From Sandarakinorhabdus sp. (GTDB taxonomy: Bacteria > Pseudomonadota > Alphaproteobacteria > Sphingomonadales > Sphingomonadaceae): a DNA stretch of 64,000 nt. Below the pieces are notes generated by a model. The model was not told where the DNA came from. It saw only the letters and a list, made by a program, of their open reading frames with translations, and did no database searches. Positions 1 through 64,000 of the stretch are shown here, piece after piece (the stretch's first letter is position 1; each line of letters starts with the position of its first letter). Location of the stretch: positions 4,156 to 68,155 of the forward strand of contig NZ_JBHYDQ010000016.1 of the NCBI RefSeq assembly GCF_051860625.1. Reading direction: 5' to 3'. The position numbers and the translations under genes were made by a program.

Positions 1-65
1 AAGCAACGCGTCTTCTGGAACAGCTTGCGCCGCGCGCTTTCACACCAGCCGTGAGGAGACCGTAT

Positions 66-1322
66 ATGACCCGCATCGATCGCCGCCAGTTGATCGCCTA
101 TGGTGCTGCCGGCGCTGCCCTCGTGGCGCTGCCCGGCCCCGCCAACGCCGGTATCGGCAGCATCCCCGCCACCACCCCCATCGCTGCCGCCGCGCCGATC
201 ACCGCTGCCGAGCGCGTTGCCCGCATGGCCAAGGTGCAATCGTTGATGCAGCAGGCCGGCATCGGCGCGCTCCTGGTCGAGGCCGGTTCGACGCTGCGCT
301 ATTTCACCGGGATCAACTGGTGGCGCAGCGAGCGGCTGACGGCGGCGCTGATCCCCGCCGAAGGGCCGTTGTGCGTTGTCACGCCCTTCTTCGAGGAACC
401 GTCCATCCGCGAAATGCTGGCCGTGCCCGGTGATGTCCGCGTCTGGCAGGAAGATGAAAACCCGCACGCGCTGGTCGCCGGCTGGCTGCAGGACCGCAAG
501 CTGGCGGCCCGCCCGGTCGCCATCGAGGAGACCGTCCGTCACTTCGCCATCGACGGCCTGCAGCGCGCGCTCCCCGGTGTCGCCATCCGGTCGGGCGCTG
601 CGCTGGTCAATGCCTGCCGCATGGTGAAATCACCGGCCGAGATTGCACTGATGCAGCGGGCGTCGGACATCACCATCGCGGCCTATCGGGCCACGGCGTC
701 CCGGATCGAAACGGGCATGTCCGGCCCCGATATCTTTGTGATCATGGCGACCGAAATCGCCCGTTTCGGTGGGCAGACCCCGTCAGGTGGTATCCAGCTC
801 AACGAAGGCAGCGCGCTCCCGCACGGCTCCAAGGAACGTCAGCTGGTGCGCGAAGGCTCGGTCATCCTGATGGACTGCGGCTGCACGGTCGACGGCTATC
901 ATGCCGATATTTCCCGCACTCTCGTCCATGGCAGCGCGGATGCCAGCCAGCGCCGCCTGTTCGATCATGTGCGCCGCGGGCAGGACGCAGCCATGGCGGC
1001 CGCAAGGGTCGGCACGCCGGCGGGCCGCGTCGATGATGCCGTGCGCGCCGTCTATGAACCATTGGGCTATGGCCCGGGCTACAAGCTGCCCGGCCTGTCG
1101 CACCGCACCGGCCATGGCATCGGCATGGATGTCCACGAACCGGTCAATCTCGTGCATGGCGAGGCGACGCTGCTTGCCCCCGGCATGTGCTTCTCCAACG
1201 AGCCGGGGCTGTATGTGCCCGGCAGCTATGGCGTGCGCATCGAGGATTGTTTCTTCATGACCGAAACCGGCCCGCGCTGGTTTTCCACCCCACCCAAAAG
1301 CCTGGATGAGCCGTTCTCATGA
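66..1322 (+). CDS. M24-family Xaa-Pro aminopeptidase-like metallopeptidase, probably Tat-exported
   Basis: ORF 51..1322. ATG at 66 follows GAGGAG. N-terminus IDRRQLIAYGAAGAALVALPGPANA resembles a twin-arginine signal. HRTGHGIGMDVHE and GMCFSNEPG are pita-bread (M24) metal-ligand motifs. Confidence 0.8.
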   Translation: MTRIDRRQLIAYGAAGAALVALPGPANAGIGSIPATTPIAAAAPITAAERVARMAKVQSLMQQAGIGALLVEAGSTLRYFTGINWWRSERLTAALIPAEGPLCVVTPFFEEPSIREMLAVPGDVRVWQEDENPHALVAGWLQDRKLAARPVAIEETVRHFAIDGLQRALPGVAIRSGAALVNACRMVKSPAEIALMQRASDITIAAYRATASRIETGMSGPDIFVIMATEIARFGGQTPSGGIQLNEGSALPHGSKERQLVREGSVILMDCGCTVDGYHADISRTLVHGSADASQRRLFDHVRRGQDAAMAAARVGTPAGRVDDAVRAVYEPLGYGPGYKLPGLSHRTGHGIGMDVHEPVNLVHGEATLLAPGMCFSNEPGLYVPGSYGVRIEDCFFMTETGPRWFSTPPKSLDEPFS

Positions 1323-2683
1323 GTCTCAAGCACTTGCTCGGCGCCGCCGCCCTCGTTGCCGCCCCCGCACAAGCATTGGCTGCAGAACTGCCGCCGGCCG
1401 ATCAGGCCGAAGCCTCGATGCGCCCGGCGCTGCCCGAAATCTTGTCCTTGCGCGACCGGGCTGCCCTGCAGGATCGCTGGCTGCAGGAGCGTCTGGATAC
1501 GGTGGTCCCGGCGCTGATGCGCGAACATGGCATCGACATGTGGGTGCTGATCGCGCGCGAGAATTTCGAAGACCCCGTGATGGCGACGATGCTGAACGCC
1601 ACGTCGCTGCATGCCCGGCGGCGCACCGTGCTGATCTTCTTCGATCCCGGCGGCGGCAAGCCCGTGGAGCGGCTGGTGGTCAACAAGCATGGCATGGGGG
1701 ATCTGTTCGCACCGGCCTGGGACATGGAGAAAGAGCCTGACCAGTGGCGCCGCATCGCCGCGATCATCGCCGAGCGGTCCCCGCGCCGCATCGCGCTGAA
1801 TGTATCGGACGAACGCGCCTTTGCCGATGGCCTGACCCACAGCCAGCACGAGGCGCTGATGGCGGTGCTCACCCCGGCGCAGCGCGCCAGCGTGGTCTCC
1901 GCCTTCCCGCTGGCCATCGGTTGGCTGGAAACGCGCACCCCGGCCGAGATGGCGCATTATGGCGAGATCGTTCGCATCGCCCACGCCATCATCGGCGAAG
2001 GCTTCACTGCCGACGTCATCAAGCCCGGCACTACCAATGATGATCTGGTCTGGTGGTATCGCCAGCGCGTTTCCGATCTGGGGCTGGGATCATGGTTTCA
2101 TCCATCGGTGGAAATCACCCGCCAGGGCGTGCCCGGCGTCATCCGCGAAACCGCCGAAGCGATCCGGCCCGGCGACATGCTGCGCGTCGATTTCGGCATC
2201 ATCTATCTGGGATTGAACACCGATACCCAGCATGTCGCCTATGTGCTGCGGCCCGGCGAGCGCGATGCCCCGGCCGGGCTGAAGGCCGGGCTGCGTGCCA
2301 GCAACGCCGTGCAGGATGCGGTGACCAGCGAGATGCGCACCGGCGATACCGGCAATGCCATCCTGGCCCGCGCCCGCGCCAAGGCGATTGCGCAGGGCCT
2401 CAACCCCACCATCTATTCGCATCCCATCGGCTATCACGGCCATGGCGCCGGCAGCGCCATCGGCCTGTCGGAAAACCAGAGTTTCGTGCCGCATGGCGAA
2501 TATCGGTTGCGCCCCAATATCGCCTGGTCGATCGAACTGAAGGCCACCCAGGCCGTGCCCGAATGGGGCGGCCAGATGGTCGATTTCAAGACCGAGGAGG
2601 ACGCGTTCTTCGATGGCAGCCGCGTTTCCTACATCGATGGACGGCAAACGAAGTTCCATCTTGTCGGCGCCGATCCGCAATAG
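1319..2683 (+). CDS. M24-family metallopeptidase (aminopeptidase P-like), Sec signal
   Basis: ATGA overlap with the upstream M24 gene. Signal-like MSLKHLLGAAALVAAPAQALA. HPIGYHGHGAG and creatinase/AMP_N-like N-terminal half. Confidence 0.75.
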   Translation: MSLKHLLGAAALVAAPAQALAAELPPADQAEASMRPALPEILSLRDRAALQDRWLQERLDTVVPALMREHGIDMWVLIARENFEDPVMATMLNATSLHARRRTVLIFFDPGGGKPVERLVVNKHGMGDLFAPAWDMEKEPDQWRRIAAIIAERSPRRIALNVSDERAFADGLTHSQHEALMAVLTPAQRASVVSAFPLAIGWLETRTPAEMAHYGEIVRIAHAIIGEGFTADVIKPGTTNDDLVWWYRQRVSDLGLGSWFHPSVEITRQGVPGVIRETAEAIRPGDMLRVDFGIIYLGLNTDTQHVAYVLRPGERDAPAGLKAGLRASNAVQDAVTSEMRTGDTGNAILARARAKAIAQGLNPTIYSHPIGYHGHGAGSAIGLSENQSFVPHGEYRLRPNIAWSIELKATQAVPEWGGQMVDFKTEEDAFFDGSRVSYIDGRQTKFHLVGADPQ

Positions 2684-2726
2684 CCTGCGCATCAGCCGCC
2701 ACCCGGAAACAGCCCCGGTGCGCGGT

Positions 2727-4433
2727 TCAAGGATAACGCCAGCTCGTCAGGTCGGCGCCCTTCGGTGCGGTCTTCTGCATCCGATCGAGAATTTTTGGCA
2801 CATACATGCTGTTGTAGCGCAGCCTGGTGATCGAATTGGGCAGGGTCGGGTCGCCGTTCCAGCAATGCTCGGCGCGGTCGCCATAAGTCACCTCGCCCTG
2901 GTACGGCGGATCGGCCTTGGTCAGGAAATCCTCCATCAGATAGACGGCATTGTTGAGGTAGAAATTGTCCATATCGCCGACGTAGATATGGATCTTGCCT
3001 TGCAGCTTGGGTGCCAGCTTTGCCCAGTCGCGCTGCAGGATGTGGCGCAGATCATAATTCTCGCGCCAGTGCGCCGCCACCGCCTTGTCGATCACGCCCG
3101 TTGTCTTGTCCCAGATCGGCTTGGGGTAACCGTCATCGCCCATCGGGGAATAGACCGCATCCCAAATGTCCCACTGCCCGCCTGACCGCGATTTCGATCC
3201 GATCACCCGTTCGTAGCGATTCTCCATCTCGTTGGTCCAATTGGCATGGCCCAGATAGTTGCGGTTCACGAACCGCGGCACGCGCCCGAAATGCCCCTGT
3301 TTCCAAAAGGCGTTGTCGTCCGCATAGATATTGACCACCTTGGTTTGCCGGAAATCGATGCTGTCGGGGCAGGCGGCAAAGGCGCCGTTATATTCGTCGG
3401 GATAGAACAGCTGCACGGCCAGCGCCTCCCAGCCGCCGGTCGATCCGCCATAGGTGAAGCGCGCCCAGCCGGCGCCCAGCCCACGGAATTTCTTCTCCAG
3501 CGCCGGGATGAATTCCTGCTGGATGGCATCGCCATAGGGCCCGAGATTGGCCGAGTTCACCGCATAGCTGTCGTCGAAATAGGGATTGCTGTGGTCGATC
3601 TCCACAACCAGAAATCGCGGAAATTCGGGCGAAATCCACTTCTTGTAGAAATCATGCGCTTCCTGCTGCTCCACGCGGTTGTAGCAGGGATCGTTGAACC
3701 GCGCGTTCGGCTCGCACACCAGATCGGGATCGGGCGGCGTCGCCCTGATGCCGCTGAAGCCTTCCGGAAAATGGCCGTGGTTGATCATCACCGGATAGCG
3801 CGCTTCGGGGTGGGCATCGAAATCGCGGGGCACCAGCACATAGGCATTCAGAAACGTGTCGCGGCCCCAGAATTTCGAAAGGCTGGGGCTCCTGAAGCTG
3901 AAGCGCCGCACGAATTCGGTATCGGCGGGCGGCGTGATCTCGGGCAGCACCTTGTCGAGCAGCAGATCGATCGGCGTTGCGGCCGCCGGATCATAGTCGA
4001 TCTGTCGGACCGCGCTGATGAGATTGCCCGGCTCCTTGCGCCAGTTCTGCCCCGCGCCGCGCGCTGCCGGCAGCTTCACCGTCTTGCCGTTGGCCAGTTT
4101 GAAATTGTCGTACTTGTGCAGGATCGCCTGCACGAAATAGCGGCCCTTGGGGATTTCGCCCATCGTTTCCAGCGGATAGCCGGTCACGCTGCCATCAATG
4201 CTGACCGACTGCCCGGCGCGCATCCCGTCAGCATCCACGCCGAATATCTGCGCCGATGTGTTGCTGCGGTTGGCCTGAAAGCGCGGTTCGCTGGCGCCAT
4301 CCTTGGTCAGCACCACCAGCACGCGGCCGTCATAGGCGGCTTGCGGCTGGCCAGGCCCCAACGTCACCCGAAACGGCCCGGCCGCCGCCGACCCAGCCAG
4401 CGCCAGCGCAATCAAGACCCCATATTTCAACAT
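2727..4433 (-). CDS. secreted alpha/beta-hydrolase (putative-esterase family)
   Basis: ORF 2727..4502. Start moved to ATG 4433 (MLKYGVLIALALAGSAAAGP signal, AAGGGGA upstream). GGSTGGW fits a GxSxG nucleophile elbow. Confidence 0.6.
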   Translation of the reverse strand: MLKYGVLIALALAGSAAAGPFRVTLGPGQPQAAYDGRVLVVLTKDGASEPRFQANRSNTSAQIFGVDADGMRAGQSVSIDGSVTGYPLETMGEIPKGRYFVQAILHKYDNFKLANGKTVKLPAARGAGQNWRKEPGNLISAVRQIDYDPAAATPIDLLLDKVLPEITPPADTEFVRRFSFRSPSLSKFWGRDTFLNAYVLVPRDFDAHPEARYPVMINHGHFPEGFSGIRATPPDPDLVCEPNARFNDPCYNRVEQQEAHDFYKKWISPEFPRFLVVEIDHSNPYFDDSYAVNSANLGPYGDAIQQEFIPALEKKFRGLGAGWARFTYGGSTGGWEALAVQLFYPDEYNGAFAACPDSIDFRQTKVVNIYADDNAFWKQGHFGRVPRFVNRNYLGHANWTNEMENRYERVIGSKSRSGGQWDIWDAVYSPMGDDGYPKPIWDKTTGVIDKAVAAHWRENYDLRHILQRDWAKLAPKLQGKIHIYVGDMDNFYLNNAVYLMEDFLTKADPPYQGEVTYGDRAEHCWNGDPTLPNSITRLRYNSMYVPKILDRMQKTAPKGADLTSWRYP

Positions 4434-4513
4434 TTTGCCGTTCCCCTTAGGATTAGGGGCATAATGCCTGGCACGGGCGGGGAGGCAAGGGTCTTGCCGC
4501 AATCATGCCGCGC

Positions 4514-4984
4514 TCAACGCGGGTTGAGATCGACCACCTTCCAGTTGAGCGACGCTGCAAATGCCACCCACGCCAGATAGGGCAGGATCAACAAGGCCGC
4601 CAGCTGGTCGATGGGCCACAGGCCGATCACCATTGCGAGCACCGAAGCCCAGAGGAACGGCACTTCGATCAGCGCCCAGTCGGGCCGCTGCAGCTTGAAG
4701 AACAACGGGCTCCAGGCCACGTGAAACACGCCGTTTACCCCGAACAGGATCAGCACGTCGCGCTGCTGCGCCGGGTCGCCAGCGTTCCAGGCGCGTAATG
4801 CCGCCCAGGCCGCAAGACCGAGGATGATCGTCCACCCCGGCCCGAATGCCCAGCCGGGCGGCTGCCATGCCGGCTTGCGCAATCGTGCATACCAGTCGGC
4901 GCGCGGCGTCATCAGCCCGCCAATCAGGCAGAGGCCCACCATCCAGGTGATGGCATAAACCAGTGGCAGGTTGAGTTCGGACAC
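4514..4984 (-). CDS. tspO: TspO/MBR tryptophan-rich sensory protein
   Basis: 156 aa, five hydrophobic segments, W-rich. RKPAWQPPGWAFGPGWTIILGLAAWA is typical of TspO. GTG start. Confidence 0.85.
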   Translation of the reverse strand: MSELNLPLVYAITWMVGLCLIGGLMTPRADWYARLRKPAWQPPGWAFGPGWTIILGLAAWAALRAWNAGDPAQQRDVLILFGVNGVFHVAWSPLFFKLQRPDWALIEVPFLWASVLAMVIGLWPIDQLAALLILPYLAWVAFAASLNWKVVDLNPR

Positions 4985-5132
4985 CGATGTGCCTCACTTT
5001 CAACCGCCACCATGCCGTATCCCGGCTCTGCCAGATAGGGTGGTCTTCACCCATAGGTATCTGATTTCCGGCGTTTTCCGTTTTGCCGGTACCGCGCCGG
5101 CATGGCGGCCGCGAATTGCACCGCTCGCGGTG

Positions 5133-5528
5133 TCAAAGCCCCTGTTCGCGAACGGCTTTCCTGCTCTGCCGGCGCCGGTGCCAGCGGTAGAGCGCCGGGG
5201 CAAACACATGATCATAGGCTGCGCTGGCCACATGGCTGATCCCCGGCAGCCCCACGATCTTCGCGAGCAAACGATAGCGCGGCATCTGCGACCACAACAC
5301 CAGAAACGCGGGCACGCCCGACACCAGCACACCATCATGTTGCACGTACAGATTGCGCGCGGCGGTATCGGAATCGAGCCCCCACCGCTCCCGCGCATCC
5401 GTGTTGAGGTCATCAAAACGGATCGTCAGGCCCGCTTCGTCGACATAGCGCGCATAATGCCCGATTTCGACGTTACAGACCGGGCATTGCGAGTTGTAGA
5501 GAACCGCCGTCTCAGAATTTTTGGCCAT
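5133..5528 (-). CDS. thiol-disulfide oxidoreductase DCC family (DUF393)
   Basis: ORF 5133..5702. Start moved to ATG 5528 (MAKNSETAVLYNSQCPVCN). N-terminal CxxC as in the DCC family. Confidence 0.7.
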   Translation of the reverse strand: MAKNSETAVLYNSQCPVCNVEIGHYARYVDEAGLTIRFDDLNTDARERWGLDSDTAARNLYVQHDGVLVSGVPAFLVLWSQMPRYRLLAKIVGLPGISHVASAAYDHVFAPALYRWHRRRQSRKAVREQGL

Positions 5529-5654
5529 GCACCGTGGATAGTGACAGACGGAAACTTCGCCATGGCGCACCTCGCCGCAGGGCAGAATGGTTCCGATTTC
5601 AGCCTGGTCAAGCGCCGCCACGCCGCGGTGGTCGAAGGCAAAAATGTCAAAAAA

Positions 5655-5672
5655 TGTAACTCGTAATTTACA
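5655..5672. promoter_or_regulatory. inverted repeat TGTAA-N8-TTACA, candidate enhancer-binding-protein site (copy 1)
   Basis: Read directly: aTGTAActcgtaatTTACAc, centred about 73 bp upstream of the -24 GG. The same motif occurs at the same distance upstream of the paralogous gene. Confidence 0.45.
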
Positions 5673-5734
5673 CTTCTGAACGTTCAGACCATCGCAACGC
5701 AAATAAAATCAGCATGTTGCTAGATTTTGGCAAC

Positions 5735-5750
5735 TGGCACGCCTTTTGCA
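5735..5750 (+). promoter_or_regulatory. sigma-54 (RpoN) -24/-12 promoter
   Basis: TGGCACgccttTTGCA: perfect GG/GC elements with canonical spacing, 57 nt upstream of ATG 5808. Confidence 0.7.
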
Positions 5751-5807
5751 TTTGTAAAACGTGTCGACTCAGATTGTCTGGTCGGAATTTTGCCAAAGAG
5801 GCTTCTG

Positions 5808-6596
5808 ATGAAAATCGCCAAGCTCATTCTCGCCGCTGCCGTCGCGGCTTCGGCCACCACCGCCATCCCGGCCTCGGCCGTTGAAGTCGTGTTCGCCAAC
5901 ATCACCGCCACCGGTGGTCAGAACTTCAATTTCCGCCGGGGCAACGTGAACACGGACACGGCCATCTTCCAGACGACGGCCACGGCCACGTCCAATACCG
6001 CCGGCGCCACCGACGTGCTGTTCTCGCTGAGCGGTAACACCGCGCCGTTGTTCCAGCAGGCAAAATTCCTGCTGCAGGGCACGACTGTGGGTGATGCCGC
6101 CGTCCTGAGCGCCGGCAACTTCCAGCAGCAGCTCGATCAGTTCACCTTCTCGATCCGCGCCAGCAATGCCTTCACCTATGGCGGCACCAATTTTGCTGCT
6201 AACGATATCTTGCTGTCGGGCAGCGTGCAGAACGCCAATCTGTCCGGCAACATCGGCGGCACCACTGGCGGGATCAACGCGTCGACCGCGGGCGGCGCCA
6301 CCATCCTGTTCGACCCGACCCCGCTGCTGACCTTCGAACCGAGCTCGCAGTTCGGCCTCGCCTTCACGTTGAACAGTGTGCTGCCCACCTTCGGGGCCGC
6401 GCCTGGTTCGGCATTGAATTCGTTCCGCTCGCAGATGAGCGGCGCGTTCCAGTCGGATCCGGCGCCCGTGTTCGCTGATCCGACGCCACCGGTTGTTTCC
6501 AGCATTCCTGAACCGGGCACCTGGGCGATGATGATCGTCGGCATGGGCCTGGTTGGCTTTGCCCGCCGCCGCCGCAATATCGCGGTTGCTGCCTGA
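5808..6596 (+). CDS. PEPxxWA-CTERM (PEP-CTERM) sorting-domain secreted protein, paralog 1
   Basis: ORF 5727..6596. ATG 5808 gives signal peptide MKIAKLILAAAVAASATTAIPASA. C-terminus IPEPGTWAMMIVGMGLVGFARRRR equals a PEP motif, TM helix and Arg cluster. Confidence 0.8.
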   Translation: MKIAKLILAAAVAASATTAIPASAVEVVFANITATGGQNFNFRRGNVNTDTAIFQTTATATSNTAGATDVLFSLSGNTAPLFQQAKFLLQGTTVGDAAVLSAGNFQQQLDQFTFSIRASNAFTYGGTNFAANDILLSGSVQNANLSGNIGGTTGGINASTAGGATILFDPTPLLTFEPSSQFGLAFTLNSVLPTFGAAPGSALNSFRSQMSGAFQSDPAPVFADPTPPVVSSIPEPGTWAMMIVGMGLVGFARRRRNIAVAA

Positions 6597-6619
6597 ACCG
6601 CGGTTCACGCCCGACAGCC

Positions 6620-6646
6620 AAGGGGGGCCGGAACGCCGGCCCCCTT
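6620..6646 (+). terminator. GC-rich hairpin after paralog 1
   Basis: AAGGGGGGCCGG-AACG-CCGGCCCCCTT. The U-tract is weak. Confidence 0.4.
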
Positions 6647-6692
6647 CCGCCGTGCCCGGCCGGCTGCAAGACGCCCGCCATTGTTGGTCTGT

Positions 6693-6710
6693 TGTAAACC
6701 ATATCTTACA
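6693..6710. promoter_or_regulatory. inverted repeat TGTAA-N8-TTACA, candidate enhancer-binding-protein site (copy 2)
   Basis: tTGTAAaccatatcTTACAc, centred about 74 bp upstream of the second -24 GG. Confidence 0.45.
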
Positions 6711-6773
6711 CCCATGGCTCAGCCGTGAATCGCAAATCCCGGTTTTTCAATAGCTTGGGTACATCTACCCACT

Positions 6774-6789
6774 TGGCACACCCTTTGCA
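6774..6789 (+). promoter_or_regulatory. sigma-54 (RpoN) -24/-12 promoter
   Basis: TGGCACaccctTTGCA, 56 nt upstream of ATG 6846. Confidence 0.7.
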
Positions 6790-6845
6790 TAATTGATTGC
6801 GACGGCCAGCAATGTTGGCCGACGAATTGCAGAGGGAGAACTCGA

Positions 6846-7640
6846 ATGAATATCACCAAGCTCATCCTGGCCGCTGCGGTCGCCGCGTCTGCCACCACCG
6901 CCGTCCCGGCCTCGGCTGTCGAAGTCGTGTTCGCCAACGTGACCGCCACTGCCGGCCAGAATTTCCACTGGCGCCGCGGCAACGTGAATACCGACACCGC
7001 CATTTTCAACACCACTGCAACGCCGACCAGCAACATCGCGGGCGCAACGTCCGTGCTGTTCTCGTTGAGCGGCAACACCACGCCGCTGTTCACGCAGGCC
7101 ACGCTTCTGCTCCAGGGTACCACCGTCAATTCGGCAGCGGTCGTTGGTGCCGGCAACACGTTCACCCAGAACGTTGATGAGTTCACCTTCACCATCCGTT
7201 CCGGCAGCGCTTTCAACTACGGTACCGTCTCGGTGGCGACCAACGATATCCTGCTGTCGGGTACGGTGGGCAACGCGATCATCACGGGGACCCTGGGTGG
7301 CACCTCGGGCGCGTTCAGCGCCTCGACGTTGGGTGGTTCGTCCATCATGTTCAACCCGACGCCGCTGTTGGCGTTCCAGCCCAACTCGGAATTCGGTCTG
7401 TCGTTCACCTTGAACAGCGTTGCGCCGGCCTTTGCAGTTGCCAACGCCTCTTCGGCGCTTTCCACCTTCCGGTCGCAGGGCAGCGGCGCTTTCCAGTCGA
7501 ACCCGGAACCGATCTTCGGCAGCCCGCTGCCGCCGGCGCCCCCGGCCATCCCTGAGCCGGGCACCTGGGCGATGATGATTGTCGGTATGGGTCTGGTGGG
7601 CTTCGCTCGCCGCCGCCGCAGCGCCACGGTTGCTGCCTGA
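6846..7640 (+). CDS. PEPxxWA-CTERM (PEP-CTERM) sorting-domain secreted protein, paralog 2
   Basis: Signal MNITKLILAAAVAASATTAVPASA. C-terminal IPEPGTWAMMIVGMGLVGFARRRR is identical to paralog 1. Collinear similarity throughout. Confidence 0.8.
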   Translation: MNITKLILAAAVAASATTAVPASAVEVVFANVTATAGQNFHWRRGNVNTDTAIFNTTATPTSNIAGATSVLFSLSGNTTPLFTQATLLLQGTTVNSAAVVGAGNTFTQNVDEFTFTIRSGSAFNYGTVSVATNDILLSGTVGNAIITGTLGGTSGAFSASTLGGSSIMFNPTPLLAFQPNSEFGLSFTLNSVAPAFAVANASSALSTFRSQGSGAFQSNPEPIFGSPLPPAPPAIPEPGTWAMMIVGMGLVGFARRRRSATVAA

Positions 7641-7664
7641 ATTTCAGCCAAACGCTGAATATGG

Positions 7665-7697
7665 AAAAGGGCCGGGCAACCGGCCCTTTTCTTTTTT
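7665..7697 (+). terminator. rho-independent terminator
   Basis: AAAAGGGCCGG-GCAA-CCGGCCCTTTT followed by CTTTTTTGG. Confidence 0.7.
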
Positions 7698-7741
7698 GGA
7701 AAACAACGCTCTACGTGAAGTAGGCCGCCCCCCAGCGTTGA

Positions 7742-8908
7742 TCAGGCGGCGCGGCGGCTCGACAACACAGCGGCATAGCCTGCGAACAATTGCGCGAAAT
7801 GCGCGTCGATCGTCCGCGCCGTCGGCGCCGCTGCCATTGCCGCCGATCGTAACGCCGGAATCTGCGGTATGGCTTGCGCCACCACGCCGGCCAGACTCGC
7901 GGCATCCAGCGATCGAAACGCCAAGCCAAGCCCAGGCGCCAACTGGTCATAAGCCGCACCTTCATCCGGCACGATCAACGGCAGGCCACTGGCGCGGGCT
8001 TCGGCGCAGGCAATGCCAAAGGTTTCGGCTGGCGCGCCGTGTACCATCATGTCGGCGCTGGCCAATATCCGCGCAAACTCCGCGCGGTCACGCACGGGGG
8101 CGATCAACTGGATATGCGGGTTTTCGCCCACGGCGCGCGCCACCGATGCCCGGGCATGGCCATCGCCCAGAATGATCAGGCCCAGCGGCCGGCCATAGCT
8201 GGCTGCGGTGACCCCGGCGATCACCATCGGCCATTGCTTTTCCGGGCTGTGGCGGCCGACGCCAATCAACAGGGTCGCCTCCGGCGGCAGGCTGCACTGC
8301 GCCAGCAATCGCGCGCGCAGCATCTCGTCGCGATTGGCGGGTGAAAACACCCCAGGGTCAACACCCAGCGCATTGTCGACAATCTTGGTGAGGCCGCCGT
8401 CGCGCAGCCGCTTGGACAGGCTGGGCGCCGCCGAAATCACCTGATCATAACGCGCATCGAGCCGCCGCAGATAGCGCCAGAACCAATCGAAACCGCGATC
8501 GATGGCATGGCGCGGCAGCAATCCATCCAGATAGCGATAAACCCAGGCCGACAGCGGCTCGGCATGCATGAACAGGCTGCGCGGCGCGGTGCCCGGCCAT
8601 TCCGCCACCGCAGCAGCACTGCCCCACGGCGACGAACATTCGATGAAGTCCGGCTGCTCTTTGTCCAGCACGGCATGAATGATGCGATCATTGGCGAAAT
8701 AGAAATAGTTGCGATCAAGCGGGAAGCGCGGGGAGCGCAGGCTGATCAGCCGCGCCCGTCCGACATGCCGCACAGCATCGTCCGCGCCTGGCACCACCAC
8801 CGTCAGCCGCACACCATGTTGTTCCGCCACTTCCAGCTTGCGGTGGGTATAGGTGCGTATCCCGCCGCCATCGGGCGAATAAAGTGCCGAGATGTCAACA
8901 ACATGCAC
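7742..8908 (-). CDS. GT4-family (GT-B) glycosyltransferase
   Basis: 388 aa, GTG start. C-terminal half has an E-x7-E-like ETFGIACAEARASGLPLIV pattern typical of GT1/GT4 enzymes. Confidence 0.8.
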   Translation of the reverse strand: MHVVDISALYSPDGGGIRTYTHRKLEVAEQHGVRLTVVVPGADDAVRHVGRARLISLRSPRFPLDRNYFYFANDRIIHAVLDKEQPDFIECSSPWGSAAAVAEWPGTAPRSLFMHAEPLSAWVYRYLDGLLPRHAIDRGFDWFWRYLRRLDARYDQVISAAPSLSKRLRDGGLTKIVDNALGVDPGVFSPANRDEMLRARLLAQCSLPPEATLLIGVGRHSPEKQWPMVIAGVTAASYGRPLGLIILGDGHARASVARAVGENPHIQLIAPVRDRAEFARILASADMMVHGAPAETFGIACAEARASGLPLIVPDEGAAYDQLAPGLGLAFRSLDAASLAGVVAQAIPQIPALRSAAMAAAPTARTIDAHFAQLFAGYAAVLSSRRAA

Positions 8909-8992
8909 GTGAAAAAGCCATGCCCCTGCTGCGGTGTGTATCGACCGTGTATCGCTTCTTCTGCTGCTGCCGCTGGCCGGTCAAGCCCGCAA

Positions 8993-9547
8993 TCACTTCC
9001 CGTCGCGCAGCGGACCAAAGCTGAACAGCCCTTTGCGGTAGTTCATTCGAATGGTGATGTACGTCAGGCCGGCCGTGGTGACGAAACGCGTGACGGCCGC
9101 CTTGGGCTTGCCCAGCCCAAGCTTGGGATTGTTTGGAAAGCCGACACCGTCCGACGAAAGGCCGAATTTGCGATTGCTGTCCCGATCATGCAGCAAGGAC
9201 AATGTGTAGGCGCCCGGCCCTGGCGTCCGGATGCACAATTGCACCACGCCCGATGTCGGCACGGCAATTTCCACCCGGCGGAACGTCTTGCCGGCGTTCA
9301 CCAGGATATTGTCGTCCTCCAGGAAATCGTCGTCATTGTCCGGATACAGCTCGGCCCGCAGCAGGCCGACGCGATCCTTCAGGCCGGCCGCCGTGATGAT
9401 CACCGCCGGGCCTTGCTCGTTCGGCCGGCACTGCCCTTCGGCCTTGCCCAGATTGGGACTGGATTCAACCTGGGCGGCAGCCGGGGAGGCCAGGGCAAGC
9501 AGCGGCGCTGCCAGCCACGCCGCGGCAATCACAGGCATCATCTTCAT
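8993..9547 (-). CDS. DUF2141 domain protein, secreted
   Basis: ATG 9547 overlaps the stop of the upstream gene (ATGA). Signal MKMMPVIAAAWLAAPLLALASPAAA. LLHDRDSNRKFG...DGVGFPNNPKLG resembles DUF2141. Confidence 0.7.
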   Translation of the reverse strand: MKMMPVIAAAWLAAPLLALASPAAAQVESSPNLGKAEGQCRPNEQGPAVIITAAGLKDRVGLLRAELYPDNDDDFLEDDNILVNAGKTFRRVEIAVPTSGVVQLCIRTPGPGAYTLSLLHDRDSNRKFGLSSDGVGFPNNPKLGLGKPKAAVTRFVTTAGLTYITIRMNYRKGLFSFGPLRDGK

Positions 9548-10467
9548 TTGCGGCGCCATCCCACCGCCTCGCCGCCGACCAGCAGCAGCCCGAGGCCCAG
9601 ATGCGTGACCAGCAACAGGCTGGCCATCATGGTCATCAACGCACCCACTTCGGCATCATGGCCGATCATGAACACCGCCAGCCCGGCAAACACCACATCC
9701 TTGTTGGGCAGGAAGGGCAGCCGCGACAGCAGCATGCGCATGGCCGACAACAGCACCCACATCTGGGCTGATTCCGCCGGCAGGGCCAGGTGCCAGCACC
9801 AGCCGGTCAATACCAGGGTCGCGACCACGCGCACCGTCTGCACCACCGCCACATGCGACAGATCGCGGCCGGGAAGGCTGAACAGTTTCTTGCGGAAAAA
9901 CAGGATGCTGCTGGAAATCACCAGCATCAGGGCGACGGATGCGAAGAAGGAACTGCTGTCGATGCCCAGGTGCAGCGTATCGAGCAGCGGATAGGCCAGC
10001 ACCATCAGCACCAGCGTCACCGCGTTGGCCGCCATCGCCGACAGGATCGCGACGTCCTTCACCGCACCAAATGGTGCCGAGGTCATCGCGGTGCGCTGCC
10101 GCGCCCAAGTGTAGAAATAAAGATCGCCGACATAGCCGGTAATCAATTCGTTGCCGATCAGCTTGCGCAGCAGCGCCAGAAAGCCATCGGCCGGGATTTT
10201 CCACAGCCGGCGAAAGATGATGAAATCGCCGAGCGGCCCGGCAAAGTAGGACAGGGCAAAAACCAGCCAGAAGGCCGGCGCGCTTGGCACCACGGCGGCC
10301 ACCCGCGCCAGATCGACCTGCGCCAACTGCATCAGCGCCGCCACCAGCACGGCCAGGGTGATGGCGGAGCCAAGCCACCACGTCCAGCCGCGCTCACTGC
10401 GCGGCAGGGCCGGTAGTTGATCGGGAACCAGGCTGGCAGGCGCTGCGCTGGCGTCACTTGGGTACAT
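9544..10467 (-). CDS. polytopic membrane protein, lysylphosphatidylglycerol-synthase-TM-like (flippase-like) family
   Basis: ORF 9544..10569. ATG 10467 (MYPSDASAAP). Multiple hydrophobic helices. The family call is by resemblance only. Confidence 0.55.
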   Translation of the reverse strand: MYPSDASAAPASLVPDQLPALPRSERGWTWWLGSAITLAVLVAALMQLAQVDLARVAAVVPSAPAFWLVFALSYFAGPLGDFIIFRRLWKIPADGFLALLRKLIGNELITGYVGDLYFYTWARQRTAMTSAPFGAVKDVAILSAMAANAVTLVLMVLAYPLLDTLHLGIDSSSFFASVALMLVISSSILFFRKKLFSLPGRDLSHVAVVQTVRVVATLVLTGWCWHLALPAESAQMWVLLSAMRMLLSRLPFLPNKDVVFAGLAVFMIGHDAEVGALMTMMASLLLVTHLGLGLLLVGGEAVGWRRK

Positions 10468-10587
10468 GTCTGGCGCCAAACTCGTTTGTCCTTCGCGGCC
10501 CCTAGGCCGCCAATATGGCAATTTCAGGACGAGCGCCAGCACGACACTCCCGCCAGTTACGTGACGCATCCACCGCCGGACGTGATG

Positions 10588-11322
10588 TCACGACAAACGC
10601 GCGACCGCCGCCAACAGTTCCGCCTGCACGTCGGGCAGGCACATCAGCACGTCGGGCGTGATCGGCCGCGCCTGGTTGAAGGCCAGGGGCCGGCCATCGA
10701 GATGACTGACCATCAGGCCGGCGGCCTGTGCGACAGCGGCCGGGGCGCCGCTGTCCCATTCATGCATGTCGCCCTGGTGCAGATAGACATCGGCCTCACC
10801 GCGCAGCACGGCCAATGTCTTCACGCCGGCACTGCCCATCGGCACCAGCACGGCGCCAGTTGCGGCGGCCAGTGCGCTGGCAATCGCTGCCGGACGGCTG
10901 CGGCTGACGGCGATGCGCAGCGGCTGCTGCGGTGGCGGCACGATTGGCGGATGCGCGGTGCAGAAACATTGCCCCAGCGCCGGTTGCGCCACCGCACCAT
11001 CGGCAATGCGGCCATCGATGCTGAGCGCGACATGCACGGCCCAATCATCACGCCGTTCGGCATATTCGCGCGTGCCATCCAGCGGATCGACCAGCCACAC
11101 CCGCCGCGCCGACAGCCGGCTGCGGTCATCGGCTTCCTCTTCAGACAGGATCGCATCATCGGGTCGCTCGCGGCGCAGCGCGGCCATCAACAGGGCATTG
11201 CTGGCGCGATCGCCGGCATCGCCGAGCGCCTTGCCATCGACCGGGCCGTTCTGGCGCAGCGCCATCAGCAATTGGCCGGCTTCGATCGCCAGGCGGCGGG
11301 CAAGTTCTGCATCGGTCATCAT
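10588..11322 (-). CDS. cysQ: 3'(2'),5'-bisphosphate nucleotidase / inositol monophosphatase family
   Basis: Start moved to ATG 11322 (MMTDAELARRL). WLVDPLDGTREY and HEWDSGAPAAV motifs. Confidence 0.7.
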   Translation of the reverse strand: MMTDAELARRLAIEAGQLLMALRQNGPVDGKALGDAGDRASNALLMAALRRERPDDAILSEEEADDRSRLSARRVWLVDPLDGTREYAERRDDWAVHVALSIDGRIADGAVAQPALGQCFCTAHPPIVPPPQQPLRIAVSRSRPAAIASALAAATGAVLVPMGSAGVKTLAVLRGEADVYLHQGDMHEWDSGAPAAVAQAAGLMVSHLDGRPLAFNQARPITPDVLMCLPDVQAELLAAVARLS

Positions 11323-11458
11323 CTTGCCCTGCCATCGGGCTGGAAGGCCGGCAAGTCCTCGCCGGGACAGCCTATTATATGGAAGTGGGTTGCCAGCCGG
11401 CGACGCGGCGGGCAGGCTGCAAAAAATCGTACATCGGCCAGGCTTTTGGGGAGACAAT

Positions 11459-12775
11459 ATGGCTGCGTCGGGACCGGCTGTGGAGGTGAAGCCACGCTTG
11501 CTGCTGTGGACGCTGCTGGTCGTCTATATCTTCAATTTCATCGATCGCCAGATCGTTGCCATTCTCGCCGAACCGATTTCCCGCGATCTCGGCCTGTCCG
11601 ACAGCCAATTGGGCCTGCTCACCGGCCTGGCGTTTGCCCTGTTCTACGCCACCTTGGGGGTGCCGATTGCCCGCATTGCCGACAATGGCCGCACCAACCG
11701 CAGCCGGCTGATTGCGGTGTGCGTGGCGGTGTGGTCGGCGATGACCGCGCTGTGCGGCCTGGCGCAGAATTTCTGGCAGTTGCTGATTGCCCGCATCGGC
11801 GTGGGCGTGGGCGAAGCCGGCTGCACGCCCACCGCCCATGCCCTGATCGCCGACAGCCTGCCGCCGGAAAAGCGCGCCGGCGGCATTGCCTTCTTTGGCC
11901 TTGGCATCCCGATCGGCGGCCTGATGGGCACGTTGATCGGCGGCGGCATGGCCGAACTGTTGGGCTGGCGCGCCGCGTTTTTCGTGGTCGGCCTGCCGGG
12001 CTTGCTGCTGGCGGTGTTCGTATGGTTTTTCCTGAAGGATCCACGATTTGTCGGCGCCGGGGGCCGCGCTGCGCCGGAAAATGCGCCGCCGCGCCTGTCG
12101 ATGTGGTCCAGCCTGAAGGCACTGGCCGCTTCGCCGGCCTATTGCCTGGTTTTATCGGGCGCATCGATGGTGGCCTTCCTGTCCTATGGCAAGGGCGTGT
12201 GGGTGCTGGTGTATTTCCAGCGCAGCCACGGGTTGAGCGTGGGGGAGACGGCACTGTATGTCGGCGTGATCCTGGGGATTGCCGGCATCTTCGGCACCTG
12301 GCTCGGCGGGTGGGCGGCCGATCGTTTTGGCAAGCATGACAAGCGCCACATGCTCACCCTGCCGGCCTGGGCGATGGCGTTGGCAGCCCCCATCTTGTTT
12401 GCGGGCTATTGGGTGGATGATTGGCGGCTGGCGATTGCCTTGCTGGTGCTGCCCACCGTGGCCAATTCCGCCTATTACGGCCCGGCTTACGGCGCGGCGC
12501 AGGTGCTGGCCCGGCCGGATACGCGGGCGATGGCGGCGGCGTGGATGGTGTTTGCCCAAAATCTGATCGGGCTGGGGCTGGGGCCGCTGCTGTTCGGTGC
12601 GCTGTCGGACATGCTCAAGCCGGAATATGGTGCCGAATCGGTGCGGCATGTGCTGTATTTTGCGGCATGGGCCGGGCTGGTGCCGGCGCTGTTGTTCTGG
12701 CTGGGTGCGCGGGCGCTGGGTCGCGAGACGTCGGGGAAGGGACTGCCAGATGCAAGTGTTGCGCACGCCAAATGA
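11459..12775 (+). CDS. MFS transporter
   Basis: ORF 10913..12775. ATG 11459 ([33 protein letters not shown]). 12-TM-like pattern. [11 protein letters not shown] loop motif. Confidence 0.8.
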
Positions 12776-13655
12776 GGCCTTTGCTGGCCTCACGGACTAT
12801 CCGTTCGCGCCAAATTACGGTGATCTGACCGACCGCGCCACCGGCACGCCCCTGCGCCTGCATTATGTCGATGAAGGCCCGCGCGACGCCGCCCCCATCC
12901 TGCTGATGCATGGCGAGCCGAGCTGGAGTTATCTGTACCGCAAGTTTGTGCCGCCTTTGGTCGCCGCAGGCCACCGCGTGATCGCGCCCGATCTCATCGG
13001 CTTCGGCAAGTCCGACAAGCCGGCGGATCGCAATGATTACACCTTCGAACGGCATGTCGAATGGATGAGCGACTGGCTGACGGCGCTGGATTTGAAAGGC
13101 ATCACCCTGTTCTGCCAGGATTGGGGCGGGCTGATCGGGCTGCGGCTGGTGGCGGCCTTTCCGGAACGCTTTGCGCGGCTGGTGATCGCCAACACCGGAC
13201 TGCCGATCGGCACTGGCTGGTCGGAAGGCTTCCGGGCCTGGCTGGAATTCAGCCAGAAGGTCGAAACCTTCCCGGTCGGCTTCATCGTCAACGGCGGCAC
13301 CACCCGCGACCTGACGCCCGAAGAAGTGGCGGCCTATGACGCGCCGTTCCCCGACGAGACATTCAAGGAAGGTGCCCGCCAGTTCCCCACCCTGGTACCC
13401 ATCACCCCCGAACATGCCAGCGTGCCCGAAAACAAGGCGGCATGGGCGGTGTTGGAGCGGTTCGACAAGCCGGTGGTCACCTGTTTCTCCGACAAGGATG
13501 CCGTCACCCATGGCGGCGAGAAGATCTTCATCGACCGCGTGCCGGGCGCCAAGGGCCAGCCGCACACCATCGTGAAGGGCGGCGGGCATTTCCTGCAGGA
13601 AGACGCGCCCGAGGAATTGGTTGCCATCATCCTCGATCATATCAACAGGGGCTGA
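12750..13655 (+). CDS. haloalkane dehalogenase (alpha/beta hydrolase)
   Basis: ATG 12750 ([23 protein letters not shown]). [15 protein letters not shown] and [10 protein letters not shown] (nucleophile Asp elbow) are typical of HLD-I enzymes. Confidence 0.8.
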
Positions 13656-13659
13656 TCCG

Positions 13660-14070
13660 ATGCAGGTCATCAACGAAACCGCGCCGCGGCCCGAAGTGGT
13701 TGCCGCCTTCTTCAGCGATGCCGATCATGGCCCGATGGTCATGGTCAACCTGTTGAAGTTCAAGGACAAGGCCACCTACCCCGATGGCCGCGATCCCGAA
13801 TTGTCCGGGCGCGATGCCTATAATCGTTATGGCGAGGCCGTCGTCGCCTGCCTGGCGGCCGTCGGCGGCCATGTCGTCTATCACGGCCCCGTCACCGGCA
13901 TGCTGCTGGGGCAGGTGGACGAGCAATGGGATGCCGTGGCACTGGCCTGGTATCCCAGCCCGCAGGCGATGCTGCAGATGGTGGCGCTGCCCGAATATCA
14001 GGCCATCGAAATCCACCGCTACGCCGGCCTGGCCGGGCAGCTCAACATCCGCACGAAACCGCAAGCATGA
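13660..14070 (+). CDS. DUF1330 domain protein
   Basis: ATG 13660. MVMVNLLKFKDKATYPDG ... AWYPSPQAMLQMVALPEYQAI pattern. Confidence 0.7.
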   Translation: MQVINETAPRPEVVAAFFSDADHGPMVMVNLLKFKDKATYPDGRDPELSGRDAYNRYGEAVVACLAAVGGHVVYHGPVTGMLLGQVDEQWDAVALAWYPSPQAMLQMVALPEYQAIEIHRYAGLAGQLNIRTKPQA

Positions 14071-14723
14071 GCCTGCAATTCGATCTGTTCTGGTCGTTCC
14101 GTTCGCCTTATTCCTATCTGCTGCTGCCGCGCATCGTCGATCTGGTGGCGACGCACGACGTCACCTGCAATGTCCGCATCGTTTATCCGATCGCGGTGCG
14201 GCAGGCGGATTTCTTCATCAAGGTCGATCCGCTGTGGGCCTTTTATCTGATGAAGGACACGTATCGCACCGCGGACTATCTTGGCATGCCCTATCGCTGG
14301 CCAATGCCCGACCCGGTGGTGATGGACCCGGCAACCCGCCTCTATCCGGCCGAACAGCCCTACATCCACCGCCTGTCGATGCTCGGCATCGCCGCGACCG
14401 AAGCGGGGCAGGGCCTGCCCTTCATCCGCGAAGTCTCCCACACCATCTGGTCCGGTACCGTCGATCATTGGCATGAAGGCGCGCACCTGGCTGAGGCCGC
14501 TGCCCGCGCCGGGCTTGATCTCGCCACGCTTGATGCCGCCATCGCGGCCGATCCCGATCACTACCGCGCCGCCATCGCCGCCAATCAGGACGCCCAGCGC
14601 GCGTCCGGCCATTATGGCGTGCCGTTGATGGCCTTGGATGGCGAGCCGTTTTTTGGCCAGGACCGCTTCGATCAACTGGTGTGGCGCCTGAAGCAAAAGG
14701 GCATGGCGCCGCGTCAGGCCTGA
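14067..14723 (+). CDS. 2-hydroxychromene-2-carboxylate isomerase / DsbA-like family
   Basis: ATGA overlap with the upstream gene. N-terminus FDLFWSFRSPYSYLL is typical of this DsbA-fold family. Confidence 0.7.
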   Translation: MSLQFDLFWSFRSPYSYLLLPRIVDLVATHDVTCNVRIVYPIAVRQADFFIKVDPLWAFYLMKDTYRTADYLGMPYRWPMPDPVVMDPATRLYPAEQPYIHRLSMLGIAATEAGQGLPFIREVSHTIWSGTVDHWHEGAHLAEAAARAGLDLATLDAAIAADPDHYRAAIAANQDAQRASGHYGVPLMALDGEPFFGQDRFDQLVWRLKQKGMAPRQA

Positions 14724-16441
14724 CGCCAGCGTCGGCCAATCCACAGCCCCACCAGCAGCAGCCACAGCGACGCCAGTATCGGCGCCAGCCGCGGCCACAG
14801 CAGATCGTTCAGCGCATTGGCATGGATCTGCGCCGGTGCATCATAGCCGTCCGGCATCGGCAACACCTGGTTGGCATCGGCCCATTGCGCCCACGCGGCC
14901 TGCATCGCGGCAAAGCGCGCCGGATCGGCCGTCGCCAGATCGCGGGTCTCGCCGGGATCGGCCATGATATCATGCAGATGCCAGGCGCCGTCGCCATAGG
15001 GCGGCAGATTCTTCACCAATTTGTGGTTGCCCTGATACAGCACGGCATTGCCGGACAATTCATGGCCGATGGCTTCATCCGCCGGGTGGATCGTGGCGGC
15101 CGGATCGGTCAAGGCGGGCAACAGTGACTGCCCCTCCAGCGCATCGCGCTCTGCGACCGCAGCCAGATCGAGCAAGGTCGGCACCAGATCGACCGCATGC
15201 GCCGGCGCCGCCACCACGCTACCGCGCGCCTGGGCCATGGCGGGCGGCAGTGTGACGATGAACGGCACCCGCACCCCGCCCTCCCAGGTCGAGAATTTAT
15301 AGCCTTTCAAGGGGCTGGCCACCGCGCTGGCCCAACTGGCACCGATATAGGTCAACGTGCCGGGCTGCCCCTGGCGGTCGGGTGTCATGTCGTACAACAG
15401 GCGCGTCATCGCTGTGGTGAATGGTGTCGCTTCGGGGTTGGTGGCTTCTGCGCCATTGTCGGAGACGAACACGAACAATGTGTTGTCATACTGGCCGCGG
15501 GCTTTCAGATGCGCAATCAGCCGGCCGACCTCGCGGTCCATCGCCGTAGCCATGCCGCCATAGACCGCCATGGTCCGCGCCCAGCGCGCTTTCTCGTCCG
15601 CTGGCAACGCCGCCCAATTGCGGGTGCTGTCCATGGTCCCACGCGGCGCGGGCGGCAGCACGCCGGCCTGGACCACGCCGGCTGCACGGCTGTCCCGCAA
15701 CGCGCGCCAGCCGGCGCGATAGCGGTCGCGATATTGCGCGATATCGGCCTCGCTGGCCTGCACCGGGATATGATTGGCCAGAAAGCCCAGCGTGGCGAAG
15801 AACGGCTGGTCCTTCACGCCGTCGATCTGGGCAATCGCCTCATCGACGATCAGCGTGGACGAATAAAAGCGTCGCGGCAGCTTTGCCGTCTTGCCGTCCC
15901 GCGTCCAGTCGGCACGTTCATACAGCAGGCGGTTGGGCTTGTTCTCCCAATTGTCGGCCCCTGATTGCGACAGCGCCTGCGCATGATCCCAGCCACGCGC
16001 CGTCGGCAGGTCGCCGGCATCGTGCCCCAGATGCCATTTGCCGGCATAGAGCGTGGCATAGCCGGCCCGTTTCAGCCGCTGTGCCAACGTGGTGACGCCT
16101 GGCGCCAGCACCGCGTTGTAACCGGGCTTGCCCTGATGGTCCGGCGGAATGGTCTCCGGCATGTTGCCAAGCCCGGCGCGGTGATTGTTCACCCCGGTCA
16201 GCAGCATGGCGCGGGTGGGGGAGCAGCTTGCCGCGACATGAAAATTGGCAAAGCGCGTGCCCTGGCGGGCCAATGCATCGATATTGGGCGTGGCGATCTC
16301 GCTGCCATAGCTGCCGGGATCGGAAAAACCCCAATCATCGGCGATGATCAGCACGATGTTCGGTCTGGTCGGCGCCGCGGGTTGCGCGCTGACAGACAGT
16401 GCACTGGCTGCGAGCAGCAGGGCTGCCAGCTTAAAATGCAT
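14714..16441 (-). CDS. Cys-type arylsulfatase with C-terminal TM anchor
   Basis: ATG 16441 (MHFKLAALLLAASALSVSAQ). IIADDWGFSD and CSPTRAMLLTG sulfatase signature. Hydrophobic C-terminus LWPRLAPILASLWLLLVGLWIGRRW. Confidence 0.85.
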   Translation of the reverse strand: MHFKLAALLLAASALSVSAQPAAPTRPNIVLIIADDWGFSDPGSYGSEIATPNIDALARQGTRFANFHVAASCSPTRAMLLTGVNNHRAGLGNMPETIPPDHQGKPGYNAVLAPGVTTLAQRLKRAGYATLYAGKWHLGHDAGDLPTARGWDHAQALSQSGADNWENKPNRLLYERADWTRDGKTAKLPRRFYSSTLIVDEAIAQIDGVKDQPFFATLGFLANHIPVQASEADIAQYRDRYRAGWRALRDSRAAGVVQAGVLPPAPRGTMDSTRNWAALPADEKARWARTMAVYGGMATAMDREVGRLIAHLKARGQYDNTLFVFVSDNGAEATNPEATPFTTAMTRLLYDMTPDRQGQPGTLTYIGASWASAVASPLKGYKFSTWEGGVRVPFIVTLPPAMAQARGSVVAAPAHAVDLVPTLLDLAAVAERDALEGQSLLPALTDPAATIHPADEAIGHELSGNAVLYQGNHKLVKNLPPYGDGAWHLHDIMADPGETRDLATADPARFAAMQAAWAQWADANQVLPMPDGYDAPAQIHANALNDLLWPRLAPILASLWLLLVGLWIGRRWRQA

Positions 16442-17477
16442 CGTCTTCGATCGTCTTGCTGCCGGCGGGCAGGTGCAGCAGCAGGCCATCATGGGCAATG
16501 CGGATCGGCCCGGCGAACCGCGTCGCCGCGTCGCCCAGAAATGCCGCATGCAGCAGGCGCGACGGCAGCGGCGGCGCAATGTGGGTCAGCACCAGCATGC
16601 CGACCTTGGCTTGTGCAGCGAGATCGGCCGCCTGTTCGGGCGTGGTGTGATAATTCAAAATGTCCCGCGTGATCTGTGCGGTGCGCGGCTGGCCGGCGCG
16701 CTCCAGCCCCCGCGTGATGTCAGCCACCAGCCGCGGTTGCAGCGCTTCGTGCACCAGCAGATCGGCGTTCTGGGCGGCCGCAGCCACCGCCGGGCTGGCC
16801 GATGTATCGCCGCTGATCACTACCACCCGGCCCTTGTACTGCAGCCGATAGCCGAACGCCGGCGCAATCGGCGCATGATCGACCGCGAAGGCCGTCACCA
16901 CCAGGCCATCGCGGTTCCACACCACGCCGGGCGCCACGTCGCGTCCGGAAAACACGCCGCCGCCGGTGGGGGTGATCGCTTCGCCATGATGGCCGGTGCG
17001 ATAGGTGGCATCGGCGGCCAGCATCTCATTAAAGCCTGCGGCCACGCGCGCGGTGCCGGCCGGGCCGATCAACGGCAGCGGGGTGCGCGCCGCACTGCCG
17101 GTCCAGCGCATCAGCAGGGCCGGGCCCAGCCCCTCGATATGATCGCTGTGCAGATGGCTGATCAGCACGCCGTCCAGCCCACCCAATGGCACGCCCCATC
17201 CGGCCAGCTTGCGCACGCCGCCATCGCCGGCATCGATCAACAGCAGATTGGTGCCTGCCTGCACCAGCAGACAGGATTCGGCGCGATCGGGATCGGGCAG
17301 CGGCGTGCCAGTGCCGCAGAAAATCAGGGTCAGGCCATCGGAATGCCCCGCCAGGCCGTCGCGCCCGGCACGCAGCCCGGCAATCTGGGCATAGGCCGCC
17401 TCACCAAGCGGCGCGCGTTGCCACCACAGGCCTGCCGCCAGCGCGATTATCGCGATCAAGAACCCCCAGCGCCGCAT
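16431..17477 (-). CDS. MBL-fold metallo-hydrolase (RNase Z-like)
   Basis: HLHSDHIEGL motif. N-terminal TM/signal. Stop overlaps the sulfatase start by 11 nt. Confidence 0.75.
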   Translation of the reverse strand: MRRWGFLIAIIALAAGLWWQRAPLGEAAYAQIAGLRAGRDGLAGHSDGLTLIFCGTGTPLPDPDRAESCLLVQAGTNLLLIDAGDGGVRKLAGWGVPLGGLDGVLISHLHSDHIEGLGPALLMRWTGSAARTPLPLIGPAGTARVAAGFNEMLAADATYRTGHHGEAITPTGGGVFSGRDVAPGVVWNRDGLVVTAFAVDHAPIAPAFGYRLQYKGRVVVISGDTSASPAVAAAAQNADLLVHEALQPRLVADITRGLERAGQPRTAQITRDILNYHTTPEQAADLAAQAKVGMLVLTHIAPPLPSRLLHAAFLGDAATRFAGPIRIAHDGLLLHLPAGSKTIEDDAF

Positions 17478-17714
17478 GACCGCAACCTAGGCGGCAGACT
17501 GTTCAGAGGCAATGGCGCGCCTCTGTCCTACAGCGAAAGATGGCGCTATGCTGCTTTTGCCGATGGCACATGTGCTTGTGTCAGGTGGCAGCGGGGACGC
17601 GCTGAGATATGATCTTTGGCGCACAAAACGCGCAAAAGCCGAACCTTACTAACCTTGTAAACTACAATTTCGGGCATCTGCCCGGGGCGCAGAAAATAAT
17701 TCGGGGGGACGAGC

Positions 17715-18095
17715 ATGCTGGGGATTTTGCGGGTGGCGGTGGGGGCAATCGCCCTGTTCAATATCGCCATCGGGCTGGGCTTTCTGTTCAACCCGGCTGG
17801 CGCGGCGGCGAATTTCTTCCTGATCCCCGATGGCGGGCAGGGCATGGCGACGCTGCGGGCGGATTTTCCGGGGTTCTTCATCACCGGCGGCACGTTCGCG
17901 ATGATCGGCGCCCTGCAAAAGGATAGCCGCGCGCTGCTGGTGCCGATGCTGCTGCTGGCCATTGCGCTGACCGGGCGCTGCGTGTCGCTGGTGGCGGATG
18001 GCATGGGGCCCGATGCGATCCCGCCGATGGTGGCCGAAGCGGTGATGATCAGCGTGCTGGCATTTGCCCGTCAGGCAATGGGGGCCGGCAAATGA
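17715..18095 (+). CDS. small integral membrane protein (DUF4345-like)
   Basis: 126 aa, four hydrophobic segments. ATGA-coupled to the downstream sulfatase. Confidence 0.55.
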   Translation: MLGILRVAVGAIALFNIAIGLGFLFNPAGAAANFFLIPDGGQGMATLRADFPGFFITGGTFAMIGALQKDSRALLVPMLLLAIALTGRCVSLVADGMGPDAIPPMVAEAVMISVLAFARQAMGAGK

Positions 18096-19774
18096 AGCGT
18101 GGGCTCAAGATCCTGCTCGGCAGTGTCGCGCTGGTTGGTGCCGGGCTCTACTTGTCGGCGGATTATATCAAGCTCAACATCAACCACTGGCTGAGCACGC
18201 CGACCGAACCGAACCGGCCGGTGGTGTGGCAAGCGGGCCCGGCAGAGGCTGCTGCTGAACAGCGCCCGCCGAACATCGTGCTGATCGTCGCCGATGATCT
18301 GGGCTTCAATGATGTGACCATTACCGGTGAAGGGGTGGGCGGCACGGCGACGCCCAATATCGATGCCATCGGCCACGAAGGCGTGGTGTTTTCGGAAGGC
18401 TATGCCGGCAACGCCACCTGCGCGCCGAGCCGCGCCGCGCTGCTCACCGGGCGTTATGCCACCCGCTTTGGCTATGAATTCACGCCCACCGACGTGAAAC
18501 TGCCAGGCTGGTTCCCGACCAGCCTGTTCCGCCCCGATGCCATGTTCGCCCGCAACATCGCCGAACAGAAAACCGACTGGGCGGTGAAGGCCGTGTTCGA
18601 TGAAGAGGCGGCAGCCAATCTGCCACCGCCGGGCAACAAGGGCATGCCGGCCAGTGAAATCACCATTGCCGAAATCTTGCGCACCCGCGGCTATCACAAT
18701 ATCCATTTGGGCAAATGGCATCTGGGCGAGGCGGCGGGCATGCGGCCCGAAGATCAGGGCTTTGACGAAAGCCTGGGTTTCATCATCGGCGGCCAGATGT
18801 TCCTGCCGGAAAATGATCCCAACGTGGTCAATTCGAAACAGGATTTCGATCCGATCGACCGCTTCCTGTGGGCCAATCTGCCATTTTCAGTGCAGTATAA
18901 TGGCGGGCCACGCTTTGCGCCCGACAAGTACATGACCGACTATCTCACCGATCAGGCGCTGTCGGCGATCCGAACCAACCGCAACCGGCCGTTCTTCATG
19001 TATCTGGCCTATAACGCGCCGCACACGCCGTTGCAGGCGCTGAAAAGCGATTATGATGCGCTGTCGAACATCAAGGATCATCGCCGCCGGGTCTATGCCG
19101 CGATGGTGCGCGCCGTGGACCGCGGGGTCGGCAAACTGATGGCCGAGCTGAAAGCCCAGGGCCTGGATGACAACACGCTGGTGATCTTCACGTCCGACAA
19201 TGGCGGCGCCCATTATGTCGGCCTGCCCGAACTCAACCGGCCCTATCGCGGCTGGAAAGCCACTTATTATGAAGGCGGCACCCATGTGCCGTTCCTGATG
19301 CGATGGCCGGCGCGCATCCCGGCGGGCAGCACCTATGCCAATCCGGTCAGCCAGTTCGATATCTATTCCACCGCCGCCGCCGCCGCCGGGGCATCGGCGC
19401 CCACGGATCGTGTTGTGGATGGCGTCGATCTGGCGCCGTTCGTGACGGGCGAAGCACCAGGGGTGCCGCACCGCACCTTGTTCTGGCGATCGGGCGGTTA
19501 TCGGGTCGTGCTGCACGATGGCTGGAAACTGCACAGCCTCGGCCAGCAGCGCGAAATCCGGCTGTACAATCTGGCCACTGATCCGACCGAACGCACCAAC
19601 CTCGCCGCGCAACAGCCGGCGCGCGTGGCCGAACTGCAGGCGATGCTGGTGGCGCATGATCGCCAGCAGATGCCGCCGGCCTGGCCCAGCCTGATCCGGT
19701 CGCCGATCCCGATCGATCGGCCGCTGGGGGTGAAATCGTCACCGCGCGATGACTATATATATTGGTGGAACTGA
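18092..19774 (+). CDS. Cys-type sulfatase, N-terminally anchored
   Basis: IVLIVADDLGFND and CAPSRAALLTGRY signature. N-terminal TM KILLGSVALVGAGLYL. Confidence 0.85.
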   Translation: MKRGLKILLGSVALVGAGLYLSADYIKLNINHWLSTPTEPNRPVVWQAGPAEAAAEQRPPNIVLIVADDLGFNDVTITGEGVGGTATPNIDAIGHEGVVFSEGYAGNATCAPSRAALLTGRYATRFGYEFTPTDVKLPGWFPTSLFRPDAMFARNIAEQKTDWAVKAVFDEEAAANLPPPGNKGMPASEITIAEILRTRGYHNIHLGKWHLGEAAGMRPEDQGFDESLGFIIGGQMFLPENDPNVVNSKQDFDPIDRFLWANLPFSVQYNGGPRFAPDKYMTDYLTDQALSAIRTNRNRPFFMYLAYNAPHTPLQALKSDYDALSNIKDHRRRVYAAMVRAVDRGVGKLMAELKAQGLDDNTLVIFTSDNGGAHYVGLPELNRPYRGWKATYYEGGTHVPFLMRWPARIPAGSTYANPVSQFDIYSTAAAAAGASAPTDRVVDGVDLAPFVTGEAPGVPHRTLFWRSGGYRVVLHDGWKLHSLGQQREIRLYNLATDPTERTNLAAQQPARVAELQAMLVAHDRQQMPPAWPSLIRSPIPIDRPLGVKSSPRDDYIYWWN

Positions 19775-19814
19775 CGGTTGCAGTGAAACTCGACTGGTGT
19801 AATCTTGCATCATT

Positions 19815-20408
19815 ATGAAGCTGCCGGAATTTCATGAAACGGATGGCCGCCGCAAGCGTTCCCTTGCCAGTCGGGAACGCATCATCGAAGCTTTCATCGC
19901 GTTGATTGACGAGGATATTCTTCCGCCCAGCGCCGAAAATATCGCTGCGCGGGCCGAGGTCGGCCTGCGCAGCGTATTCCGCCATTTCGGCGACATGGAT
20001 TCGCTGTACACCGCCGTGATGGACCGGATCGGCCGGCGCTATCTGCACATGCTGGAACCGTATCGGAGCACCACCTGGATCGAACAGGTGCGCGAAGGGC
20101 TGGAACGGCGGATGATCCTGTTCGAAGGCGGGCTGGGTTATCGCCGGGCCGCCGATCTGTATCGATCGGGGTCGGACACGGTGCGGATCGGGCGGCGGAC
20201 GTTCGAACAGATGCTGCGGGCCAGGCTGGAATCGGTCGTACCCGAGGCGGCGCGCAGCGACAGCCTGTGGTTCGAGCAGCTTGATCAGTGGCTGAGCCTC
20301 GATTGCTATGCCAGCCTGCGGGATCGGCGCGGGATGCGCCATGTGGAAGCGATGGCGGTGATCACCGCTGCCGTCGAAGCGCTGCTGGCCAACAAGGCCG
20401 CCATCTGA
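19815..20408 (+). CDS. TetR/AcrR-family transcriptional regulator
   Basis: N-terminal HTH region RERIIEAFIALIDEDILPPSAENIAARAEVGLRSVFRHF. Confidence 0.7.
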   Translation: MKLPEFHETDGRRKRSLASRERIIEAFIALIDEDILPPSAENIAARAEVGLRSVFRHFGDMDSLYTAVMDRIGRRYLHMLEPYRSTTWIEQVREGLERRMILFEGGLGYRRAADLYRSGSDTVRIGRRTFEQMLRARLESVVPEAARSDSLWFEQLDQWLSLDCYASLRDRRGMRHVEAMAVITAAVEALLANKAAI

Positions 20409-20486
20409 ATTTCTTTGCGAGTCGCCCGGCTGGCGGGTAGAGCATCGCGCTTTCGCGACACGTTCGAACTTTGGGAACCTTGGGTC

Positions 20487-21002
20487 ATGGCAAGCGAAGC
20501 CGCCCCCACCGCCGATGTTCGGGTGGGCATCATCATGGGCAGCCAGTCGGACTGGCAGACGATGACGCACGCCGCCGAGACGCTGTCTGCGCTGGGGGTC
20601 GGCCATGAAACCCGCATCGTGTCGGCGCATCGCACGCCCGATAGGCTGTATGATTATGCCCGATCGGCGGCCGGGCGCGGCCTGCAGGTGATCGTTGCGG
20701 GCGCCGGCGGCGCAGCCCATCTGCCCGGCATGGCCGCCGCGCTCACTGCGCTGCCGGTGCTGGGCGTGCCGGTGGAATCGCGGACGCTGAAGGGCATCGA
20801 TAGCCTGCTTTCCATCGTGCAGATGCCGGCGGGCGTGCCGGTGGGCACATTTGCCATCGGCAAGGCGGGCGCGGTGAACGCCGCGCTGCAGGCCGCGGCC
20901 ATCCTGGCGCTGAACGACGCGGCGCTGGCCGAACGGCTGGCGGCCTGGCGGCAGGCACAGACCGACGCGGTGGCCGATGCCCCGTCCGACAGCCTGCCCT
21001 GA
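20487..21002 (+). CDS. purE: N5-carboxyaminoimidazole ribonucleotide mutase
   Basis: [18 protein letters not shown] and [10 protein letters not shown] motifs. ATG 20487. Confidence 0.9.
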
Positions 21003-21006
21003 CGCG

Positions 21007-22074
21007 ATGATGCTGCCACCCGGTTCGACCATCGGCATCCTGGGCGGAGGCCAATTGGGGCGCATGCTGGCCATGGCGGCGGCGGCGCTTGGCTACCGCT
21101 GTCATGTCTTTGCGCCGGAAGCCGAATTGCCGGCGGCCGACGTGTCTGCGGCCGTGACCCGCGCCGATTATGCCGACCGGGCCGCGCTGTCGGCCTTTGC
21201 CGCGGCGGTCGATGTGGTGACGTTCGAGTGGGAAAATGTCGATCCGGCCGCGGTGCGCCATCTGGCGCAGACAGTGCCTGTCCATCCCGGCGCGCACAGC
21301 CTGGAAGTGGCGCAGGACCGGCTGGCCGAAAAGCAGTTCGTCGAATGGCTGGGCGGCCGCACCGCCCCCTGGGTCCAGGTCGACAGCCGCGCCGGCCTGG
21401 ATGAAGCCATTGCCCGCATCGGCACGCCGGCCATCCTGAAAACCCGGCGCTTCGGTTACGACGGCAAGGGCCAGGCGCGGATCATGGCGGCTGGCGATGC
21501 CGATGCCGCGTGGGACGCCATCGACGGGCAGCCGGCGATCCTGGAGGCGATGGTCAAATTCGCCAACGAATATAGCGTGATCCTGTGCCGGAGCCAGGAT
21601 GGCGCCATGGTGCACTGGCCGGTGCCGGTGAACCTGCACAAGGGCGGCATCCTCGCGACCTCCAGCCTGCCGGTGCCAGTGCTGGTGCGATCACAAACCG
21701 AAGCTGCGGTGGCGCTGGCTCGCACCATCGCGGAAAAGCTCGGCCACATCGGCGTGCTGACCTGCGAATTCTTTGCCTGCATGGATGGGCTGCGCTTCAA
21801 TGAAATGGCGCCGCGGGTACACAACAGCGGCCATTGGACGATCGAGGGCAGTGCTACCAGCCAGTTCGAGAACCATATCCGGGCCCTGTGCGGCCTGCCG
21901 TTGCGGCCGACCGATCTGGTGTCACCGCAGGTCGAGATGACCAATCTGATCGGCGCCGACGCCGATGACTGGTCGAGATTTCTGTCTGACCCTGCCCTGC
22001 ACGTGCATCTTTATGGCAAAGGTGAAGGCCGGCCGGGTCGCAAGATGGGGCATGTGACCCGGCTGGGCAAATAA
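21007..22074 (+). CDS. purK: N5-carboxyaminoimidazole ribonucleotide synthase
   Basis: ILGGGQLGRM, ATP-grasp core, HNSGHWT. Immediately follows purE. Confidence 0.9.
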   Translation: MMLPPGSTIGILGGGQLGRMLAMAAAALGYRCHVFAPEAELPAADVSAAVTRADYADRAALSAFAAAVDVVTFEWENVDPAAVRHLAQTVPVHPGAHSLEVAQDRLAEKQFVEWLGGRTAPWVQVDSRAGLDEAIARIGTPAILKTRRFGYDGKGQARIMAAGDADAAWDAIDGQPAILEAMVKFANEYSVILCRSQDGAMVHWPVPVNLHKGGILATSSLPVPVLVRSQTEAAVALARTIAEKLGHIGVLTCEFFACMDGLRFNEMAPRVHNSGHWTIEGSATSQFENHIRALCGLPLRPTDLVSPQVEMTNLIGADADDWSRFLSDPALHVHLYGKGEGRPGRKMGHVTRLGK

Positions 22075-23715
22075 CTAGCGGGCTTTGGGGGCTTTCGCTG
22101 CGGCAGGCGCAAAGGCGGTGCCGAAATAATCGCCTTCATACCAGCGCGGTGCGGCCTTGGCGTCGGCCAGGCGGCGGATGATGCCGATATTGACCCGGGT
22201 CCATTTCGCCGCCGCCGCCCAATCGAACGGCAGGTCCAGTTGGTCGGAAACTTCGTGATAATTGTTCACGCGGAACTGGCGCTCGGCTTCCTTGCACGAC
22301 TGGCCGCCCTTGCTGTCGGTCCAGCCGGTTTTCAGGAACACCGACGGCACGCCCTTGCGGACGAAGGGATAATGGTCAGACCGGGTGAACACTGCTTCTT
22401 CGGGCTGCGGGTCGGGCGACAGGCCAAGGCCTTCGGCTTTGGCGGCTGCCGCCACCACCGGGCCGATGGTCGAACGATCGCCACCAAAGGCCACCACATC
22501 ACCGAAATCGCAGGTCAGGATTGGCATGTCGATGTTCACGTCTGCAACGATACGCTTCACATCCACGGTCGGCTGGCGGGAGAAATAATCGGCACCGAGC
22601 AGACCGGATTCCTCGGCCGTGGTGGCCAGGAACAGCACGCTGCGCTTGGGCGGCGCCTTGGCCAGCGCCGTGGCGGCCTCCAGCAAGGTGGCGCTGCCCG
22701 ACGCATTGTCCATCGCGCCGTTGTAGATCGCGTCTTCGCCCGGCTTGGCATCAGCCTTGATGCCGACATGATCGAGGTGCGCGGAAATCACCACGATTTC
22801 AGCCGACAATGTGGGATCGGTGCCCGGCAGCAGGCCCAGCACATTGGGGCTGGTGATGCGCTGCACGTCGGTGGCGCGGCCAACGGTCAGGGTGCCGGTC
22901 AGCGGGAAGCCCTTGACCGGGCCCGCCTTGGCCGCCAGGCGAATGGCGGCAAAATCCTGGCCGACCGCGGCGAACAGGGCGGTGGCGGCGGCATCCTCGA
23001 TGTTGGCGCGCACCTTCAGCCCGGCGCCATCGCCCAGCGGCTGGCCATCGGCCCCGAGCAGCAGGCGCCGCGGCAGGCGCGCACTGCGCACCGATTTTTC
23101 CCAGGGCAGCCGGTCTGCTTCTTTCTGGGTGCGCACGTTGATCAGGCCGATGGCGCCGGCCGCCTGGGCCGCGATCGCCTTGGAGGTGCGGGCGAGGTGG
23201 GCGGCCACTTCGCTGTTCATCCCATCGGGCGCGCCAGACAGCACGACCACATATTTGCCGCGCACATCGAGGCCGGCGAAATCATCGATGCCTTGCGATT
23301 TGTCGACGAGGCCATAGCCCGCGAACACCAGCCCGCCGCTGATTTCCTCGGTGCCGGCGGCCGGGCCGGGTGCCAGGCTCATGCCGGTGCCGTTCTCCAG
23401 GGTCAGGCGCTGGGTGCCGAGATCGAACACGGCTGTCTCACGCGCGCTGGCGAAGCGGCTTTCGGCGAAGCTGACGCGTTGATACCAGGTGCCGCTATCT
23501 CCAGCGGGTTGCAGGCCCACCCGTGCGAAATGCTGGGCGACATAATTGGCGGCAATCTCGTGCCCGCGCGTGCCCAATCCGCGCCCTTCCAGCAGGTCAT
23601 CAGCCAGAAAGGCGACATGGGCGCGGAACGAGGCCGCCAACGGATCAGAGGTGGTGGGCGCGGCTGCGGCGATGAGCGGCAGGGCGGCGGTGAGGAGGAG
23701 CAAGCGCTTGTTCAT
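22075..23715 (-). CDS. M28-family aminopeptidase with PA domain, secreted
   Basis: Signal MNKRLLLLTAALPLIAAAAP. SAHLDHVG, GAMDNASG, TAEESGLLG motifs. Confidence 0.8.
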   Translation of the reverse strand: MNKRLLLLTAALPLIAAAAPTTSDPLAASFRAHVAFLADDLLEGRGLGTRGHEIAANYVAQHFARVGLQPAGDSGTWYQRVSFAESRFASARETAVFDLGTQRLTLENGTGMSLAPGPAAGTEEISGGLVFAGYGLVDKSQGIDDFAGLDVRGKYVVVLSGAPDGMNSEVAAHLARTSKAIAAQAAGAIGLINVRTQKEADRLPWEKSVRSARLPRRLLLGADGQPLGDGAGLKVRANIEDAAATALFAAVGQDFAAIRLAAKAGPVKGFPLTGTLTVGRATDVQRITSPNVLGLLPGTDPTLSAEIVVISAHLDHVGIKADAKPGEDAIYNGAMDNASGSATLLEAATALAKAPPKRSVLFLATTAEESGLLGADYFSRQPTVDVKRIVADVNIDMPILTCDFGDVVAFGGDRSTIGPVVAAAAKAEGLGLSPDPQPEEAVFTRSDHYPFVRKGVPSVFLKTGWTDSKGGQSCKEAERQFRVNNYHEVSDQLDLPFDWAAAAKWTRVNIGIIRRLADAKAAPRWYEGDYFGTAFAPAAAKAPKAR

Positions 23716-23777
23716 TGGCGAGGCTTATCAGGCGCGCTAGACGGGTGCAAACCCCAGCAATAACGAGAAGGCCGGGC

Positions 23778-26576
23778 ATGCTGAAGCGATTGATGACGAT
23801 GGTGGCCGGTGCGGCGCTGCTTTGGGCCGGCCATGTTGCTGCACAACCGGTGGTGGCGCCCACAAGCATTGCCAGCCTCGTCGATCAGGTCAGCCTGCCA
23901 TACGAACAATTCACGCTGCCCAATGGCCTGCGCGTGATCGTGCACACCGATCGCAAGGCGCCGATCGTGGCGGTCAGTGTCTGGTATCACATCGGATCCA
24001 AGGATGAACCGGAAGGCAAGTCCGGCTTTGCGCATCTGTTCGAACATCTGATGTTCTATGGCAGCGAGAATAATGACGGCGTGTTCTTCAAGAAGCTGGA
24101 GGATGTCGGCGCCACCAATGCTAACGGCACCACCTGGTTCGATCGCACCAATTATTTCGAGAATGTCCCCACCCAGGCGCTGGAACTGGCGCTGTATCTG
24201 GAAAGTGATCGCATGGGCTGGCTGCTCGGCGCAGTCACCCAGGCCAAGCTGGATGCGCAGCGCGGGGTGGTGCAGAATGAAAAGCGCCAGGGTGAAAACC
24301 GGCCGCTGGGGCTGACGCAGGAAGCCACGTTGAAGGCGCTGTTCCCGGCCGGCCATCCCTATGCCCACGACACGATCGGTTCGATGGCCGATCTGAACGC
24401 GGCGTCGCTGGCCGATGTGCAGGCCTGGTTCCGCGCCAATTATGGCCCGAACAATGCCGTGCTGGTGCTGGCCGGCGATATCGACGTTGCCATGGCGCGC
24501 ACATTGGTCACGAAATATTTCGGTGCCATCCCGCGTGGGCCGGAGGTGAAGCGGCTGCCGGCGCCGGTGCCGAACTGGACCCAGGAACGCCGCGAGACAC
24601 TGCAGGATCGCATTCCCAGCCCGCGCATCAGCTTCACCTGGACCGTGCCGGGCCGGCTGGATGAAGCGGCTGCCCTGAACGACATTGCCTTGACCGTGCT
24701 CGCCGGCGGCGCGTCTTCGCGGCTGTACAACGCGCTGGTGCGGGAATCGCGGCTGGCGGTATCGGTGGGCGGCGGTGTGCAGGCGTTTGAGCAGGTGGGC
24801 ATGGCAGAGATCGAGGTGACATTGTCGCCGGATGCCAAGCTGGCGGATGTCGAGGCCAAGGTGAAAGCAGTGCTGGCCGAGTTCATCGCCAATGGCCCCA
24901 CCGCCGATGAAGTGGCGCGCGTCGCCACCCGCAACGTTGCCAGCACCATTCGCGGGCTGGAAGCGGTGGGCGGCTTTGGCGGCAAGGCGGTCGCGCTGGC
25001 CGAAGGCGCCGTCTATGCGGGTGATCCGGCATTTTTCCGCACTGAATTGGGCTGGTACGCCAATGCCACGCCGGCCGCCGTGCAGGCTGCGGCCAAGCGC
25101 TGGCTGGCGCAGGGCGCCTATGTGCAGACCGTGCTGCCCGGTGAACGCCCGGCCGCCGAAGAGGTGCCGCCGCCGCCCAAGGTCGCAGCCGGTGCGCCGC
25201 CGGCGAAAGGCCCGCCGCGCATGGCCGAGCCCATGGTTGGCGCGCCACCGCTGCTGCAGTGGCCCGAGATCGAACGTTTCACCCTGGCCAATGGCCTGAA
25301 GGTGGAACTGGCCCGCCGCACCACGGTGCCGTTGGTGCGCATGCTGTTCAGCGTCGATGCCGGCATGGCTGCCGATGAGCGAAGCCAGATGGGCATTCAA
25401 CAGATGGTATTGGCGCTGCTCGATGAAGGCCATGATGGTCTGTCTGGCCCCGAAATTGCCGAACTGCGCGAACGGCTGGGCGCCGGCATTGGTGCCGGTG
25501 CGGGGCTCGATCGCACCAAGCTGACGCTGGATGCGCTGAAATCCAATCTGCCGCAGTCGCTGCAATTGTTTGCCGCCATCGTCCAACGCCCGGATTTCCC
25601 ACCGGCCGAACTGGAACGGGTGCGCGGCCAGGTGCTGAGCGCGCTGGCACAGGAAGCCAGCAATCCCAATGGCATCGCGCGGCGCCTGCTGACGCCGTCG
25701 CTGTATGGCACGGCCCACCCCTATGGCGCGCCGCCGAGCGGGCTGGGCACGCCAGCCAGTGTGAAGGCGCTGACCCGCGATGCGCTGATCACCTGGCACA
25801 AGCGCTGGATCCGGCCCGACAATGGCACGCTGTTCGTTGCCGGTGACATCACGGCGGCCGAACTGAAGCCGTTGCTCGAAGCTGCGTTCGGGCGCTGGAC
25901 GGCAGACCCGGCGGTGCCGCGCGGCACCGTGCAGGCCGCTGCGGCAGCGGCTGCCAGGCCGGCGCGCATCCTGTTCGTCGATCGCCCGAACAGCCCGCAG
26001 AGCCTGATCCTGGCCGGCAGCCTGTTGCCGATCAGCGGCGCTGAGGATCTGATCGCCCAGCGCGCCGCTGCCGACGTGCTGGGCGGGCTGTCGACCAGCC
26101 GCATCAACACCAACATCCGCGAGGAGAAGAACTGGGCCTATGGCGCCTATGCCGGGTTGTCGGATGGCAAGGGCCAGTTGCACAGCCTGATCTATGCCCC
26201 GGTGCAGACCGATCGCACCGCCGACAGCATCAAGGCCATCATCGCCGATATCGCCGCAATCAAGACGACGCGGCCGATCACGGCCGAAGAACGCGGCCGC
26301 ACCATTGCCAACAGCGTGCTCGCGCTGCCCGGTGAATTCGAACGCGGCAGCAGCTTCCTGTCGGCGATGGAGCGCAACCAGTTGCTCGGCCGCCCCGATG
26401 ATTATTACACCACCGCTGCCCGTCGGCTGGGGGCGCTGACGGTGGCTGATCTCAACAAGGCGGTGCAATTGTTTGATACGAACCAGCTCCTGTGGGTGGT
26501 GGTTGGTGATCGTGCGAAGGTGGAACCGCAATTGCAGACGCTCGGCCTGCCGGTGGAGGTGGTTAAGGTTGAGTGA
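23778..26576 (+). CDS. M16-family (pitrilysin/insulinase-like) zinc peptidase, two-unit fusion
   Basis: ATG 23778 with signal MLKRLMTMVAGAALLWAGHVAA. Inverted zinc motif HLFEHLMF. About 930 aa, typical of a fused M16 pair. Confidence 0.85.
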   Translation: MLKRLMTMVAGAALLWAGHVAAQPVVAPTSIASLVDQVSLPYEQFTLPNGLRVIVHTDRKAPIVAVSVWYHIGSKDEPEGKSGFAHLFEHLMFYGSENNDGVFFKKLEDVGATNANGTTWFDRTNYFENVPTQALELALYLESDRMGWLLGAVTQAKLDAQRGVVQNEKRQGENRPLGLTQEATLKALFPAGHPYAHDTIGSMADLNAASLADVQAWFRANYGPNNAVLVLAGDIDVAMARTLVTKYFGAIPRGPEVKRLPAPVPNWTQERRETLQDRIPSPRISFTWTVPGRLDEAAALNDIALTVLAGGASSRLYNALVRESRLAVSVGGGVQAFEQVGMAEIEVTLSPDAKLADVEAKVKAVLAEFIANGPTADEVARVATRNVASTIRGLEAVGGFGGKAVALAEGAVYAGDPAFFRTELGWYANATPAAVQAAAKRWLAQGAYVQTVLPGERPAAEEVPPPPKVAAGAPPAKGPPRMAEPMVGAPPLLQWPEIERFTLANGLKVELARRTTVPLVRMLFSVDAGMAADERSQMGIQQMVLALLDEGHDGLSGPEIAELRERLGAGIGAGAGLDRTKLTLDALKSNLPQSLQLFAAIVQRPDFPPAELERVRGQVLSALAQEASNPNGIARRLLTPSLYGTAHPYGAPPSGLGTPASVKALTRDALITWHKRWIRPDNGTLFVAGDITAAELKPLLEAAFGRWTADPAVPRGTVQAAAAAAARPARILFVDRPNSPQSLILAGSLLPISGAEDLIAQRAAADVLGGLSTSRINTNIREEKNWAYGAYAGLSDGKGQLHSLIYAPVQTDRTADSIKAIIADIAAIKTTRPITAEERGRTIANSVLALPGEFERGSSFLSAMERNQLLGRPDDYYTTAARRLGALTVADLNKAVQLFDTNQLLWVVVGDRAKVEPQLQTLGLPVEVVKVE

Positions 26577-26746
26577 GCCTATCCCTGCTCCCTCGAGAGA
26601 AGGTGCATGTAGCTGCAGTTTATGGGGTTGAGTTTGTTGGTCATGCGATAGGCGGCTGCCGATATAGGGAATCATATTATCGGGTGATAAATCACTATGG
26701 ACGGGCTCGAATATTGATAAGCCTTTTTCTAGCTTCGTGGTATTTT

Positions 26747-27184
26747 TCAGTCGGCTTGTTGACCGATGTCAAAATTCCGAGTTGCAAGCGCCCGTTGACA
26801 AATCGGATTTAATTGGGAAACATTGAGGGCATACAAGCGTTCCAATTCGACAACATCGCAAGTCTGCATTGGCAGTAGGATGACCTGATTGCAGAAGCTG
26901 CAACGTGAACCAGTCGGCTCGACTGAGGAACTGCAGAACCGGCATTTCTTGGCGTCCGCCTTTATAGACTCGGCGCAGGCAGGGCATATGCGGCTTTTTT
27001 CTTCAATAACGACGGCGTTTTGCGACCCGGAAGCTTGTATTTCGCGTGAAGCTAATACTGCAGCAAGAAGTGCGAATGGTCCGAGAAGGCAACCGAGTAG
27101 GAACCACCCAAACCCGCTGCGTCCCTTGCCGGATGCTATAATAGACGCTGCGATGGCGCAGGCCACCCAAATAGCAAAATACAT
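26747..27184 (-). CDS. membrane-anchored zinc-ribbon protein (orphan) in an AT-rich islet
   Basis: Two N-terminal TM helices (GKGRSGFGWFLLGCLLGPFALL), then CPACAESIKADAKKCRFC and CSFC Cys pairs. Codon usage is visibly AT-richer than in the neighbours. Confidence 0.6.
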   Translation of the reverse strand: MYFAIWVACAIAASIIASGKGRSGFGWFLLGCLLGPFALLAAVLASREIQASGSQNAVVIEEKSRICPACAESIKADAKKCRFCSSSVEPTGSRCSFCNQVILLPMQTCDVVELERLYALNVSQLNPICQRALATRNFDIGQQAD

Positions 27185-27238
27185 ATTATACGTCTCCCCC
27201 TGAATTAATTGTGAAAAGTAAACGTGGCGTTCCCTTGA

Positions 27239-27892
27239 TCACACCTCGCCGGCGATGATCCGCCGGATGACCTTTTCGAACGTCGCCGGTGGCTGCCCAC
27301 CCATGATCGCATATTTGCCGTTGAAGATGATGGCGGGTACGGCGTGGATATCCTGTTCTTCCCGCCAGAAGGCCTGATCGGCGCGGACTTGCTCGGCATA
27401 ACGGCCCGAGGCGAGCACGTCGCGGGCGGCTTCGGCGTCGAGGCCGGCAGTTGCGGCGGCGCAAATCAGGGTTTCGGGGTCGTTCAGCGGTTCACCGCGG
27501 GTGAAATGCGCTTCGAACAGGGCGGTTTTCAATTGATGCGCGCGCCCGGCCAGTTCGGCCCAGTGCAGCAGGCGGTGGCAATCGTGGGTGTTCCAGATCA
27601 TGCTATCTGGCCCGCCCCGGAAGCTGAAGCCCAATTGCTCGCCCATCGTCTTGATGTGATTGCGGGCCTCGCTGCCTTCGGCGGGGGAGCGGCCATATTT
27701 GCGGGCGATGTGATCGGCGCTGTTTTCGCCTTCCGGCGGCATCGTCGGGTTCAGTTCAAACGGGTGGAAATGCCAATCCGGCTGCACCACGCCATCCAGA
27801 TTGGTCAGTGCCTGTTCCAGCGCCTTCATGCCGATCACGCACCAGGGGCAGACGACGTCGGAAACGAAATCGATACGCAGCGGCGTTGTCAT
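27239..27892 (-). CDS. DsbA-family (FrnE-like) oxidoreductase
   Basis: IDFVSDVVCPWCVIG active-site CPWC. Confidence 0.8.
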   Translation of the reverse strand: MTTPLRIDFVSDVVCPWCVIGMKALEQALTNLDGVVQPDWHFHPFELNPTMPPEGENSADHIARKYGRSPAEGSEARNHIKTMGEQLGFSFRGGPDSMIWNTHDCHRLLHWAELAGRAHQLKTALFEAHFTRGEPLNDPETLICAAATAGLDAEAARDVLASGRYAEQVRADQAFWREEQDIHAVPAIIFNGKYAIMGGQPPATFEKVIRRIIAGEV

Positions 27893-27904
27893 GCGGCGGC
27901 TCCT

Positions 27905-28792
27905 TCAGAAATCATGGCCGGTGGGCGTGTGGTGGGGCGGGGTGGTGGCGGGATCGCCGAGCATCCGGCCGGCGACATTGGTGGCGTAGCGGCTCCACGG
28001 CCGGTTGTGGTGGGCGGTGCGGGTGGCGGCAAGATCGCCGGCAAAGCGCGGATCTTGCGGGCGGACCTGGCCGTCGATGAACCAGGCGATATCCCAGGCC
28101 TGCTGCACGGTCAGGCTGTTGCCGTTGCCCAAGGGCATGTTGGCGCGAATGAAGGCCGCAGCCTTGTCGACCTGGGCCATGCCGGCGCCCCAATTATAGC
28201 TGTTGGCGCCCCACAGCGGCGGGTTGATCACCATATCGCCATCCAGCATGCCCTGACCCGCTTCGCCGTGGCAGGAGGCGCAATGTTCGCCGAACAGCGC
28301 TTCGCCGCGGGCGTGATCGGGCGGGGACGGCGGCGCGGCAATCGTGGGGAAACCGCGCCCGGCTGGTGACACGCCAATCCGCTGGCCCTGCGCCAGCCAA
28401 CCGGCATAAGCGGACACTGCCAGCAGCACCTCTCCGCCGAGCGGCGGCGGCGCGGCGTTCATCGAGTAGATGAAACAATCCTGCACGCGCTTTTCGAAGC
28501 TGTTGATGCGGCCGTTCTTTTCGCGAAACGCCGGGAAATTGCCATAGGCGGCCCACAGCGGTGCAGCGCCGGCGGTGCGGCCGGCATCGAGGTGGCAGTT
28601 GGCGCAGCGCAGCTGGTTGCCGGCATGTTGCGGCGCCGCCGCGCGCGTGTCGGTGAAGATGGCCAGCCCGCGCCGGATTGCGTCGCCCGATGGACCGGCG
28701 GGGATGCTGGCTTCATCCGGGATCACGGGTGCCGGGGCTTGCGCAGCCAACAGGATAGCGGCGGCGATGGCAAGGGACAGTCGAAGCTTCAT
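27905..28792 (-). CDS. diheme c-type cytochrome (TsdA-like family)
   Basis: Signal peptide. Two CxxCH motifs (CANCH, CASCH). RVQDCFIYSMN resembles the axial-Cys region of TsdA-type proteins. Confidence 0.65.
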   Translation of the reverse strand: MKLRLSLAIAAAILLAAQAPAPVIPDEASIPAGPSGDAIRRGLAIFTDTRAAAPQHAGNQLRCANCHLDAGRTAGAAPLWAAYGNFPAFREKNGRINSFEKRVQDCFIYSMNAAPPPLGGEVLLAVSAYAGWLAQGQRIGVSPAGRGFPTIAAPPSPPDHARGEALFGEHCASCHGEAGQGMLDGDMVINPPLWGANSYNWGAGMAQVDKAAAFIRANMPLGNGNSLTVQQAWDIAWFIDGQVRPQDPRFAGDLAATRTAHHNRPWSRYATNVAGRMLGDPATTPPHHTPTGHDF

Positions 28793-28834
28793 ACCCGGAC
28801 GCTAGCATGGCCAGCGCCCGGTAGGAAAATAGTC

Positions 28835-29734
28835 TCAATCGTTGGCAGCGCCGAACCGCTCGGCATAGCGGCTGGTGATGCGATCGACCGGCATCACCAC
28901 GAACACATCGACCGTGTTGAACTGGTGATCGACGAAACCGCCATCGCCCACCATCGCACCAACGCGCAGATAGCCCTTCACCAGCGGCGGCAGCGCGCGG
29001 GCAGCAGCGCGGGTGTCGATGGCAGCGGCAGGCAGCCGGTTCATGTCCACGCGGTGCGGCGGCAGCGCGGTGGCGCGCAGCTCGGGCGGGGCGAGATGGT
29101 GGTGGTAGAGATAGGAGAGTTCGGCGGCATGCAGGTGCGGATCGGCGCCGTGCAGCGAGGCGCAGCCGAACAGATGGCCGATGCCATGCTGGGCCAGATA
29201 GGCGGCAATGCCGCGCCACAGCAGCGAGATGGTGGCAGCGGTGCGCCATTCCGGCGCGACACAACTGCGGCCCAGCTCGAGCAGTTGCCGGCCCGGCGCG
29301 GACTGGGTGATCAGGCGGGACAGATCATATTCGCCGGCCGAATAGAAGCCGCCGTTCGCCATGGCCACATCCTGGCGCAGCAGACGATAGGTGCCCACCA
29401 CCCGCGGCCGGGCGGCATCGGCATGATCGATGACGAGCAGATGATCGCAAACCGCATCATATGGATCGATGTCGCGGCGCTGGCGGGCCATCGCGGCGGT
29501 CGGCTGCGCACCCATTTCGTCGTAGAAAATCTGGTAGCGCAGCGCCTGGGCGGCGGCAATTTCCGCGTCGCTGGCCGCCAGCCGCACATCGAGCAGGCCG
29601 GCGCGGTGGATGGCCGGGGCGCGGGCGATGATGGCCGGGGCAACTTCGGTGGCGCGTGAAAGGGCAAGCATGCGGGGCTGCTCCAAAGCGGCGAGTACCC
29701 TGCCATAACCGTGTGATGTGACAGGGATGTGCAA
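28835..29734 (-). CDS. GNAT-fold N-acyltransferase, OlsB-like (ornithine-lipid type)
   Basis: ALRYQIFYDEMGA ... YDAVCDHLLVID ... LELGRSCV pattern. True start may be the internal Met (MLALSR). Confidence 0.65.
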   Translation of the reverse strand: MHIPVTSHGYGRVLAALEQPRMLALSRATEVAPAIIARAPAIHRAGLLDVRLAASDAEIAAAQALRYQIFYDEMGAQPTAAMARQRRDIDPYDAVCDHLLVIDHADAARPRVVGTYRLLRQDVAMANGGFYSAGEYDLSRLITQSAPGRQLLELGRSCVAPEWRTAATISLLWRGIAAYLAQHGIGHLFGCASLHGADPHLHAAELSYLYHHHLAPPELRATALPPHRVDMNRLPAAAIDTRAAARALPPLVKGYLRVGAMVGDGGFVDHQFNTVDVFVVMPVDRITSRYAERFGAAND

Positions 29735-29740
29735 GGTTCG

Positions 29741-31066
29741 TTACACAGGCGTTGCAGCCGGTGCGGGGTCGCCCGACGCATTATCATCGGCGACCACCAG
29801 CCCAGCGCGCCACAGCCAGACGAAGATCAGCACGCCCGGCAGCGCCAAGGCGGTGGTAAGCCAGTAGAAATCGACATAGCCTAGGCTTTCGATCAGCGCG
29901 CCGGCAGTGCCGGACGAGAAGGCGCGGCCCAGGATGGCGGCGGCCGACGACAGCAGCGCAAATTGCGTCGCTGTGAAGCGGCGATCGCACAGTAGCGCCA
30001 GCCACGCCCCCACCGTCACGCCGCCGATGCCGCTGGCCAGATTTTCAAAACCCTGCACCGCCGCCAGCGCCCACACATCATGGCCGATGACCGCCAGGCC
30101 CGCATAAGCCGCGTTCGAAATCCCCATCAGCAGCAGCGACAGGAACACCGATCCAGCAAGGCCCATCCGCTTGTAGAGCATGCCGCCCAGGAACACGCCG
30201 GCGAGATAACCGATCAGGCCCAGCGACACGTCGTACGTGGCCACCTCCTCCTTGGTGAAGCCCAGATCATTGTAGAACAGCCGGATGGACAATTGACCCA
30301 CCGTGTCGCCGATCTTGTGGACCAGCACGAAGGCCAGCACGATCCACGCGCCGGGCCTGCCGAGGAAATCGGCGAGCGGCGCGACGATGCTGTCCTTCAC
30401 CATCGCGCCAAAGCCGCGCCCCGACGTGACCACCGGCGGCCGTTTGGGTTCGCCAAGCAGCGCCGCGGCAACCAGCGACGGCAAGAACAGGATGATCGCC
30501 GCCAGATAGGCCAGGCCCCAGCCGGCTTGGGAGGCGAGCACCAGCGCACCGGCGCCGGCGATATAGCTGCCCATGCGCCAGCCATATTGCGTCATCCCCG
30601 AACCGGCGCCCATCTGATCGGTGCGCAGCCATTCGATGCGAATGGCATCGACCACGATGTCCAGCGTCGCCCCGGCAAAGCCGACCGCGATGGCCGCGGC
30701 GGCAAACAGCCCGAGACTGGCGGTGGGATCGAGCGCGCCGAGCCAGGCGATGGCGGCGCTGGCCATCAATATCGCCACCACCAGCCACGCCCGCCGCTGC
30801 CCGATCAGGCCGGCGAGGATCGGAATCCGCAGCCTGTCGACCAGCGGCGCCCACAGCGGCTTGAAGCTGTAGACCAGCAGCGCCAGGCCGAAGGCGGTCA
30901 CCGATTTCTTCTCGATTCCCGCTTCGGCCAGCCGCGTGGTCAGCGTGGCGGCGATCATCGTGTAGGGCGTGCCCGACGCCATGCCGAGCGCCAGTGCGCC
31001 GAGCGGCCCGGCTTCGACATAGGGTCTGATCGAAGCCAGAAAGGCGTTGCGGGCGGGTTGGGTCAT
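29741..31066 (-). CDS. ampG: AmpG-family muropeptide/MFS permease
   Basis: [27 protein letters not shown]...[11 protein letters not shown] motif set is typical of AmpG. Confidence 0.75.
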
Positions 31067-31191
31067 CGCGGCACCTTGGCGTGGAGGTGGGGTCTGTCAA
31101 TGGCGGCGCGCGGGTTTGCCCGTGGCGAGATTTTCTATGTGGTCAGTTTCTGGCCCGACAGGCATGTGCAGGATCCAAGGAGGCCATTGCC

Positions 31192-31746
<555 letters not shown>

Positions 31747-31791
31747 TCCGGCCCGCAACGCCCTGTTGCGCCGAACAACAGATGGCGTAGC

Positions 31792-32961
31792 ATGTCGGCC
31801 ATGGATATCGCCTTCATTCCGAAACATCCCACCCCCGGCCAGCGGGCGCTGGCGGCTGGGGTGCCGGCGGCGGCGGGGAAGGTGCCCAGCGGCGCGATGT
31901 GGCAGATTCCGGCCAGCGCCTACACCTGTCCCGATCATTTCGCGGCCGAGCAGGAAAAGCTGTTCCGGCGGATGCCGGTGGTGCTGGCGCCGTCGGCGTT
32001 GCTGCCGCAGCCGAACATGGCGGTTCCGCATGATGGTTTTGGCCTGCCGTTGCTGATCGCGCGCGATGGCAAGGGTGTGGCCCGTGTGTTCATGAATGTC
32101 TGCCGGCATCGCGGCACACGGCTGGTGGAGGGCTGTGCGTTGCAGCACGGGCCGGCGCTGGTCTGCCCTTATCATGCCTGGTCTTACGGCACCGATGGGC
32201 GGCTGAAGGGCTTGCCGCGCCCCGAGACGTTCGAGGGGTTGGACAAGAGCACGCGCGGGTTGATCGAGATGCCGTCGGTGGAGGCCGGCGGGCTGATCTG
32301 GGTCGGGCTGGACGCGCAAGCGCCGCCGGATTTCGGATTGGCGGCTGGCCCCCTTGCGGCGGACTTCGCGGCGTTGGGTTTTCCGGAACAGCATCTTTAT
32401 GCGCGGCGCACGCACAAGGTGGCGGCGAACTGGAAGCTGATCATGGATGCCTTCCTGGAAAGCTATCATGTGCTGCGCCTGCACGCGAACACGATTGCGC
32501 CGTTTTTCCAGGACGGTGTGACCACCGGCGACACGATCGGGCCGCATGCCCGGTCGGCCGTCGCGCGGCTGGCGGCGCTGGCAGGCATCGATCTGGACGA
32601 CATGCGCGACATCCGCCGTACGGTCACTTTCGCCTATCAGTTGGTGCCGGCGACCATCATCGTTGCCAGCCCGGATTATATCAACATCATGGTGCTGATG
32701 CCGCGCAGCGTCGGCGAAACCTGGGTCGAGGATTTCATGCTGATCCCCGAAGCGCCGCGCGATGACAAGGCCGAGGCGCACTGGGCGAAAAGCTGGAAAT
32801 TGCTGGATGGCGGCGTGTTTGCCGGCGAGGATTTCCGCGCCGCGGCGCTGGGCCATGAAGGGCTGGCGTCGGGCGCGGTCGATCATGTGCTGCTTGGCGG
32901 GCTGGAGCAGGGCGTGAAGGCGTTTCACGACACGGTGGCCCGGATCGTGGGCGGGGGATGA
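31792..32961 (+). CDS. Rieske [2Fe-2S] aromatic-ring-hydroxylating oxygenase alpha subunit
   Basis: CRHRGTRL ... CPYHAWSY Rieske motif. Confidence 0.8.
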
Positions 32962-33036
32962 TGGCGTAATAGGGTGGCGTGCTGCTGGCGCAGGCACTTG
33001 TTCAAGCCACCAATTAACCAAATAGGCACATAATGC

Positions 33037-33065
33037 TTGACTATCGTCACGCTCTGGGTTAGAGA
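33037..33065 (+). promoter_or_regulatory. candidate sigma-70-type promoter upstream of the GTA cluster
   Basis: TTGACT-N17-TAGAGA, about 60 nt upstream of ATG 33128. Motif match only. Confidence 0.25.
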
Positions 33066-33127
33066 AACGGCATGCCTGCGGAATCGCTCCTGAACGGGGC
33101 GGGGCGGCCGAGACAGGGACTTCAGAC

Positions 33128-33628
33128 ATGGCAATGGATGCAGCGATGCTGGCCGACCGGCCGGTGCGGCAGGGTGGACGTGCCTGCAAGATCGGTGGCA
33201 GCACAGTGGCGATGCTGGTGCCGAAACCGCCGCGGCAGCGGGCGCGGCGCCAGGCGGTGTTTGCCACCCGCAGGGCGCGGCTGGATTTTCTGGATGCGCT
33301 GGCGAAATTTGGTGATCCGGCGCTGGCGGCCGAGGTCCTGCAATTGAGCCTGGTGAAATTGTTTCGCCTGCGCGCCGAAGATGCGGAGTTTGCGGCGGAG
33401 TGGCATGCGGCGATCGGCTTTGCCTGGGAACGGGTGGAGCATCGCGTGCTGGCGCAGATGCTGGACCCGGCGGCGGCGATGGACAGCAAGCTGGCGCTGG
33501 CGATCGTGGCACGGCGGGATGCGGGAACCGCCAAGGTGCAGGGGCGCCGGGTGGATGGTGCCGCGGTGGCAAAGCTGCGGGCAGAGCTGCGGGCGCTGGC
33601 CGGGTCGGAGGCGGTGATGACCAAGTGA
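33128..33628 (+). CDS. putative GTA small terminase (g1 position)
   Basis: Positional. 166 aa, basic, helix-rich (FLDALAKFGDPALAAEVLQLS HTH-like). Start uncertain. Confidence 0.5.
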   Translation: MAMDAAMLADRPVRQGGRACKIGGSTVAMLVPKPPRQRARRQAVFATRRARLDFLDALAKFGDPALAAEVLQLSLVKLFRLRAEDAEFAAEWHAAIGFAWERVEHRVLAQMLDPAAAMDSKLALAIVARRDAGTAKVQGRRVDGAAVAKLRAELRALAGSEAVMTK

Positions 33629-33741
33629 ACCACCACGCCGGAGTGACGGGAACGCGCATGATTTGATCGCAGCGGGCGCTCGGGTTGAGTGCCGCGCGCG
33701 GGCTCTGGCGGTGGCCGGGCGATTTTCGGGGTCGCGATATT

Positions 33742-35052
33742 ATGGTTGTAGCTCCGCCGGCAGCGGCTTCGCTGCTGGAGCAATTTCGTGCGTGGCCAGC
33801 GCCGCTGCAGCAGCAGTTGCTGGCGATGTATCGCGAGGAATTGCTGATTGCTGCGCTGGCCGGTGAAGGCCAGTTGCGGCCCAGCCAGATGGCACCGCCC
33901 GGCGATTGGGCGATCTGGGTGATCCTGGCTGGGCGCGGGTTCGGCAAGACGCTGGCTGGGGCTGAATGGATTCATGGGCTTGCAGGTGCGGCGCAGCGGC
34001 GGTTCGCATTGGTGGCGCCGTCGCTGGATGTGGCGCGGGCGGTGATGGTGGAAGGCGAATCCGGGCTGCTGGCGCGCGTGCCGCCGGAGACCGATCTGGT
34101 GTGGCAGCCGAGCACCAAACGGTTGATCTGGGGCAATGGCAGCGAGGCGCGGATCTATTCCGGCGCGGAGCCGGATGCGCTGCGCGGTGGACAGTTCGAT
34201 TACGCCTGGGGCGATGAATTCGCGCACTGGCTGCATGGTGAGGACGCGGTGATGAACCTGCGGATGGCGACCCGGCTCGGCGCGGCGCCGCAGATCATGC
34301 TGACGACGACACCGCTGCCGCTGGGCTGGTTGAAGGCGCTGCTGGCCGAACCCGGCGTGGTGATCACGCGCGGGCACACGGCGGACAATGCCGCCAATCT
34401 GCCGCGCGGGTTTCTGGCGCGGCTGGAGCGGCGCTTTGGCGGCACCGTGACTGGGCGGCAGGAACTGGCCGGCGAGATTGTCGAGGATTTGGACGGGGCA
34501 TTGTGGACGCGGGCGCTGATCGATCGGGCGCGCGTGGCGGATGCGCCGGCGCTGGTGCGCGTGGTGGTGGGGGTCGATCCGCCGGCGGGCGGTGGCACCT
34601 GTGGGATCGTGGTCACGGCGCTGGGGGCCGATGGCAATGCCTATGTGCTTGATGATCGCAGCATTTCGGGCGTCGCGCCGGGGCAGTGGGCGCGGGCCGT
34701 GGTGGCCGCAGCCGATCGCTGGCAGGCCGACAAGGTGGTCGCCGAAGTGAACCAGGGCGGCGCCATGGTGACGGCGATGCTGAAATCGGTGGAGTCCGCG
34801 CTGCCGGTGCTGGCGGTGCGGGCGGCGCGCGGGAAGGTGGCGCGGGCCGAGCCGGTGGCGGCGCTCTATGGCGAGGGCCGGGTCTGGCATGTCGGGGTGT
34901 TCCCGGCGCTGGAGGATGAACTGTGCGGACTGTTGAATGATGGTCGGTACGCCGGGCCGGGCCAATCGCCGGACCGGGCGGATGCGGCGGTGTGGGCATT
35001 GTCGGCGCTGATGCTGGGGCCACGCGTGGTGCCGGGCGTCCGTGAACTTTGA
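33742..35052 (+). CDS. GTA terminase large subunit (g2)
   Basis: ORF 33685..35052 (TTG); ATG 33742 preferred. Walker A-like ILAGRGFGKTLAGAEW. C-terminal nuclease region CGIVV...DRADA. Confidence 0.9.
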   Translation: MVVAPPAAASLLEQFRAWPAPLQQQLLAMYREELLIAALAGEGQLRPSQMAPPGDWAIWVILAGRGFGKTLAGAEWIHGLAGAAQRRFALVAPSLDVARAVMVEGESGLLARVPPETDLVWQPSTKRLIWGNGSEARIYSGAEPDALRGGQFDYAWGDEFAHWLHGEDAVMNLRMATRLGAAPQIMLTTTPLPLGWLKALLAEPGVVITRGHTADNAANLPRGFLARLERRFGGTVTGRQELAGEIVEDLDGALWTRALIDRARVADAPALVRVVVGVDPPAGGGTCGIVVTALGADGNAYVLDDRSISGVAPGQWARAVVAAADRWQADKVVAEVNQGGAMVTAMLKSVESALPVLAVRAARGKVARAEPVAALYGEGRVWHVGVFPALEDELCGLLNDGRYAGPGQSPDRADAAVWALSALMLGPRVVPGVREL

Positions 35053-35069
35053 ACCAGAAAGGTTAGGTC

Positions 35070-36200
35070 ATGCGATTGCCGTTCTTGCGGACGAAGGCGG
35101 ACGCGCGGGGTTCGGGGCCGCCCGCGGCACGGATTCCGGTCTGGGCGACACCAGTTGGTGATGGTGGCGGTTATGCCGGGCAGGTGCGTGCGGCGTTCCT
35201 GGCCAATCCGGTGGCGTCGCGGGCCATCCGCCTTGTGGCGGAAGGCGCAGGCGGGGCGCCGATCACCAGCAATCCGGCCGGGCATCCGGCGCTGGCGTTG
35301 CTGGCGAGTTGTGGTTTTGGTGCGTCGGGGCCGGGGTTGATCGAGACACTGTCCGGACATTTGTTGTTGCACGGCAATGCCTATGTCGATGTGGCGGTGG
35401 GCGATGATGGCCTGCCGGCGGCGCTGTTTGCGCTGCGCCCGGAACGGGTGAGTGTGGAGGTGGACGCCAACGGTTGGCCGGCGGCGCATGTCTATCGCGC
35501 CGGGGGTGCGGTGCGGCGCTATCCGGTCGGGACCGGTGGCGGCTTGCTGCATGTGCGCAGTTTTCATCCGCTCGATGATCATCATGGCGCGGGCTGCCTG
35601 GCGCCGGCGGCGGCTGCGGTGGCGGTGCACAATGCGGCGACACGCTGGAATCAGGCACTGCTTGATAATGCGGCGCGGCCCAGCGGCGCGCTGGTGTACC
35701 AACCTGGTGATGGATCGACGCTGAGTCCGGCGCAATATGATCGGCTGCGCGCCGAAATGGAGGCGGCGTTCAGCGGTGCGGCCAACGCCGGCCGGCCGAT
35801 GCTGCTCGAAGGCGGGCTGAGCTGGCAGGCGTTGAGCCTGTCGCCGGCGGAGATGGATTTTGCCGGTATGCGCGAGGCGGCGGCGCGCGACATCGCGCTG
35901 GCGCTGGGGGTGCCGCCGCTGCTGCTCGGGCTGAAGGGCGACAACACCTACGCCAATTATCGCGAGGCCAATGTCGCGCTGTGGCGGCTGACGTTGCTGC
36001 CGCTGCTGAGCCGCGTGCTGGGCGCGCTGGCGGCCCACCTTGCCTGGTGGTGGCCGGGCCTGTGCCTGGGTGTGGACCGCGATGCCATCCCGGCGCTGGC
36101 CGAGGATCGGGAACGGCTGTGGGCCAGCGTGACCGCGGCTGATTTCCTGGAAGCATCGGAAAAGCGGCGAATATTGGGTTTGCAAGGAGAGGCGGCATGA
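35070..36200 (+). CDS. GTA portal protein, HK97 family (g3)
   Basis: GNAYVDV, LLDNAARPSGAL, GVPPLLLGL portal motifs. Confidence 0.9.
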   Translation: MRLPFLRTKADARGSGPPAARIPVWATPVGDGGGYAGQVRAAFLANPVASRAIRLVAEGAGGAPITSNPAGHPALALLASCGFGASGPGLIETLSGHLLLHGNAYVDVAVGDDGLPAALFALRPERVSVEVDANGWPAAHVYRAGGAVRRYPVGTGGGLLHVRSFHPLDDHHGAGCLAPAAAAVAVHNAATRWNQALLDNAARPSGALVYQPGDGSTLSPAQYDRLRAEMEAAFSGAANAGRPMLLEGGLSWQALSLSPAEMDFAGMREAAARDIALALGVPPLLLGLKGDNTYANYREANVALWRLTLLPLLSRVLGALAAHLAWWWPGLCLGVDRDAIPALAEDRERLWASVTAADFLEASEKRRILGLQGEAA

Positions 36201-36502
36201 CCGGAATCCTGGAAGGGCTGGTGGCACAGGCCGAGGCCCAGGGCGCGGCGCGGGTGACGTTGCAGGCAATCATCGAGGAGGCGGCTGAAACCGGCGCGGC
36301 GCGGGCGCTGCGCAGCATCGGGTTGATGGATGACGGTGCCGGCAGCGACATCAGGGAGCTGCGCCAGTTGGTGCAGGGCTGGCGCGATGTGAAATCGTCG
36401 GCGCTGAAGAGCTTTGTCGGCTGGTTGGTGCGCACGCTGGTGGTGCTGCTGCTGGCCGGTCTGGCGTTCAAGCTGGGCCTGCTGCGCGGGACGCAGCCAT
36501 GA
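36197..36502 (+). CDS. small GTA protein at the g3.5 position, C-terminal TM helix
   Basis: ATGA overlaps on both sides. 101 aa. VRTLVVLLLAGLAFKLGLL hydrophobic tail. Confidence 0.6.
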   Translation: MTGILEGLVAQAEAQGAARVTLQAIIEEAAETGAARALRSIGLMDDGAGSDIRELRQLVQGWRDVKSSALKSFVGWLVRTLVVLLLAGLAFKLGLLRGTQP

Positions 36503-36942
36503 ACAGCTTGCGGGTGGCGGGCTATGCCAGCGTGTTCGATGTGGCCGATCGCGGCGGCGATGTGGTGGCGCCTGGCGCCTTTGCCGGGGCGGCGGCGCCG
36601 CTGCCGTTGCTGTGGCAGCACAAGCCCGAGGAACCGATTGGGTTCGTGGAGGCGTTGGCCGAGGATGGGCGTGGCTTGCGCGTCACGGCGCGGATCGTGG
36701 CGCAGGGCCGCGGGGCGGAGGCCGCAGCGCTGGTGAAGGCCGGTGCGATCACGGGGTTGAGCTTTGGCTATCGGGTGAAGGCCGCCAGCCCGGCAAGGAC
36801 GGGTCGGCGGCTGGAGCGGCTGGAGCTGGTTGAAGTGTCGCTGGTGACCTTCCCGATGCAGCGGGAGGCGCGGGTGCTGGGTTGGCAAGAGGAGAACGAG
36901 GATGCTGGAACTGAAATCCGAGAATCTGTCCGCAGTGTTTGA
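36499..36942 (+). CDS. HK97-family prohead protease (g4)
   Basis: AGYASVFDVADRGGDVVAPGAF ... LLWQH ... LSFGY ... EVSLVTFP motifs. Confidence 0.85.
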   Translation: MNSLRVAGYASVFDVADRGGDVVAPGAFAGAAAPLPLLWQHKPEEPIGFVEALAEDGRGLRVTARIVAQGRGAEAAALVKAGAITGLSFGYRVKAASPARTGRRLERLELVEVSLVTFPMQREARVLGWQEENEDAGTEIRESVRSV

Positions 36943-37882
36943 TGCGGCCGAAACCATCACGCGGCCGGCGCTGGAGGCCAAGGCCGCGACCGTGGGCACG
37001 CCTGCCAAGGGCGGGCTGGCGGTGCCCCAGGAAATCGATGCGGTGATCGGGCGGGTACTGGCGGCGTCCTCGCCGATCCGCGCCATTGCCCAGGTGGTTG
37101 AGGTGGGATCGGCCAATTATCGCCGGCTGTTCACCACCAGCGGCGTGGTGTCGGGCTGGGTGGCGGAAACCGCAGCGCGGCCCGAAACCGAGACGCCGGA
37201 CTTTGCCGAAATCGCGCCGCCGATGGGCGAGCTTTACGCCAATCCGGCCGCCAGCCAGGCGATGCTGGACGATGCGGCCTTCGATGTGGAGGCCTGGCTG
37301 GGCGAGGAAATCGGCCGCGAATTTGCCCGCGCCGAAGGTGTGGCTTTTGTGAACGGCGATGGCGTGAACAAGCCGCGCGGGTTTCTGAATGGGCCGGTGG
37401 CCGCCACGGGCGACGCCACCCGCGCGTTCGGCACGCTGCAAGTTGTGGCATCCGGCGCAGCGGGTGATTTCGCGGCGGCCAGCCCGCAGGATCGGCTGAT
37501 CGATCTGGTGCATGCGCTGGCCAGCCCCTATCGCCAGGGGGCGGTGTGGGTGATGAACAGCGCCACGCTGGCGCGCATCCGCAAGTTCAAGACCAGCGAC
37601 GGCGCCTTCATCTGGCAGCCGGGCCTGGGGCCAGACCAGCCGCAGACGCTGCTCGGCTATCGCGTCGTCGAGGTCGATGCGATGCCCGACATTGCTGCGG
37701 ACAGCCTTTCGATCGGCTTCGGCAATTTCGAGGCGGGGTATCTGATCGCGCAGCGGGCGGAAACCACCGTGCTTAAGGACCCCTACAGCAACAAGCCCTA
37801 TGTGCATTTCTATGCAACGCGGCGCGTGGGTGGGGCGGTGCTCGACAGCCGCGCCATCAAGCTGATGCGCTTTTCCGCCTGA
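36902..37882 (+). CDS. HK97-family major capsid protein (g5)
   Basis: 326 aa. SPIRAIAQVVEV...ANYRRL, GFLNG, AVWVMNSATLARIRK, KDPYSNKPYVHFYATRRVGG. Confidence 0.9.
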   Translation: MLELKSENLSAVFDAAETITRPALEAKAATVGTPAKGGLAVPQEIDAVIGRVLAASSPIRAIAQVVEVGSANYRRLFTTSGVVSGWVAETAARPETETPDFAEIAPPMGELYANPAASQAMLDDAAFDVEAWLGEEIGREFARAEGVAFVNGDGVNKPRGFLNGPVAATGDATRAFGTLQVVASGAAGDFAAASPQDRLIDLVHALASPYRQGAVWVMNSATLARIRKFKTSDGAFIWQPGLGPDQPQTLLGYRVVEVDAMPDIAADSLSIGFGNFEAGYLIAQRAETTVLKDPYSNKPYVHFYATRRVGGAVLDSRAIKLMRFSA

Positions 37883-37893
37883 TCTGACCCTCG

Positions 37894-37917
37894 GGGGCCG
37901 GCGATCAGGCCGGCCCC
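37894..37917 (+). promoter_or_regulatory. perfect 9-bp-stem hairpin just after the capsid stop
   Basis: GGGGCCGGC-GATCAG-GCCGGCCCC with no U-tract. Candidate RNA-stability or attenuation element. Confidence 0.5.
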
Positions 37918-37934
37918 AATGCGAAAGACCCAAC

Positions 37935-38390
37935 ATGGCTGATAATGTGACGGCGCCGGCGATTGGCCTGGCGTTTGCGACCGATGAAGTGGCCGGTGTG
38001 CATTGGCCTTATGCCAAGCTGGCGTTCGGCGGCGATGGCAGCGCGGTGGTGCTGGCCGATGCCGATGGCGCGCGGCTGCCGGTGGCGCTGCCGGCGGTGG
38101 CGACAACGACGCGCGCCTATGATTGGCCGGCGGGGCAGCGGCTGACGACGGCCGGGGCGGCGGCGGTGCGCAGCACGGCCATCGCGGCAGCCGAAGTGCT
38201 GCTGCATGCGTCGGCGCGCGGTTTCGTGGCGGTGGGCGATGCGGCGGTGGTGGCCAGTGTTGGTGCTGGCTCCATCCCGATGGAAGCCGGCGAAAAATTC
38301 CATCTGCGCCTGACCAGTGGGCAGCATGTGTCCTTCATCCGCGACGGGGCGGCGGATGCCAGCCTGACCGTCATGCCGGTGGCGCCATGA
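37935..38390 (+). CDS. hypothetical protein (GTA insert ORF A, 151 aa)
   Basis: G/C-rich third codon positions. ATGA-coupled to ORF B. No family recognised. Confidence 0.6.
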   Translation: MADNVTAPAIGLAFATDEVAGVHWPYAKLAFGGDGSAVVLADADGARLPVALPAVATTTRAYDWPAGQRLTTAGAAAVRSTAIAAAEVLLHASARGFVAVGDAAVVASVGAGSIPMEAGEKFHLRLTSGQHVSFIRDGAADASLTVMPVAP

Positions 38391-38602
38391 TCGGCGCTGT
38401 CGGTCGTGTCGGCCGGCTGGGCCTGTTTGGCGGCGCCATCCGCCGGGTGGTGCGCAGCGCAGATTTCACATTGTCGAACGCCAGTGTCGCCACGATCTGG
38501 GGCACTGTCGAGGTCGGCAATCTTGTGCCGAGTGACGCGCCTGCGGGCGCCTATTTCGTAATCGTCGGCGAACCTGCCGGCCTGGCAGTGGTGAACGGCT
38601 GA
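38387..38602 (+). CDS. hypothetical protein (GTA insert ORF B, 71 aa)
   Basis: Internal ATG 38387 of ORF 38123..38602. ATGA upstream and TGATG downstream coupling. Confidence 0.5.
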   Translation: MIGAVGRVGRLGLFGGAIRRVVRSADFTLSNASVATIWGTVEVGNLVPSDAPAGAYFVIVGEPAGLAVVNG

Positions 38603-41319
38603 TGGCTATTCGTGTCGCAACGCAGGGCGCAACGCAGTTGCAGTTGCCGGCCGGGATCACCAAGCCGGCCAATTTCCTGACCGGGCGCAGCATCGGCGGT
38701 GCTGACGGGCAGATCATGGGCTATTGGCAGGCGTTCATGGTCCGCCTGCCCAACAGCGGGTGGCAGACCGGCAATTTCCGCCGCTTCCTGCTGGGCGGTG
38801 CCGTCTATGGCGCGACGCCCGGCCTGATCACCGAAGCAACCACTGGCACCAGTGTTGGTGTGAATGGCGTCTGGCTGGGGCAGGACAACACCGAAAGCGC
38901 CAACCTGTCGGGTGCTGCGCTGCGTCTGCGCCCGCGCGTGCTGTGGCGCGGCAATGATCAGTTGCTGGGCTATGCCTGGCCCTATGCGGCGGCCAGCATC
39001 AACGAAACCGACTTCACCAATCTGACCCAGCTTACCACGGGTGCCGCCTGGCTCATGCTGTCGGGTGTCACCAACACCGCCGCGCAGGGCGACACGCCGG
39101 TGTGGCGCGGTTGGGCGGCCAACTGCCTGATCGGGCCGGATGGTGTCGTGTCGAGCGATATCACCAGCACCGGGCCACAGAACAACACCTGGCTGGAGGC
39201 CACGACCGGTTCCGTGCTGATGCGGCAGGTGTTTCTGGCTCAGGCCAGCGGCGGCAGCATCGCGCTGAACAGCATCGTCGGCACTGAGATCGAGCATATC
39301 GCGCTGTGCCAGGGCGATTTCCCGTGGAATACGGCGACCGACCGTCCGCACCACGATGCCATTGCCGCCCTGGCCGGCGTGACCGGTGCGACTCCGCTCA
39401 ACTATGCCGGCCTGGTGGCCGCGCAGAACGCCGGCAGCTTGCCTTATGCCAATTGCCGGCAGGGCAAGGGTGATCTGACCCACCATTGGCCGCTGGCCGA
39501 TCTGACCCCGGCGGGCCTGACCAGCACCGGCAGCGCCACGCCTGCGACCTTCGAACAGGTGAACTACAACAGCCTGTCGAACGGGCTGGCGGCTGAAGCG
39601 ACTCTGGCCCCGCTGCACTGGCAGGGCGGTGCCCCGGCAATCACGGCGCCTGCTGTCAAGTTTCAGGGCGGGCGCGGGACATTGCCATTCACCATCGGTG
39701 GCACCTATCAGGCCGGCACCACCGCGCTGGAGCGGCGCTGGGAAGTGGAAGCCACCGGCAACGCTGTGCCCGGCTTTGATTGGGAAGCCGTGGACGTGAT
39801 CGGCAGCGGCACCTGGCAGACCACCGACACGCTGCCGATCGGCGGCCCCTACACGCTGCGCGTGCGCGATAGCGCCGATACCGGCCGCGCTGTCGCGATG
39901 ACCGGGATGCTGGTCGGCACCGTCATGCTGGCCCATGGTCAATCCGGCATGGCGCAGGCGCTGCGCACCGGCGACAACGTGCTGGGGATCGCCGTGGATG
40001 CCGGTGCCATCGGCGTGTATCTGACCGCCAGCAACGACGCGGGCGGTGCCAGCTATGTCAAGCCGGTGCCCGTCACCTATGCGATGAACGGCGGCGCCAC
40101 GCCGCCCATCGCCAGCCATGGCAGCATCTTGTTGCTCAACGAGTGGAACGCCCACAACCCCGGCCACCCGCTGCTGATCGCCAACATGGCCATCGGCGGG
40201 CGATCGATGGATGAATGGACCGCCGACAGCGCCTGGGGGCAATGGACCTTCCTGGGCAATGTCGGCGAACCGGGCGTGGCCGGGCCGGATGGTGTTGGCC
40301 ACACCGGGCATTTTGCCTGGATGATGCGCGGCTATACCGATTGCCACGCGATCATGTGGACGCCGGGCATGTCGAGCGTGCAGGCCACCCGCAACGCCTA
40401 TGCCGCCGCCATCGATGCTCGATTCGATGCCAGCCCGAACGCGCCGTGGCTGGTGATGCCGCCGTGGCGGGGCCACCGCAGCGCGCCGGAAAACTCGGCG
40501 ACGGTGGGCAAGCGTGCGCAGCATGTCGATTTCGTCGCCGAACGCGGGGTCCGCGGCATCCTTGGTCCCTATTGGCCGGATATCGTGATGGACGGCAACC
40601 CGCAGCCGGCCGACACCACCGCGCAAGGCAGCCTGCACAGCGCCTATCACAGCGACGCCTCTGCCGGTGGCGGCGGCAGCCCGGTAAGCGATCAGAACCA
40701 GGTCGGCCAGGGCCGGCTTGGGCGCGGTATCGGCCGGGCGCTGGCGTGGGCGTTTGACCGCACGGTGAAGGCCATCGGCCCGCGCGTGGTCGGCGCCTGG
40801 TTCCGCGATGCCGGCCGCACGGTGATCGAGGTCGAGATTGGCCGCGCGGTGCGCACATTGAACGGCGCGGCGATCAGCGAGCAGTTCTGGGTGAGCAGCG
40901 ACGGCGGCACCAATTTCATCAAGACGGGTTTCACAGTGGCACTGGATGCCACCGGCGCCCGTGCGGTGCTGACCAGCACGGGCGGGGCATGGCCGGAAAC
41001 GACGACTCGCGTGGATTACGCCCGCGCCTGGCCGTTCGGCCCGGCCGACGGCGATCTGGATGAGACCCTGACCGAACGCAAGCTGGATGGGCTGTTGTAT
41101 GACGATCAGGTGTATCGCGGCGGCGTGAACCTGGCGACGCCGGCCGGCAATCCGCTGGCCAGCGCGAACGGGAACGGCGTGGCGGTGACGGCGCGCGGCG
41201 CAGCGAAGCTGCTGGCCACCGAACGCTGGGCCGGCACGCGCAACGTGACCGTGCGCATGATGGCCGCCGACGGCGTGACGGTGCTTGCCGAAAAGACCCT
41301 GGCCGTAACGGGAAGCTGA
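38602..41319 (+). CDS. large GTA-embedded protein (insert ORF C, 905 aa): LamG-like N-terminus, beta-sandwich, sialate-O-acetylesterase-like (SGNH/SASA) core
   Basis: GQSGM at 39937..39951, AIGGRSMDEW at 40189..40218, AIMWTPGMSS at 40348..40377. C-terminal RVDYARAWPFGP resembles the SASA-family tail. N-terminal IVGTEIEHIALCQG resembles a LamG end motif. All by eye. Confidence 0.7.
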   Translation: MAIRVATQGATQLQLPAGITKPANFLTGRSIGGADGQIMGYWQAFMVRLPNSGWQTGNFRRFLLGGAVYGATPGLITEATTGTSVGVNGVWLGQDNTESANLSGAALRLRPRVLWRGNDQLLGYAWPYAAASINETDFTNLTQLTTGAAWLMLSGVTNTAAQGDTPVWRGWAANCLIGPDGVVSSDITSTGPQNNTWLEATTGSVLMRQVFLAQASGGSIALNSIVGTEIEHIALCQGDFPWNTATDRPHHDAIAALAGVTGATPLNYAGLVAAQNAGSLPYANCRQGKGDLTHHWPLADLTPAGLTSTGSATPATFEQVNYNSLSNGLAAEATLAPLHWQGGAPAITAPAVKFQGGRGTLPFTIGGTYQAGTTALERRWEVEATGNAVPGFDWEAVDVIGSGTWQTTDTLPIGGPYTLRVRDSADTGRAVAMTGMLVGTVMLAHGQSGMAQALRTGDNVLGIAVDAGAIGVYLTASNDAGGASYVKPVPVTYAMNGGATPPIASHGSILLLNEWNAHNPGHPLLIANMAIGGRSMDEWTADSAWGQWTFLGNVGEPGVAGPDGVGHTGHFAWMMRGYTDCHAIMWTPGMSSVQATRNAYAAAIDARFDASPNAPWLVMPPWRGHRSAPENSATVGKRAQHVDFVAERGVRGILGPYWPDIVMDGNPQPADTTAQGSLHSAYHSDASAGGGGSPVSDQNQVGQGRLGRGIGRALAWAFDRTVKAIGPRVVGAWFRDAGRTVIEVEIGRAVRTLNGAAISEQFWVSSDGGTNFIKTGFTVALDATGARAVLTSTGGAWPETTTRVDYARAWPFGPADGDLDETLTERKLDGLLYDDQVYRGGVNLATPAGNPLASANGNGVAVTARGAAKLLATERWAGTRNVTVRMMAADGVTVLAEKTLAVTGS

Positions 41320-41331
41320 GAGGACAGGCGC

Positions 41332-41520
41332 ATGATCCTGACGCACTTCCTGGTGCTGCTGTCGGCCCCGGCCGTGGTGGCGCCGGTGGCGGTGTTGCCG
41401 CAGCCGGCGACGCTGCCGATCGGCGACGCCGGCGCGGTGGTCGTGGTGCCGCGCGCCCTGGCATTGCTGCCGGCGTTGGCGGTGCGGGCGGTGCCGGTGC
41501 TGGCGGTGCGCGGCGACTGA
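41332..41520 (+). CDS. small hydrophobic Pro/Val/Ala-rich protein (insert ORF D, 62 aa)
   Basis: GAGGAC 6 nt upstream. Nearly every codon ends in G/C in this frame. Confidence 0.4.
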   Translation: MILTHFLVLLSAPAVVAPVAVLPQPATLPIGDAGAVVVVPRALALLPALAVRAVPVLAVRGD

Positions 41521-41541
41521 TATTTCATTTTCGGGAGAGGG

Positions 41542-41913
41542 ATGATGGCGCGATTTGCGGGCCAGCCGGTGCTCGATGCCGGGCTGGATGTGCTGGCCAG
41601 TGCCGATCGGTTGCTGGTGCTGGCCGGGGCGCCAGCGGATTTTGCCGCGGCGGTGGCGGCGCCTCTGGCGGAGGCGGTGTTGGCGCCGACGGATTTCGGC
41701 AAGGCGGATGCTGATGGTGGCGGCCGGACGCTGGCGGTGGCGGCGCGCGCCGGGCTGGTGGCGCTGGGTTCGGGCACGGCCGATCATGTCGCGCTGGTGG
41801 ATGGGGCGGGGGAACGGCTGCTCTATGTCACGCCCTGTCCACCGCAGCCGGTGCTGCAAGGCGGAGCCGTGAGCGTGGCGGCGTGGACGGTGACGGCGGC
41901 GGCGCCGGTGTAA
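41542..41913 (+). CDS. hypothetical protein (insert ORF E, 123 aa)
   Basis: GGGAGAGGG RBS. Good coding periodicity. No family recognised. Confidence 0.6.
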   Translation: MMARFAGQPVLDAGLDVLASADRLLVLAGAPADFAAAVAAPLAEAVLAPTDFGKADADGGGRTLAVAARAGLVALGSGTADHVALVDGAGERLLYVTPCPPQPVLQGGAVSVAAWTVTAAAPV

Positions 41914-41940
41914 CGGCAACAGCTGAGGAAGGTGCCCGAC

Positions 41941-42216
41941 ATGACCTTGTTTCTGAAGGATCCCGGCGCGGTGGTGGACCATGTCGTCGATTGGGACGCG
42001 GGCTATCTGAATGGCCGCGCCATCGTCGCTTCGGCGTGGAGTGTGGAGCCCGACGCCGGCCTGACGCTGGCCAATCCGCGCCGGGCGGGCGGGCGCACCG
42101 CGATCAGCCTGGGCGGCGGCACGGCCGGGCAGGTCTGCCGGGTGACCAACCTTGTGACGCTGGACGACGGCAGCCGTGATGAACGCACGTTGCTGGTGCG
42201 GGTGGAGGAGCGGTGA
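41941..42216 (+). CDS. small beta-sandwich protein resembling the phage fiber-tail adaptor family (insert ORF F, 91 aa)
   Basis: ATG 41941 after GAGGAAGG. LKDPGAVVDHVVDWDAGYL ... ISLGGGTAGQVCRVTNLVTLDDGSRDERTLLVRV matches the KDPxxxxDxxxDW ... GG..G ... pattern of that family (from memory). Confidence 0.6.
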   Translation: MTLFLKDPGAVVDHVVDWDAGYLNGRAIVASAWSVEPDAGLTLANPRRAGGRTAISLGGGTAGQVCRVTNLVTLDDGSRDERTLLVRVEER

Positions 42217-42737
42217 TGGTGGAGCTGGAACCGGGGCCGCTGGTGGTGGGCCTATCCGAGTGCAAGGCGGCGCTGCGGCTGGATCGTGATGACGAGGATG
42301 CAGCGATTGCCGGCCATATTCGTGCTGCCATGGGCCTGTGCGAGGCGTTCATCGGCCAGTGGCTGATCGTGCGGGAGGGTGAAAAGGCGCTGGTGGGGGA
42401 TCTGGCCTGGCAGCGGTTGCTGGCCAGCCCATGCGTGGCGATTTCGGGAGTGTTTGTTGGCGGCGATGCGTTGCCGGACGGTGATTGGCAGGGCGATATT
42501 GCCGCCGATGGCACCGGCTGGGTCCGGCTGGTGCGTGTGCCTGATGGCCGGGCAGTGGTGCGGTTTCGCGCCGGGCTGGGTGCCGATTGGAACGGCGTGC
42601 CAGAGCCGCTGCGCGCCGGGATCGTGCGGCTGGTCAGCCATTTGTTCAGCCATCGCGATGCCGCCGATGCCGGCCCGCCGCCGGCCGCGGTGGCGGCGCT
42701 GTGGCGGCCGTGGCGGCGCATGCGGCTGGGGGGTTGA
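42216..42737 (+). CDS. head-tail connector/adaptor, gp6-like (g6)
   Basis: TGATG overlap with ORF F (a GTG at 42213 is also possible). LSECKAALRLDRDDEDAAIAGHIRAAMGLCEAFIG is typical of the gp6-like family. Confidence 0.8.
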   Translation: MVELEPGPLVVGLSECKAALRLDRDDEDAAIAGHIRAAMGLCEAFIGQWLIVREGEKALVGDLAWQRLLASPCVAISGVFVGGDALPDGDWQGDIAADGTGWVRLVRVPDGRAVVRFRAGLGADWNGVPEPLRAGIVRLVSHLFSHRDAADAGPPPAAVAALWRPWRRMRLGG

Positions 42738-42739
42738 GC

Positions 42740-43069
42740 ATGAGCGAAGTGGCGGGCCGCCTGAGCGAGGCGGTGGTGATCGAGCGCTGGCAGGCGGCGC
42801 GCGATGCGGCTGGCGATGATGTGGGTTCGTGGGTGGTGCTGGGGCGCGCCCATGCCGAATTGCGGCCGGACGGCGCACTGGCGGCGGCGGTGGGCGGCGC
42901 GGCCGCGCGGCAGGTGCGGCGCTGGCGGGTGGTGCTGCGGGATCGCGGCGATCTGGGGCTTGAGGTGCGGCTGCGCTGGCGCGGGGTGGCCCTCGCGGTA
43001 CTGGCGGTGGCCCGCGATCCGGCGGCGCCGGGGCTGGTGACCTTTCTGTGTGAGGGGCGCGGCCCATGA
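42740..43069 (+). CDS. head closure / head-tail adaptor protein (g7)
   Basis: ATG 42740, 2 nt after the g6 stop. RLSEAVVIERWQAARDAAGDDVGSWVVLGRAHAEL pattern. Confidence 0.8.
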   Translation: MSEVAGRLSEAVVIERWQAARDAAGDDVGSWVVLGRAHAELRPDGALAAAVGGAAARQVRRWRVVLRDRGDLGLEVRLRWRGVALAVLAVARDPAAPGLVTFLCEGRGP

Positions 43070-43296
43070 TGGGCGCGGCGCTTGCGGTGCTGCTACGGCG
43101 GCGCGTGGATCGGCTGGCGGCGGCAGCGGTGGCGCGGCTGGGCCGCCAGGTGGCGCAGCGCTGGGAGCGGCAGGGTGTTGTGACGCACAGCGATGACACG
43201 GTGCGGCTGCTGGGGCCGGGGGTGCTGCTGCGGCGGCGGGGCAGCCGGGATGCCTTGGCGGACGCTGATTTGTTGTGGCCGGGAGGTGAAGCATGA
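43066..43296 (+). CDS. extra small ORF between g7 and g8 (76 aa, Arg-rich)
   Basis: ATGA overlaps at both ends. Not part of the RcGTA gene list as I know it. Confidence 0.5.
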   Translation: MMGAALAVLLRRRVDRLAAAAVARLGRQVAQRWERQGVVTHSDDTVRLLGPGVLLRRRGSRDALADADLLWPGGEA

Positions 43297-43676
43297 GCGC
43301 GAGCCTGGCGGTGCAATCCTTGGTGGTAGCGGCACTGGCCGATCTGCCCGGCCTGACCGGCGTGTATGATGGTCCGCCGGCTGACGCGGTGGCGCCCTAT
43401 GCGGTGATTGGGCCGGATCTGGTGACCGATTGGAGCAGCAAGACCGAGACCGGCCATGCCGTGCGCCTGGTGGTGACGATCTGGGATGATCGCCACGGCG
43501 CGGCGCGGCTGCGCGCTCTGCTGGGCGCGGCCGAGGTGCGGCTGCGGGCGTTGGCGGGCGTGCGGGACGGCGCGCGCATCGTGGTGGTGCAGTTGCTGCG
43601 GTCCGGTGTGGGCGCGGCGCAGGATGGCTGGCGGCCGGGGAGCATCGAAATCCGGGTGTTGACGCACGAACAATAG
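43293..43676 (+). CDS. DUF3168 tail terminator-like protein (g8)
   Basis: VYDGPPADAVAPYAVIG...HAVRLVVTIWD pattern. Confidence 0.8.
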   Translation: MSASLAVQSLVVAALADLPGLTGVYDGPPADAVAPYAVIGPDLVTDWSSKTETGHAVRLVVTIWDDRHGAARLRALLGAAEVRLRALAGVRDGARIVVVQLLRSGVGAAQDGWRPGSIEIRVLTHEQ

Positions 43677-43686
43677 GAGCAAGATC

Positions 43687-44094
43687 ATGGCGATGGAAAA
43701 GGGCGCGGCCTTCCTGTTGAAGGTCGGCAATGGCGCGGTGCCGCCGGCGTTCACCACGGTGGCGGGCTTGCGCACCACGCAATTGACGTTGGCCACCGAG
43801 AGCGTGGTGGTGACCAACCAGGGCTCGGGCGGCTGGCGCGAATTGCTGTCTGGGGCGGGGGTGCGGTCGGTGTCGCTGTCGGGATCGGGGGTGTTCACCG
43901 GATCGGCGGCCGAAGCGCGGGTGAAGGCCAGTGCGCTGGCCGGTGTGATCGATGATTATCAGGTGCAGTTCGAAAGCGGCGAGACGATCAGCGGGCGATT
44001 CCAGATCGGCCGGCTGGATTACGCCGGTGATTTCAATGGTGAGCGCACCTACAGCCTGGCGCTGGAGAGCAGCGGGCCGGTGGTGGCGGCATGA
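43687..44094 (+). CDS. major tail (tube) protein, TP901-1 family (g9)
   Basis: AGGAG RBS. GAAFLLKVGNG...FTTVAGLRTTQLTL...YSLALESSG. Confidence 0.9.
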   Translation: MAMEKGAAFLLKVGNGAVPPAFTTVAGLRTTQLTLATESVVVTNQGSGGWRELLSGAGVRSVSLSGSGVFTGSAAEARVKASALAGVIDDYQVQFESGETISGRFQIGRLDYAGDFNGERTYSLALESSGPVVAA

Positions 44095-44390
44095 TGGCCA
44101 ATGCCGTGCGGGGCGAAGCGGAACTGATGATCGGTGGCGAGCGGCTGGTGCTGCGGCCGACGTTCGCAGCGCTGGTGGCGGCCGAGGCCGAGCTGGGGCC
44201 GTTGTTTGCCCTGTGTGAGCGGGCGGCGGCCGGGCAGTTGACGCTGGCCGAGCTGGTCGGCTTGTTCTGGCATTGCCTGGTGGAGCGGCGCGAGCGGGCG
44301 GAATTTGCCGAAGCGCTGGTGGCAGGCGGGCTGGTGCATGCGACGCCGGCGCTGCGCGTGCTGCTGGGCCAGATATTGGCGGGCAAATGA
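44091..44390 (+). CDS. GTA tail assembly chaperone (g10)
   Basis: GEAELMIGGERLVLRPTFAALVAAEAELG pattern. ATGA coupling. Confidence 0.8.
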   Translation: MMANAVRGEAELMIGGERLVLRPTFAALVAAEAELGPLFALCERAAAGQLTLAELVGLFWHCLVERRERAEFAEALVAGGLVHATPALRVLLGQILAGK

Positions 44391-44575
44391 CATTTGCCGA
44401 TGCGGCGCGGCGGGCTGCGCATGTCGCGGCGGCCGTGCTGGGCTGGCGGCCGGGCGAGTTCTGGGCGGCGACGCCCGCGGAGCTGTTGACCGCGCTGGGG
44501 CTGGATACGGCACCGGCCGCGCCGGCCGATGCCGCGAAGCTTGCGGCCTTGATGGAGGCATTTCCCGATGGATGA
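44387..44575 (+). CDS. GTA tail assembly chaperone (g10.1)
   Basis: Internal ATG 44387 of ORF 44273..44575. LGWRPGEFWAATPAELLTAL pattern. Confidence 0.7.
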   Translation: MTFADAARRAAHVAAAVLGWRPGEFWAATPAELLTALGLDTAPAAPADAAKLAALMEAFPDG

Positions 44576-45104
44576 GGTGGACGAGCTGGTGGTGAAGCTG
44601 CGCGCCGACACCGGCGGCTTTCTGGCCGGGGTGGGGGAGGTGCAGCGCACGCTGGATGGCCCGTTGGCGGCCGGGCTGGAGCGGGCAGGCGCGGGGCTCA
44701 GTCGTTCGCTGGGGCGGGCGCTGGCGGATGGCAAATTGGGGTTTGACGATCTGCGGCGCATTGCGGTGTCGGCGCTGGGCGATATCGCGAGCCAGGCGCT
44801 GCGGCTTGATCTGCGGTCGCTGTTCGGTGGCGGTGGCGGCGTGATCGGCGGGCTGCTCGGTTTGCCGGGGCGCGCCACCGGCGGATCGGTGAGCGCCGGG
44901 CGCGCCTATATGGTTGGCGAACGTGGCCCGGAAGTGTTTGTGCCCACTGCGGCGGGGCGGGTGGAGGCCAATGGCGCCGGTGCGCGGCCGGTGAACATCA
45001 CTGTGAATGTTGCGGCGCCGCGCGAGGCCAGCGCGGCGGTGATGCAGCAGACCGGCAACCAGGTGGCGCGCGCCGTCGCCCGCGCGCTGGAGCGGGCGCG
45101 ATGA
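44568..45104 (+). CDS. short tape measure protein (g11)
   Basis: 178 aa. Gly-rich centre, then AYMVGERGPEVFVP motif. Confidence 0.8.
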   Translation: MDEVDELVVKLRADTGGFLAGVGEVQRTLDGPLAAGLERAGAGLSRSLGRALADGKLGFDDLRRIAVSALGDIASQALRLDLRSLFGGGGGVIGGLLGLPGRATGGSVSAGRAYMVGERGPEVFVPTAAGRVEANGAGARPVNITVNVAAPREASAAVMQQTGNQVARAVARALERAR

Positions 45105-47437
45105 TGCGCTGGTGGCTGGCCGACGCCGACGACAGGCAAGCGACGCGGCATGTGCGGCGGTTCGATCCGCGCTGGTGGCTGGTGGATTTTCCGCGGCCGA
45201 TGATGGCCAGCGTGGTGACGGAAGGCGCAGAGTCGGTGGTGGTGCGGCTGGAATTTCAGCGGCGCAATGATCTCGCCGGGCTGATCTGGGAATCGGCGGA
45301 CCGCTGGAGCCACCGGCTGTGCGCTTTGGAAGAACGGCGCGACTATCGCGGGCTGTTGTGGCGGTTTCGCTGGCAGGCGAGCGGCGATGTGCTGGCGCTG
45401 GATGTGCTGAACGGCCCGGTGCTGACCATCGAGGGGCGGGACGCGGCGGGCAGCCCGCGTACCTGGTATGTGCGGCTGTGGAACTATGCGGTCGGCACGC
45501 CGATGGATGCCGAAATTGCGCTGGATTTCGATGCGCTGGTTGGCGGATTTCTGCTGCCAGCCGAGGCCGATCCGGTGTGGGCTGGCGATATCGACCGCAT
45601 GTTCATCAGCCTGGTGCCGCCGGGCTATACAGGTGCCGACACGCCATTGCTGGCGGTGGCGCAGGCGGAGGTGCGGCTGACGACCTTGTTGCTGGAGGGC
45701 GACGGCGCCGTGCTGCGCGCCGGGCGGCCGGCGCTGCCGCCGCATGACTGGCGGCTGTGCACCGCCTATGACGACAGTTACAACCAGACGCCGGAGCGCA
45801 TCCTGGAGCAGGCGCTGCTGCTCGGCTGGCGGGGGGCGATCACCCACTATCTGGGCATGAGCCATTTCATGGCGCTGCTGCCGGAAGGGGATGATTATCT
45901 GGTCGATCCGGCGCGGCCCTTTTGTGGCCCGGCGCAGGCCTGGCATGCGGATTTTCTGGCGCGGGCGCAGGCCTTGGGCTTTGCGCCGATCCTGTCGCTG
46001 TCGATGGAGTTGTTCGCCGCGCATTGCCCGGCCGATTGGGCGCAGCGCGATGTGGATGGGGCGATGGGCCTGACCGGCTGGGTGCCGCCGTCGGCGCTGC
46101 TGTCGCCGTGCCATCCGGGAGCGCAGGCCTGGTTGCAGGCCGTGGTCGCTGCCGCGATGGCGCTGGTGCCGGCCGGCATGGCGCCGGCATTTCAGGTGGG
46201 GGAGCCGTGGTGGTGGGTCGGGCCGGATGCGCGGCCTTGCCTTTATGATTCGGCGACGGTGGCGCGCTGGACTGGCGAAACCGGGCTGCCGCCGCCGCCG
46301 ATGGCCGATATTCGGGGCGCCAAATCGCCGGCCGAGCAGGCGTATCTCGATTGGTGCGGCGCGCGGCTGGCCGAGGCCACGGCCGGGATGGTGGCGGCGG
46401 CGCGGGCAGCGGCGCCGGATGTGCGCACGCATCTGCTGTTCTATGCGCCGCAGGTGTTGCTGTATGACCGGCCCGATCTGGCGCGCGCCAATCTGCCGGC
46501 TGCCTGGGCCTGGCCGGCCTATGATGTGTTACAGTTGGAGGATTACACCTTCGTCACTAGCGCCAACCAGGCCGGGCAGGCGCGGGCGCGCGCAGCGGTT
46601 GATGCGCTTCTGGGTTATCCGTTGGCCCAGCAACATTATCTGGCGGGTTTTGTGCTGAATGCCGAAGATGCAGCCGCGCAATGGCCGCTGATTGCCACGG
46701 CGGCCGCGCAGTCGCCGGCGGCCGAACGCTTCATCTGGGCCTGGCCGCAGGTGGCGCGCGACGGCTTCACCCCCTTCATGCTTGTTGATGGAGACGATGC
46801 CATGCCGGCGTTTCACGATGTGCGCTTCCCGCTGCATTTGGGCTATGGCGCCGCCGGCGGCCCGGCCTTTTCCACGCAGGTGGTGGTGACGGGTTCGGGC
46901 GCCGAGCAGCGTAACGCCGAATGGGCCGATGCGCGGTTGGAATATGATGCCGGGCTGGGCGTGCGGTCAGAAGCCGATCTGGCGCAATTGCTGGCGTTTT
47001 TCCGGGCGCGGCGCGGGCAGGCGCATGGCTTTCGGTTTCTCGATCCGCTCGACAATAGTTCGGCGATGGCGGGCGAGCCGGCGGCGACGGATCAGCCGCT
47101 GGGGGTGGGCGATGGCAGCACCACCCGTTTTGCGCTGGTGAAGCTGTATGGCGATGATGGCCTTGCCGATGATCCGCCGCAGCGTCGGCGAATCACAAGG
47201 CCGTGGCCGGAAACGGTGCTGGTGGCGGTGAACGGCGTGGCGCAGTCCGGCTGGACGCTAGGTGAGGCTGGCCACATCGATTTTGCCACACCACCGCCGC
47301 CGGGCGCGCTGGTCACGGCCGGCTATCGCTTTGATGTGCCGGTGCGCTTCGCCAGTGACCGTATCGCGGTGTCGATCGCCGGCTGGCAGGCCGGCGAGCT
47401 GCCTGGCGTGCCGCTCATTGAAATCCGCGAGGATTGA
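45101..47437 (+). CDS. distal tail protein g12 (DUF2460) fused to a 567-aa N-terminal extension
   Basis: The C-terminal 211 aa from the internal ATG at 46802 (MPAFHDVRFPLHLGYGAAGGP...FFRARRGQAHGFRF) are DUF2460-like. No stop between 45101 and 46802. GGAGA lies 7 nt upstream of 46802. Confidence 0.8.
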   Translation: MMRWWLADADDRQATRHVRRFDPRWWLVDFPRPMMASVVTEGAESVVVRLEFQRRNDLAGLIWESADRWSHRLCALEERRDYRGLLWRFRWQASGDVLALDVLNGPVLTIEGRDAAGSPRTWYVRLWNYAVGTPMDAEIALDFDALVGGFLLPAEADPVWAGDIDRMFISLVPPGYTGADTPLLAVAQAEVRLTTLLLEGDGAVLRAGRPALPPHDWRLCTAYDDSYNQTPERILEQALLLGWRGAITHYLGMSHFMALLPEGDDYLVDPARPFCGPAQAWHADFLARAQALGFAPILSLSMELFAAHCPADWAQRDVDGAMGLTGWVPPSALLSPCHPGAQAWLQAVVAAAMALVPAGMAPAFQVGEPWWWVGPDARPCLYDSATVARWTGETGLPPPPMADIRGAKSPAEQAYLDWCGARLAEATAGMVAAARAAAPDVRTHLLFYAPQVLLYDRPDLARANLPAAWAWPAYDVLQLEDYTFVTSANQAGQARARAAVDALLGYPLAQQHYLAGFVLNAEDAAAQWPLIATAAAQSPAAERFIWAWPQVARDGFTPFMLVDGDDAMPAFHDVRFPLHLGYGAAGGPAFSTQVVVTGSGAEQRNAEWADARLEYDAGLGVRSEADLAQLLAFFRARRGQAHGFRFLDPLDNSSAMAGEPAATDQPLGVGDGSTTRFALVKLYGDDGLADDPPQRRRITRPWPETVLVAVNGVAQSGWTLGEAGHIDFATPPPPGALVTAGYRFDVPVRFASDRIAVSIAGWQAGELPGVPLIEIRED

Positions 47438-47438
47438 G

Positions 47439-48239
47439 ATGCTGAGCGATGATCTCACTCATCTGGCGCTGTGCTGGCGGCTGGTGCGCCGCGATGGCGC
47501 GGCGCTGGGCTTCACCAGCCATGATGCGGCGTTGTTGGTGGATGGCCTGATCCATCTGGCGCGGCCGGGGATGACGCCGTCGGCGGTCGTGCTCGGCGAC
47601 GGGCTGGAGGCCAACGACATGGAAGTGGCCGGGGCGCTGTCGGCCGGGGCGTTGACGGCGAGCGATCTGCTGGCCGGGCGCTGGGATGGCGCACGGGTGG
47701 AATTGTTCCTGGTCGATTGGCGCGTGCCGGACGCTGGCCGCCATGTGCTGGCCAGCGGCACGCTGGGCGAGGTGGCGGTGGGTGACGGGGCGGACGCCAG
47801 TTTTACCGCCGAGCTGCTCGGGCCTGGCGCAGCGCTGGCGGCAAGCGCGGTCGAGCTGTGTTCGCCGGAATGCCGCGCCGAACTGGGTGATGCGCGCTGC
47901 CGGGTCAGCCTGCGCGGCCGCGAACCGATCTTGTTGTTGGCCGAGGCCGAACCGGATCGGGTGCGCGCCGATGGCATCACGGCGGCGGATTTTGCGCAGG
48001 GGTCGCTGCTGGTGCTGGATGGGCCGCAGGCCGGGCTGGAGCGGCGGCTGATTGCCGAGGATGACGGCTGGCTGCTGTTCGATGAGCCGTTGGCGCTGGC
48101 GGCGGGCACGCGGGTGCAGGTGCAGGAGGGGTGTGACAAGCGTTTTGCCACCTGCCGCGACCGCTTTGGCAACGCCGCCAATTTCCGCGGCGAACCGCAG
48201 GTGCCGGGCGCGGACCTGCTGACGCGGTATCAGTTCTGA
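47439..48239 (+). CDS. tail hub protein g13 (DUF2163 / BR0599 family)
   Basis: ATG 47439. LALCWRLVRRDG...GFTSHD and C-terminal CDKRFATCRDRFGNAANFRGEP. Confidence 0.85.
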   Translation: MLSDDLTHLALCWRLVRRDGAALGFTSHDAALLVDGLIHLARPGMTPSAVVLGDGLEANDMEVAGALSAGALTASDLLAGRWDGARVELFLVDWRVPDAGRHVLASGTLGEVAVGDGADASFTAELLGPGAALAASAVELCSPECRAELGDARCRVSLRGREPILLLAEAEPDRVRADGITAADFAQGSLLVLDGPQAGLERRLIAEDDGWLLFDEPLALAAGTRVQVQEGCDKRFATCRDRFGNAANFRGEPQVPGADLLTRYQF

Positions 48240-48664
48240 TGCGCGCGGCGGTGAAACTTTCGCGGCGCCGGCGGGCGGCGCTGGCGGCGGCGCGTGCGGG
48301 CATCGGCACGCGGTTTCGGCCGCAGGGGCGGGTGCCGGGGCTGGGCCTTGATTGTGTCGGCGTGGTGCTGCTGGCGGCGGCCGGGGCCGGCGTGACGCTG
48401 CCGGCGCTGCCGGTTTATGCGCTGGGCGGCGATCATGGCGCGTTGCTGGCCGACACCGTGCGGGCGTTGCGCCTGCGCCGGGTGCGGCGCGCCAAGCCCG
48501 GGGACATCATCGTGTTTCGGCTGGCGGCCGGGCATCGCCACATGGGCGTGCTCAGCGATGTCGGGATCATTCATGCCCATGCCGGCCTGGGGCTGGTGGT
48601 GGAGGGGCCGGTGCCGGGTGATTGGCCGGTGGCGGCGGTGTGGGGGCTGCCGGGGGTGCGGTGA
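48239..48664 (+). CDS. NlpC/P60-family cell-wall peptidase (g14)
   Basis: GLDCVGVV (Cys nucleophile) and HMGVL...IIHAH motifs. TGATG coupling. Confidence 0.85.
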   Translation: MRAAVKLSRRRRAALAAARAGIGTRFRPQGRVPGLGLDCVGVVLLAAAGAGVTLPALPVYALGGDHGALLADTVRALRLRRVRRAKPGDIIVFRLAAGHRHMGVLSDVGIIHAHAGLGLVVEGPVPGDWPVAAVWGLPGVR

Positions 48665-48733
48665 CGCGGCGGTTTCGAAGCGTGGGTGATGGGCCGCGGC
48701 GTTCGCCGGGGTGACGGGAAAGGGTGGAGCAAC

Positions 48734-50869
48734 ATGGCCAGTCTGGTGCTCGGCGTGGTCGGGCGGGCGGTGCTGGGCCCGTTTGGCGGCATCGTCGGTA
48801 CGCTGCTCGGCGGTGCCATCGATCGCAGCCTGGCGGGTGGCCGGCGCAGTGCGGGGCGGCAGGCGGTGCCCGAAGTGCAGGCGGCCAGCTATGGTGAGCC
48901 GATCCCGGTGGTGCGTGGCCGCATGCGGCTGGCCGGCAATGTCATCTGGGCAGCGCCGATCCGCGAAACGGCGACGCCCGGCGGCGGCAAGCGGGGCGGG
49001 GGTGGCGGGATCAGCTATTCGGCGAGCTTTGCCGTGCTGCTGGCGCGCGGGCCAGTGCAGGCCATCGGCCGGGTATGGGCCGACGGCAAATTGCTGCGCG
49101 ATGGCGCTGGCGAGTGGCTGCAACCGGTGACGATGCGGCTGCTGCCCGGCAGCGAGCGGCAAGCGCCGGACCCGTTGATTGCCGCGGCCGAAGGCGCCGC
49201 TCCGGCATTTCGCGGCCTGGCGGTGGCTGTGTTCGAGGATCTGCCGCTGGCCGAATTCGGCAATCGCCTGCCCAATCTGGCGTTCGAAGTGATTGCCGAT
49301 GCGCAGCCTGTTGATCTGGGCAGCGCGATCACGGCGGTGGCGGCGCAGGTGGATGTGGCGTTGCCGGTGCGCGGGCGCTTTCCGGTGGTCGATGGCCTTT
49401 ATCTCGGCCGGTCCGGGCCGTTGGCCGATGCGATTGCGCCCGCGGTACAGGCGGCCGGTGCAGTGCTGGCGGCTGGCACCGCGCTGGTCGGTCCGGGGCT
49501 GCCGGTGCTGTCGATTGCGGCAGGCGATGCTGCCAATGCGCGGGCGAATGGCGGTGAGGCGGTTCGCGATCGGCATTTTCGGGCCGCCAGCCACACGGCC
49601 GCCGATGCAGTCGAGCTGGGCTATTTCGATGAGAGCCGCGACTATCAACCTGGCCTGCAGCGCGCCCGGCTGCGCAGCGGCGCTCGGGTGGACAATGTGG
49701 CATTGCCGCTGGTGCTGTCGGCGGTGGCGGCCAAGGCGCTGTGCCAGGATCGGTTGCTGCGGCTGGCGGCGGCGCGTCAGCGCCGGACGCTGCATCTGCC
49801 GTGGCGCTTTCTGGGCTTGCGGCCCGGCGATGTGCTGCGGCTGGATGGCAGCGATTGGCAATTGCGCGAGCTGCGCTTTGCCGGGTTCGTGCTGACACTG
49901 GAACTGGCACGGGTGCCGGGCGCGGCGGCGCCGTTGCTGGCCAGCGATGCTGGTCGCGGGCTGGATCATGGCGATCGGGCGGCCGGGCCGACGACCTTAC
50001 TGGCGCTCGATCTGCCGCCGTTGCCAGGGGAGCTGCCGGCGGGGCCGCGGCTGTGGCTGGGTGGCGCCGGTGCCAGTGCCGGCTGGCGGCGTGCAGACGT
50101 GGTGGTGAGCGTGGATGCCGGCATCAGTTGGCAGCGGGTCGGCAATCTGGGGGCGACCGTGCTGGGCCAGGCGGTGACCGTGCTGGCGCCGGCGCTGGCG
50201 GCCGGCTGGGATCGCCTTGGCCAGGTCGAGGTCGAACTGCTGAACGATGCGATGTGGTTGGAAAGCCGGCCGGAAGCCTCGGTGCTGGCCGGGGCCAATC
50301 TGGCGCTGCTCGGTGACGAGTTGATCCAGTTCAGCAGCGTGCAGGCCATCGCGCCGCGGCGGTTTCGGCTGGCGGGCTTGCTGCGCGGCCGGCGGGGGAC
50401 CGAGTGGGCGGTGGCCGGGCATGTGGCCGGCGAGCGATTCGTGTTGATCGATGGCGGCGCCTTGCTCCGCCTGGATGTGCCGCTGGAACTGCTGGGGCAG
50501 ACGATCCTGCTGCGGGCGGCCGGGGTTGGCGATGTGGGGGTGCCTGCGCAGCCGGCGATGGTGGGCGGTGCCGGGCTGCAGCCGTTGGCGCCGGTGCATC
50601 TGGGTTGTGTGCGTCGCGATGGGCAGTTGCAGTTCGGGTGGATCGCGCAGAGCCGCGCCGGCTTTGGCTGGCCGGATGGGGGCGACGTGCCGGTGGGCGA
50701 GGCGCGAATCGCCTTCCGGGTACGCTTGCGCGATGCGATCGGTACCGTGGCCGAAGCAGAGGTGAGCGAACCGGTCTGGGCCTTTCCGGAGCGGCCGGGG
50801 CCGTTGTGGCTGGATGTTGCGCAACTGGGCAGCATGCCGGGCCGCACCGCAAGCCTGGCAATAGACTGA
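48734..50869 (+). CDS. GTA host-specificity / phage-tail protein g15, short form
   Basis: ATG 48734 after AAGGGTGGAG. SYGEPIPVVRGRMRLAGNVIWA...GGGISYSASFAVLLARGPVQAIGRVWADGKLL and FGNRLPNLAFEV are g15 N-terminal hallmarks. Confidence 0.85.
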   Translation: MASLVLGVVGRAVLGPFGGIVGTLLGGAIDRSLAGGRRSAGRQAVPEVQAASYGEPIPVVRGRMRLAGNVIWAAPIRETATPGGGKRGGGGGISYSASFAVLLARGPVQAIGRVWADGKLLRDGAGEWLQPVTMRLLPGSERQAPDPLIAAAEGAAPAFRGLAVAVFEDLPLAEFGNRLPNLAFEVIADAQPVDLGSAITAVAAQVDVALPVRGRFPVVDGLYLGRSGPLADAIAPAVQAAGAVLAAGTALVGPGLPVLSIAAGDAANARANGGEAVRDRHFRAASHTAADAVELGYFDESRDYQPGLQRARLRSGARVDNVALPLVLSAVAAKALCQDRLLRLAAARQRRTLHLPWRFLGLRPGDVLRLDGSDWQLRELRFAGFVLTLELARVPGAAAPLLASDAGRGLDHGDRAAGPTTLLALDLPPLPGELPAGPRLWLGGAGASAGWRRADVVVSVDAGISWQRVGNLGATVLGQAVTVLAPALAAGWDRLGQVEVELLNDAMWLESRPEASVLAGANLALLGDELIQFSSVQAIAPRRFRLAGLLRGRRGTEWAVAGHVAGERFVLIDGGALLRLDVPLELLGQTILLRAAGVGDVGVPAQPAMVGGAGLQPLAPVHLGCVRRDGQLQFGWIAQSRAGFGWPDGGDVPVGEARIAFRVRLRDAIGTVAEAEVSEPVWAFPERPGPLWLDVAQLGSMPGRTASLAID

Positions 50870-50882
50870 AGAGGAGAGGGAT

Positions 50883-51335
50883 ATGCCGGAAACTCCGCGC
50901 CTGGCGCTGCCGTTGCTGGCAGCCGGGCAAAGCCAGAAGGATGTGACCCACAATGATGCGCTGCTGGCGATTGATCGGCTGGTGACGCTGGCGGTGGAGT
51001 CGCGTGGCGTGACGGCACCACCGGTGAGCCCGAACACCGGGGCGGTGTGGATCGTGCCGGCCGATGGTGCCGCGGATTGGGAGCAGGCGGCAGGCACGTT
51101 GATGCACTGGTTGGGCAATGGCTGGCTGGCGCAGACGCCGCGCAGCGGCCAGATGGCCATGGTCGTGGATGAAGCGGTTTTGCTTGTTTATGCCGGTGGC
51201 TGGCATCTGGTGCGGCATCTGGCAGCGCCAGCCGCATTTGCCATGCCCAGTGGCGGCGTCACGGTTGACAGTGAAGCACGGATGGCAATTGTTGGATTGG
51301 TCACGGTGCTGCAGCAACAAGGCTTGCTGGTGTGA
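50883..51335 (+). CDS. DUF2793 domain protein (GTA-associated)
   Basis: LPLLAAGQSQKDVTHNDALLAID motif. AGGAGAGG RBS. Confidence 0.8.
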   Translation: MPETPRLALPLLAAGQSQKDVTHNDALLAIDRLVTLAVESRGVTAPPVSPNTGAVWIVPADGAADWEQAAGTLMHWLGNGWLAQTPRSGQMAMVVDEAVLLVYAGGWHLVRHLAAPAAFAMPSGGVTVDSEARMAIVGLVTVLQQQGLLV

Positions 51336-51480
51336 AGCGCCGGTAAATGGTTGCATTTTCCCCGACTACCTGTGGCAGCGCAGCAACAGAGCCGGACAAT
51401 ACGTGCTTGCGCCCGGGCAATACGCTAGGGTAGAGATTGCTGGATGCCAGTGTTTGACTGGCCACACAAAGGGGAAGACG

Positions 51481-52683
51481 ATGCGCAAATTTGCGATCGG
51501 CCTGGCCCTCGCTGCAACTGCGCTCTCGAGCGCAGCCGTGGCGAAGGACAAGGCTTGGTATATTGGTCTGGAAGCGGGCGTTGGCCTGCTGGAGAATCAG
51601 GACCTCAACATTTCGACGGCCAACCGCGCAGCGACCGTCAACAACGCCATCAAGCAGGTGTATTTCCCCGGCTTCGATGCTGGTGGTAACATCGGTTATG
51701 ATTTCGGCGGCTTCCGGACCGAATTCGCGCTCAACTACCTGCGCTTCAACAACCGCACCAACAATGTGAACGCGGTTACCCCGCCGATCAATTACACCAA
51801 TCAGAACGGCACTGGTCTGCTTGGCTCGCCGCCGCTTGGTCAGTACCGGGATTCCGGTGGCTCCGCGAGCGCGCTGGCCTTCATGCTGAACGGCCTCGTC
51901 GATTTCGGCGGCAAGGACAAGGCGGCTGGCGGTTATGTTGGTGCCGGTGCCGGTATAGCGCGCGTGACCACCTTTGGTCGCATCCGCGAACCCGGCCGTG
52001 TGTTCGTTGACGATGCCGATACCGCATTTGCCTGGAATATCCTGGCCGGCGTGTACAAGCCGATCAGCGACCATGTCGATATCGGTCTGAAATATCGTTA
52101 TCTGAACGTGACCAATGTCGATGCGTTCACCAACAATGGCCTGCCGATCGATACCCGCTTCCGCAGCCACAGCGTGCTGTTCACGCTGACCTATAATTTC
52201 TTCCAGGCTGAGGCTGCGCCGCCACCACCGCCGCCACCGCCGCCGCCGGTAGCTGCGGCCCCGCCGCCACCGCCGCCGCCGTTGCCGCCGTGTCCGCCGG
52301 CTGCCGTGACACCGGGTCCGTTCCTGGTGTTCTTCGATTGGGATCGTTCGACGATCACGGCCGAAGCTGCTGCGATCCTGGATCGTGCTGCCGAGCAGTA
52401 TATGGCCACAGGCCAGACCCGCGTTGTGCTTGCCGGCCACGCCGACAAGTCCGGTCCGGACGATTACAACCTGAAGCTGTCGCAGCGCCGCGCTGATGCC
52501 GTGAAGGCCTATCTGGCCGGCAAGGGTGTGGGTAGCGACGCGATCGCCACCGAAGCCTTTGGTGAAGGTCGTCCGCTCGTTGATACCGCCGATGGCGTGC
52601 GCGAACCGCAGAACCGTCGTGTGGAAATCACCTTCAGCGGTGCCATGGCGCCAGCGCCGACCGGTCCCTGCCAGCCGCAGTAA
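51481..52683 (+). CDS. OmpA-family outer-membrane protein (beta-barrel, Pro-rich hinge, OmpA_C)
   Basis: ATG 51481 with signal MRKFAIGLALAATALSSAAVA. Poly-Pro linker. C-terminal GHADKSGPDDYNLKLSQRRADAV peptidoglycan-binding motif. Confidence 0.85.
   Translation: MRKFAIGLALAATALSSAAVAKDKAWYIGLEAGVGLLENQDLNISTANRAATVNNAIKQVYFPGFDAGGNIGYDFGGFRTEFALNYLRFNNRTNNVNAVTPPINYTNQNGTGLLGSPPLGQYRDSGGSASALAFMLNGLVDFGGKDKAAGGYVGAGAGIARVTTFGRIREPGRVFVDDADTAFAWNILAGVYKPISDHVDIGLKYRYLNVTNVDAFTNNGLPIDTRFRSHSVLFTLTYNFFQAEAAPPPPPPPPPPVAAAPPPPPPPLPPCPPAAVTPGPFLVFFDWDRSTITAEAAAILDRAAEQYMATGQTRVVLAGHADKSGPDDYNLKLSQRRADAVKAYLAGKGVGSDAIATEAFGEGRPLVDTADGVREPQNRRVEITFSGAMAPAPTGPCQPQ
52213..52290 (+). repeat. (CCG)n-type low-complexity tract encoding the poly-proline hinge
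   Basis: ccgccaccaccgccgccaccgccgccgccg...ccgccgccaccgccgccgccg, read directly. Confidence 0.6.
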
Positions 52684-52693
52684 GCAGCCGACA

Positions 52694-52747
52694 GGCACGA
52701 AAAATCGGGGGCGTCGCGGGCAATCGCGGCGCCCCCTTTTTCGTGCC
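52694..52747. terminator. bidirectional rho-independent terminator
   Basis: GGCACGAAAAATCGGGGGCG ... CGCCCCCTTTTTCGTGCC, with A- and T-tracts on both sides. Confidence 0.7.
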
Positions 52748-52770
52748 TGCACCGGTTTGTGGGCTCACGT

Positions 52771-52800
52771 AAAAATGGCCGCCCCCTGGCGGGAGCGGCC
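52771..52800 (-). terminator. hairpin terminator for the Pro-rich protein gene
   Basis: GGCCGCCCCC-TGGC-GGGAGCGGCC (one mismatch), with the AAAAAT tract (52771..52776) on the + strand reading as ATTTTT on the - strand. Confidence 0.5.
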
Positions 52801-52826
52801 TTTGTTCTTTCAGGCTGGGTTTGGCT

Positions 52827-53561
52827 TCAGTTGCGGCCGGCTGTTGCCTCGTCCACGAATGTTTCCGCAATGACGAAATCCGGGAAGGGTTGCGGCGGCG
52901 GCACCACCAGCCCCGCGGCCGGCGGCACCAACGCCAACGCCGCACGCAATACCGGCACCATGGTCTCGGCCACCTGGGCCATGCTGCCGACCTCTGCCAG
53001 GCGCAGCGCCGCCCCGGCCTGACCGGCGGCCCAACAGAAATTATACTGGGCATCAAGGGTCGAAAAACTGTTGTAGCTGCGCGTGTTGTAGCGATCGAAG
53101 CCCGCCGCGCTGCCGGCTTTCATGGTGCGCTGGAAATGGCCGAGCATCATATTCTGTGCCGCAACCAATTCTGCGCCATGCTTGCGCAGCATCTGGTTGT
53201 AATTGTCGACGCTGCGCAGAAATGGCGAATATTGGCATTGCAAGGCAGCCACGTTCAGCGCGGCGCGGAGCATCCATACGGCGTGGGCGCGGGCTTCGAC
53301 CGGTGTCGGTCTCACCAACACGATGGCCTTTGGCACCATGATGCCTGGCGTGGTCGGCACTTCCGGCGTGGCGACAACTGGTTTCGGTGCTGGTTTCGGT
53401 GCTGGCTTTGGCACAGGCCTCGGCGCTGGTTTGACGGCAGGTTTCGGGGCGATCTTGGCCGCCGGCCGCGGGGTTGGTTTGGGCGGCACCGGAGCCGCTT
53501 CGGCAGCACCTGCCAGTACCAGGCTGATGCCAGCCGACCACAGCGAGAATCTATACTTCAT
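52827..53561 (-). CDS. secreted protein with (K/R)PxP repeat region, unknown function
   Basis: ATG 53561 (MKYRFSLWSAGISLVLAGAAEA). PKPTPRPAAKIAPKPAVKPAPRPVPKPAPKPAPKP, then a helical Cys-containing domain. Confidence 0.6.
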   Translation of the reverse strand: MKYRFSLWSAGISLVLAGAAEAAPVPPKPTPRPAAKIAPKPAVKPAPRPVPKPAPKPAPKPVVATPEVPTTPGIMVPKAIVLVRPTPVEARAHAVWMLRAALNVAALQCQYSPFLRSVDNYNQMLRKHGAELVAAQNMMLGHFQRTMKAGSAAGFDRYNTRSYNSFSTLDAQYNFCWAAGQAGAALRLAEVGSMAQVAETMVPVLRAALALVPPAAGLVVPPPQPFPDFVIAETFVDEATAGRN

Positions 53562-53627
53562 CAAAATTTCCGATGTGGGGGAAATGCCACCGGGCCGCAC
53601 CCATGGGCCGACCCGGCGGCGTGCGAA

Positions 53628-53927
53628 TCAGCCCAGGATGCTGCCGAGCGACATGGCGACCGACATGTCGCCTTCGATCTTCAGCTTGCCCATCATGAAC
53701 GCCATCTGGGCATTCTGCTTGCCGGTGGCGATTTCCATGAAATCGGCCATGGTCACCTTGATGGTGCAGGCAGTGGGGCCGTCTTCGTTGCTCACAACGA
53801 CCGGGCTCACCGTGTCGTCGATGCGCACCAAGCCATCGCTGCCGAAATCAAACTTCACCGACTTCTTGAATTGGCCACCATCGCCCATGCGGGTGGTCAT
53901 CTGTTCGGTAATCTGTTCCAGGCTCAT
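53628..53927 (-). CDS. SCP2 sterol-binding domain protein
   Basis: 99 aa. TMADFMEIATGKQNAQMAFMMGKLKIEGDMSVAMSL is a classic SCP-2 C-terminus. Confidence 0.8.
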   Translation of the reverse strand: MSLEQITEQMTTRMGDGGQFKKSVKFDFGSDGLVRIDDTVSPVVVSNEDGPTACTIKVTMADFMEIATGKQNAQMAFMMGKLKIEGDMSVAMSLGSILG

Positions 53928-53943
53928 TTGTTATCCTTTGCAA

Positions 53944-53976
53944 AGAAAAAGGGCCGCCCCGGCTGGGACGGCCCTT
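53944..53976 (-). terminator. rho-independent terminator
   Basis: The - strand reads AAGGGCCG-loop-CGGCCCTT followed by a T-run. Confidence 0.55.
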
Positions 53977-54005
53977 CCTAAAGCAATTTGCCAAAAAAGG
54001 CGAAA

Positions 54006-54242
54006 TTACTGAGCTTCAGCCGGCGGCGCGTCGGTGGCCGGAGCCATCGCATCGGCCGGGGCCATCGCGTCAGCAGCCGGTTCAGCTTCGGTGGTGGCGG
54101 CGTCGGGCGCCATGGCTTCTTCAGCCGGAGCTTCGGTGGTGGCCGGAGCGGCTTCTTCAGCCTTCTTTTCGCCGCAAGCAACGACGAGCAGAGCGGCGCC
54201 GGCAATGATGGAGGCAGTCTTCAGCTTTTCGACGATGTTCAT
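54006..54242 (-). CDS. small Ala/Pro/Glu-rich lipoprotein
   Basis: ATG 54242 (MNIVEKLKTASIIAGAALLVVAC). Lipobox LVVAC. Confidence 0.55.
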   Translation of the reverse strand: MNIVEKLKTASIIAGAALLVVACGEKKAEEAAPATTEAPAEEAMAPDAATTEAEPAADAMAPADAMAPATDAPPAEAQ

Positions 54243-54374
54243 GTTTAAAACTCCTTGGACGGTGTCGCCTGAACCCAGGACGAGTTGGGTCGGCACGGCC
54301 TTAATCCCCCAACTGAGGTATGCATTAGCGATGCCGAAGAAATCCTGCAAGAGTGACGTTCGTTCATGCAAGGG

Positions 54375-55007
54375 TCATGCGACGAGCCGTGCCAGCATTG
54401 CCGGCAGCATGCACCACATCGCCTCGTCTAGGGCATCCATATCAGCCTGACAACCGTAGGCGGCCAGGCTGGTGACCGGTTCGGCAAGGCCGCAGGGCAC
54501 GATCCCGCCGAAATCAGCCATTTGCGGTGAAACGTTGATGGAAATGCCGTGCAGGGACACCCAGCGCTGCACGCGCACGCCGATGGCGGCGATCTTGGCG
54601 GGGCCGGCGGACGTATCCACCCACACGCCGATCTTGCCGGCAATGGCGCGCGCCGGCACCCCCAGATCGGCGAGTACGTCAATTATCCACCGCTCCAGCG
54701 CGGCGACGTAGCAGCGCACATCGCGGCCCCGCGCTGCCAGATCGAGCATGACATAGGCCACGCGCTGACCGGGACCGTGGTAGGTGTAGCGACCGCCGCG
54801 ACCCGCCGCGAACACCGGATAGCGCGTGGGATCAAGCAGTTCGGCCGGATCAGCGCTGGTACCGGCGGTGTAGAGCGGTGGGTGTTCCACCAGCCAGATC
54901 CGTTCCGATTCGGTGCCGCCACGGATACCGGCGGCGATGGCCTGCATGCGGGCCAGCGCCGCCGGATAGTCGGTCAGGCCCGGCGATACCTCCCAGACCG
55001 GGTTCAC
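54375..55007 (-). CDS. lipB: octanoyltransferase
   Basis: [34 protein letters not shown] motifs. Start set to GTG 55007, which overlaps the upstream stop (GTGA). Confidence 0.85.
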
Positions 55008-56140
55008 AGGCCGGCAGCGAAGGCGCGCAGATCGGCCAGAAACAGCTCTGGCTCTTCCAGGCTGGCGAAATGGCCGCCGCGCGGCATCGTCGTCCAATGC
55101 GCGACATTATAGCCACGCTCGACCATGGCGCGCGGCGGAAAGGCGAGCAGGTCGCGCGGGAAGGCGGCGACGCCGGTGGGCACCGTCACGCGGCTGCCGG
55201 CCGGCATCGCAAAGCCGCCTTCCAGGAACATGCCGCGATAGATCCACGTCGCGGTGAGGAAGCTGCGCGTGGTCAGGTAGATCATGATGTTGGTGAGCAA
55301 CTGGTCCATGGTGAACGGCGGATCGGTGTAATCGCCGGTCACGTCGCTCCAGCCGACGAACTTCTCGGCAAACCAGGCAGCGACGCCCATGGGGGAATCC
55401 ATCATCGCAAAGCCCAGGCTCTGCGGTTTGGTGCCCTGCAATTGCAGATAGGCGGTTTCGGTGTCGCGCACCGCCACGGCCTTGCCCAGCCAGGCAGCTT
55501 CTTCGGGGGTTTTTGGCGCCATGTCGGCGGGGCGCAGGCCGAAGCCGTTGAGGTGGATGGCATCCACCCGTGCCGAATCGAGGCCGATCCAGCCGCCGAT
55601 CACGCAGCCCCAATCGCCGCCCTGATAGAGGTAGCGATCATAACCCAGCGCCGGCATCAGCGCGTCATAACGGCGGGCGACTTCGCGCGGGCCGATCGGG
55701 GCTGATGGCCGGTCTGACCAGGCATAGCCGGGCAGCGATGGCGCCACGACATGGAAGGCCGGCGCCGTGGGGTCTTCCGGTTCGGCCAGCCGTTCGATGA
55801 TGGCGTCGAACTCCAGGATAGAGCCTGGCCAGCCATGCGCGATCAGCAGGGGGCGCGCGTCTGCCCGGCTCGATCGCAGATGCACGGCATGGAGGTGGAA
55901 CGGCTGACCGCCGTCTTCGCACACCGGCACCCGCACGTGCGGCAGGCGATTGAGATGCGCGACGGCGGCGGGCCAATCAAAGCGCTCCAGCCAGTGCGCC
56001 TGCAATCGCTGCATGTAATCGCGGTTGGCGCCGTGCTTCCAGCCGGCATTCGGCGGTTCTTCGAACCAACGATAGGCTGCGACGCGGTCGCGCACCCATG
56101 CGGCTTCGGTTTCGTGCAACGGGATGGTGAACGGGCTCAT
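55004..56140 (-). CDS. epoxide hydrolase (EHN N-terminal domain plus alpha/beta hydrolase)
   Basis: [11 protein letters not shown]...HGWPGS ... GGDWG motifs. Confidence 0.8.
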
Positions 56141-57774
56141 GCGGCGAGACCCAGCTTGCGTTCCAGCCTGGTGCGGGCCGCGATGATGTCGGCGGCCTTT
56201 TCGGCGATCATGATGGTGGGCGCGTTGGTGTTGCCCGACACCAGGAACGGCATCACGCTGGCATCGATCACCCGCAGCCCCTCCACGCCGTTGACGCGGA
56301 GCTGGCCGTCGACAACGGCGGTGTCGTCCACGCCCATCCGGCAGGTGCCGACCGGGTGATAGATGGTCTCCGCCCAGCCGCGCAGCTTGGCCAGCAGCGC
56401 GTCGCGGGTGGTCACGTCGGGCCCCGGCCAGTACTCGCCGGCATTATAGGCGGCCAGCGCCGGCTGTCCGCCGATGGCCCTCGCCATCTCGACGCCGCGG
56501 GTCAGCGTTTCGACATCTTCGGGCGCGCTCAGATAATTGGGGTCGATGGCCGGGTGGGCCAACGGATCGGGCGACTTCAGCCGGATGGTGCCGCGGCTTT
56601 CCGGGCGGAGCTGGCAGACGTGCACCTGATAACCATGGCGGGCGCCCAGCGTGCCGCGGCCATGCGGATTGCCGAGCACCGGCATGAAATGCATCTGGAT
56701 ATCGGGCGCCGCCAGCCCTTCGCGGGTGGAAAGGAACGCGCCCATCGGGGTGGGCATGTGCGCGCCATTGCCGGTGCGCGCCAAGGCCCATTTGCCGAGC
56801 GCCAGCATCTTGTTGATGAATTTCGAATTATTGTTCAGCGTGATCGGCTGGGTGCACAGCCACTGCACGATCACATCGAGGTGATCCTGCAGATTGCCGC
56901 CCACATCCGGCGCATCCACCACCACGTCGATGCCATGGTCGCGCAAGTGCGCGGCCGGGCCGATGCCCGAAAGCATCAGCAGTTGCGGGCTGTTGACCGC
57001 GCCACCGCACAGGATGATCTCGCGTCCCATCGCGCGCTGCTGGCTGCCGGCCTGACTGTAATCCACGCCGACCGCGCGCTTGCCTTCGAAGATCACGCGC
57101 TGCGCCTGCACGCCGGTCAGGATGGTCAGGTTCGGCCGCTTGCGCACTTCGGCGGTCAGATAGGCCTTGGCGGCCGAGAAGCGCTCGCCATCCTTGATGG
57201 TGGCATCATATTGGCCAACGCCTTCGAACTGCGGCCCGTTGAAATCATCGGTGCGGGGGTATCCGGCCTGCACGCCGGCTTCGACAAAGGCCGCGTTCAG
57301 CGTGTGCGGCAGCGCGCCCTTGCGGCTGGTGTGCAAGGGGCCGCCGACCCCATGAAATTCATCCGATCCACGCTCGCTGTCTTCGGCCTTGCGGAAATAG
57401 GGCAGCACATCGTCCCAGCCCCAGCCGGTCAGGCCAAGTTGTGACCAGCGGTTATAGTCGCTGGCATGGCCGCGGATATAGACCATGCCGTTGATCGACG
57501 ACGACCCGCCCAGCGCCCGCCCACGCGGCCAATAGAGCGGGCGGTTGTCGAGATGCTGCTGCGGCTCGGTCCAGAAACCCCAATCATAGGGGCTGGTCTT
57601 TTCCGGCGGAATGATCTGGGCAATGCCGGCTGGCATCTGGATCAGCATGTTGTTGTCGTTGCCGCCGGCCTCCAGCAGTGCGACGCGGGTGCCGGCATCG
57701 GCCGACAGGCGATTGGCCAGCGCACAACCGGCAGAGCCAGCGCCGACGATGATGAAATCATAAGGTTCGCCCAT
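56137..57774 (-). CDS. GMC-family FAD oxidoreductase (choline dehydrogenase-like)
   Basis: [20 protein letters not shown] ... [11 protein letters not shown] ... HPVGTCRMG. Confidence 0.85.
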
Positions 57775-57902
57775 GGCGAAAACTCCCAGTGTTACGGTGC
57801 GCTACGCTATCCCGGCTCGGGGTGCTGCGCAAACCGGCAGCTTGGGGAGGGGGATTGGTTCTTCGGCCGGCGCTGCGGATGCTGGCGGCGATGGCGGGAC
57901 GG

Positions 57903-58568
57903 TCAGGCCAGCGCCATCAGGGCGGCTTCGAACAGGCGGCGGCCGTCGGTGCCGCCCTGTTCGGCTTCGATCACGCGTTCGGGATGGGGCATCATGCCGA
58001 GCACATTGCCGGCATCATTGAGGATGCCGGCAATATCGCGCGCCGAGCCATTGACGGGTTCGGCATAGCGCAGGGCGACGCGGCCTTCGGATTCCAGCCG
58101 GTCGAGCGTGGCCGTATCGGCCACATAATTGCCATCGTGATGGGCGACCGGGATGGTGATGGTTTCCCCGGCGCTGTAGTGGCTGGTGAAGATCGACTGG
58201 TTGTTGGCTACCGTCAGCGCCACCGGGCGGCAGACGAAATTCAGGCCAGCGTTGCGCATCAGCGCGCCGGGCAGCAGGCCGGCTTCGGTGAGCACCTGGA
58301 ACCCGTTGCAGATGCCGAGCACGGCGCGGCCCTGGCCGGCGGCGGTGATGACGGCCTGCATGACCGGTGAGCGGGCGGCCATGGCGCCGGAGCGCAGATA
58401 ATCGCCATAGGAAAAGCCGCCGGGGATGCCGATGAAATCCAGGCCATCGGGCAGTGCGGTTTCGCGGTGCCAGATCATGGCCGGTGCCCGGCCGCTCACC
58501 TTGGTGATGGCGTCGGCCAGATCGCGGTCGCAGTTGGAGCCGGGGAAGACGATGACGGCGGCCTTCAC
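57903..58568 (-). CDS. purQ: phosphoribosylformylglycinamidine synthase, glutaminase subunit
   Basis: [12 protein letters not shown] ... GICNGFQ ... MPHPER. Confidence 0.9.
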
Positions 58569-58795
58569 GGCATGTCGATCCGGAAATTCTCGATCACCGT
58601 GTTGGCCAGCAATTGCCGGGCCATGGCTTCGACCGTCTCGCGGGCCGTGCCGTCGGCCAGTTCCAGTTCGATGATCTTGCCGGCGCGCGCCGCGGTGACG
58701 CCGTCGAAGCCGAGGCCGTGCAGGGCCGCTTCGATGGCCCGGCCCTGCGGGTCGAGCACGCCATTTTTCAGGGTGACGGTGACGGTGACTTTCAT
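58565..58795 (-). CDS. purS: phosphoribosylformylglycinamidine synthase subunit PurS
   Basis: ATG 58795 ([22 protein letters not shown]). 4-nt overlap with purQ. Confidence 0.9.
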
Positions 58796-58856
58796 GGGCG
58801 GGGCTCTACGCTTCTGGCGCGAACGCTGCAAGCCGGAGGAGAGGCCGGGGGTGGGA

Positions 58857-60398
58857 TTAGCCGAGCAGGACGACCGCCGCGGCGCCGATGCCGGCGGCCA
58901 GCAGCAGCCAGGGTGTGGACCATCCTGCACCGCTGCGCGTCGGCAGGGGCGGCAAGGGCGGCTGCGGCGGCGCGGCGCCGGGCATCGGGTTGGCCGCGAC
59001 CCATTGCCGGAAAATGCGCGGCAACTGGTTCAGCGCGCGCATGTTGAGCACCAGCGTATCCGCGATCAGCGCTTCGGGGCCCATTTCGTCGCGCACCCAG
59101 TCGCGCACATAAGGTTCGGCGACTTCCCACATGTTCACCTGGGGATCGATGGTCAGCGCGACGCCTTCCACCATCACCATGGTCTTCTGCAGCAACAACA
59201 GGTGCGGCTGCACCGGCATGTCGAAGCTGCGGGTGATGGAGAACAGGCCCTCCAGCAGCCCGGTGATGGCAATATCCTTGGCCTGGCGGCCGCGGATCGG
59301 TTCACCCACGGCGCGCAAGGCGGTGGCAAAGGCCGCCGGGTTGTGATGCGGCGGCACATAACCGGCCTCGAAATGAATTTCGGCGACGCGGGCATAATTG
59401 CCGGTCACGAGGCCGTGCAGGATTTCCGCCAGATAGAGGCGAGCACGGCGGTTGATGCGGCCGACAATGCCGAAATCGATGACGCCGATGCGGGCATGGT
59501 CGTTCGGGCCGGCCGGCGGGATGATGAACAGATTGCCCTGGTGCAGATCGGCGTGGAAAAAGCCCTTGGCGATGGCCTGGGCCAGAAAGCCGTGCACCAG
59601 CACCCGCGCCAGATGCTTGCGATCGATATCCAGCGCCGCCATGGCGGCCCGATCCGACACTTTGGTGCCGTTGATCCAGTCGATCACCAGCATCTTGCGG
59701 GTCGATCGCTGCCAATCCACCGCCGGCACCACGAAATCGGCTTCACCGGCCAGGATTTCACCGACCTCGGAACAATTGGCGGCTTCGCGGCGCAGATCAA
59801 GCTCGGCTTCGATCCAGCTCTTGAAGGTGGCGATGATGGCGCGCGGCCGCAGGCGGGCAAATTCGCCGCCAAGGGTTTCAAGATGACCGGCGGCCCATTC
59901 ATAGGTTTTCAGCGCCGAGGACACATCGGCTTCGATGCCGGGGCGCAGCAGCTTGATGGCGACGTGACGCCCGTCGCTGGTGATGCCGCGATGCACCTGG
60001 GCGATCGAGGCAGCGCCGACCGCGTCTGGCTCGATGCTGAGGAACTTGTCCTGCCATTTGCCGCCACAGGCCGCGTTGATCTGGGCTTCCACCTCGCTGA
60101 ACGGCACCGGCGGCAGATTGTCCTGCAGGCGCGCGAGATCGGCGGCGGCGTCCAGCCCGATCAGATCGGGGCGGGTGGCCAGTGCCTGGCCCAGCTTGAT
60201 GGCGGCCGGGCCAACGGCCGCAAGTCCGCCGGCAAAATCCGGTGTGGTCGGCGCACCGCTGCCAAGGCGGGCAACGTGCGCCACCAGCCGGATGGGCAGC
60301 GGCAGCCGCGCATCCTCGAAGGGGCGCAACGCACCATGGCGTGCCATGCGCCGGCCCCACACCAGAAGCCGGCTGAGATGCCGGATGGCCATCAGCAT
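58857..60398 (-). CDS. ubiB: ubiquinone biosynthesis protein kinase-like UbiB (ABC1 family)
   Basis: GPAAIKLGQALATRPDL ... ASIAQVH ... HADLHQGN. Follows ubiE. Confidence 0.9.
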   Translation of the reverse strand: MLMAIRHLSRLLVWGRRMARHGALRPFEDARLPLPIRLVAHVARLGSGAPTTPDFAGGLAAVGPAAIKLGQALATRPDLIGLDAAADLARLQDNLPPVPFSEVEAQINAACGGKWQDKFLSIEPDAVGAASIAQVHRGITSDGRHVAIKLLRPGIEADVSSALKTYEWAAGHLETLGGEFARLRPRAIIATFKSWIEAELDLRREAANCSEVGEILAGEADFVVPAVDWQRSTRKMLVIDWINGTKVSDRAAMAALDIDRKHLARVLVHGFLAQAIAKGFFHADLHQGNLFIIPPAGPNDHARIGVIDFGIVGRINRRARLYLAEILHGLVTGNYARVAEIHFEAGYVPPHHNPAAFATALRAVGEPIRGRQAKDIAITGLLEGLFSITRSFDMPVQPHLLLLQKTMVMVEGVALTIDPQVNMWEVAEPYVRDWVRDEMGPEALIADTLVLNMRALNQLPRIFRQWVAANPMPGAAPPQPPLPPLPTRSGAGWSTPWLLLAAGIGAAAVVLLG

Positions 60399-60405
60399 GT
60401 TATGA

Positions 60406-61137
60406 TCAAATCTTCCAGCCGCTGTGGATGGCCACCGCACCACCCAGGATCGGGCGCACCTTCACGTTGCTGAAGCCGGCGCGGCCGATCATCGCGGCAA
60501 ATTCCGGCATCCTGGGGAAACGGCGGATGGATTCAATCAAATAGCGGTAGCTGTCGCCATCCTTGGCGACGATCTCGCCGATGCGCGGCACCAGTTTTTC
60601 GGAATAGACGTCGTAGAGATCGGCAAAGCCGGGCCAGGTGGTGGTGGAAAATTCCAGGCAGAAAAACCGCCCGCCAAAGCGCAGCACGCGGTGGGCTTCG
60701 GCCAGCGCGGCGGGAATGTCGGTGACGTTGCGGATGCCGAAGGCGATCGTGTAGGCATCGAAGCTGCGGTCGGGGAAATCCAGCGTTTCCGCATTCTGCT
60801 CGCGCCAGATCAGGCTGGTCAGGCCTTGTGCGGCGGCGCGCTCCATGCCGACTTCCAGCATGGCCGCGTTGATATCCGCCACGGTCACGTTGGCGCCGGA
60901 TTTTTCCAGCCGAAACGCGATGTCGCCAGTGCCGCCGGCCATGTCGAGGATATCCTCCCCGGCGCGCGGGGCCACCAGGCGGACGAAATCATCCTTCCAC
61001 AGCCGGTGCATGCCGGCCGACATCAGATCGTTCATGATGTCATAGCGCTTGGCGACCGAGCGGAAGACTTCGCCCACCCGCCGGGTCTTTTCTGCCGGGG
61101 CAACCTCTTCATAGCCGAAGCTGACGGTCTCGCTCAT
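60406..61137 (-). CDS. ubiE: demethylmenaquinone/ubiquinone C-methyltransferase
   Basis: ATG 61137. YDIMNDLMSAGMHRLWK and DMAGGTGD SAM motif. Confidence 0.9.
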   Translation of the reverse strand: MSETVSFGYEEVAPAEKTRRVGEVFRSVAKRYDIMNDLMSAGMHRLWKDDFVRLVAPRAGEDILDMAGGTGDIAFRLEKSGANVTVADINAAMLEVGMERAAAQGLTSLIWREQNAETLDFPDRSFDAYTIAFGIRNVTDIPAALAEAHRVLRFGGRFFCLEFSTTTWPGFADLYDVYSEKLVPRIGEIVAKDGDSYRYLIESIRRFPRMPEFAAMIGRAGFSNVKVRPILGGAVAIHSGWKI

Positions 61138-61208
61138 CACCTGTCCTTTTCGCAGTCGCCAGTTAGCCGAGGCTTGGCGGCCATGCAAACGCCGCCTATG
61201 TCGCGGGG

Positions 61209-62036
61209 ATGCCCGAGTTGCCCGAAGTTGAAACCGTGATGCGCGGGCTGGAGCCGGTGTGGCAAGGGCAGGTGTTCACCCGCGTTGTCGCCCATCGTCC
61301 CGATCTGCGCCGCCCCTTGCCGGAAGGCCTGGGACAGCGGCTGACCGGCGCGACCGTGGTGCGGCTGGGCCGGCGCGCCAAATATGGGCTGATCGAAACC
61401 GATCGCGGCGATACGCTGGTGCTGCATCTCGGCATGTCGGGACGGATGCGGGTCGATCCCGCCGACATCGGCAAGCATGATCATGTCGTGTTTGAAACCG
61501 GCAATGGCCGCGTGGTGGCGTTCAATGATGCGCGGCGCTTTGGCAGCCTTGATCTGGTGGCGACGGCGCAGGCCGACCAGCATCCGCTGCTGGCCAGCAT
61601 CGGCCCGGAGCCGCTGGGGCCGGATTTTGGCCTAGCGCTGCTGGCGCGCATGTTCGCCAATCGCCTGGCGCCGGCCAAGGCGCTGCTGCTCGATCAGCGG
61701 CTGATTGCCGGGCTGGGCAATATCTATGTGTGCGAGGCGCTGTACCGCGCCGGCATCCATCCCGAAACGCCGGGCGCGCTTGTGACGCCGGCGCAGGTGG
61801 CGCGGCTGGCGCCAGCGATCCCGGCAGTGTTGATGGAGGCCATCGCGGCTGGCGGATCGACCTTGCGTGATCATGCGGCGCCCGATGGCACGCTGGGCTA
61901 TTTCCAGAAGGATTTCGCGGTCTACGGCCGGGAGGGTGCCGACTGTGGCCTGTGTGCAACGCCGGTGGCGCGCATTGTGCAATCCGGCCGATCCAGCTTC
62001 TTCTGCCCGACCTGCCAGCCGGCCCCGCGCATTTGA
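61209..62036 (+). CDS. mutM: formamidopyrimidine-DNA glycosylase
   Basis: MPELPEVE N-terminus. C-terminal zinc finger CxxC...CPTCQ. Confidence 0.9.
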   Translation: MPELPEVETVMRGLEPVWQGQVFTRVVAHRPDLRRPLPEGLGQRLTGATVVRLGRRAKYGLIETDRGDTLVLHLGMSGRMRVDPADIGKHDHVVFETGNGRVVAFNDARRFGSLDLVATAQADQHPLLASIGPEPLGPDFGLALLARMFANRLAPAKALLLDQRLIAGLGNIYVCEALYRAGIHPETPGALVTPAQVARLAPAIPAVLMEAIAAGGSTLRDHAAPDGTLGYFQKDFAVYGREGADCGLCATPVARIVQSGRSSFFCPTCQPAPRI

Positions 62037-62185
62037 CGGCAGCGTGAATCGCTTGACGCTGCGGCGCGCCTCACCTAAAGCGCTCGGCTTCTGGCGTGCA
62101 CCCCAAGGTGAGCGCCCATGTAGTCTGTCCGGCAGGTTCCGGGCGATCACATGTCAGGCTCAACACATGATATTGCAGGACAACG

Positions 62186-62452
62186 ATGGCCAACACGCCC
62201 CAGGCTGAAAAGCGCATCCGCCGCAACGACCGCCGTGCCGCGATCAACAAGGCGCGCGTCAGCCGCATCCGCACCTTCGTCAAGAAGGTGGAATCGAGCC
62301 TGGCCGCCGGCGACGCCGCGGCTGCTGCCGAAGCCTTGAAGGCGGCCCAGCCCGAAATGATGCGCGGTGTGTCGAAGGGCGTGCTGCACAAGAACACGGT
62401 TGCCCGCAAGATCAGCCGGCTCGCCAGCCGCGTGAAGGCAATCTCGGCCTGA
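62186..62452 (+). CDS. rpsT: 30S ribosomal protein S20
   Basis: [30 protein letters not shown]. Confidence 0.95.
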
Positions 62453-62526
62453 GCCGCCGTTTGCAGGCTGCGCCTGTGATTGCTTGCTGATGGCTGCGCT
62501 TGCGACGGCCCGGATTATTCCTGCAG

Positions 62527-62563
62527 CAGGGCGCGCCCGACCGGTGCGCCCTGTTGTTGTTTG
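62527..62563 (+). terminator. rho-independent terminator of rpsT
   Basis: CAGGGCGC-loop-GCGCCCTG followed by TTGTTGTTTG. Confidence 0.65.
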
Positions 62564-63164
62564 CGACCCTCATTCGCGAGTCGCAACGGCCTTGCCGGCC
62601 TGGCGTGCGAGTCGCGGATAATTTTACGCCAATTTGGCTGCGCGACCCGGAACTATGCGGGAACGATGGTATAAGGCAGGGATATTCCCTCAGGCAAAAT
62701 CGATCCTGTTAACGCTTTGGTTGTCATCAAAGCGTCATTGCTTTGACACAAAAAATCCAATCACTTGGCCATTGGCACAACTTGGAACAGCGGCAGGGCT
62801 GGTTGCGATTCGGCGCATGATTCCAGATGCTTGAATGGCTGTCGAAGGAGAGCCTGTCACAGGGGTGTCAATCATTTTATTTGGGGCTGGATGCAAATTG
62901 GCTGCTTGCCGCCTCCCCGCCCGCTTGCTTAATTGAACCTCGGTTTGACCCGACCGGCGTTCCCAGCGCCACCAGGGCCAATCGCAGACAGATGAATGCC
63001 GGCTGTGCCCTGGTGTGGGCGCGGGTGCCTTTGTGCGCCCTCGCTGCGGGGCATGGTGCAGGGCGACGACGGACGATGAAACATCAGGGCACCCAGCCGG
63101 GTGCCTGGCAGCGCCGGGGGCGGCGGAAAGGTTGGAATACGTGTTGTCGTCGGTTGCATCAGTC

Positions 63165-64000
63165 ATGCCGGTTGAGGGTCCGGCGGGGCGCGAGCCGACC
63201 GCAATGGGTCTCGGCGGCGCTGCCGGGCCCGATCGCCCGGCGCGGGATCTCCAGGCCCGTGAACAATGGGTCCGGGTGCGCACCGCGCTGCGCCAGGATG
63301 CCGGTGATCACAGCTTTGATGCCTGGCTCGGGCCGCTGGCGCTGGTGTCCGCCGATGGTGACACGGTGCGCCTGGCCGCGCCGAGTGCCTTTGCTGCCGA
63401 TTGGGTGACCAGCCATTTTGCCGATCTGTTGCGCCGGCATTGGGCCGCCCAGCAGCCGGCTGTGCGCCGCGTGCTGGTCGAAACCGGCTGCGCAATGTCT
63501 GCTGCGTCCGCAGCTGCCGGCAAGCCCGCCATGCCCGGCCCCGCCACGCACAGCCCCGCCATGCCAGCTGTGGTGCGCCAGGCCGTGCCGATCGATGCCC
63601 GTTACAATTTCGACAATTTCGTCGTCGGCAAGTCGAACGAGCTGGCCTACAACGCGGCGCTGGCCATGGCCGAACCGGGCGCGCCGGGATTCAACCCGCT
63701 GTTCCTGCATGGCACCACCGGGCTGGGCAAGACCCACCTGATGCACGCCATCGGCAATATCTATCTGGCGCGTCACCCCGATGCCAGGGTTGCCTATCTG
63801 TCGGCGGAAAAGTTCATGGTCGAATTTCTGGCGGCGTTGCGCGCCAAGGACACGATCAGCTTCAAGCAGCGGCTGCGCTCGGTTGATCTGTTGATGATCG
63901 ATGATGTGCAGTTCATCGCCGGCAAGGAATCGACGCAGGAAGAATTTTTTCACACGATGAACGAGATCATCGGCGCTGGAAAACGCCTGGTGATCACGGC
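63165..64000 (+). CDS. dnaA: chromosomal replication initiator DnaA (5' part, runs off the window)
   Basis: My own translation of the frame from ATG 63165: ...YNFDNFVVGKSNELAYNAA...LFLHGTTGLGKTHLMHAIGN...IDDVQFIAGKESTQEEFFHTMNE. In-frame GTG 63141 or ATG 63204 are alternative starts. Absent from the ORF track because it has no stop. Confidence 0.9.
   Translation, partial: MPVEGPAGREPTAMGLGGAAGPDRPARDLQAREQWVRVRTALRQDAGDHSFDAWLGPLALVSADGDTVRLAAPSAFAADWVTSHFADLLRRHWAAQQPAVRRVLVETGCAMSAASAAAGKPAMPGPATHSPAMPAVVRQAVPIDARYNFDNFVVGKSNELAYNAALAMAEPGAPGFNPLFLHGTTGLGKTHLMHAIGNIYLARHPDARVAYLSAEKFMVEFLAALRAKDTISFKQRLRSVDLLMIDDVQFIAGKESTQEEFFHTMNEIIGAGKRLVIT

Follow-up and report, generated by a model that had tools for sequence, protein, structure and literature searches.

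Promoters of the classical NtrC/NifA type, nifH and glnHp2 among them, combine a -24/-12 promoter with an activator site further upstream and an IHF bend, an arrangement in which looping leads one to expect dependence on the face of the helix. The regulatory pair PrsK/PrsR is usually named together with the XrtA exosortase. A cis-region of PEP-CTERM genes, made up of a motif 1 and a sigma-54 motif 2, was described along with PrsK, PrsR and PrsT by Haft, Paulsen, Ward and Selengut (2006, BMC Biol 4:29; PMC1569441). In that article motif 1 has 17 nt and ends in TTTACA, the spacer measures 62.8 +/- 10.6 nt and the sigma-54 motif, also of 17 nt, precedes the start codon by 71 +/- 38 nt. Most proteobacterial PEP-CTERM genes appear there as single-gene operons behind large intergenic regions (>200 nt), and the phylogenetic profile of the site is said to match those of PrsK, PrsR and PrsT (PMC1569441). 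Two later studies concern single systems. In Aquincola tertiaricarbonis RN12 an rpoN1 mutant no longer transcribed pepA, whose transcription start was mapped behind a TGGCAC element (BMC Microbiol 2023, PMC9850573). In Desulfovibrio vulgaris Hildenborough, DAP-chip was used to determine the binding of DVUA0057, which is predicted to regulate PEP-CTERM genes (Rajeev et al. 2011, PMC3333781), and the table of its targets flags predicted sigma-54-dependent promoters where they are present.

The stretch of DNA analyzed here, referred to below as the window, comprises 64 kb (C16:4156-68155) of a 3.2-Mb Sandarakinorhabdus genome with 65% G+C. The features that concern us are collected in Table 1. 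The two ORFs that the preliminary description had taken for PEPxxWA-CTERM paralogues both scored 43 bits with NF035944 (cut-off 35) and 37 bits with PF07589 (cut-off 20.7), which confirms the assignment. An AlphaFold model (13-sequence alignment, mean pLDDT 75.5) has, besides the signal peptide, an all-beta passenger with ca. 13 long strands, a proline-rich linker and a C-terminal sorting-signal helix, and a Foldseek comparison of this model with the PDB gave no fold match at E <= 0.001. Judging by these sequence features, the cargo is an exosortase-sorted surface or matrix protein. Since each gene has its own promoter, with a terminator after gene 2 and a hairpin after gene 1, the two genes would form separate transcription units; the hairpin may be a weak terminator. 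An Rfam search of positions 5400-7800 produced no meaningful match, only sub-threshold ones located on the terminator.

Table 1. Features of the two PEPxxWA-CTERM genes and their upstream regions (window positions).
Feature	Position	Strand	Description
PEP-CTERM box 1, predicted PrsR enhancer site, TGTAA-CTCGTAAT-TTACA	5655..5672	.	Perfect inverted repeat, 62 nt before TGGCAC
IHF-like site 1, AATCAGCATGTTG	5707..5719	+	WATCAA-N4-TTR with one mismatch; ends 15 nt before TGGCAC
Sigma-54 -24/-12 promoter 1, TGGCACGCCTTTTGCA	5735..5750	+	Exact TGGCAC-N5-TTGCA; weight-matrix score 20.2 bits, 4th in the genome
PEPxxWA-CTERM paralogue 1, 262 aa	5808..6596	+	Signal peptide, all-beta passenger domain, C-terminal sorting signal
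GC-rich 11-bp hairpin 3' of gene 1	6621..6646	+	Without clear T-run
PEP-CTERM box 2, predicted PrsR enhancer site, TGTAA-ACCATATC-TTACA	6693..6710	.	Perfect inverted repeat, 63 nt before TGGCAC
IHF-like site 2, TTTCAATAGCTTG	6745..6757	+	WATCAA-N4-TTR with one mismatch; ends 16 nt before TGGCAC
Sigma-54 -24/-12 promoter 2, TGGCACACCCTTTGCA	6774..6789	+	Exact TGGCAC-N5-TTGCA; weight-matrix score 18.9 bits, 6th in the genome
PEPxxWA-CTERM paralogue 2, 264 aa	6846..7640	+	70% identical to paralogue 1
Intrinsic terminator 3' of gene 2	7663..7702	+	13-bp stem followed by T-run

The pattern TGGCAC-N5-TTGCW has two exact matches in the window, both on the + strand, and in both of them the GG and GC dinucleotides are 10 nt apart. 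In 100 dinucleotide-preserving shuffles 0.09 exact matches were expected per window, and not one shuffle contained two. The matches are located 57 nt before the ATG at 5808 and 56 nt before the ATG at 6846, within intergenic regions of 279 and 249 nt, respectively. The motif positions, the distances to the ATGs and the statement that these were the sole full matches in the window had been advanced in the preliminary description, and all of them are correct. The predicted transcription starts are near 5761 for promoter 1 and near 6800 for promoter 2, and we infer that both genes depend on sigma-54.

Between box and promoter, each upstream region contains a site resembling the IHF consensus, WATCAA-N4-TTR, to which IHF would bind, while the boxes themselves would be bound by PrsR. 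Written as TGTAACTCGTAATTTACA with a spacer of 62 nt (box 1, whose 3' end reads TTTACA) and as TGTAAACCATATCTTACA with a spacer of 63 nt (box 2), they agree with motif 1 as it is defined by Haft et al. (2006). The upstream regions of the two paralogues align nearly free of gaps, and their similarity is confined to islands. Identity reaches 14 of 16 positions in the promoter and 10 of 10 in the half-sites of the box, and the remaining upstream segments have only 2/15, 13/34 and 17/45 identical positions (13-47%); at four-fold third codon positions the identity is 55%. The persistence of promoter and box while the flanking upstream sequence diverged indicates that the motifs have been kept by selection since the duplication.

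We have extended the search to the whole genome, in which 2,938 genes were called with a simple codon-bias caller and 37 PEPxxWA-CTERM cargo genes were recovered by a C-terminal regular-expression search (the six scanned were all above the NF035944 cut-off). The sigma-54 weight matrix was built after the consensus of Barrios et al. (1999), and its scores are approximate and serve for ranking only. It recovered the expected sigma-54 controls, i.e., flgB, the own promoter of a flbD-like activator and the gene divergent from pspF. There were 15 exact matches to TGGCAC-N5-TTGCW in the genome. Five of the six best weight-matrix sites were upstream of PEPxxWA-CTERM genes, at 45-170 nt according to the gene calls; two start codons among the genes with top sites were called too late, and better starts put all the sites ca. 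45-57 nt upstream. Scanning the genome with a sigma-54 matrix and comparing the hits with all PEP-CTERM genes had been proposed beforehand, and the comparison supports the association. Eight genes had an intergenic site scoring 17 bits or more no further than 300 nt upstream, six of them PEPxxWA-CTERM genes (Fisher p = 7e-11), and when the threshold was at least 18 bits the box was present at all six intergenic sites.

A composite, defined as a TGT[AC][AG]-N7/8-TTACA box with a sigma-54 site scoring 10 bits or more 40-100 nt downstream, occurred seven times in the genome and was absent from five shuffled genomes. The strongest intergenic sigma-54 sites of the genome are those of the composites. 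This count is partly circular, because the box pattern was refined on the same sites, although the TTTACA end and the 63-nt spacing had been predicted independently in 2006. Six of the seven precede PEPxxWA-CTERM genes with unrelated passenger sequences, and therefore only 6 of the 37 cargo genes (16%) would belong to the regulon. The seventh (C18:39255-39160, minus strand) has only a 36-codon ORF behind it, and in 30 genomes of the same genus its DNA was not detectably conserved.

Conservation among relatives points in the same direction as these counts. A search of genome contigs gave a single full-length relative, a Sandarakinorhabdus MAG with 45% identity, and homologues of the window protein (32-50% identity) were present in 16 of 24 genomes of the genus. 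Some 22 of 26 homologues had a sigma-54 site of 16-22 bits located 47-123 nt upstream, and in most of those with such a site the box ended exactly 63 or 75 nt before TGGCAC. When the non-redundant sequences were aligned on the promoter, three peaks of conservation appeared, aaaGTGTmgg..ttTTACAc, the IHF-like tCAatg.gTTa and T-TGGCAyG-N4-TTGCA-T. We have also scanned 41 genomes of Sphingomonadales for TTACA-N50-85-TGGYAY-N5-TTGCW. The mean number of sites per genome was 5.3 in the 33 that were PrsR-positive vs. 1.0 in the 8 that were PrsR-negative (Mann-Whitney p = 3e-4), and a reversed-pattern control gave practically no sites (ca. 0). The genome G015 (100% complete), without PrsR, had no composites, and its four homologues of the window protein had no sigma-54 site (1-8 bits), so that nature itself provides a control for the link with PrsR. 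There was one exception, G006 (93% complete), with five sites and no PrsR detected. Over the 150 sites listed, the spacers had sharp modes at 52, 63 and 75 nt, with a few at 84 nt. These modes are about one helical turn apart, as would be expected if the activator had to keep to a single side of the helix with respect to the polymerase.

The factors that would act on these promoters are encoded in the same genome. PrsR scored 660 bits with TIGR02915 (cut-off 503) and PrsK 540 bits with TIGR02916 (cut-off 300), and prsK overlaps the start of prsR (C8:3443-6939). A strong sigma-54-interaction domain was found in five proteins, namely PrsR, PspF, two receiver-less FlbD/NifA-like activators and NtrX; four of these activators, PrsR included, have the GAFTGA motif, which NtrX lacks. 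Genes for both IHF alpha and IHF beta are present. The sorting system is the one represented by the NCBIfam models NF035943 and NF035944 (XrtV / PEPxxWA-CTERM), and exosortase V, the V-type EpsI and multiple PEPxxWA-CTERM cargo proteins were all found. XrtV (359 bits, cut-off 313) is the single exosortase of the genome and EpsI-V scored 256 bits (cut-off 228); besides the V-type EpsI, the XrtV locus contains a priming glycosyltransferase and export genes of the EpsE/F/G type. A profile search of the genome for PrsT (TIGR02917) gave nothing above the cut-off, the best score being 59.9 bits vs. 312. In a literature search we found no paper on XrtV or PEPxxWA. Control by a sigma-54 activator, possibly the PEP-CTERM regulator, had been suggested in the preliminary description. 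That idea gains from the presence of PrsR and PrsK and from a predicted PrsR site at the canonical distance, but as a rule for the PEP-CTERM genes at large it falls short, with only 6 of 37 carrying the module.

Taken together, the locus is very probably a pair of tandem PEPxxWA-CTERM genes, each a unit of its own under an enhancer-dependent sigma-54 promoter that belongs to the PEP-CTERM box type. What we observed in its favor are the sequence elements, their statistical excess, the conservation and helical phasing in relatives, the co-occurrence with prsR and the full set of trans factors. Under this explanation PrsR, an NtrC-family response regulator that is paired with the sensor kinase PrsK, would in its phosphorylated form bind TGTAA-N8-TTACA centered ca. 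100 nt upstream of the transcription start. The IHF-like site ca. 50 nt upstream would bend the DNA, so that the PrsR oligomer could contact the closed sigma-54 holoenzyme at TGGCAC-N5-TTGCA. ATP hydrolysis by PrsR would then open the promoter, with transcription proceeding from near 5761 and 6800. The products would be secreted, and XrtV together with EpsI-V would afterwards sort them into the cell envelope or the exopolysaccharide layer.

The only rpoN gene of the genome, whose 5' third is at about 435,950-436,250 of C1, is broken in the assembly between regions I and II, the two parts being in different reading frames. Region I (MGLGPRLELRQSQQLVMTPQLQLAIKLL...) comes directly after lptB, and the remainder, acidic region II through RpoN box, is encoded in the neighboring frame. 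By tblastn, six intact RpoN proteins of relatives gave two HSPs each, in different frames, that meet at residues 60-66. The gene call of the source gives a product of 428 aa that lacks the activator-interacting domain (PF00309), vs. an intact protein of 499 aa in the nearest homologue (97% identity), and the rpoN genes of relatives are intact. These data would suit an explanation that we regard as unlikely, though worth keeping in view, i.e., that the promoters are intact but silent in this strain because a genuine frameshift has removed region I of its sole sigma-54, the module being a very recent relic or one served by a sigma-54 devoid of region I. The otherwise clean assembly (89% coding density, 99.99% completeness) also speaks for a real mutation, as does the lack of ntrB and ntrC between dusB and ntrY, which indicates that the sigma-54 regulon is reduced. 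However, the slip falls within a short G/C run, where a single-base slip is a typical assembly or sequencing error, both halves of the gene are otherwise undamaged, and the seven box promoters and the flagellar and psp promoters keep their consensus, so that any loss of sigma-54 must be very recent. Because of the undamaged halves and the preserved promoter consensus, we attribute the split to an error of sequencing or assembly, or else to a mutation of very recent date. If the frameshift were real, the promoters could not be activated in this strain, but their nature would not change. The split rpoN counts against enhancer-dependent control of the PEP-CTERM box type, as do the lack of a PrsT above the cut-off, the presence of XrtV and not XrtA, the small number of cargo genes with the module (6 of 37) and the partial circularity of the composite count.

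Functional sigma-54 promoters could also be activated by a different enhancer-binding protein, either the two receiver-less FlbD/FleQ-like activators or PspF, and indeed the genome encodes three further sigma-54 activators with GAFTGA. We consider this improbable, given that the box fits the site predicted for PrsR in 2006, the composite pattern tracks the presence of PrsR across the 41 genomes, the flagellar and psp promoters of the genome have no box, and the module is missing from the homologues in the sister genome that has no PrsR. Far less credible still is that the matches arose by chance or were copied with the tandem duplication, the genes being transcribed from other promoters. As the genes are tandem duplicates the two sites are not fully independent, but the expectation of 0.09 matches per window, the near-random state of the upstream sequence outside the intact motifs, and the occurrence of the module before non-homologous PEP-CTERM genes of this genome and before distant homologues in 16 other genomes are all at odds with such an origin. 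Besides, a scan of positions 5500-7800 with the sigma-70 consensus revealed no sigma-70-like promoter. The view of the two sites as mere copies left by the duplication was rejected on the conservation pattern together with the orthologue data.

Beyond the preferred explanation of the two promoters, the observations can be joined in a wider picture that we offer tentatively, as a possibility that falls somewhat short of being probable. PrsK/PrsR would have been joined to a PrsT-less XrtV system in Sandarakinorhabdus-like Sphingomonadales, where they would control only a small part of the cargo that evolves fast (6 of 37 genes, together with the 36-codon ORF) through a rigid structure of PrsR box, IHF-like site and sigma-54 promoter with spacers of 52, 63, 75 or 84 nt, and the strain may be a natural frameshift mutant of sigma-54 region I. 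The predicted PrsR regulon would be fully specified for one genome of Sphingomonadales, with seven sites at which box, IHF-like site and promoter all have exact coordinates. The PEP-CTERM box of 2006 would extend to an undescribed sorting variant, that of XrtV and PEPxxWA, and the quantization of the spacers by helical turns, together with the fixed IHF-like site, would provide testable details of the contact between PrsR and sigma-54.

Compared with the described systems, the locus resembles most that of Haft et al. (2006), with which it shares the single-gene operons, the spacer of ca. 63 nt, a sigma-54 motif ca. 50-70 nt before the start codon and the adjacent PrsK/PrsR. It differs in having XrtV with EpsI-V, a PEPxxWA cargo signal and no detectable PrsT. 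The module is found here on 16% of the cargo genes, vs. 59% in the proteobacterial set of 2006. What is added to the 2006 description is the fixed IHF-like site and the spacer steps of about a helical turn (52, 63 and 75 nt) across Sphingomonadales. Aquincola pepA likewise encodes a PEP-CTERM protein and has TGGCAC as its -24 element, with an enhancer further upstream, in an organism in which PrsK/PrsR were tied to a phenotype (PMC9850573); however, it belongs to a betaproteobacterial system of the XrtA type with PrsT, its -12 element is CTGCTT and not TTGCA, and it has experimental support, whereas our case is built on sequence. DVUA0057 differs in being plasmid-encoded and in belonging to a deltaproteobacterium, and its binding motif was not validated in that study (PMC3333781). 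With the promoters of the nifH/glnHp2 type the locus shares the same three-part layout, with a different activator and a different recognition sequence, and a single palindromic site at ca. -100 appears to suffice here, in contrast to the tandem sites of that type.

The preliminary description saw in these elements a cis-element set for a poorly studied regulon, a value that we cannot maintain because the set had already been published by Haft et al. (2006; PMC1569441). With the box of 2006, the RpoN dependence in Aquincola and the binding of DVUA0057 in Desulfovibrio all in the literature, this kind of circuit is already known, and the locus opens no new question, since the circuit and its cis-elements have been published and in part validated by experiment. 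The comparison supports, at the level of sequence, the identification of the two sites as sigma-54 promoters of a PrsK/PrsR PEP-CTERM box regulon that is conserved across the genus and whose type of module has been known since 2006.

In the source genome of the window (G000), the sole rpoN gene is interrupted by a frameshift that separates region I from region II, and the source gene call is of 428 aa and devoid of the activator-interacting domain. All relatives that were examined have an intact RpoN of ca. 500 aa; one of these homologues is 97% identical. The frameshift may be a genuine mutation or may have arisen as an error during assembly. As for the activators, ntrB and ntrC are absent from the usual dusB-ntrB-ntrC-ntrY-ntrX-hfq-hflX cluster, in which ntrY directly follows dusB, and NtrX lacks the GAFTGA motif; therefore, the only sigma-54 activators of this genome are PrsR, PspF and two receiver-less proteins of the flagellar type.

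The sister genome G015 (100% complete) has no PrsR and not a single composite, i.e., a predicted PrsR box followed by a spacer and a sigma-54 promoter. The window protein has four homologues there, arranged in tandem and none of them with a sigma-54 site, suggesting that the same cargo family has been rewired there to another promoter type. For the passenger domain of the two window paralogues an all-beta fold with long antiparallel strands was predicted (pLDDT 75.5), and no matches to it were found in Pfam, NCBIfam or PDB.

Coordinates of the features described in the text
Feature	Genome	Contig	Positions	Strand	Location
PEPxxWA-CTERM paralogues	G000	window	5808-6596, 6846-7640		window
ATCGCAA heptamers	G000	window	5691-5697, 6729-6735		window
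Seventh composite	G000	C18	39016-39257	minus	outside window
rpoN	G000	C1	434750-436240	minus	outside window
ntr cluster	G000	C2	280133-284989		outside window
Tandem homologues	G015	C7	7416-11578

The seventh composite of the source genome (predicted box TGTCGGTGGGATTTACA, 63-nt spacer, sigma-54 promoter TGGCATGACATTTGCA) is located in the gap where truA and a gene of alkaline-phosphatase-like type converge. All that lies downstream is a 36-codon ORF (MLHWLQNNVRSARLLWIAGVVMGVLTGCAAGWLLAR) containing a lipobox-like LTGC, and the DNA of this region had no detectable conservation among 30 genomes of the same genus. Both window spacers share the heptamer ATCGCAA, 44–45 nt upstream of TGGCAC, with no obvious conservation among relatives.

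Among the 150 sites listed for 41 Sphingomonadales genomes, the spacing between the TTACA end of the box and TGGCAC formed sharp clusters at 52, 63 and 75 nt; a few sites had 84 nt, and the intermediate distances were almost empty. These modes are approximately one helical turn apart. The original description of the PEP-CTERM box (Haft et al., 2006; PMC1569441) gave this spacing only as a mean and standard deviation.

Follow-up and report, generated by a model that had tools for sequence, protein, structure and literature searches.

The question raised by this locus is what a large lectin- and esterase-like protein does inside a GTA-type gene cluster. The protein is encoded by a 905-aa ORF (38602..41319, + strand) in a 64,000-nucleotide stretch of DNA from Sandarakinorhabdus sp., hereafter the window, and from its translation, its homologues, an AF2 model and Foldseek comparisons it is predicted to combine a lectin-like domain with a divergent SASA/CE20-like esterase unit. 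The ORF on which the original prediction was built is real and all the motif strings quoted from it are where they were said to be; among them, IVGTEIEHIALCQGDFPW corresponds to aa 225-242, TTTRVDYARAWPFGP to aa 800-814 and LYDD to aa 832-835. It has a GC3 of 0.83, and its start codon, an ATG, overlaps the stop of a 71-aa ORF upstream. Homologue searches gave 38 full-length homologues with identities down to 37%, and the protein is found full-length and conserved at 37% to 70% identity in 16 species-level genomes. In a pattern-based scan the family was present in only 16 of ~ 186,000 species genomes.

The genes around the 905-aa gene follow the order of the RcGTA head-tail cluster, with PF11836 GTA-gp10, DUF2460, BR0599 and Rcc01698_C among them, in agreement with the GTA-embedded setting first described. 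Within this RcGTA-type cluster the gene is one of six that form an insert between the capsid gene (g5) and the adaptor gene (g6), and it is co-oriented with the surrounding head-tail gene array. The first insert gene after the capsid gene is a 151-aa ORF (37935..38390, +), the position of which is conserved in all related clusters; no family match was obtained for it in family searches, and against a tiny database it weakly matched a 147-aa ORF beside the relative P0066 (E 1.4e-4). It is followed by the 71-aa ORF (38387..38602, +), whose start and stop overlap both neighbours and which may encode a partner of the 905-aa protein or its anchor. The GTA-type clusters, and L027 too, have an ORF of 67-80 aa immediately before the large gene, and the 71-aa protein displays a weak similarity (14.5 bits) to the C-terminus of a 1167-aa phage protein, the gene of which lies directly upstream of the relative P0069. 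Downstream of the 905-aa gene there is a 62-aa Ala/Val/Pro-rich ORF (41332..41520, +; GC3 0.98), and an ORF of 59-64 aa occupies this place in all related clusters. The insert module was found in every related cluster examined, and relatives of the 905-aa protein occur in phage structural regions.

Searches with the single 905-aa sequence against Pfam, PHROGs, NCBIfam and PDB sequences gave no match, the protein being below every curated family threshold searched, and the Pfam scan for PF03629 and LamG that had been suggested as a check was negative even at E <= 1. The SASA assignment thus rests on profiles and on predicted structure. On Foldseek the AF2 model (pLDDT 81, pTM 0.63) has as its best PDB match 7KMM, the XAC1771 CE20 acetylesterase (E 4.7e-16), with further matches to rabbit SIAE 8F9R (E 1.2e-12) and to Fl8 and PpCE20 (E about 1e-10). 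The N-terminal part, aa 1-250 with approximate edges (38602..39351, +), is predicted to be an all-beta jelly-roll of the ConA/legume-lectin type, with strands spanning aa 2-238 according to DSSP. Its Foldseek matches are legume lectins and PL14/PL36 alginate lyases (E 1e-4 to 1e-3, prob 0.9-1.0, TM (target) 0.34-0.40); hence the ConA/LamG-like N-terminus that had been proposed is recovered as a predicted fold, with no match to Pfam LamG. A linker of helices (aa 251-258 and 268-277) and short strands comes next (aa 251-340; 39352..39621, +) and contains the conserved RPHHDAIAALAG..LVAAQNAG motifs; R248, P249, H250, L257 and A258 are invariant among homologues.

The following segment, aa 341-438 (39622..39915, +), is the one formerly called an Ig-like spacer. 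It is a predicted beta-sandwich with a GGPY motif, of the kind found ahead of the catalytic domain in SASA/CE20 enzymes, and its counterparts in the alignments are the N-terminal sandwiches of human SIAE 8F9O, of the PF03629 protein P0144 and of the SASA profile. The SGNH-fold catalytic-type domain, assigned by hhalign and AF2, covers aa 439-722 (39916..40767, +), and the strand/helix order of the model puts S448 at a helix N-terminus following strand 440-446. A C-terminal beta-sandwich (aa 723-815; 40768..41046, +; strands at aa 731-806) includes the strand TRVDYARAWPF, the region of which aligns with ARVDMYRGVPF of the relative P0103. The model ends with a flexible linker and a small C-terminal beta domain (aa 816-905; 41047..41316, +), with pLDDT <50 at 837-847 and strands at 860-904. 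In the relatives P0063 and P0071 this tail region is replaced by a gp6-like adaptor domain, and the alignment of P0063 with the 905-aa protein stops at residue 872. Together, prediction and homology describe a jelly-roll of the ConA type joined through a linker to a SASA/CE20-type unit that is complete, though highly divergent.

The profile comparisons lead to the same family. An exhaustive profile search gave 167 relatives grading from GQSG through GQSQ to the canonical GQSNM/WxQGE, and the family profile retrieves canonical GQSNM/WxQGE proteins with library-wide E-values from 1e-10 to 1e-4. P0144 matches the family profile at E 4.5e-6 and PF03629 at 6e-55, and P0107 is above the SASA gathering score. 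Moreover, when 30 canonical proteins, of which 29 belong to PF03629, were compared with the family by hhalign, the probabilities were 99.6-99.9% (99.6% and E 6e-24 for alignment A4). Taken singly, five residues might match by chance; given this retrieval, the profile-profile alignment and the invariance of Q447, S448 and H679, the GQSGM motif is not a chance occurrence, and the SASA/SGNH-like esterase fold of the original prediction is upheld. A link to polysaccharide is provided by one relative, the 690-aa P0103, which is encoded within an EPS synthesis and export locus.

The three-part architecture predicted here is that of XAC1771 (7KMM), SIAE (8F9R, 8F9O), Fl8CE20_II, PpCE20_II, NanS and PF03629 proteins. 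Indeed, the 905-aa protein shares the GGPY N-terminal beta-sandwich, the SGNH-fold domain and the C-terminal beta-sandwich with SASA/CE20 (and CE6-like) O-acetylesterases, and blocks I, II, III and V occur in identical order with the Ser of G-Q-S and the block V His kept. It differs from SASA/CE20 proteins by scoring below the Pfam gathering score, and by the exchanges Asn to Gly/Ala, Gln to Pro and Glu to Met/Leu/Ile, and it carries in addition a ConA-like domain of ~ 250 aa at the N-terminus, a linker of 90 aa and a tail domain at the C-terminus. Furthermore, its gene is inside a virion array and no signal peptide is evident by eye; whereas SASA/CE20 proteins are secreted catabolic enzymes, the 905-aa protein would be made in the cytoplasm and linked to the particle.

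Whether such a divergent unit could be active depends on the catalytic blocks. Block I, GQSGM (aa 446-450; 39937..39951, +), aligns to GQSNM of PF03629 proteins, with Ser448 at the nucleophile position. Block II, AIGGRSMDEW (aa 530-539; 40189..40218, +), aligns to the SASA A.GGT.i..W; its consensus in the 905-aa family is NMAINGTxMxxW and the Gly is not strictly conserved. In block III, AIMWTPGMSS (aa 583-592; 40348..40377, +), W586 is kept, the SASA Gln is Pro588 and the SASA Glu is Met590 (Met/Leu/Ile across the family). Block V, GSLHSA (40627..40644, +), aligns to the invariant SASA His and places His679 at the general-base position, in a loop of moderate model confidence (pLDDT about 55-65), with Ser replacing the Asp of DxH. 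A similar S-x-H motif, RSSHFS, was seen in the sequence of E. coli NanS. The blocks had therefore been correctly assigned (GQSGM as I, AI(G/N)G..M..W as II, MWTPGM as III, and the TRVDYARAWPF strand in the C-terminal beta-sandwich) and the Glu is indeed absent from block III, as is the Gln of WxQGE; the remark that no clear DxxH is present holds for the Asp but not for the His, which is there and invariant.

Q447, S448, D660 and H679 are invariant in 38 of 38 full-length homologues, and most aligned remote relatives retain the QS and His positions. In the 30 canonical SASA proteins WxQGE and the Asn of GQSN are invariant, whereas in the 905-aa family this Asn is Gly/Ala; since Asn, Gln and Glu are all replaced, the usual oxyanion-hole side chain is missing. 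Catalysis by the 905-aa protein, with Ser448 and His679 in place, is plausible but unproven. The family-wide loss of these three residues, the Ser in place of Asp, the variable block II Gly and the lack of a match to any curated esterase model would all suit a non-catalytic SASA-like unit, which together with the lectin-like domain would act as a pure carbohydrate-binding receptor-recognition module of the particle. As general enzymology teaches, however, backbone amides are able to form an oxyanion hole, and they could do so here. Moreover, Ser-His dyads without Asp have been described for mammalian SIAE (PMC12313940), and the retention of Ser448 and His679 in every full-length member, and of QS and His in most remote relatives, is hard to explain without chemistry. 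We regard a purely binding role as possible, though doubtful.

As regards the place of the protein on the particle, the other genes of the insert point to the neck. A 123-aa ORF (41542..41913, +) encodes a protein that AF2 (pLDDT 91), Foldseek and homologue context suggest to be a whisker or Fiber-1-like neck protein. Its only Foldseek matches with E < 0.1 are Bas63 connector chains K/L/M, Sf14 neck chain K and a phage 7-7-1 fibre chain (prob 1.0, TM 0.5-0.68), and it is on their E of about 5e-3 that the likely whisker-like assignment rests. In two other elements a homologue (E 1.6e-25 and 1.2e-17) has the esterase-like gene as its neighbour, and in L031/L032 homologues adjoin a gp6-like adaptor gene; the 123-aa protein and the esterase-like gene are thus together in three element types, and the former adjoins an adaptor gene in a fourth. 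A 94-aa ORF (41932..42216, +), probably 91 aa in reality with its ATG at 41941 as its homologues are 91 aa long, matches Pfam PF23148 Gp77 (E 9e-23, 81 bits for a cut-off of 27), an Ig-like collar or fibre-tail adaptor. In the podophage GP4 the Gp77-type protein forms a ring around the head-to-tail adaptor and anchors fibres (PMC11445570), and the rope is a separate protein (PMC12609058). By its position, its GC3 and analogy with GP4, the 62-aa ORF is a candidate for the rope protein of the collar-whisker set.

The presumed docking site is the 174-aa head-tail adaptor (RcGTA g6 / gp6-like; 42213..42737, +), which matches the PHROG 442 head-tail adaptor at E 1.6e-18, Pfam Phage_connect_1 at E 0.005, below the cut-off, and the C-terminal domain of the fusion protein P0063 at a BLASTP E of 8e-5. 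In the distant phage relatives P0063 and P0071 the lectin-esterase body is N-terminal to a gp6-like head-tail adaptor (Phage_connect_1, 25.6 and 27.7 bits, cut-off 21.2), and P0071 fills the adaptor slot of a siphophage module. This covalent fusion implies a stable mounting. The 94-aa PF23148 collar and the 123-aa whisker/Fiber-1-like protein are shared with the systems of GP4 (gp77, Fiber-1, rope), a podophage, and of Bas63 and Sf14, both myophages, the small Ala/Val/Pro-rich ORF being the candidate counterpart of the GP4 rope, and here the collar, whisker and candidate rope genes all adjoin the head-tail adaptor gene. Unlike those phages, the present element is a siphovirus-like GTA, and whereas they carry small whisker dimers and fibres with no enzyme mentioned in the sources consulted, a 905-aa lectin-esterase co-occurs here.

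In light of these results, we favour, with a probability of roughly 0.55, a reading in which the 905-aa protein is a structural appendage of the GTA particle, mounted at the neck, which binds polysaccharide and probably de-O-acetylates it. The collar ring that surrounds the dodecameric adaptor, perhaps with the help of the 71-aa protein, would fix it to the head-tail junction, from where it would project outward. The lectin-like domain and the esterase cleft would bind O-acetylated capsule or exopolysaccharide of recipient cells, and acetyl groups would be removed via the Ser448-His679 dyad. Attachment would then be reversible and receptor-destroying, and the particle could work its way across the polysaccharide until it reaches the cell surface.

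The protein might instead sit on the capsid as a head spike, fibre or decoration, comparable to GhsA/GhsB of RcGTA. Here and in L028, two small ORFs separate the gene from the major capsid gene upstream of it, and RcGTA is reported to possess head spikes, GhsA/GhsB, that bind capsule (PMC10218006, PMC7296036). However, the fusion partner in two independent relatives is a gp6-like adaptor and not a capsid or decoration protein, and the companion genes are of collar- and whisker-type neck proteins, so that a capsid site appears unlikely. Rather improbable as well is a soluble or loosely attached enzyme released at lysis to strip or loosen matrix polysaccharide. The precedent for it is the RcGTA tailspike TspA, a polysaccharide-active enzyme proposed to be detachable and to loosen the matrix (bioRxiv 10.64898/2026.07.19.739414), and it would fit the cellular relatives in EPS loci and a model in which no clear anchoring peptide of its own is evident. 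Against it stand the N-terminal sequence MAIRVATQGATQL, in which no signal peptide was seen by eye, the tight coupling of the gene within the structural array and the covalent adaptor fusion in relatives. Finally, it is very improbable that we are dealing with a prophage, cryptic or in decay, in which the ORF is a phage fibre gene left behind and now functionless: although the GTA assignment is made from gene content and the cluster flanks vary between genomes, the 18-kb array has all its genes intact and a high GC3, its match to RcGTA is gene for gene with a short, 178-aa gene at the tape-measure position, no integrase, replication or lysis genes were found among the neighbours of the cluster scanned, and the 905-aa protein is conserved full-length across the 16 species-level genomes.

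The neck-mounted appendage that we prefer can be compared with known ones. GhsA/GhsB and TspA of RcGTA are encoded outside the head-tail cluster (PMC5721377). Like the proposed 905-aa protein they are polysaccharide-directed GTA appendages that help to reach recipients, but they attach to capsid vertices or the tail and not to the neck, no esterase fold is reported for them in the texts consulted whereas one is predicted here, and the searches run gave no sequence relation between them and the 905-aa protein. The original view that a receptor-modifying enzyme on a GTA would be unusual needs narrowing: a polysaccharide-active one, TspA, was already known, whereas an esterase, and a neck-linked one, seems to lack a GTA precedent in the literature searched. 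Infectious phages have tail fibres and tailspikes with esterase domains, such as G7C gp63.1 and the Vi-phage acetyl esterases; these enzymes are of the GDSL/SGNH type and are carried by trimeric fibres. Tailspikes with esterase (deacetylase) domains are also reported for the Schitoviridae Moo19 and B2 (PMC11654681), and a deacetylating fibre for Possum (PMC9569702). Virion-borne removal of O-acetyl groups from a surface polysaccharide receptor, with small adaptor proteins, is also the mode proposed for the 905-aa protein, which differs in its SASA/CE20 branch, its GTA-type cluster and its apparent neck/adaptor linkage instead of a tail-tip position, its activity being a predicted one. Virion-borne esterases are already known; the setting, a GTA and probably its neck, is new.

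The closest functional analogy is provided by the haemagglutinin-esterases of influenza C virus, toroviruses and coronaviruses, in which a virion lectin domain and an SGNH-type sialate-O-acetylesterase act as a receptor-binding and receptor-destroying pair. These belong to eukaryotic enveloped viruses and have the lectin inserted into the esterase, whereas here the lectin-like domain precedes the esterase unit; to our knowledge there is no homology between them beyond the superfamily fold. If the reading that we favour is true, the GTA particle carries an enzyme that binds or modifies the surface polysaccharide of the recipient.

The 905-codon open reading frame at 38602..41319 (+) shows a GC3 of 0.83, a value in keeping with a coding frame given DNA of 66-70% G+C, and its start ATG overlaps the TGA stop of the 71-aa ORF located 5' of it. 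On the opposite strand, the 1143-aa ORF at 38551..41982 was discarded, being a shadow ORF of the kind that arises in high-GC DNA. All strings quoted in the original prediction were found in the translation at their coordinates, namely GQSGM (aa 446-450, nt 39937..39951), AIGGRSMDEW (aa 530-539, nt 40189..40218), AIMWTPGMSS (aa 583-592, nt 40348..40377), a LamG-like strand at aa 225-242, TTTRVDYARAWPFGP at aa 800-814 and LYDD at aa 832-835; the domain boundaries of the protein are approximate.

Searched alone, the 905-aa protein has no match in Pfam, PHROGs or NCBIfam, and phmmer against the PDB sequences returned nothing either. The PF03629 (SASA) and LamG profiles, which had been proposed as a means of recognising an esterase core behind a LamG-like N-terminus, are included in this result even at E ≤ 1, and the SASA idea would have been given up had the empty scan been taken at face value. 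A word-indexed search gave 38 full-length homologues with 37-70% identity, the named sources of which are Sandarakinorhabdus and unclassified Sphingomonadales. In a pattern-based scan of one genome per species, which distant relatives could escape, the family was found in only 16 of 185,579 species, all of them Sandarakinorhabdus or related Sphingomonadales MAGs. Residues Q447, S448, N513, W515, W586, D660, H679 and D697 are invariant in the family alignment. Sub-threshold matches to PF03629 are seen in only 3 of the 38 members (best E 0.03), the 905-aa protein does not reach the Pfam gathering score of 24.8 bits, and no member has a Pfam LamG or lectin match. The family profiles gave, against the PDB sequences, only a marginal match to the sialate esterase SIAE over the first SASA motif block (E 0.4-0.45). 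Some members (L022 1331-4540; P0022, P0055), which reach 1069-1092 aa, carry tandem He_PIG Ig-like domains between the N-terminal region and the esterase unit; hence the length of the spacer varies.

Comparison of the family with the single sequence of E. coli NanS by hhalign was uninformative; the alignment called for a profile built from many SASA proteins. When 1.84 billion cluster representatives were searched exhaustively by HMMER, the family profile had 167 matches, which form a graded series: the close family carries GQSG(M) without WxQGE, intermediate relatives of ~700-900 aa carry GQSQ and often WxQGT in block III, and below E ~1e-9 there are many relatives with the canonical GQSNM and WxQGE. 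PF03629 proteins are found by the family profile at library-wide E-values of 1e-10 to 1e-4. P0144, a canonical-motif protein, matches PF03629 at 6e-55, P0107, one of the intermediate relatives, scores above the SASA gathering cut-off, and 29 of 30 canonical-motif matches are members of PF03629. Profile-profile alignment of residues 340-725 with those 30 proteins (hhalign) gave a probability of 99.6% and an E-value of 6e-24, and 99.9% in a separate run, a score that is somewhat inflated because the 30 proteins were taken from the profile's own match list.

In this alignment HGQSGM falls on GQSNM, which places Ser448 at the nucleophile position, NMAINGTxMxxW falls on A.GGT.i..W (block II), iMWTPGM on lWxQGE (block III), WPD on the conserved Asp of the SASA 'DL' motif (D660) and GS(L/G)H on the invariant SASA His (His679). 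Block I conserves G-Q-S and has Gly or Ala at the position of the invariant SASA Asn. WxQGE, invariant in the canonical SASA set, is absent from the family, in which W586 is kept, the Gln is replaced by Pro588 and the Glu by Met, Leu or Ile. In block V H679 is invariant, but a Ser is found instead of the Asp two residues before it.

The predicted structure, an independent result, agrees with the SASA homology seen by hhalign. The AlphaFold2 model of the 905-aa protein, built with the family alignment as input, has a mean pLDDT of 81 and a pTM of 0.63, and CE20/SIAE esterases are its top Foldseek matches in the PDB: 7KMM (XAC1771, a 'novel carbohydrate acetylesterase' according to its PDB entry; E 4.7e-16, TM (target) 0.64), 8F9R (rabbit sialic acid esterase; E 1.2e-12), 9H4U and 9EGA (Fl8CE20_II and PpCE20_II; E ~1e-10) and 1ZMB (putative acetylxylan esterase; E 6e-3). 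Together with the profile-level homology to PF03629, this bears out the SASA/SGNH fold that had been proposed for the core, which the model shows as a predicted SGNH alpha/beta/alpha fold with beta-sandwich flanks. In the model, Ser448 comes after strand 440-446 and begins helix 448-453, block II comes after strand 524-528 and block III after strand 581-585, and His679 lies in the loop preceding the last long helix (703-718), an order of secondary structure elements which fits the SGNH fold. Foldseek against the BFVD viral predicted structures gave no close relative, with a whole-chain TM of at most 0.24. The Foldseek match to the N4 chain 9YF5_LA was dropped as evidence, this chain being the multi-domain sheath protein gp65 (TM 0.13-0.16).

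A second group of Foldseek matches, over ~210-280 residues, is made up of legume lectins, PL14/PL36 alginate lyases and the Chlorella virus vAL-1, with E-values of 2e-4 to 5e-3, probabilities of 0.75-1.0 and a TM (target) of only 0.31-0.40, and was assigned to the N-terminal domain of the model. Given these modest TM values and the pLDDT of 53-79 at residues 50-140, a ConA-like jelly-roll is the best reading of this domain and its membership in LamG is not established.

As judged from sequence and model, we consider the odds to be slightly in favour of catalysis by the 905-aa protein, the alternative being a pseudo-esterase that only binds its ligand. Against catalysis, the Asn of GQSN and the Gln and Glu of WxQGE, all invariant in canonical SASA proteins, are missing, and this Gln has been described as the residue contributing its side chain to the oxyanion hole (PMC12313940); moreover, the His679 loop is modelled with only moderate confidence. 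In favour of it, no family member departs from Ser448 or His679, and most of ~35 far more remote relatives that were aligned retain the QS and His positions. Also in favour, E. coli NanS has an S-x-H sequence (RSSHFS), not DxH, and a Ser-His dyad has been described for mammalian SIAE (PMC12313940).

The gene of this putative esterase lies within a co-oriented 18-kb array, at ~33.1-51.3 kb of the window, which matches gene for gene the head-tail cluster of the gene transfer agent RcGTA. Homologues of g2-g15 are collinear in it, GTA-typical families included. The array comprises the terminase (33685-35052), the portal (35070-36200), a gene in the prohead-protease position (36499-36942), the homologues of which in related loci carry Peptidase_S78, the HK97-type capsid (36902-37882) and the gp6-like adaptor (42213-42737), as well as head closure (Phage_HCP), tail completion (gp17-like), tube (Phage_tail_2) and tail assembly (PF11836 'GTA-gp10') genes, a short 178-aa ORF in the tape-measure position, the distal tail (DUF2460), the hub (Gp84_N and BR0599), an NlpC/P60 peptidase and a last large gene with Phage-tail_3 and Rcc01698_C. 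DUF6127 and DUF2793 are present in related loci. The array is flanked by ordinary chromosomal genes (Rieske oxygenase, MFS transporter, epoxide hydrolase), and no integrase, replication or lysis genes were found among the flanking genes scanned. Several genomes (L001, L002, L033) have in common the upstream neighbours CoA-transferase, an HD-domain protein and two beta-lactamase-family genes; the window instead has a Rieske oxygenase and an MFS transporter as neighbours, and L020 has DNA polymerase I, hence the GTA-type locus has moved, or its surroundings have been rearranged, within the lineage. The g12-like DUF2460 distal-tail protein at 45101-47437 (+) has an N-terminal extension of ~570 aa, a fusion shared by all related clusters seen, and this extension may be a second unusual receptor-directed module of this GTA lineage.

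Between capsid and adaptor, six genes are inserted compared with RcGTA (151, 71, 905, 62, 123 and 94 aa), and the same insert is found in every related cluster examined. The 94-aa protein is encoded at 41932-42216 (+), beside the adaptor gene with its start at 42213, and belongs to the Pfam family PF23148 'Gp77 fibre-tail adaptor', the model of which it covers in full (9e-23, 81 bits vs a cut-off of 27). The podophage GP4 protein of this type, Ig-like and 93 aa long, surrounds the dodecameric head-to-tail adaptor as a 15-mer ring to which three sets of fibres are anchored (PMC11445570). All homologues retrieved with the Gp77-like protein were close relatives in clusters of this one type, so that no alternative cargo proteins came to light. 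The 123-aa protein (41542-41913, +) is modelled at a pLDDT of 91 with an N-terminal helix (8-19) followed by the strands of a beta-sandwich. Its only Foldseek matches with E < 0.1 are the top five, i.e. Bas63 connector chains K/L/M, Sf14 neck chain K and a 7-7-1 fibre chain (probability 1.0, TM 0.5-0.68, E a modest 5e-3 to 1.5e-2); its assignment as a whisker/Fiber-1-like protein, as that of the lectin-like domain, is thus drawn from modest Foldseek scores. Two unrelated contigs of phage-like character have a homologue of the 123-aa protein beside an esterase-like gene (E 1.6e-25 and 1.2e-17), and in a fourth element a homologue comes directly after a gp6-like adaptor gene, near a faint Gp77 match. 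The small whisker proteins of Bas63 are dimers strung along a 'rope', which starts from an Ig-like collar with homology to the GP4 collar; in GP4 the rope is a separate protein (PMC12609058). The Ala/Val/Pro-rich 62-aa ORF (41332-41520, +) is by inference a candidate for such a rope, and the three small genes upstream of the adaptor look like a rope/whisker/Ig-collar set of the GP4-Bas63-Sf14 type.

On the other side of the 905-aa gene, the 151-aa ORF (37935-38390, +) directly follows the capsid gene, is kept in all related clusters, has no family match and could be a decoration or anchoring protein. It weakly matches a 147-aa ORF adjoining P0066 (L027), a relative of the 905-aa protein. Directly upstream of the 905-aa gene is the 71-aa ORF (38387-38602, +). 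Its last ~40 residues show a weak likeness (14.5 bits in a tiny database) to the very end of a phage protein of 1167 aa (L025 6497-10000), at the C-terminus; the 1167-aa protein directly precedes the relative P0069 and thus has the same position. The shared piece may be a conserved docking element.

Two distant relatives of the 905-aa protein are joined to an adaptor domain at their C-terminus. P0063 (1057 aa; L028 2249-5422) shares 36% identity with the window protein over residues 1-872 of the latter (E 3e-129) and then runs into a Phage_connect_1 (gp6-like adaptor) domain (25.6 bits vs a cut-off of 21.2), which matches the window's own adaptor at a BLASTP E of 8e-5. P0071 (1068 aa; L034 171-3377), from a different 50%-identity cluster, is also a Phage_connect_1 fusion (27.7 bits) and takes the place of the adaptor in a siphophage head-tail module, where Phage_HCP and a tape measure of 613 aa lie downstream of it. 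By sequence, then, the lectin-esterase body is in some phages an N-terminal extension of the adaptor itself, which argues that the unfused GTA protein would also be displayed at the head-tail junction.

Other relatives are found in different surroundings. P0069 (826 aa) belongs to a phage that encodes PrimPol together with a terminase and a portal of the lambda type, P0066 (887 aa) to an element with a P22-type coat protein, in which a beta-helix protein follows it, and P0103 (690 aa; L023 10001-12073), whose block I is of the GQSQ type, is encoded within an exopolysaccharide synthesis/export locus with UDP-glucose dehydrogenase, a glycosyltransferase, Bac_transf, Poly_export, Wzz, EpsH/EpsI and flanking small ORFs of 79-91 aa. 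These contexts support a polysaccharide substrate, and suggest that EPS loci and phage appendage genes exchange genes.

On their way to recipient cells, GTAs presumably pass through the polysaccharide of capsules and biofilms. The exopolysaccharides of sphingomonads are often O-acetylated, and virion-borne polysaccharide esterases are known in phages. To our knowledge, the only GTA accessory proteins characterised so far are the RcGTA head spikes and the TspA tailspike. Prediction and homology yield the domain composition, the conservation of Ser and His, the module of genes, the collar/whisker partners and the adaptor fusions in relatives, and from them we infer neck mounting, polysaccharide binding and deacetylation by the 905-aa protein. 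It would be mounted at the neck through the collar and the rope, perhaps also the 71-aa protein, would bind the O-acetylated capsule or EPS of recipient cells and would remove acetyl groups by its Ser448-His679 dyad. This would result in a reversible, receptor-destroying attachment, the same mode as that of phage esterase tailspikes; the likeness to viral haemagglutinin-esterases would be functional only.

Collar-whisker systems are known in GP4, Bas63 (PMC12609058) and Sf14, and for RcGTA the polysaccharide-degrading tailspike TspA is now described (bioRxiv 10.64898/2026.07.19.739414). In a full-text search of the literature, no paper turned up that connects GTAs with collars, whiskers, esterases or SGNH, nor any report of a collar-whisker system in a GTA. 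What appears to be new, as read from sequences and models, is the combination of a sequence-orphan SASA/CE20 branch of altered active-site signature with an RcGTA-type cluster, a collar-whisker set and adaptor-fused relatives. At a probability of roughly 35%, we tentatively propose that an alphaproteobacterial GTA lineage (Sandarakinorhabdus and its allies) acquired a complete GP4/Bas63-type collar-whisker apparatus displaying at the head-tail junction this SASA/CE20 branch, with a Ser-His centre in which the Asn, Gln and Glu of canonical members are missing. No receptor-destroying enzyme would have been known before on the neck of a GTA, the same enzyme being built into the head-tail adaptor in related phages.

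Given that adaptor-fusion relatives exist, neck/adaptor mounting is directly testable. The six-gene module is a practical marker, because it sets Sandarakinorhabdus-type GTA clusters apart from other RcGTA-like clusters. If the protein is on the particle and active, the neck/adaptor would join the list of mounting sites for such enzymes, and the family would represent a SASA/CE20 branch missed by current family models, with a catalytic centre departing from the canonical one. In the same case, GTA lineages would re-equip themselves with different polysaccharide-directed enzymes from phage and EPS gene pools.

Follow-up and report, generated by a model that had tools for sequence, protein, structure and literature searches.

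GTAs are known almost wholly through RcGTA. There, as in Rhodobacter phages, g12 encodes a stand-alone distal tail protein (Dit) of about 208-210 aa. The N-terminus of the RcGTA Dit (Ala2) touches the hub and the megatron, and odd-numbered Dit subunits differ from even-numbered ones (PMC7296036). The TIM domain of the megatron protrudes from the baseplate, and TspA, a polysaccharide-degrading, detachable tailspike, is placed six-fold around Dit and baseplate; it occurs only in Rhodobacterales, as a trimer of its own that is bound loosely and whose gene lies outside the cluster (bioRxiv 10.64898/2026.07.19.739414). In coliphage N4, a sheath module surrounds the tail tube as a six-fold collar (PMC13434306), and in siphophages of lactic acid bacteria the 'evolved Dit' is a Dit enlarged by a saccharide-directed module that aids adsorption (PMC10688798, PMC7291167). 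Kogay et al. treat Sphingomonadales clusters such as the one described here as GTAs (PMC7360931). Searching the literature for the fusion reported below, or for the Pfam names of its parts, returned a single remark, to the effect that the Sphingomonadales versions of g12 and g15 'differ in length'. We know of no demonstration of GTA particle production in this order.

The window, a stretch of 64,000 nucleotides from Sandarakinorhabdus sp., contains small and large terminase, portal, capsid, tail tube, tape measure protein (TMP), g12 to g15 and a DUF2793-like ORF, with the gene order TMP, g12, hub, NlpC/P60, megatron. An identical order, with an OmpA-family gene downstream, was found in Polymorphobacter fuscus, and ORF sizes and order match in about 70 other genomes. 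By its gene content and order, the locus can be classed as an RcGTA-type GTA head-tail cluster, with collinear g1-g15-like genes whose place on the chromosome is conserved across the order. All features given below are on the + strand. The gene g11 (44568..45104) encodes a short tape measure protein of 178 aa (PHROG tape-measure families phrog_8892 and phrog_1538; weak match to NCBIfam tape_meas_lam_C), and its TGA (45102-45104) overlaps the ATG of g12 at 45101 as ATGA. The g12 ORF (45101..47437) then runs for 778 aa plus stop, through a beta-sandwich (NCTSP_N), a TIM barrel, an acidic linker and a DUF2460 distal tail protein. An earlier note on this DNA had described a single uninterrupted ORF of 778 codons overlapping the tape measure stop, and its coordinates were verified.

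The C-terminal 211 aa are a bona fide Rcc01695/DUF2460 distal tail protein, as the note had recognised. PF09343 (DUF2460) covers aa 572-776 with its whole model (1-205/205; 246.3 bits, cutoff 30.4), TIGR02217 matches this part with 215.9 bits, above its cutoff of 136.65, RcGTA Rcc01695 (PDB 6TBA) was aligned to aa 570-776 (9e-53), and the Dit of roseophage R4C (PDB 8GTC) matches as well (4e-46). RcGTA g12/Rcc01695 and the R4C Dit share with this segment an end-to-end alignment, the place in the cluster between tape measure and hub, and the N-terminal motif M-x-(x)-F-H-[DE]-V-R-F-P; the note had described RcGTA g12 as a protein of roughly 200 aa that starts with M-x-FHEVRFP. The difference is that g12 stands alone in RcGTA and the Rhodobacter phages, whereas here the Dit forms the last part of an ORF of 778 codons. 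The annotated ORF, with its 778 aa, thus lacks the stand-alone size of about 200-210 aa, and a 211-aa form exists only if an internal start is used.

The 567-aa extension that precedes the Dit is the beta-sandwich plus TIM barrel of PF23844/PF23845, that is, the module known from the gp65/gp64 sheath proteins of coliphage N4. The two Pfam families were matched over their full length and in this order: PF23844 (NCTSP_N; aa 18-208, 45152..45724; 6e-84, 280 bits, model 1-191/191, cutoff 27), homologous to the N-terminus of N4 gp65, then PF23845 (TIM-barrel_NCTSP; aa 213-556, 45737..46768; 6e-135, 450 bits, model 1-348/348, cutoff 27), which is glycoside-hydrolase-like. N4 gp65 (PDB 9LC0_I; other N4 structures, 9YF4/5) aligns to aa 15-92 of the extension, its aa 53-130 matching the beta-sandwich. 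The TIM barrel is matched by aa 110-408 of N4 gp64 (2e-37), with the GEPWWW and (L/I)EDY motifs in common; the three motifs quoted in the note, HYLGMSHFMAL, QVGEPWWWVG and VLQLEDYTF, were all found in the long g12 translation. Structure prediction, which the note had proposed as a check, gave the same two domains: the AF2 monomer model is all-beta over the beta-sandwich region with pLDDT >90, and pLDDT is again >90 across aa 213-560. With this model, Foldseek returned gp64 first (TM 0.63), followed by GH31 alpha-glucosidases, GH50 agarases, GH10 xylanase and GH14 beta-amylases (E 1e-6 to 1e-8). In 94 diverse module homologues (27-54% identity), E303, E368 and E480 are invariant (100%) and D224 is 96% conserved. 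Because the three barrel glutamates are invariant family-wide, they suggest a retained, putative glycosidase-like site.

What is known of N4 gp65 is a receptor-binding role in the sheath; it is not known to be an enzyme. The parts of the module lie in N4 on two separate podophage proteins, gp65, the receptor-binding major subunit with eight further domains, and gp64, the minor one. Here they form a single compact 567-aa module covalently fused to a siphophage-type Dit, and any sheath-like ring is putative. The module also recurs in phage tail and tail-fibre proteins.

The note had proposed that the extension may be a glycoside-hydrolase-like TIM barrel, and specifically the PF13547 (GTA_TIM) module that sits inside RcGTA g15. 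The fold was borne out by the Foldseek matches and the three glutamates; the family was not, PF23844/PF23845 being found instead. Profile searches of the extension detected neither PF13547 nor any GH family, even at E<=10, hhalign against a g15 that bears GTA_TIM (RcHotPocket gp22, PF13547 at aa 444-740) gave a probability of 0.2%, and the top 50 Foldseek matches (PDB, BFVD) contained no megatron or GTA_TIM protein. On these three results, identity with the module inside RcGTA g15 was rejected.

The complementarity that the note had suspected, a TIM barrel in g12 and none in g15, is real. Downstream of g12 lie g13 (47439..48239, 266 aa from ATG 47439), the baseplate hub (PF09931 and PF09356, TIGR02218), and g14 (48239..48664), an NlpC/P60 tail peptidase (PF00877, 23.6 bits vs cutoff 23; TIGR02219, 6e-11 and 42.9 bits, under the curated cutoff of 81.9). 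They are followed by g15 (48686..50869), a short megatron of 727 aa with Phage-tail_3 and Rcc01698_C only, without the peripheral TIM-barrel domain (PF13547). It aligns to residues 26-218 and 945-1393 of the R4C megatron, skipping the peripheral region. Most related loci with enough downstream sequence have an ORF of 705-870 aa at the g15 position, and in the loci examined the g15 TIM domain and the g12 module are mutually exclusive.

Might the GTA_TIM of g15 have moved to g12 by domain translocation within the cluster? The peripheral domain of the RcGTA megatron is likewise a GH-like TIM barrel protruding from the GTA baseplate, and PF13547 is missing from g15 exactly where g12 has its barrel. 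We nevertheless consider such a transfer very improbable: besides the negative PF13547, hhalign and Foldseek results, the g12 module has an N-terminal beta-sandwich of its own and belongs to a separate family that occurs across unrelated phages. The megatron domain is of another Pfam family, has no detectable sequence similarity to the g12 module, and is present in three copies per particle, where the g12 module could reach six on the Dit hexamer. On present evidence, replacement by another family is favoured over a translocated GTA_TIM.

The fusion is present in every complete copy examined across Sphingomonadales, beside a short megatron without a TIM domain of its own. PF23844, PF23845 and PF09343 occurred together in 120/120 best protein clusters, down to 57% identity. 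An uninterrupted ORF running into Dit was found in 78 of 80 loci from GTDB species genomes, the remaining 2 being truncated by a contig end or a frameshift; 75 of the 78 are complete, and their 753-787 aa answer the comparison of g12 lengths across related clusters that the note had recommended. The same fusion was seen in 80 IMG/VR contigs and in divergent loci at 50-56% GC, and wherever enough sequence follows downstream, the synteny with hub, peptidase and short megatron is almost always kept. A sheath-like gene and g12 could in principle have been merged by a sequencing or assembly error (lost stop or frameshift), since the internal Shine-Dalgarno (SD) and ATG resemble a normal gene start and one low-quality MAG copy (L044) is interrupted. 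Yet the ORF is intact, unsplit by the stop or frameshift that the note had envisaged, in about 160 independent assemblies, complete genomes and isolates included (for example P. fuscus, Sandarakinorhabdus cyanobacteriorum and Sphingomonas aerolata), and such an artefact is effectively refuted. An ancestral, unfused arrangement was looked for by scanning viral contigs with a stand-alone homologue. The scan disclosed no module gene adjacent to a separate Dit gene; it returned more GTA-type loci with the fusion, and one phage in which the module neighbours tail-fibre genes.

We now turn to the junction. The nested short g12 (46802..47437; 211 aa, start MPAFHDV), which reads MPAFHDVRFPLHLGYGAAGGP... 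from ATG 46802, corresponds to a canonical Rcc01695-type distal tail protein. It is preceded by the acidic Gly/Asp/Glu linker (aa 557-567, 46769..46801), variable in length, whose codons carry the internal SD GGAGA (46790..46794), 7 nt upstream of the ATG (46802-46804); reading the sequence gave the positions reported in the note. Within the window alone this SD+ATG is unremarkable, ranking 11th of 74 in-frame ATG/GTG/TTG codons by anti-SD pairing (-6.4 kcal/mol). Because it falls within chance there, comparative tests were used, and it gains significance only when about 160 related loci are compared. The junction sample consisted of these loci (GTDB species genomes and IMG/VR contigs), with 141 unique sequences.

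In 159/160 junctions an ATG, GTG or TTG stands in frame 2-3 codons ahead of F(H/D)DV, the sole locus without a start codon at the site being that of Sphingomonas sp. ZB1N12. Where the residue is Val, the codon was GTG in 67/67 unique sequences, as against a median GTG share of 60% (next best 92%) in 70 other Val-rich columns; where it is Leu, the codon was TTG, against a background of 15%. On a NJ tree of the 141 unique sequences, at least 34 independent switches among start codons were counted. A hydrophobic residue kept in place of a start codon was rejected by the codon-level control with the 70 Val-rich columns. By this comparison, what is conserved at the site is the start codon and not the residue that it encodes.

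A core SD motif was found in 134/141 unique junctions, mostly 4-8 nt upstream of the start, and the mean anti-SD duplex was -9.4 vs -3.7 kcal/mol for the background (Mann-Whitney p=2e-42). GGA makes up 46% of the linker Gly codons vs 8% elsewhere, a synonymous choice (Fisher p=5e-8). In the 60-nt window around the start, MFE was -12.4 vs -21.2 kcal/mol, and GC 54.5% vs 66.3%; the Asp/Glu/Gly makeup of a flexible linker partly confounds both the GC dip and the SD-like purine run. The synonymous-codon tests speak against linker composition as the whole explanation. No internal promoter or terminator beyond chance was detected at the junction. The SD of the long-form start is weaker (-5.8), and together with the ATGA overlap this is consistent with translational coupling to the tape measure gene. 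Codon choice and pairing energies thus show nucleotide-level selection on both the internal start codon and its SD.

These data bear directly on the alternative that only the long fusion is made and that Met/Val/Leu and the purine stretch are an ordinary residue and an acidic linker, or relics of an ancestral gene boundary. It would account for an SD+ATG within chance in the window itself and for the one locus without a start codon, and acidic Gly/Asp/Glu linkers naturally yield GA-rich DNA. A hydrophobic constraint, however, would permit GTC/GTT/GTA, CTG and ATC/ATT, none of which was seen next to the uniform GTG and TTG; all but one of the independent changes stay within the start-codon set; the synonymous GGA enrichment has no protein-level explanation; and a relic would have decayed over a divergence that reaches about 40% pairwise identity. 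We therefore judge this alternative improbable.

We give equally little credit to a long protein that is made and then cut in the linker, releasing a free sheath-like module and a free Dit, with the internal start redundant or minor. Tail-tip proteins do mature by proteolysis in some siphophages, the homologous N4 module is a separate sheath protein, and the linker is predicted to be disordered (AF2 pLDDT <50 at aa 564-569). Against this, neither a protease site nor a tail-specific protease can be recognised in the cluster, the linker region is indel-rich in the alignment and not conserved as protein sequence, and selection for the start codon and SD would be left unexplained.

The reading that we prefer is that g12 of Sphingomonadales is, quite probably, an 'evolved' Dit gene with two in-frame products, one long, one short and nested. 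The note's suggestion that internal initiation yields both a long fusion and a short g12 is strongly supported by the start codons, the SD kept at the nucleotide level and the low mRNA structure, evidence which is comparative and drawn from sequence only. Ribosomes coupled to the end of the tape measure gene would start at 45101 and make the long product (778 aa, about 85 kDa), in which beta-sandwich and GH-like TIM barrel are joined through the short acidic linker to the Dit N-terminus. A second set would bind the linker-encoded SD and start at 46802, giving a canonical Dit (211 aa, about 23 kDa) with an N-terminus that matches RcGTA g12. Both proteins would enter the Dit hexamer, the short form perhaps supplying the subunits whose free N-terminus must pack against hub or megatron. 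The module may surround the tail tip as a projecting collar that binds or cleaves polysaccharides, taking over the role of the TIM 'peripheral' domain missing from the Sphingomonadales megatron, and perhaps also replacing the TspA tailspikes. We mention with much reserve, as rather unlikely, a version in which the isoforms co-assemble in a fixed pattern, for instance with long and short subunits, three of each, taking turns around the Dit hexamer, so that the gene would encode the break from 6-fold to 3-fold symmetry and place three modules where other GTAs have their megatron TIM domains.

If that version is true, one ORF would produce a programmed heterohexameric distal tail ring by nested initiation, and a baseplate enzyme domain would have undergone non-orthologous replacement between neighbouring genes. 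Apart from this, a whole order, with hundreds of species, builds its adsorption apparatus differently from RcGTA: the megatron lacks its baseplate TIM domain, and the Dit bears a fused, glycosidase-like module of the N4 sheath type, unrelated to that domain. The toggling between ATG, GTG and TTG with a kept SD is an unusually clean nested-gene signature; it predicts a Dit ring in which decorated and plain subunits are mixed, a point of interest for the docking of six-fold tails on three-fold baseplates. By treating g12 as a single 'DUF2460 protein' of 780 aa, annotation pipelines and GTA classifiers overlook the predicted second product and the enzyme-like module.

Among known systems, TspA of RcGTA is likely a functional analogue of the g12 module, to which it has no homology. 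The 'evolved Dit' of siphophages resembles g12 in its extra saccharide-directed module. Evolved Dits have carbohydrate-binding modules inserted within the Dit, whereas the addition here is N-terminal and an enzyme-like TIM barrel, and a conserved internal start would regenerate the plain Dit; we found no description of such a start for evolved Dits in the literature. To our knowledge, nested initiation has been described neither in any GTA gene nor in the gene of a distal tail protein. Internal initiation in nested in-frame genes is established in lambda C/Nu3, T7 gene 4A/4B and phiX174 A/A*, where one frame gives a long and a short protein with a common C-terminus, as proposed here. Long and short structural isoforms are also produced by frameshifting, in lambda G/GT and SPP1 gp17.1/17.1*, with the difference that those extensions are C-terminal and the present one is N-terminal. 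The broader likeness of the proposed Sphingomonadales Dit to these systems would be that plain and decorated structural subunits occur together in a fixed mixture.

The long g12 gene (45101..47437, + strand) was found to be a single ORF of 778 codons plus stop, whose ATG overlaps the TGA (ATGA) of an upstream 178-aa ORF (44568..45104, + strand) matched by PHROG and NCBIfam as a short tape measure protein. A Shine-Dalgarno (SD) sequence, GGAGA (46790-46794, + strand), is placed 7 nt before the in-frame ATG at 46802; read from this codon, the sequence is MPAFHDVRFPLHLGYG.... The ORF, the overlap, the GGAGA/ATG spacing and three peptide motifs reported in the earlier note were all present in the window, so that its description of the sequence was accurate. 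As judged from sequence matches, the C-terminal part of g12 is a member of the Rcc01695 family of distal tail proteins (Dit): the entire DUF2460 model aligns to aa 572-776 (246 bits), the score with TIGR02217 ("phage distal tail protein, Rcc01695 family") is 216 bits for a cutoff of 137, and end-to-end alignments were obtained with the Dits of RcGTA (6TBA, 9e-53) and roseophage R4C (8GTC, 4e-46).

The 567 N-terminal residues, hereafter the module, are two domains assigned by full-length Pfam matches to PF23844 (NCTSP_N, aa 18-208, 6e-84) and PF23845 (TIM-barrel_NCTSP, aa 213-556, 6e-135). The coliphage N4 non-contractile sheath gave both families their names; in a PDB search the N-domain matched aa 53-130 of N4 gp65, the receptor-binding major sheath subunit, and the barrel matched gp64, the minor subunit (2e-37). 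In N4, the tail tube is ringed by six gp64:gp65 heterodimers (PMC13434306). An AlphaFold2 model of long g12, made with 77 homologues as input (mean pLDDT 85.5), predicted an all-beta domain (aa 1-208) and a (beta/alpha)8 barrel (aa 213-560), both mostly above pLDDT 90, and a disordered linker (aa 564-569, pLDDT <50). With Foldseek, the best PDB match was N4 gp64 (E 2e-21, TM 0.63), followed by gp65, the R4C Dit, and then glycoside hydrolases (GH31, GH50, GH10, GH14) and PgaB; matches in BFVD were tail proteins of phages Goslar, IMEAB3, MJG and uligo, and of an N4-like Delftia phage. The model and these hydrolase matches agree with the suggestion, made from the sequence, of a glycoside-hydrolase-like TIM barrel. 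Invariant positions in a diverse set of 94 homologues (27-54% identity) were the glutamates E303, E368 (within Q-x-G-E-P-W-W-W) and E480 (within L-E-D-Y), together with Y250, Q365, W372 and Y482; D224 was conserved in 96%. This is what a retained, putative sugar-active site would look like.

The module was found in 566 clusters at 50% identity, at the N-terminus, the C-terminus or the centre of proteins of 600-2900 aa, at times together with Phage-tail_3 or glycine-rich fibre domains. Cultured phages carrying it include rV5-like phages and phapecoctaviruses, in "tail fibre" proteins, Acinetobacter phage Loki, and N4-likes. As a tail cassette, the module has been shuffled widely. When aa 15-258 and 271-556 of g12 were compared with chains I and M of PDB 9LC0, N4 gp65 matched the beta-sandwich plus the opening strands of the barrel (aa 193-258), and gp64 the remainder of the barrel, a single g12 module corresponding to two proteins in N4. 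Since the module is there spread over gp65 and gp64, the N4 sheath heterodimer may have its origin in a module that was split or duplicated.

The earlier note had further suggested that the extension may be GTA_TIM (PF13547), the module found inside the RcGTA megatron (g15). This suggestion was rejected: PF13547 gave no match to the extension even at E<=10, hhalign of the fused-family profile against gp22 of Rhodobacter phage RcHotPocket, which carries PF13547 at aa 444-740, returned a probability of 0.2%, and neither megatrons nor GTA_TIM proteins appeared among the top 50 Foldseek matches in PDB and BFVD. The complementary pattern it proposed, a TIM barrel in g12 and none in g15, proved real. 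The megatron of the window (48686..50869, + strand, 727 aa) has only the Phage-tail_3 and Rcc01698_C domains, and it aligns to residues 26-218 and 945-1393 of the R4C megatron; because the alignment jumps from 218 to 945, it must be devoid of the peripheral TIM region, which in RcGTA corresponds to aa 230-744 (PMC7296036). The PF13547 peripheral domain is present in the megatrons of RcGTA, R4C and Rhodobacter phages, and missing from that of the window. An ORF of 705-870 aa occupied the megatron position in 64 of the 68 loci with enough downstream sequence.

Down to 57% identity, each of the 120 best-matching database clusters (Sandarakinorhabdus, Polymorphobacter and Glacieibacterium) had the same three-domain architecture. 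One genome per GTDB species was scanned, which yielded at least 588 confirmed loci; of these, the best 80 were examined, and they cover Sphingomonas, Sphingobium, Sphingorhabdus, Sphingosinicella, Chakrabartia, Parasphingopyxis and others. The module ORF ran unbroken into Dit in 78 of these 80, the exceptions being L046 (contig end) and L044 (frameshift), and 75 of the 78 were complete ORFs of 753-787 aa; as for the remaining three, L025 ended prematurely at 657 aa, L015 left its contig, and one measured 719 aa. The same fusion was seen in eighty IMG/VR contigs and in two divergent loci (50% and 56% GC). A sequencing or assembly error as the origin of the fusion is ruled out by these uninterrupted copies in genomes and viral contigs alike, and the fusion, on this comparison, is a clade trait. 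The interrupted copy of L044 (a Sandaracinobacter MAG), which ends past the barrel as if by a frameshift, and the truncated one of L025 (a Sphingobium MAG) are probably assembly errors in low-coverage MAG contigs, not unfused genes. A scan of viral contigs revealed no unfused intermediate, with module and Dit in neighbouring but separate genes. A Sphingomonadales-type fused g12 with GTA tail genes also occurred on a contig labelled Acidovorax delafieldii CCH4-A2 (NZ_LSHP01000109.1), a betaproteobacterial label that likely reflects contamination or mis-binning. In the literature we found a single trace of the fusion: the methods section of Kogay et al. 2020 (PMC7360931) says that g12 and g15 "differ in length" in Sphingomonadales.

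Gene order in Polymorphobacter fuscus was that of the window: terminase, portal, protease, capsid, a 911-aa ORF, tail genes, tape measure, a 773-aa g12, hub, peptidase, a 735-aa megatron, DUF2793 and OmpA. The counterpart of the 911-aa ORF (3283..6018 of the P. fuscus locus) is a 905-aa ORF between the capsid and head-tail connector genes (38602..41319, + strand), a position at which RcGTA has no gene; it had no Pfam, NCBIfam or PHROG match, and might be a head decoration or a spike specific to this clade. The megatron is followed by a 150-aa ORF (50883..51335, + strand), counterpart of the P. fuscus DUF2793 gene, whose first ~110 aa gave PHROG matches, a tail fibre family among them; it resembles a tail fibre of which just the N-terminal anchor is present. 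Immediately after the GTA cluster comes a gene for an OmpA-family outer-membrane protein, in the window (51118..52683, + strand) as in P. fuscus (16442..17620 of its locus). Most other loci have ORFs of 350-440 aa at a matching distance, about 4 kb beyond g12, and this linkage may be conserved.

The SD and ATG of the window itself were ordinary, ranking 11th of 74 in-frame start codons (-6.4 kcal/mol). Across loci, an in-frame ATG (about 78), GTG (about 77) or TTG (4) was found at 159 of 160 module/Dit junctions, two or three codons before the phenylalanine of F(H/D)DV, a position that coincides exactly with the start of stand-alone Dits. The sole exception, L040 (Sphingomonas sp. ZB1N12), reads GAG GTC GCG GAT GCG TTC near locus position 11700, with the GGAGAC motif still present; this may reflect either a sequencing error or a short isoform that was lost naturally. 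Since ATG, GTG and TTG alternate at one site, it is not the residue (Met, Val or Leu) that is conserved, but the property of being a start codon. Among unique sequences, Val was encoded there by GTG in 67 of 67 cases, to be compared with a median GTG share of 60% in 70 other Val-rich alignment columns (next best 92%), none of which showed the mixture of three start codons; Leu was TTG, which makes up 15% of Leu codons elsewhere. Fitch parsimony on a neighbour-joining tree of 141 unique sequences required at least 34 codon changes at the junction, all but one remaining within the start-codon set.

Upstream of the codon, GGAG, GAGG or AGGA was present in 134 of the 141 unique junctions, mostly 4-8 nt from the start, and the mean anti-SD duplex reached -9.4 kcal/mol (control positions, -3.7; Mann-Whitney p=2e-42). 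This SD is encoded within codons of the variable Gly/Asp/Glu linker, where Gly is GGA in 46% of cases versus 8% elsewhere (Fisher p=5e-8), an excess that indicates selection at synonymous sites. In predicted structure, the 60 nt around the internal start fell within the lowest 5% of windows from these ORFs (MFE -12.4 vs -21.2 kcal/mol; GC 54.5% vs 66.3%). No promoter-like site was found at the junction. The comparison demonstrates that this predicted internal ribosome-binding site and its start codon have been under purifying selection throughout the order. The long-form start is mostly an ATG overlapping the tape-measure stop (ATGA, TGATG), with a weaker SD (-5.8), a context that fits translational coupling. 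The internal initiation put forward in the earlier note is supported by the retention of start codon and SD and by the low structure; its two products are a prediction drawn from comparison.

A single ORF thus joins an N4-type module, made of beta-sandwich and TIM barrel, through a linker to a Dit, in a cluster whose megatron is without TIM domain. We propose that g12 would yield both a long form of ~85 kDa and a canonical Dit of ~23 kDa, and that both would enter the Dit hexamer. The module would project around the tail tip, binding or cleaving surface polysaccharide, as a functional analogue of the megatron peripheral TIM domain and of the TspA tailspikes, which are arranged six-fold around the RcGTA baseplate and found only in Rhodobacterales (bioRxiv 10.64898/2026.07.19.739414). 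The RcGTA Dit has its N-terminus (Ala2) packed onto hub and megatron, and odd and even Dit subunits differ in conformation, resolving a 6-fold/3-fold mismatch (PMC7296036). Subunits with a buried N-terminus should be unable to bear a 567-aa extension, and the short form might therefore be needed. A ring of three long and three short Dits is a speculation.

Nested in-frame genes are classic, as in lambda C/Nu3, T7 4A/4B and phiX174 A/A*. We found none described in the literature for a distal tail protein or for any GTA. Conceptually, the g12 gene resembles the "evolved Dits" (PMC10688798, PMC7291167); it differs from them in that these have inserted CBMs whereas g12 has an N-terminal enzyme-like module, and in its predicted nested short isoform.
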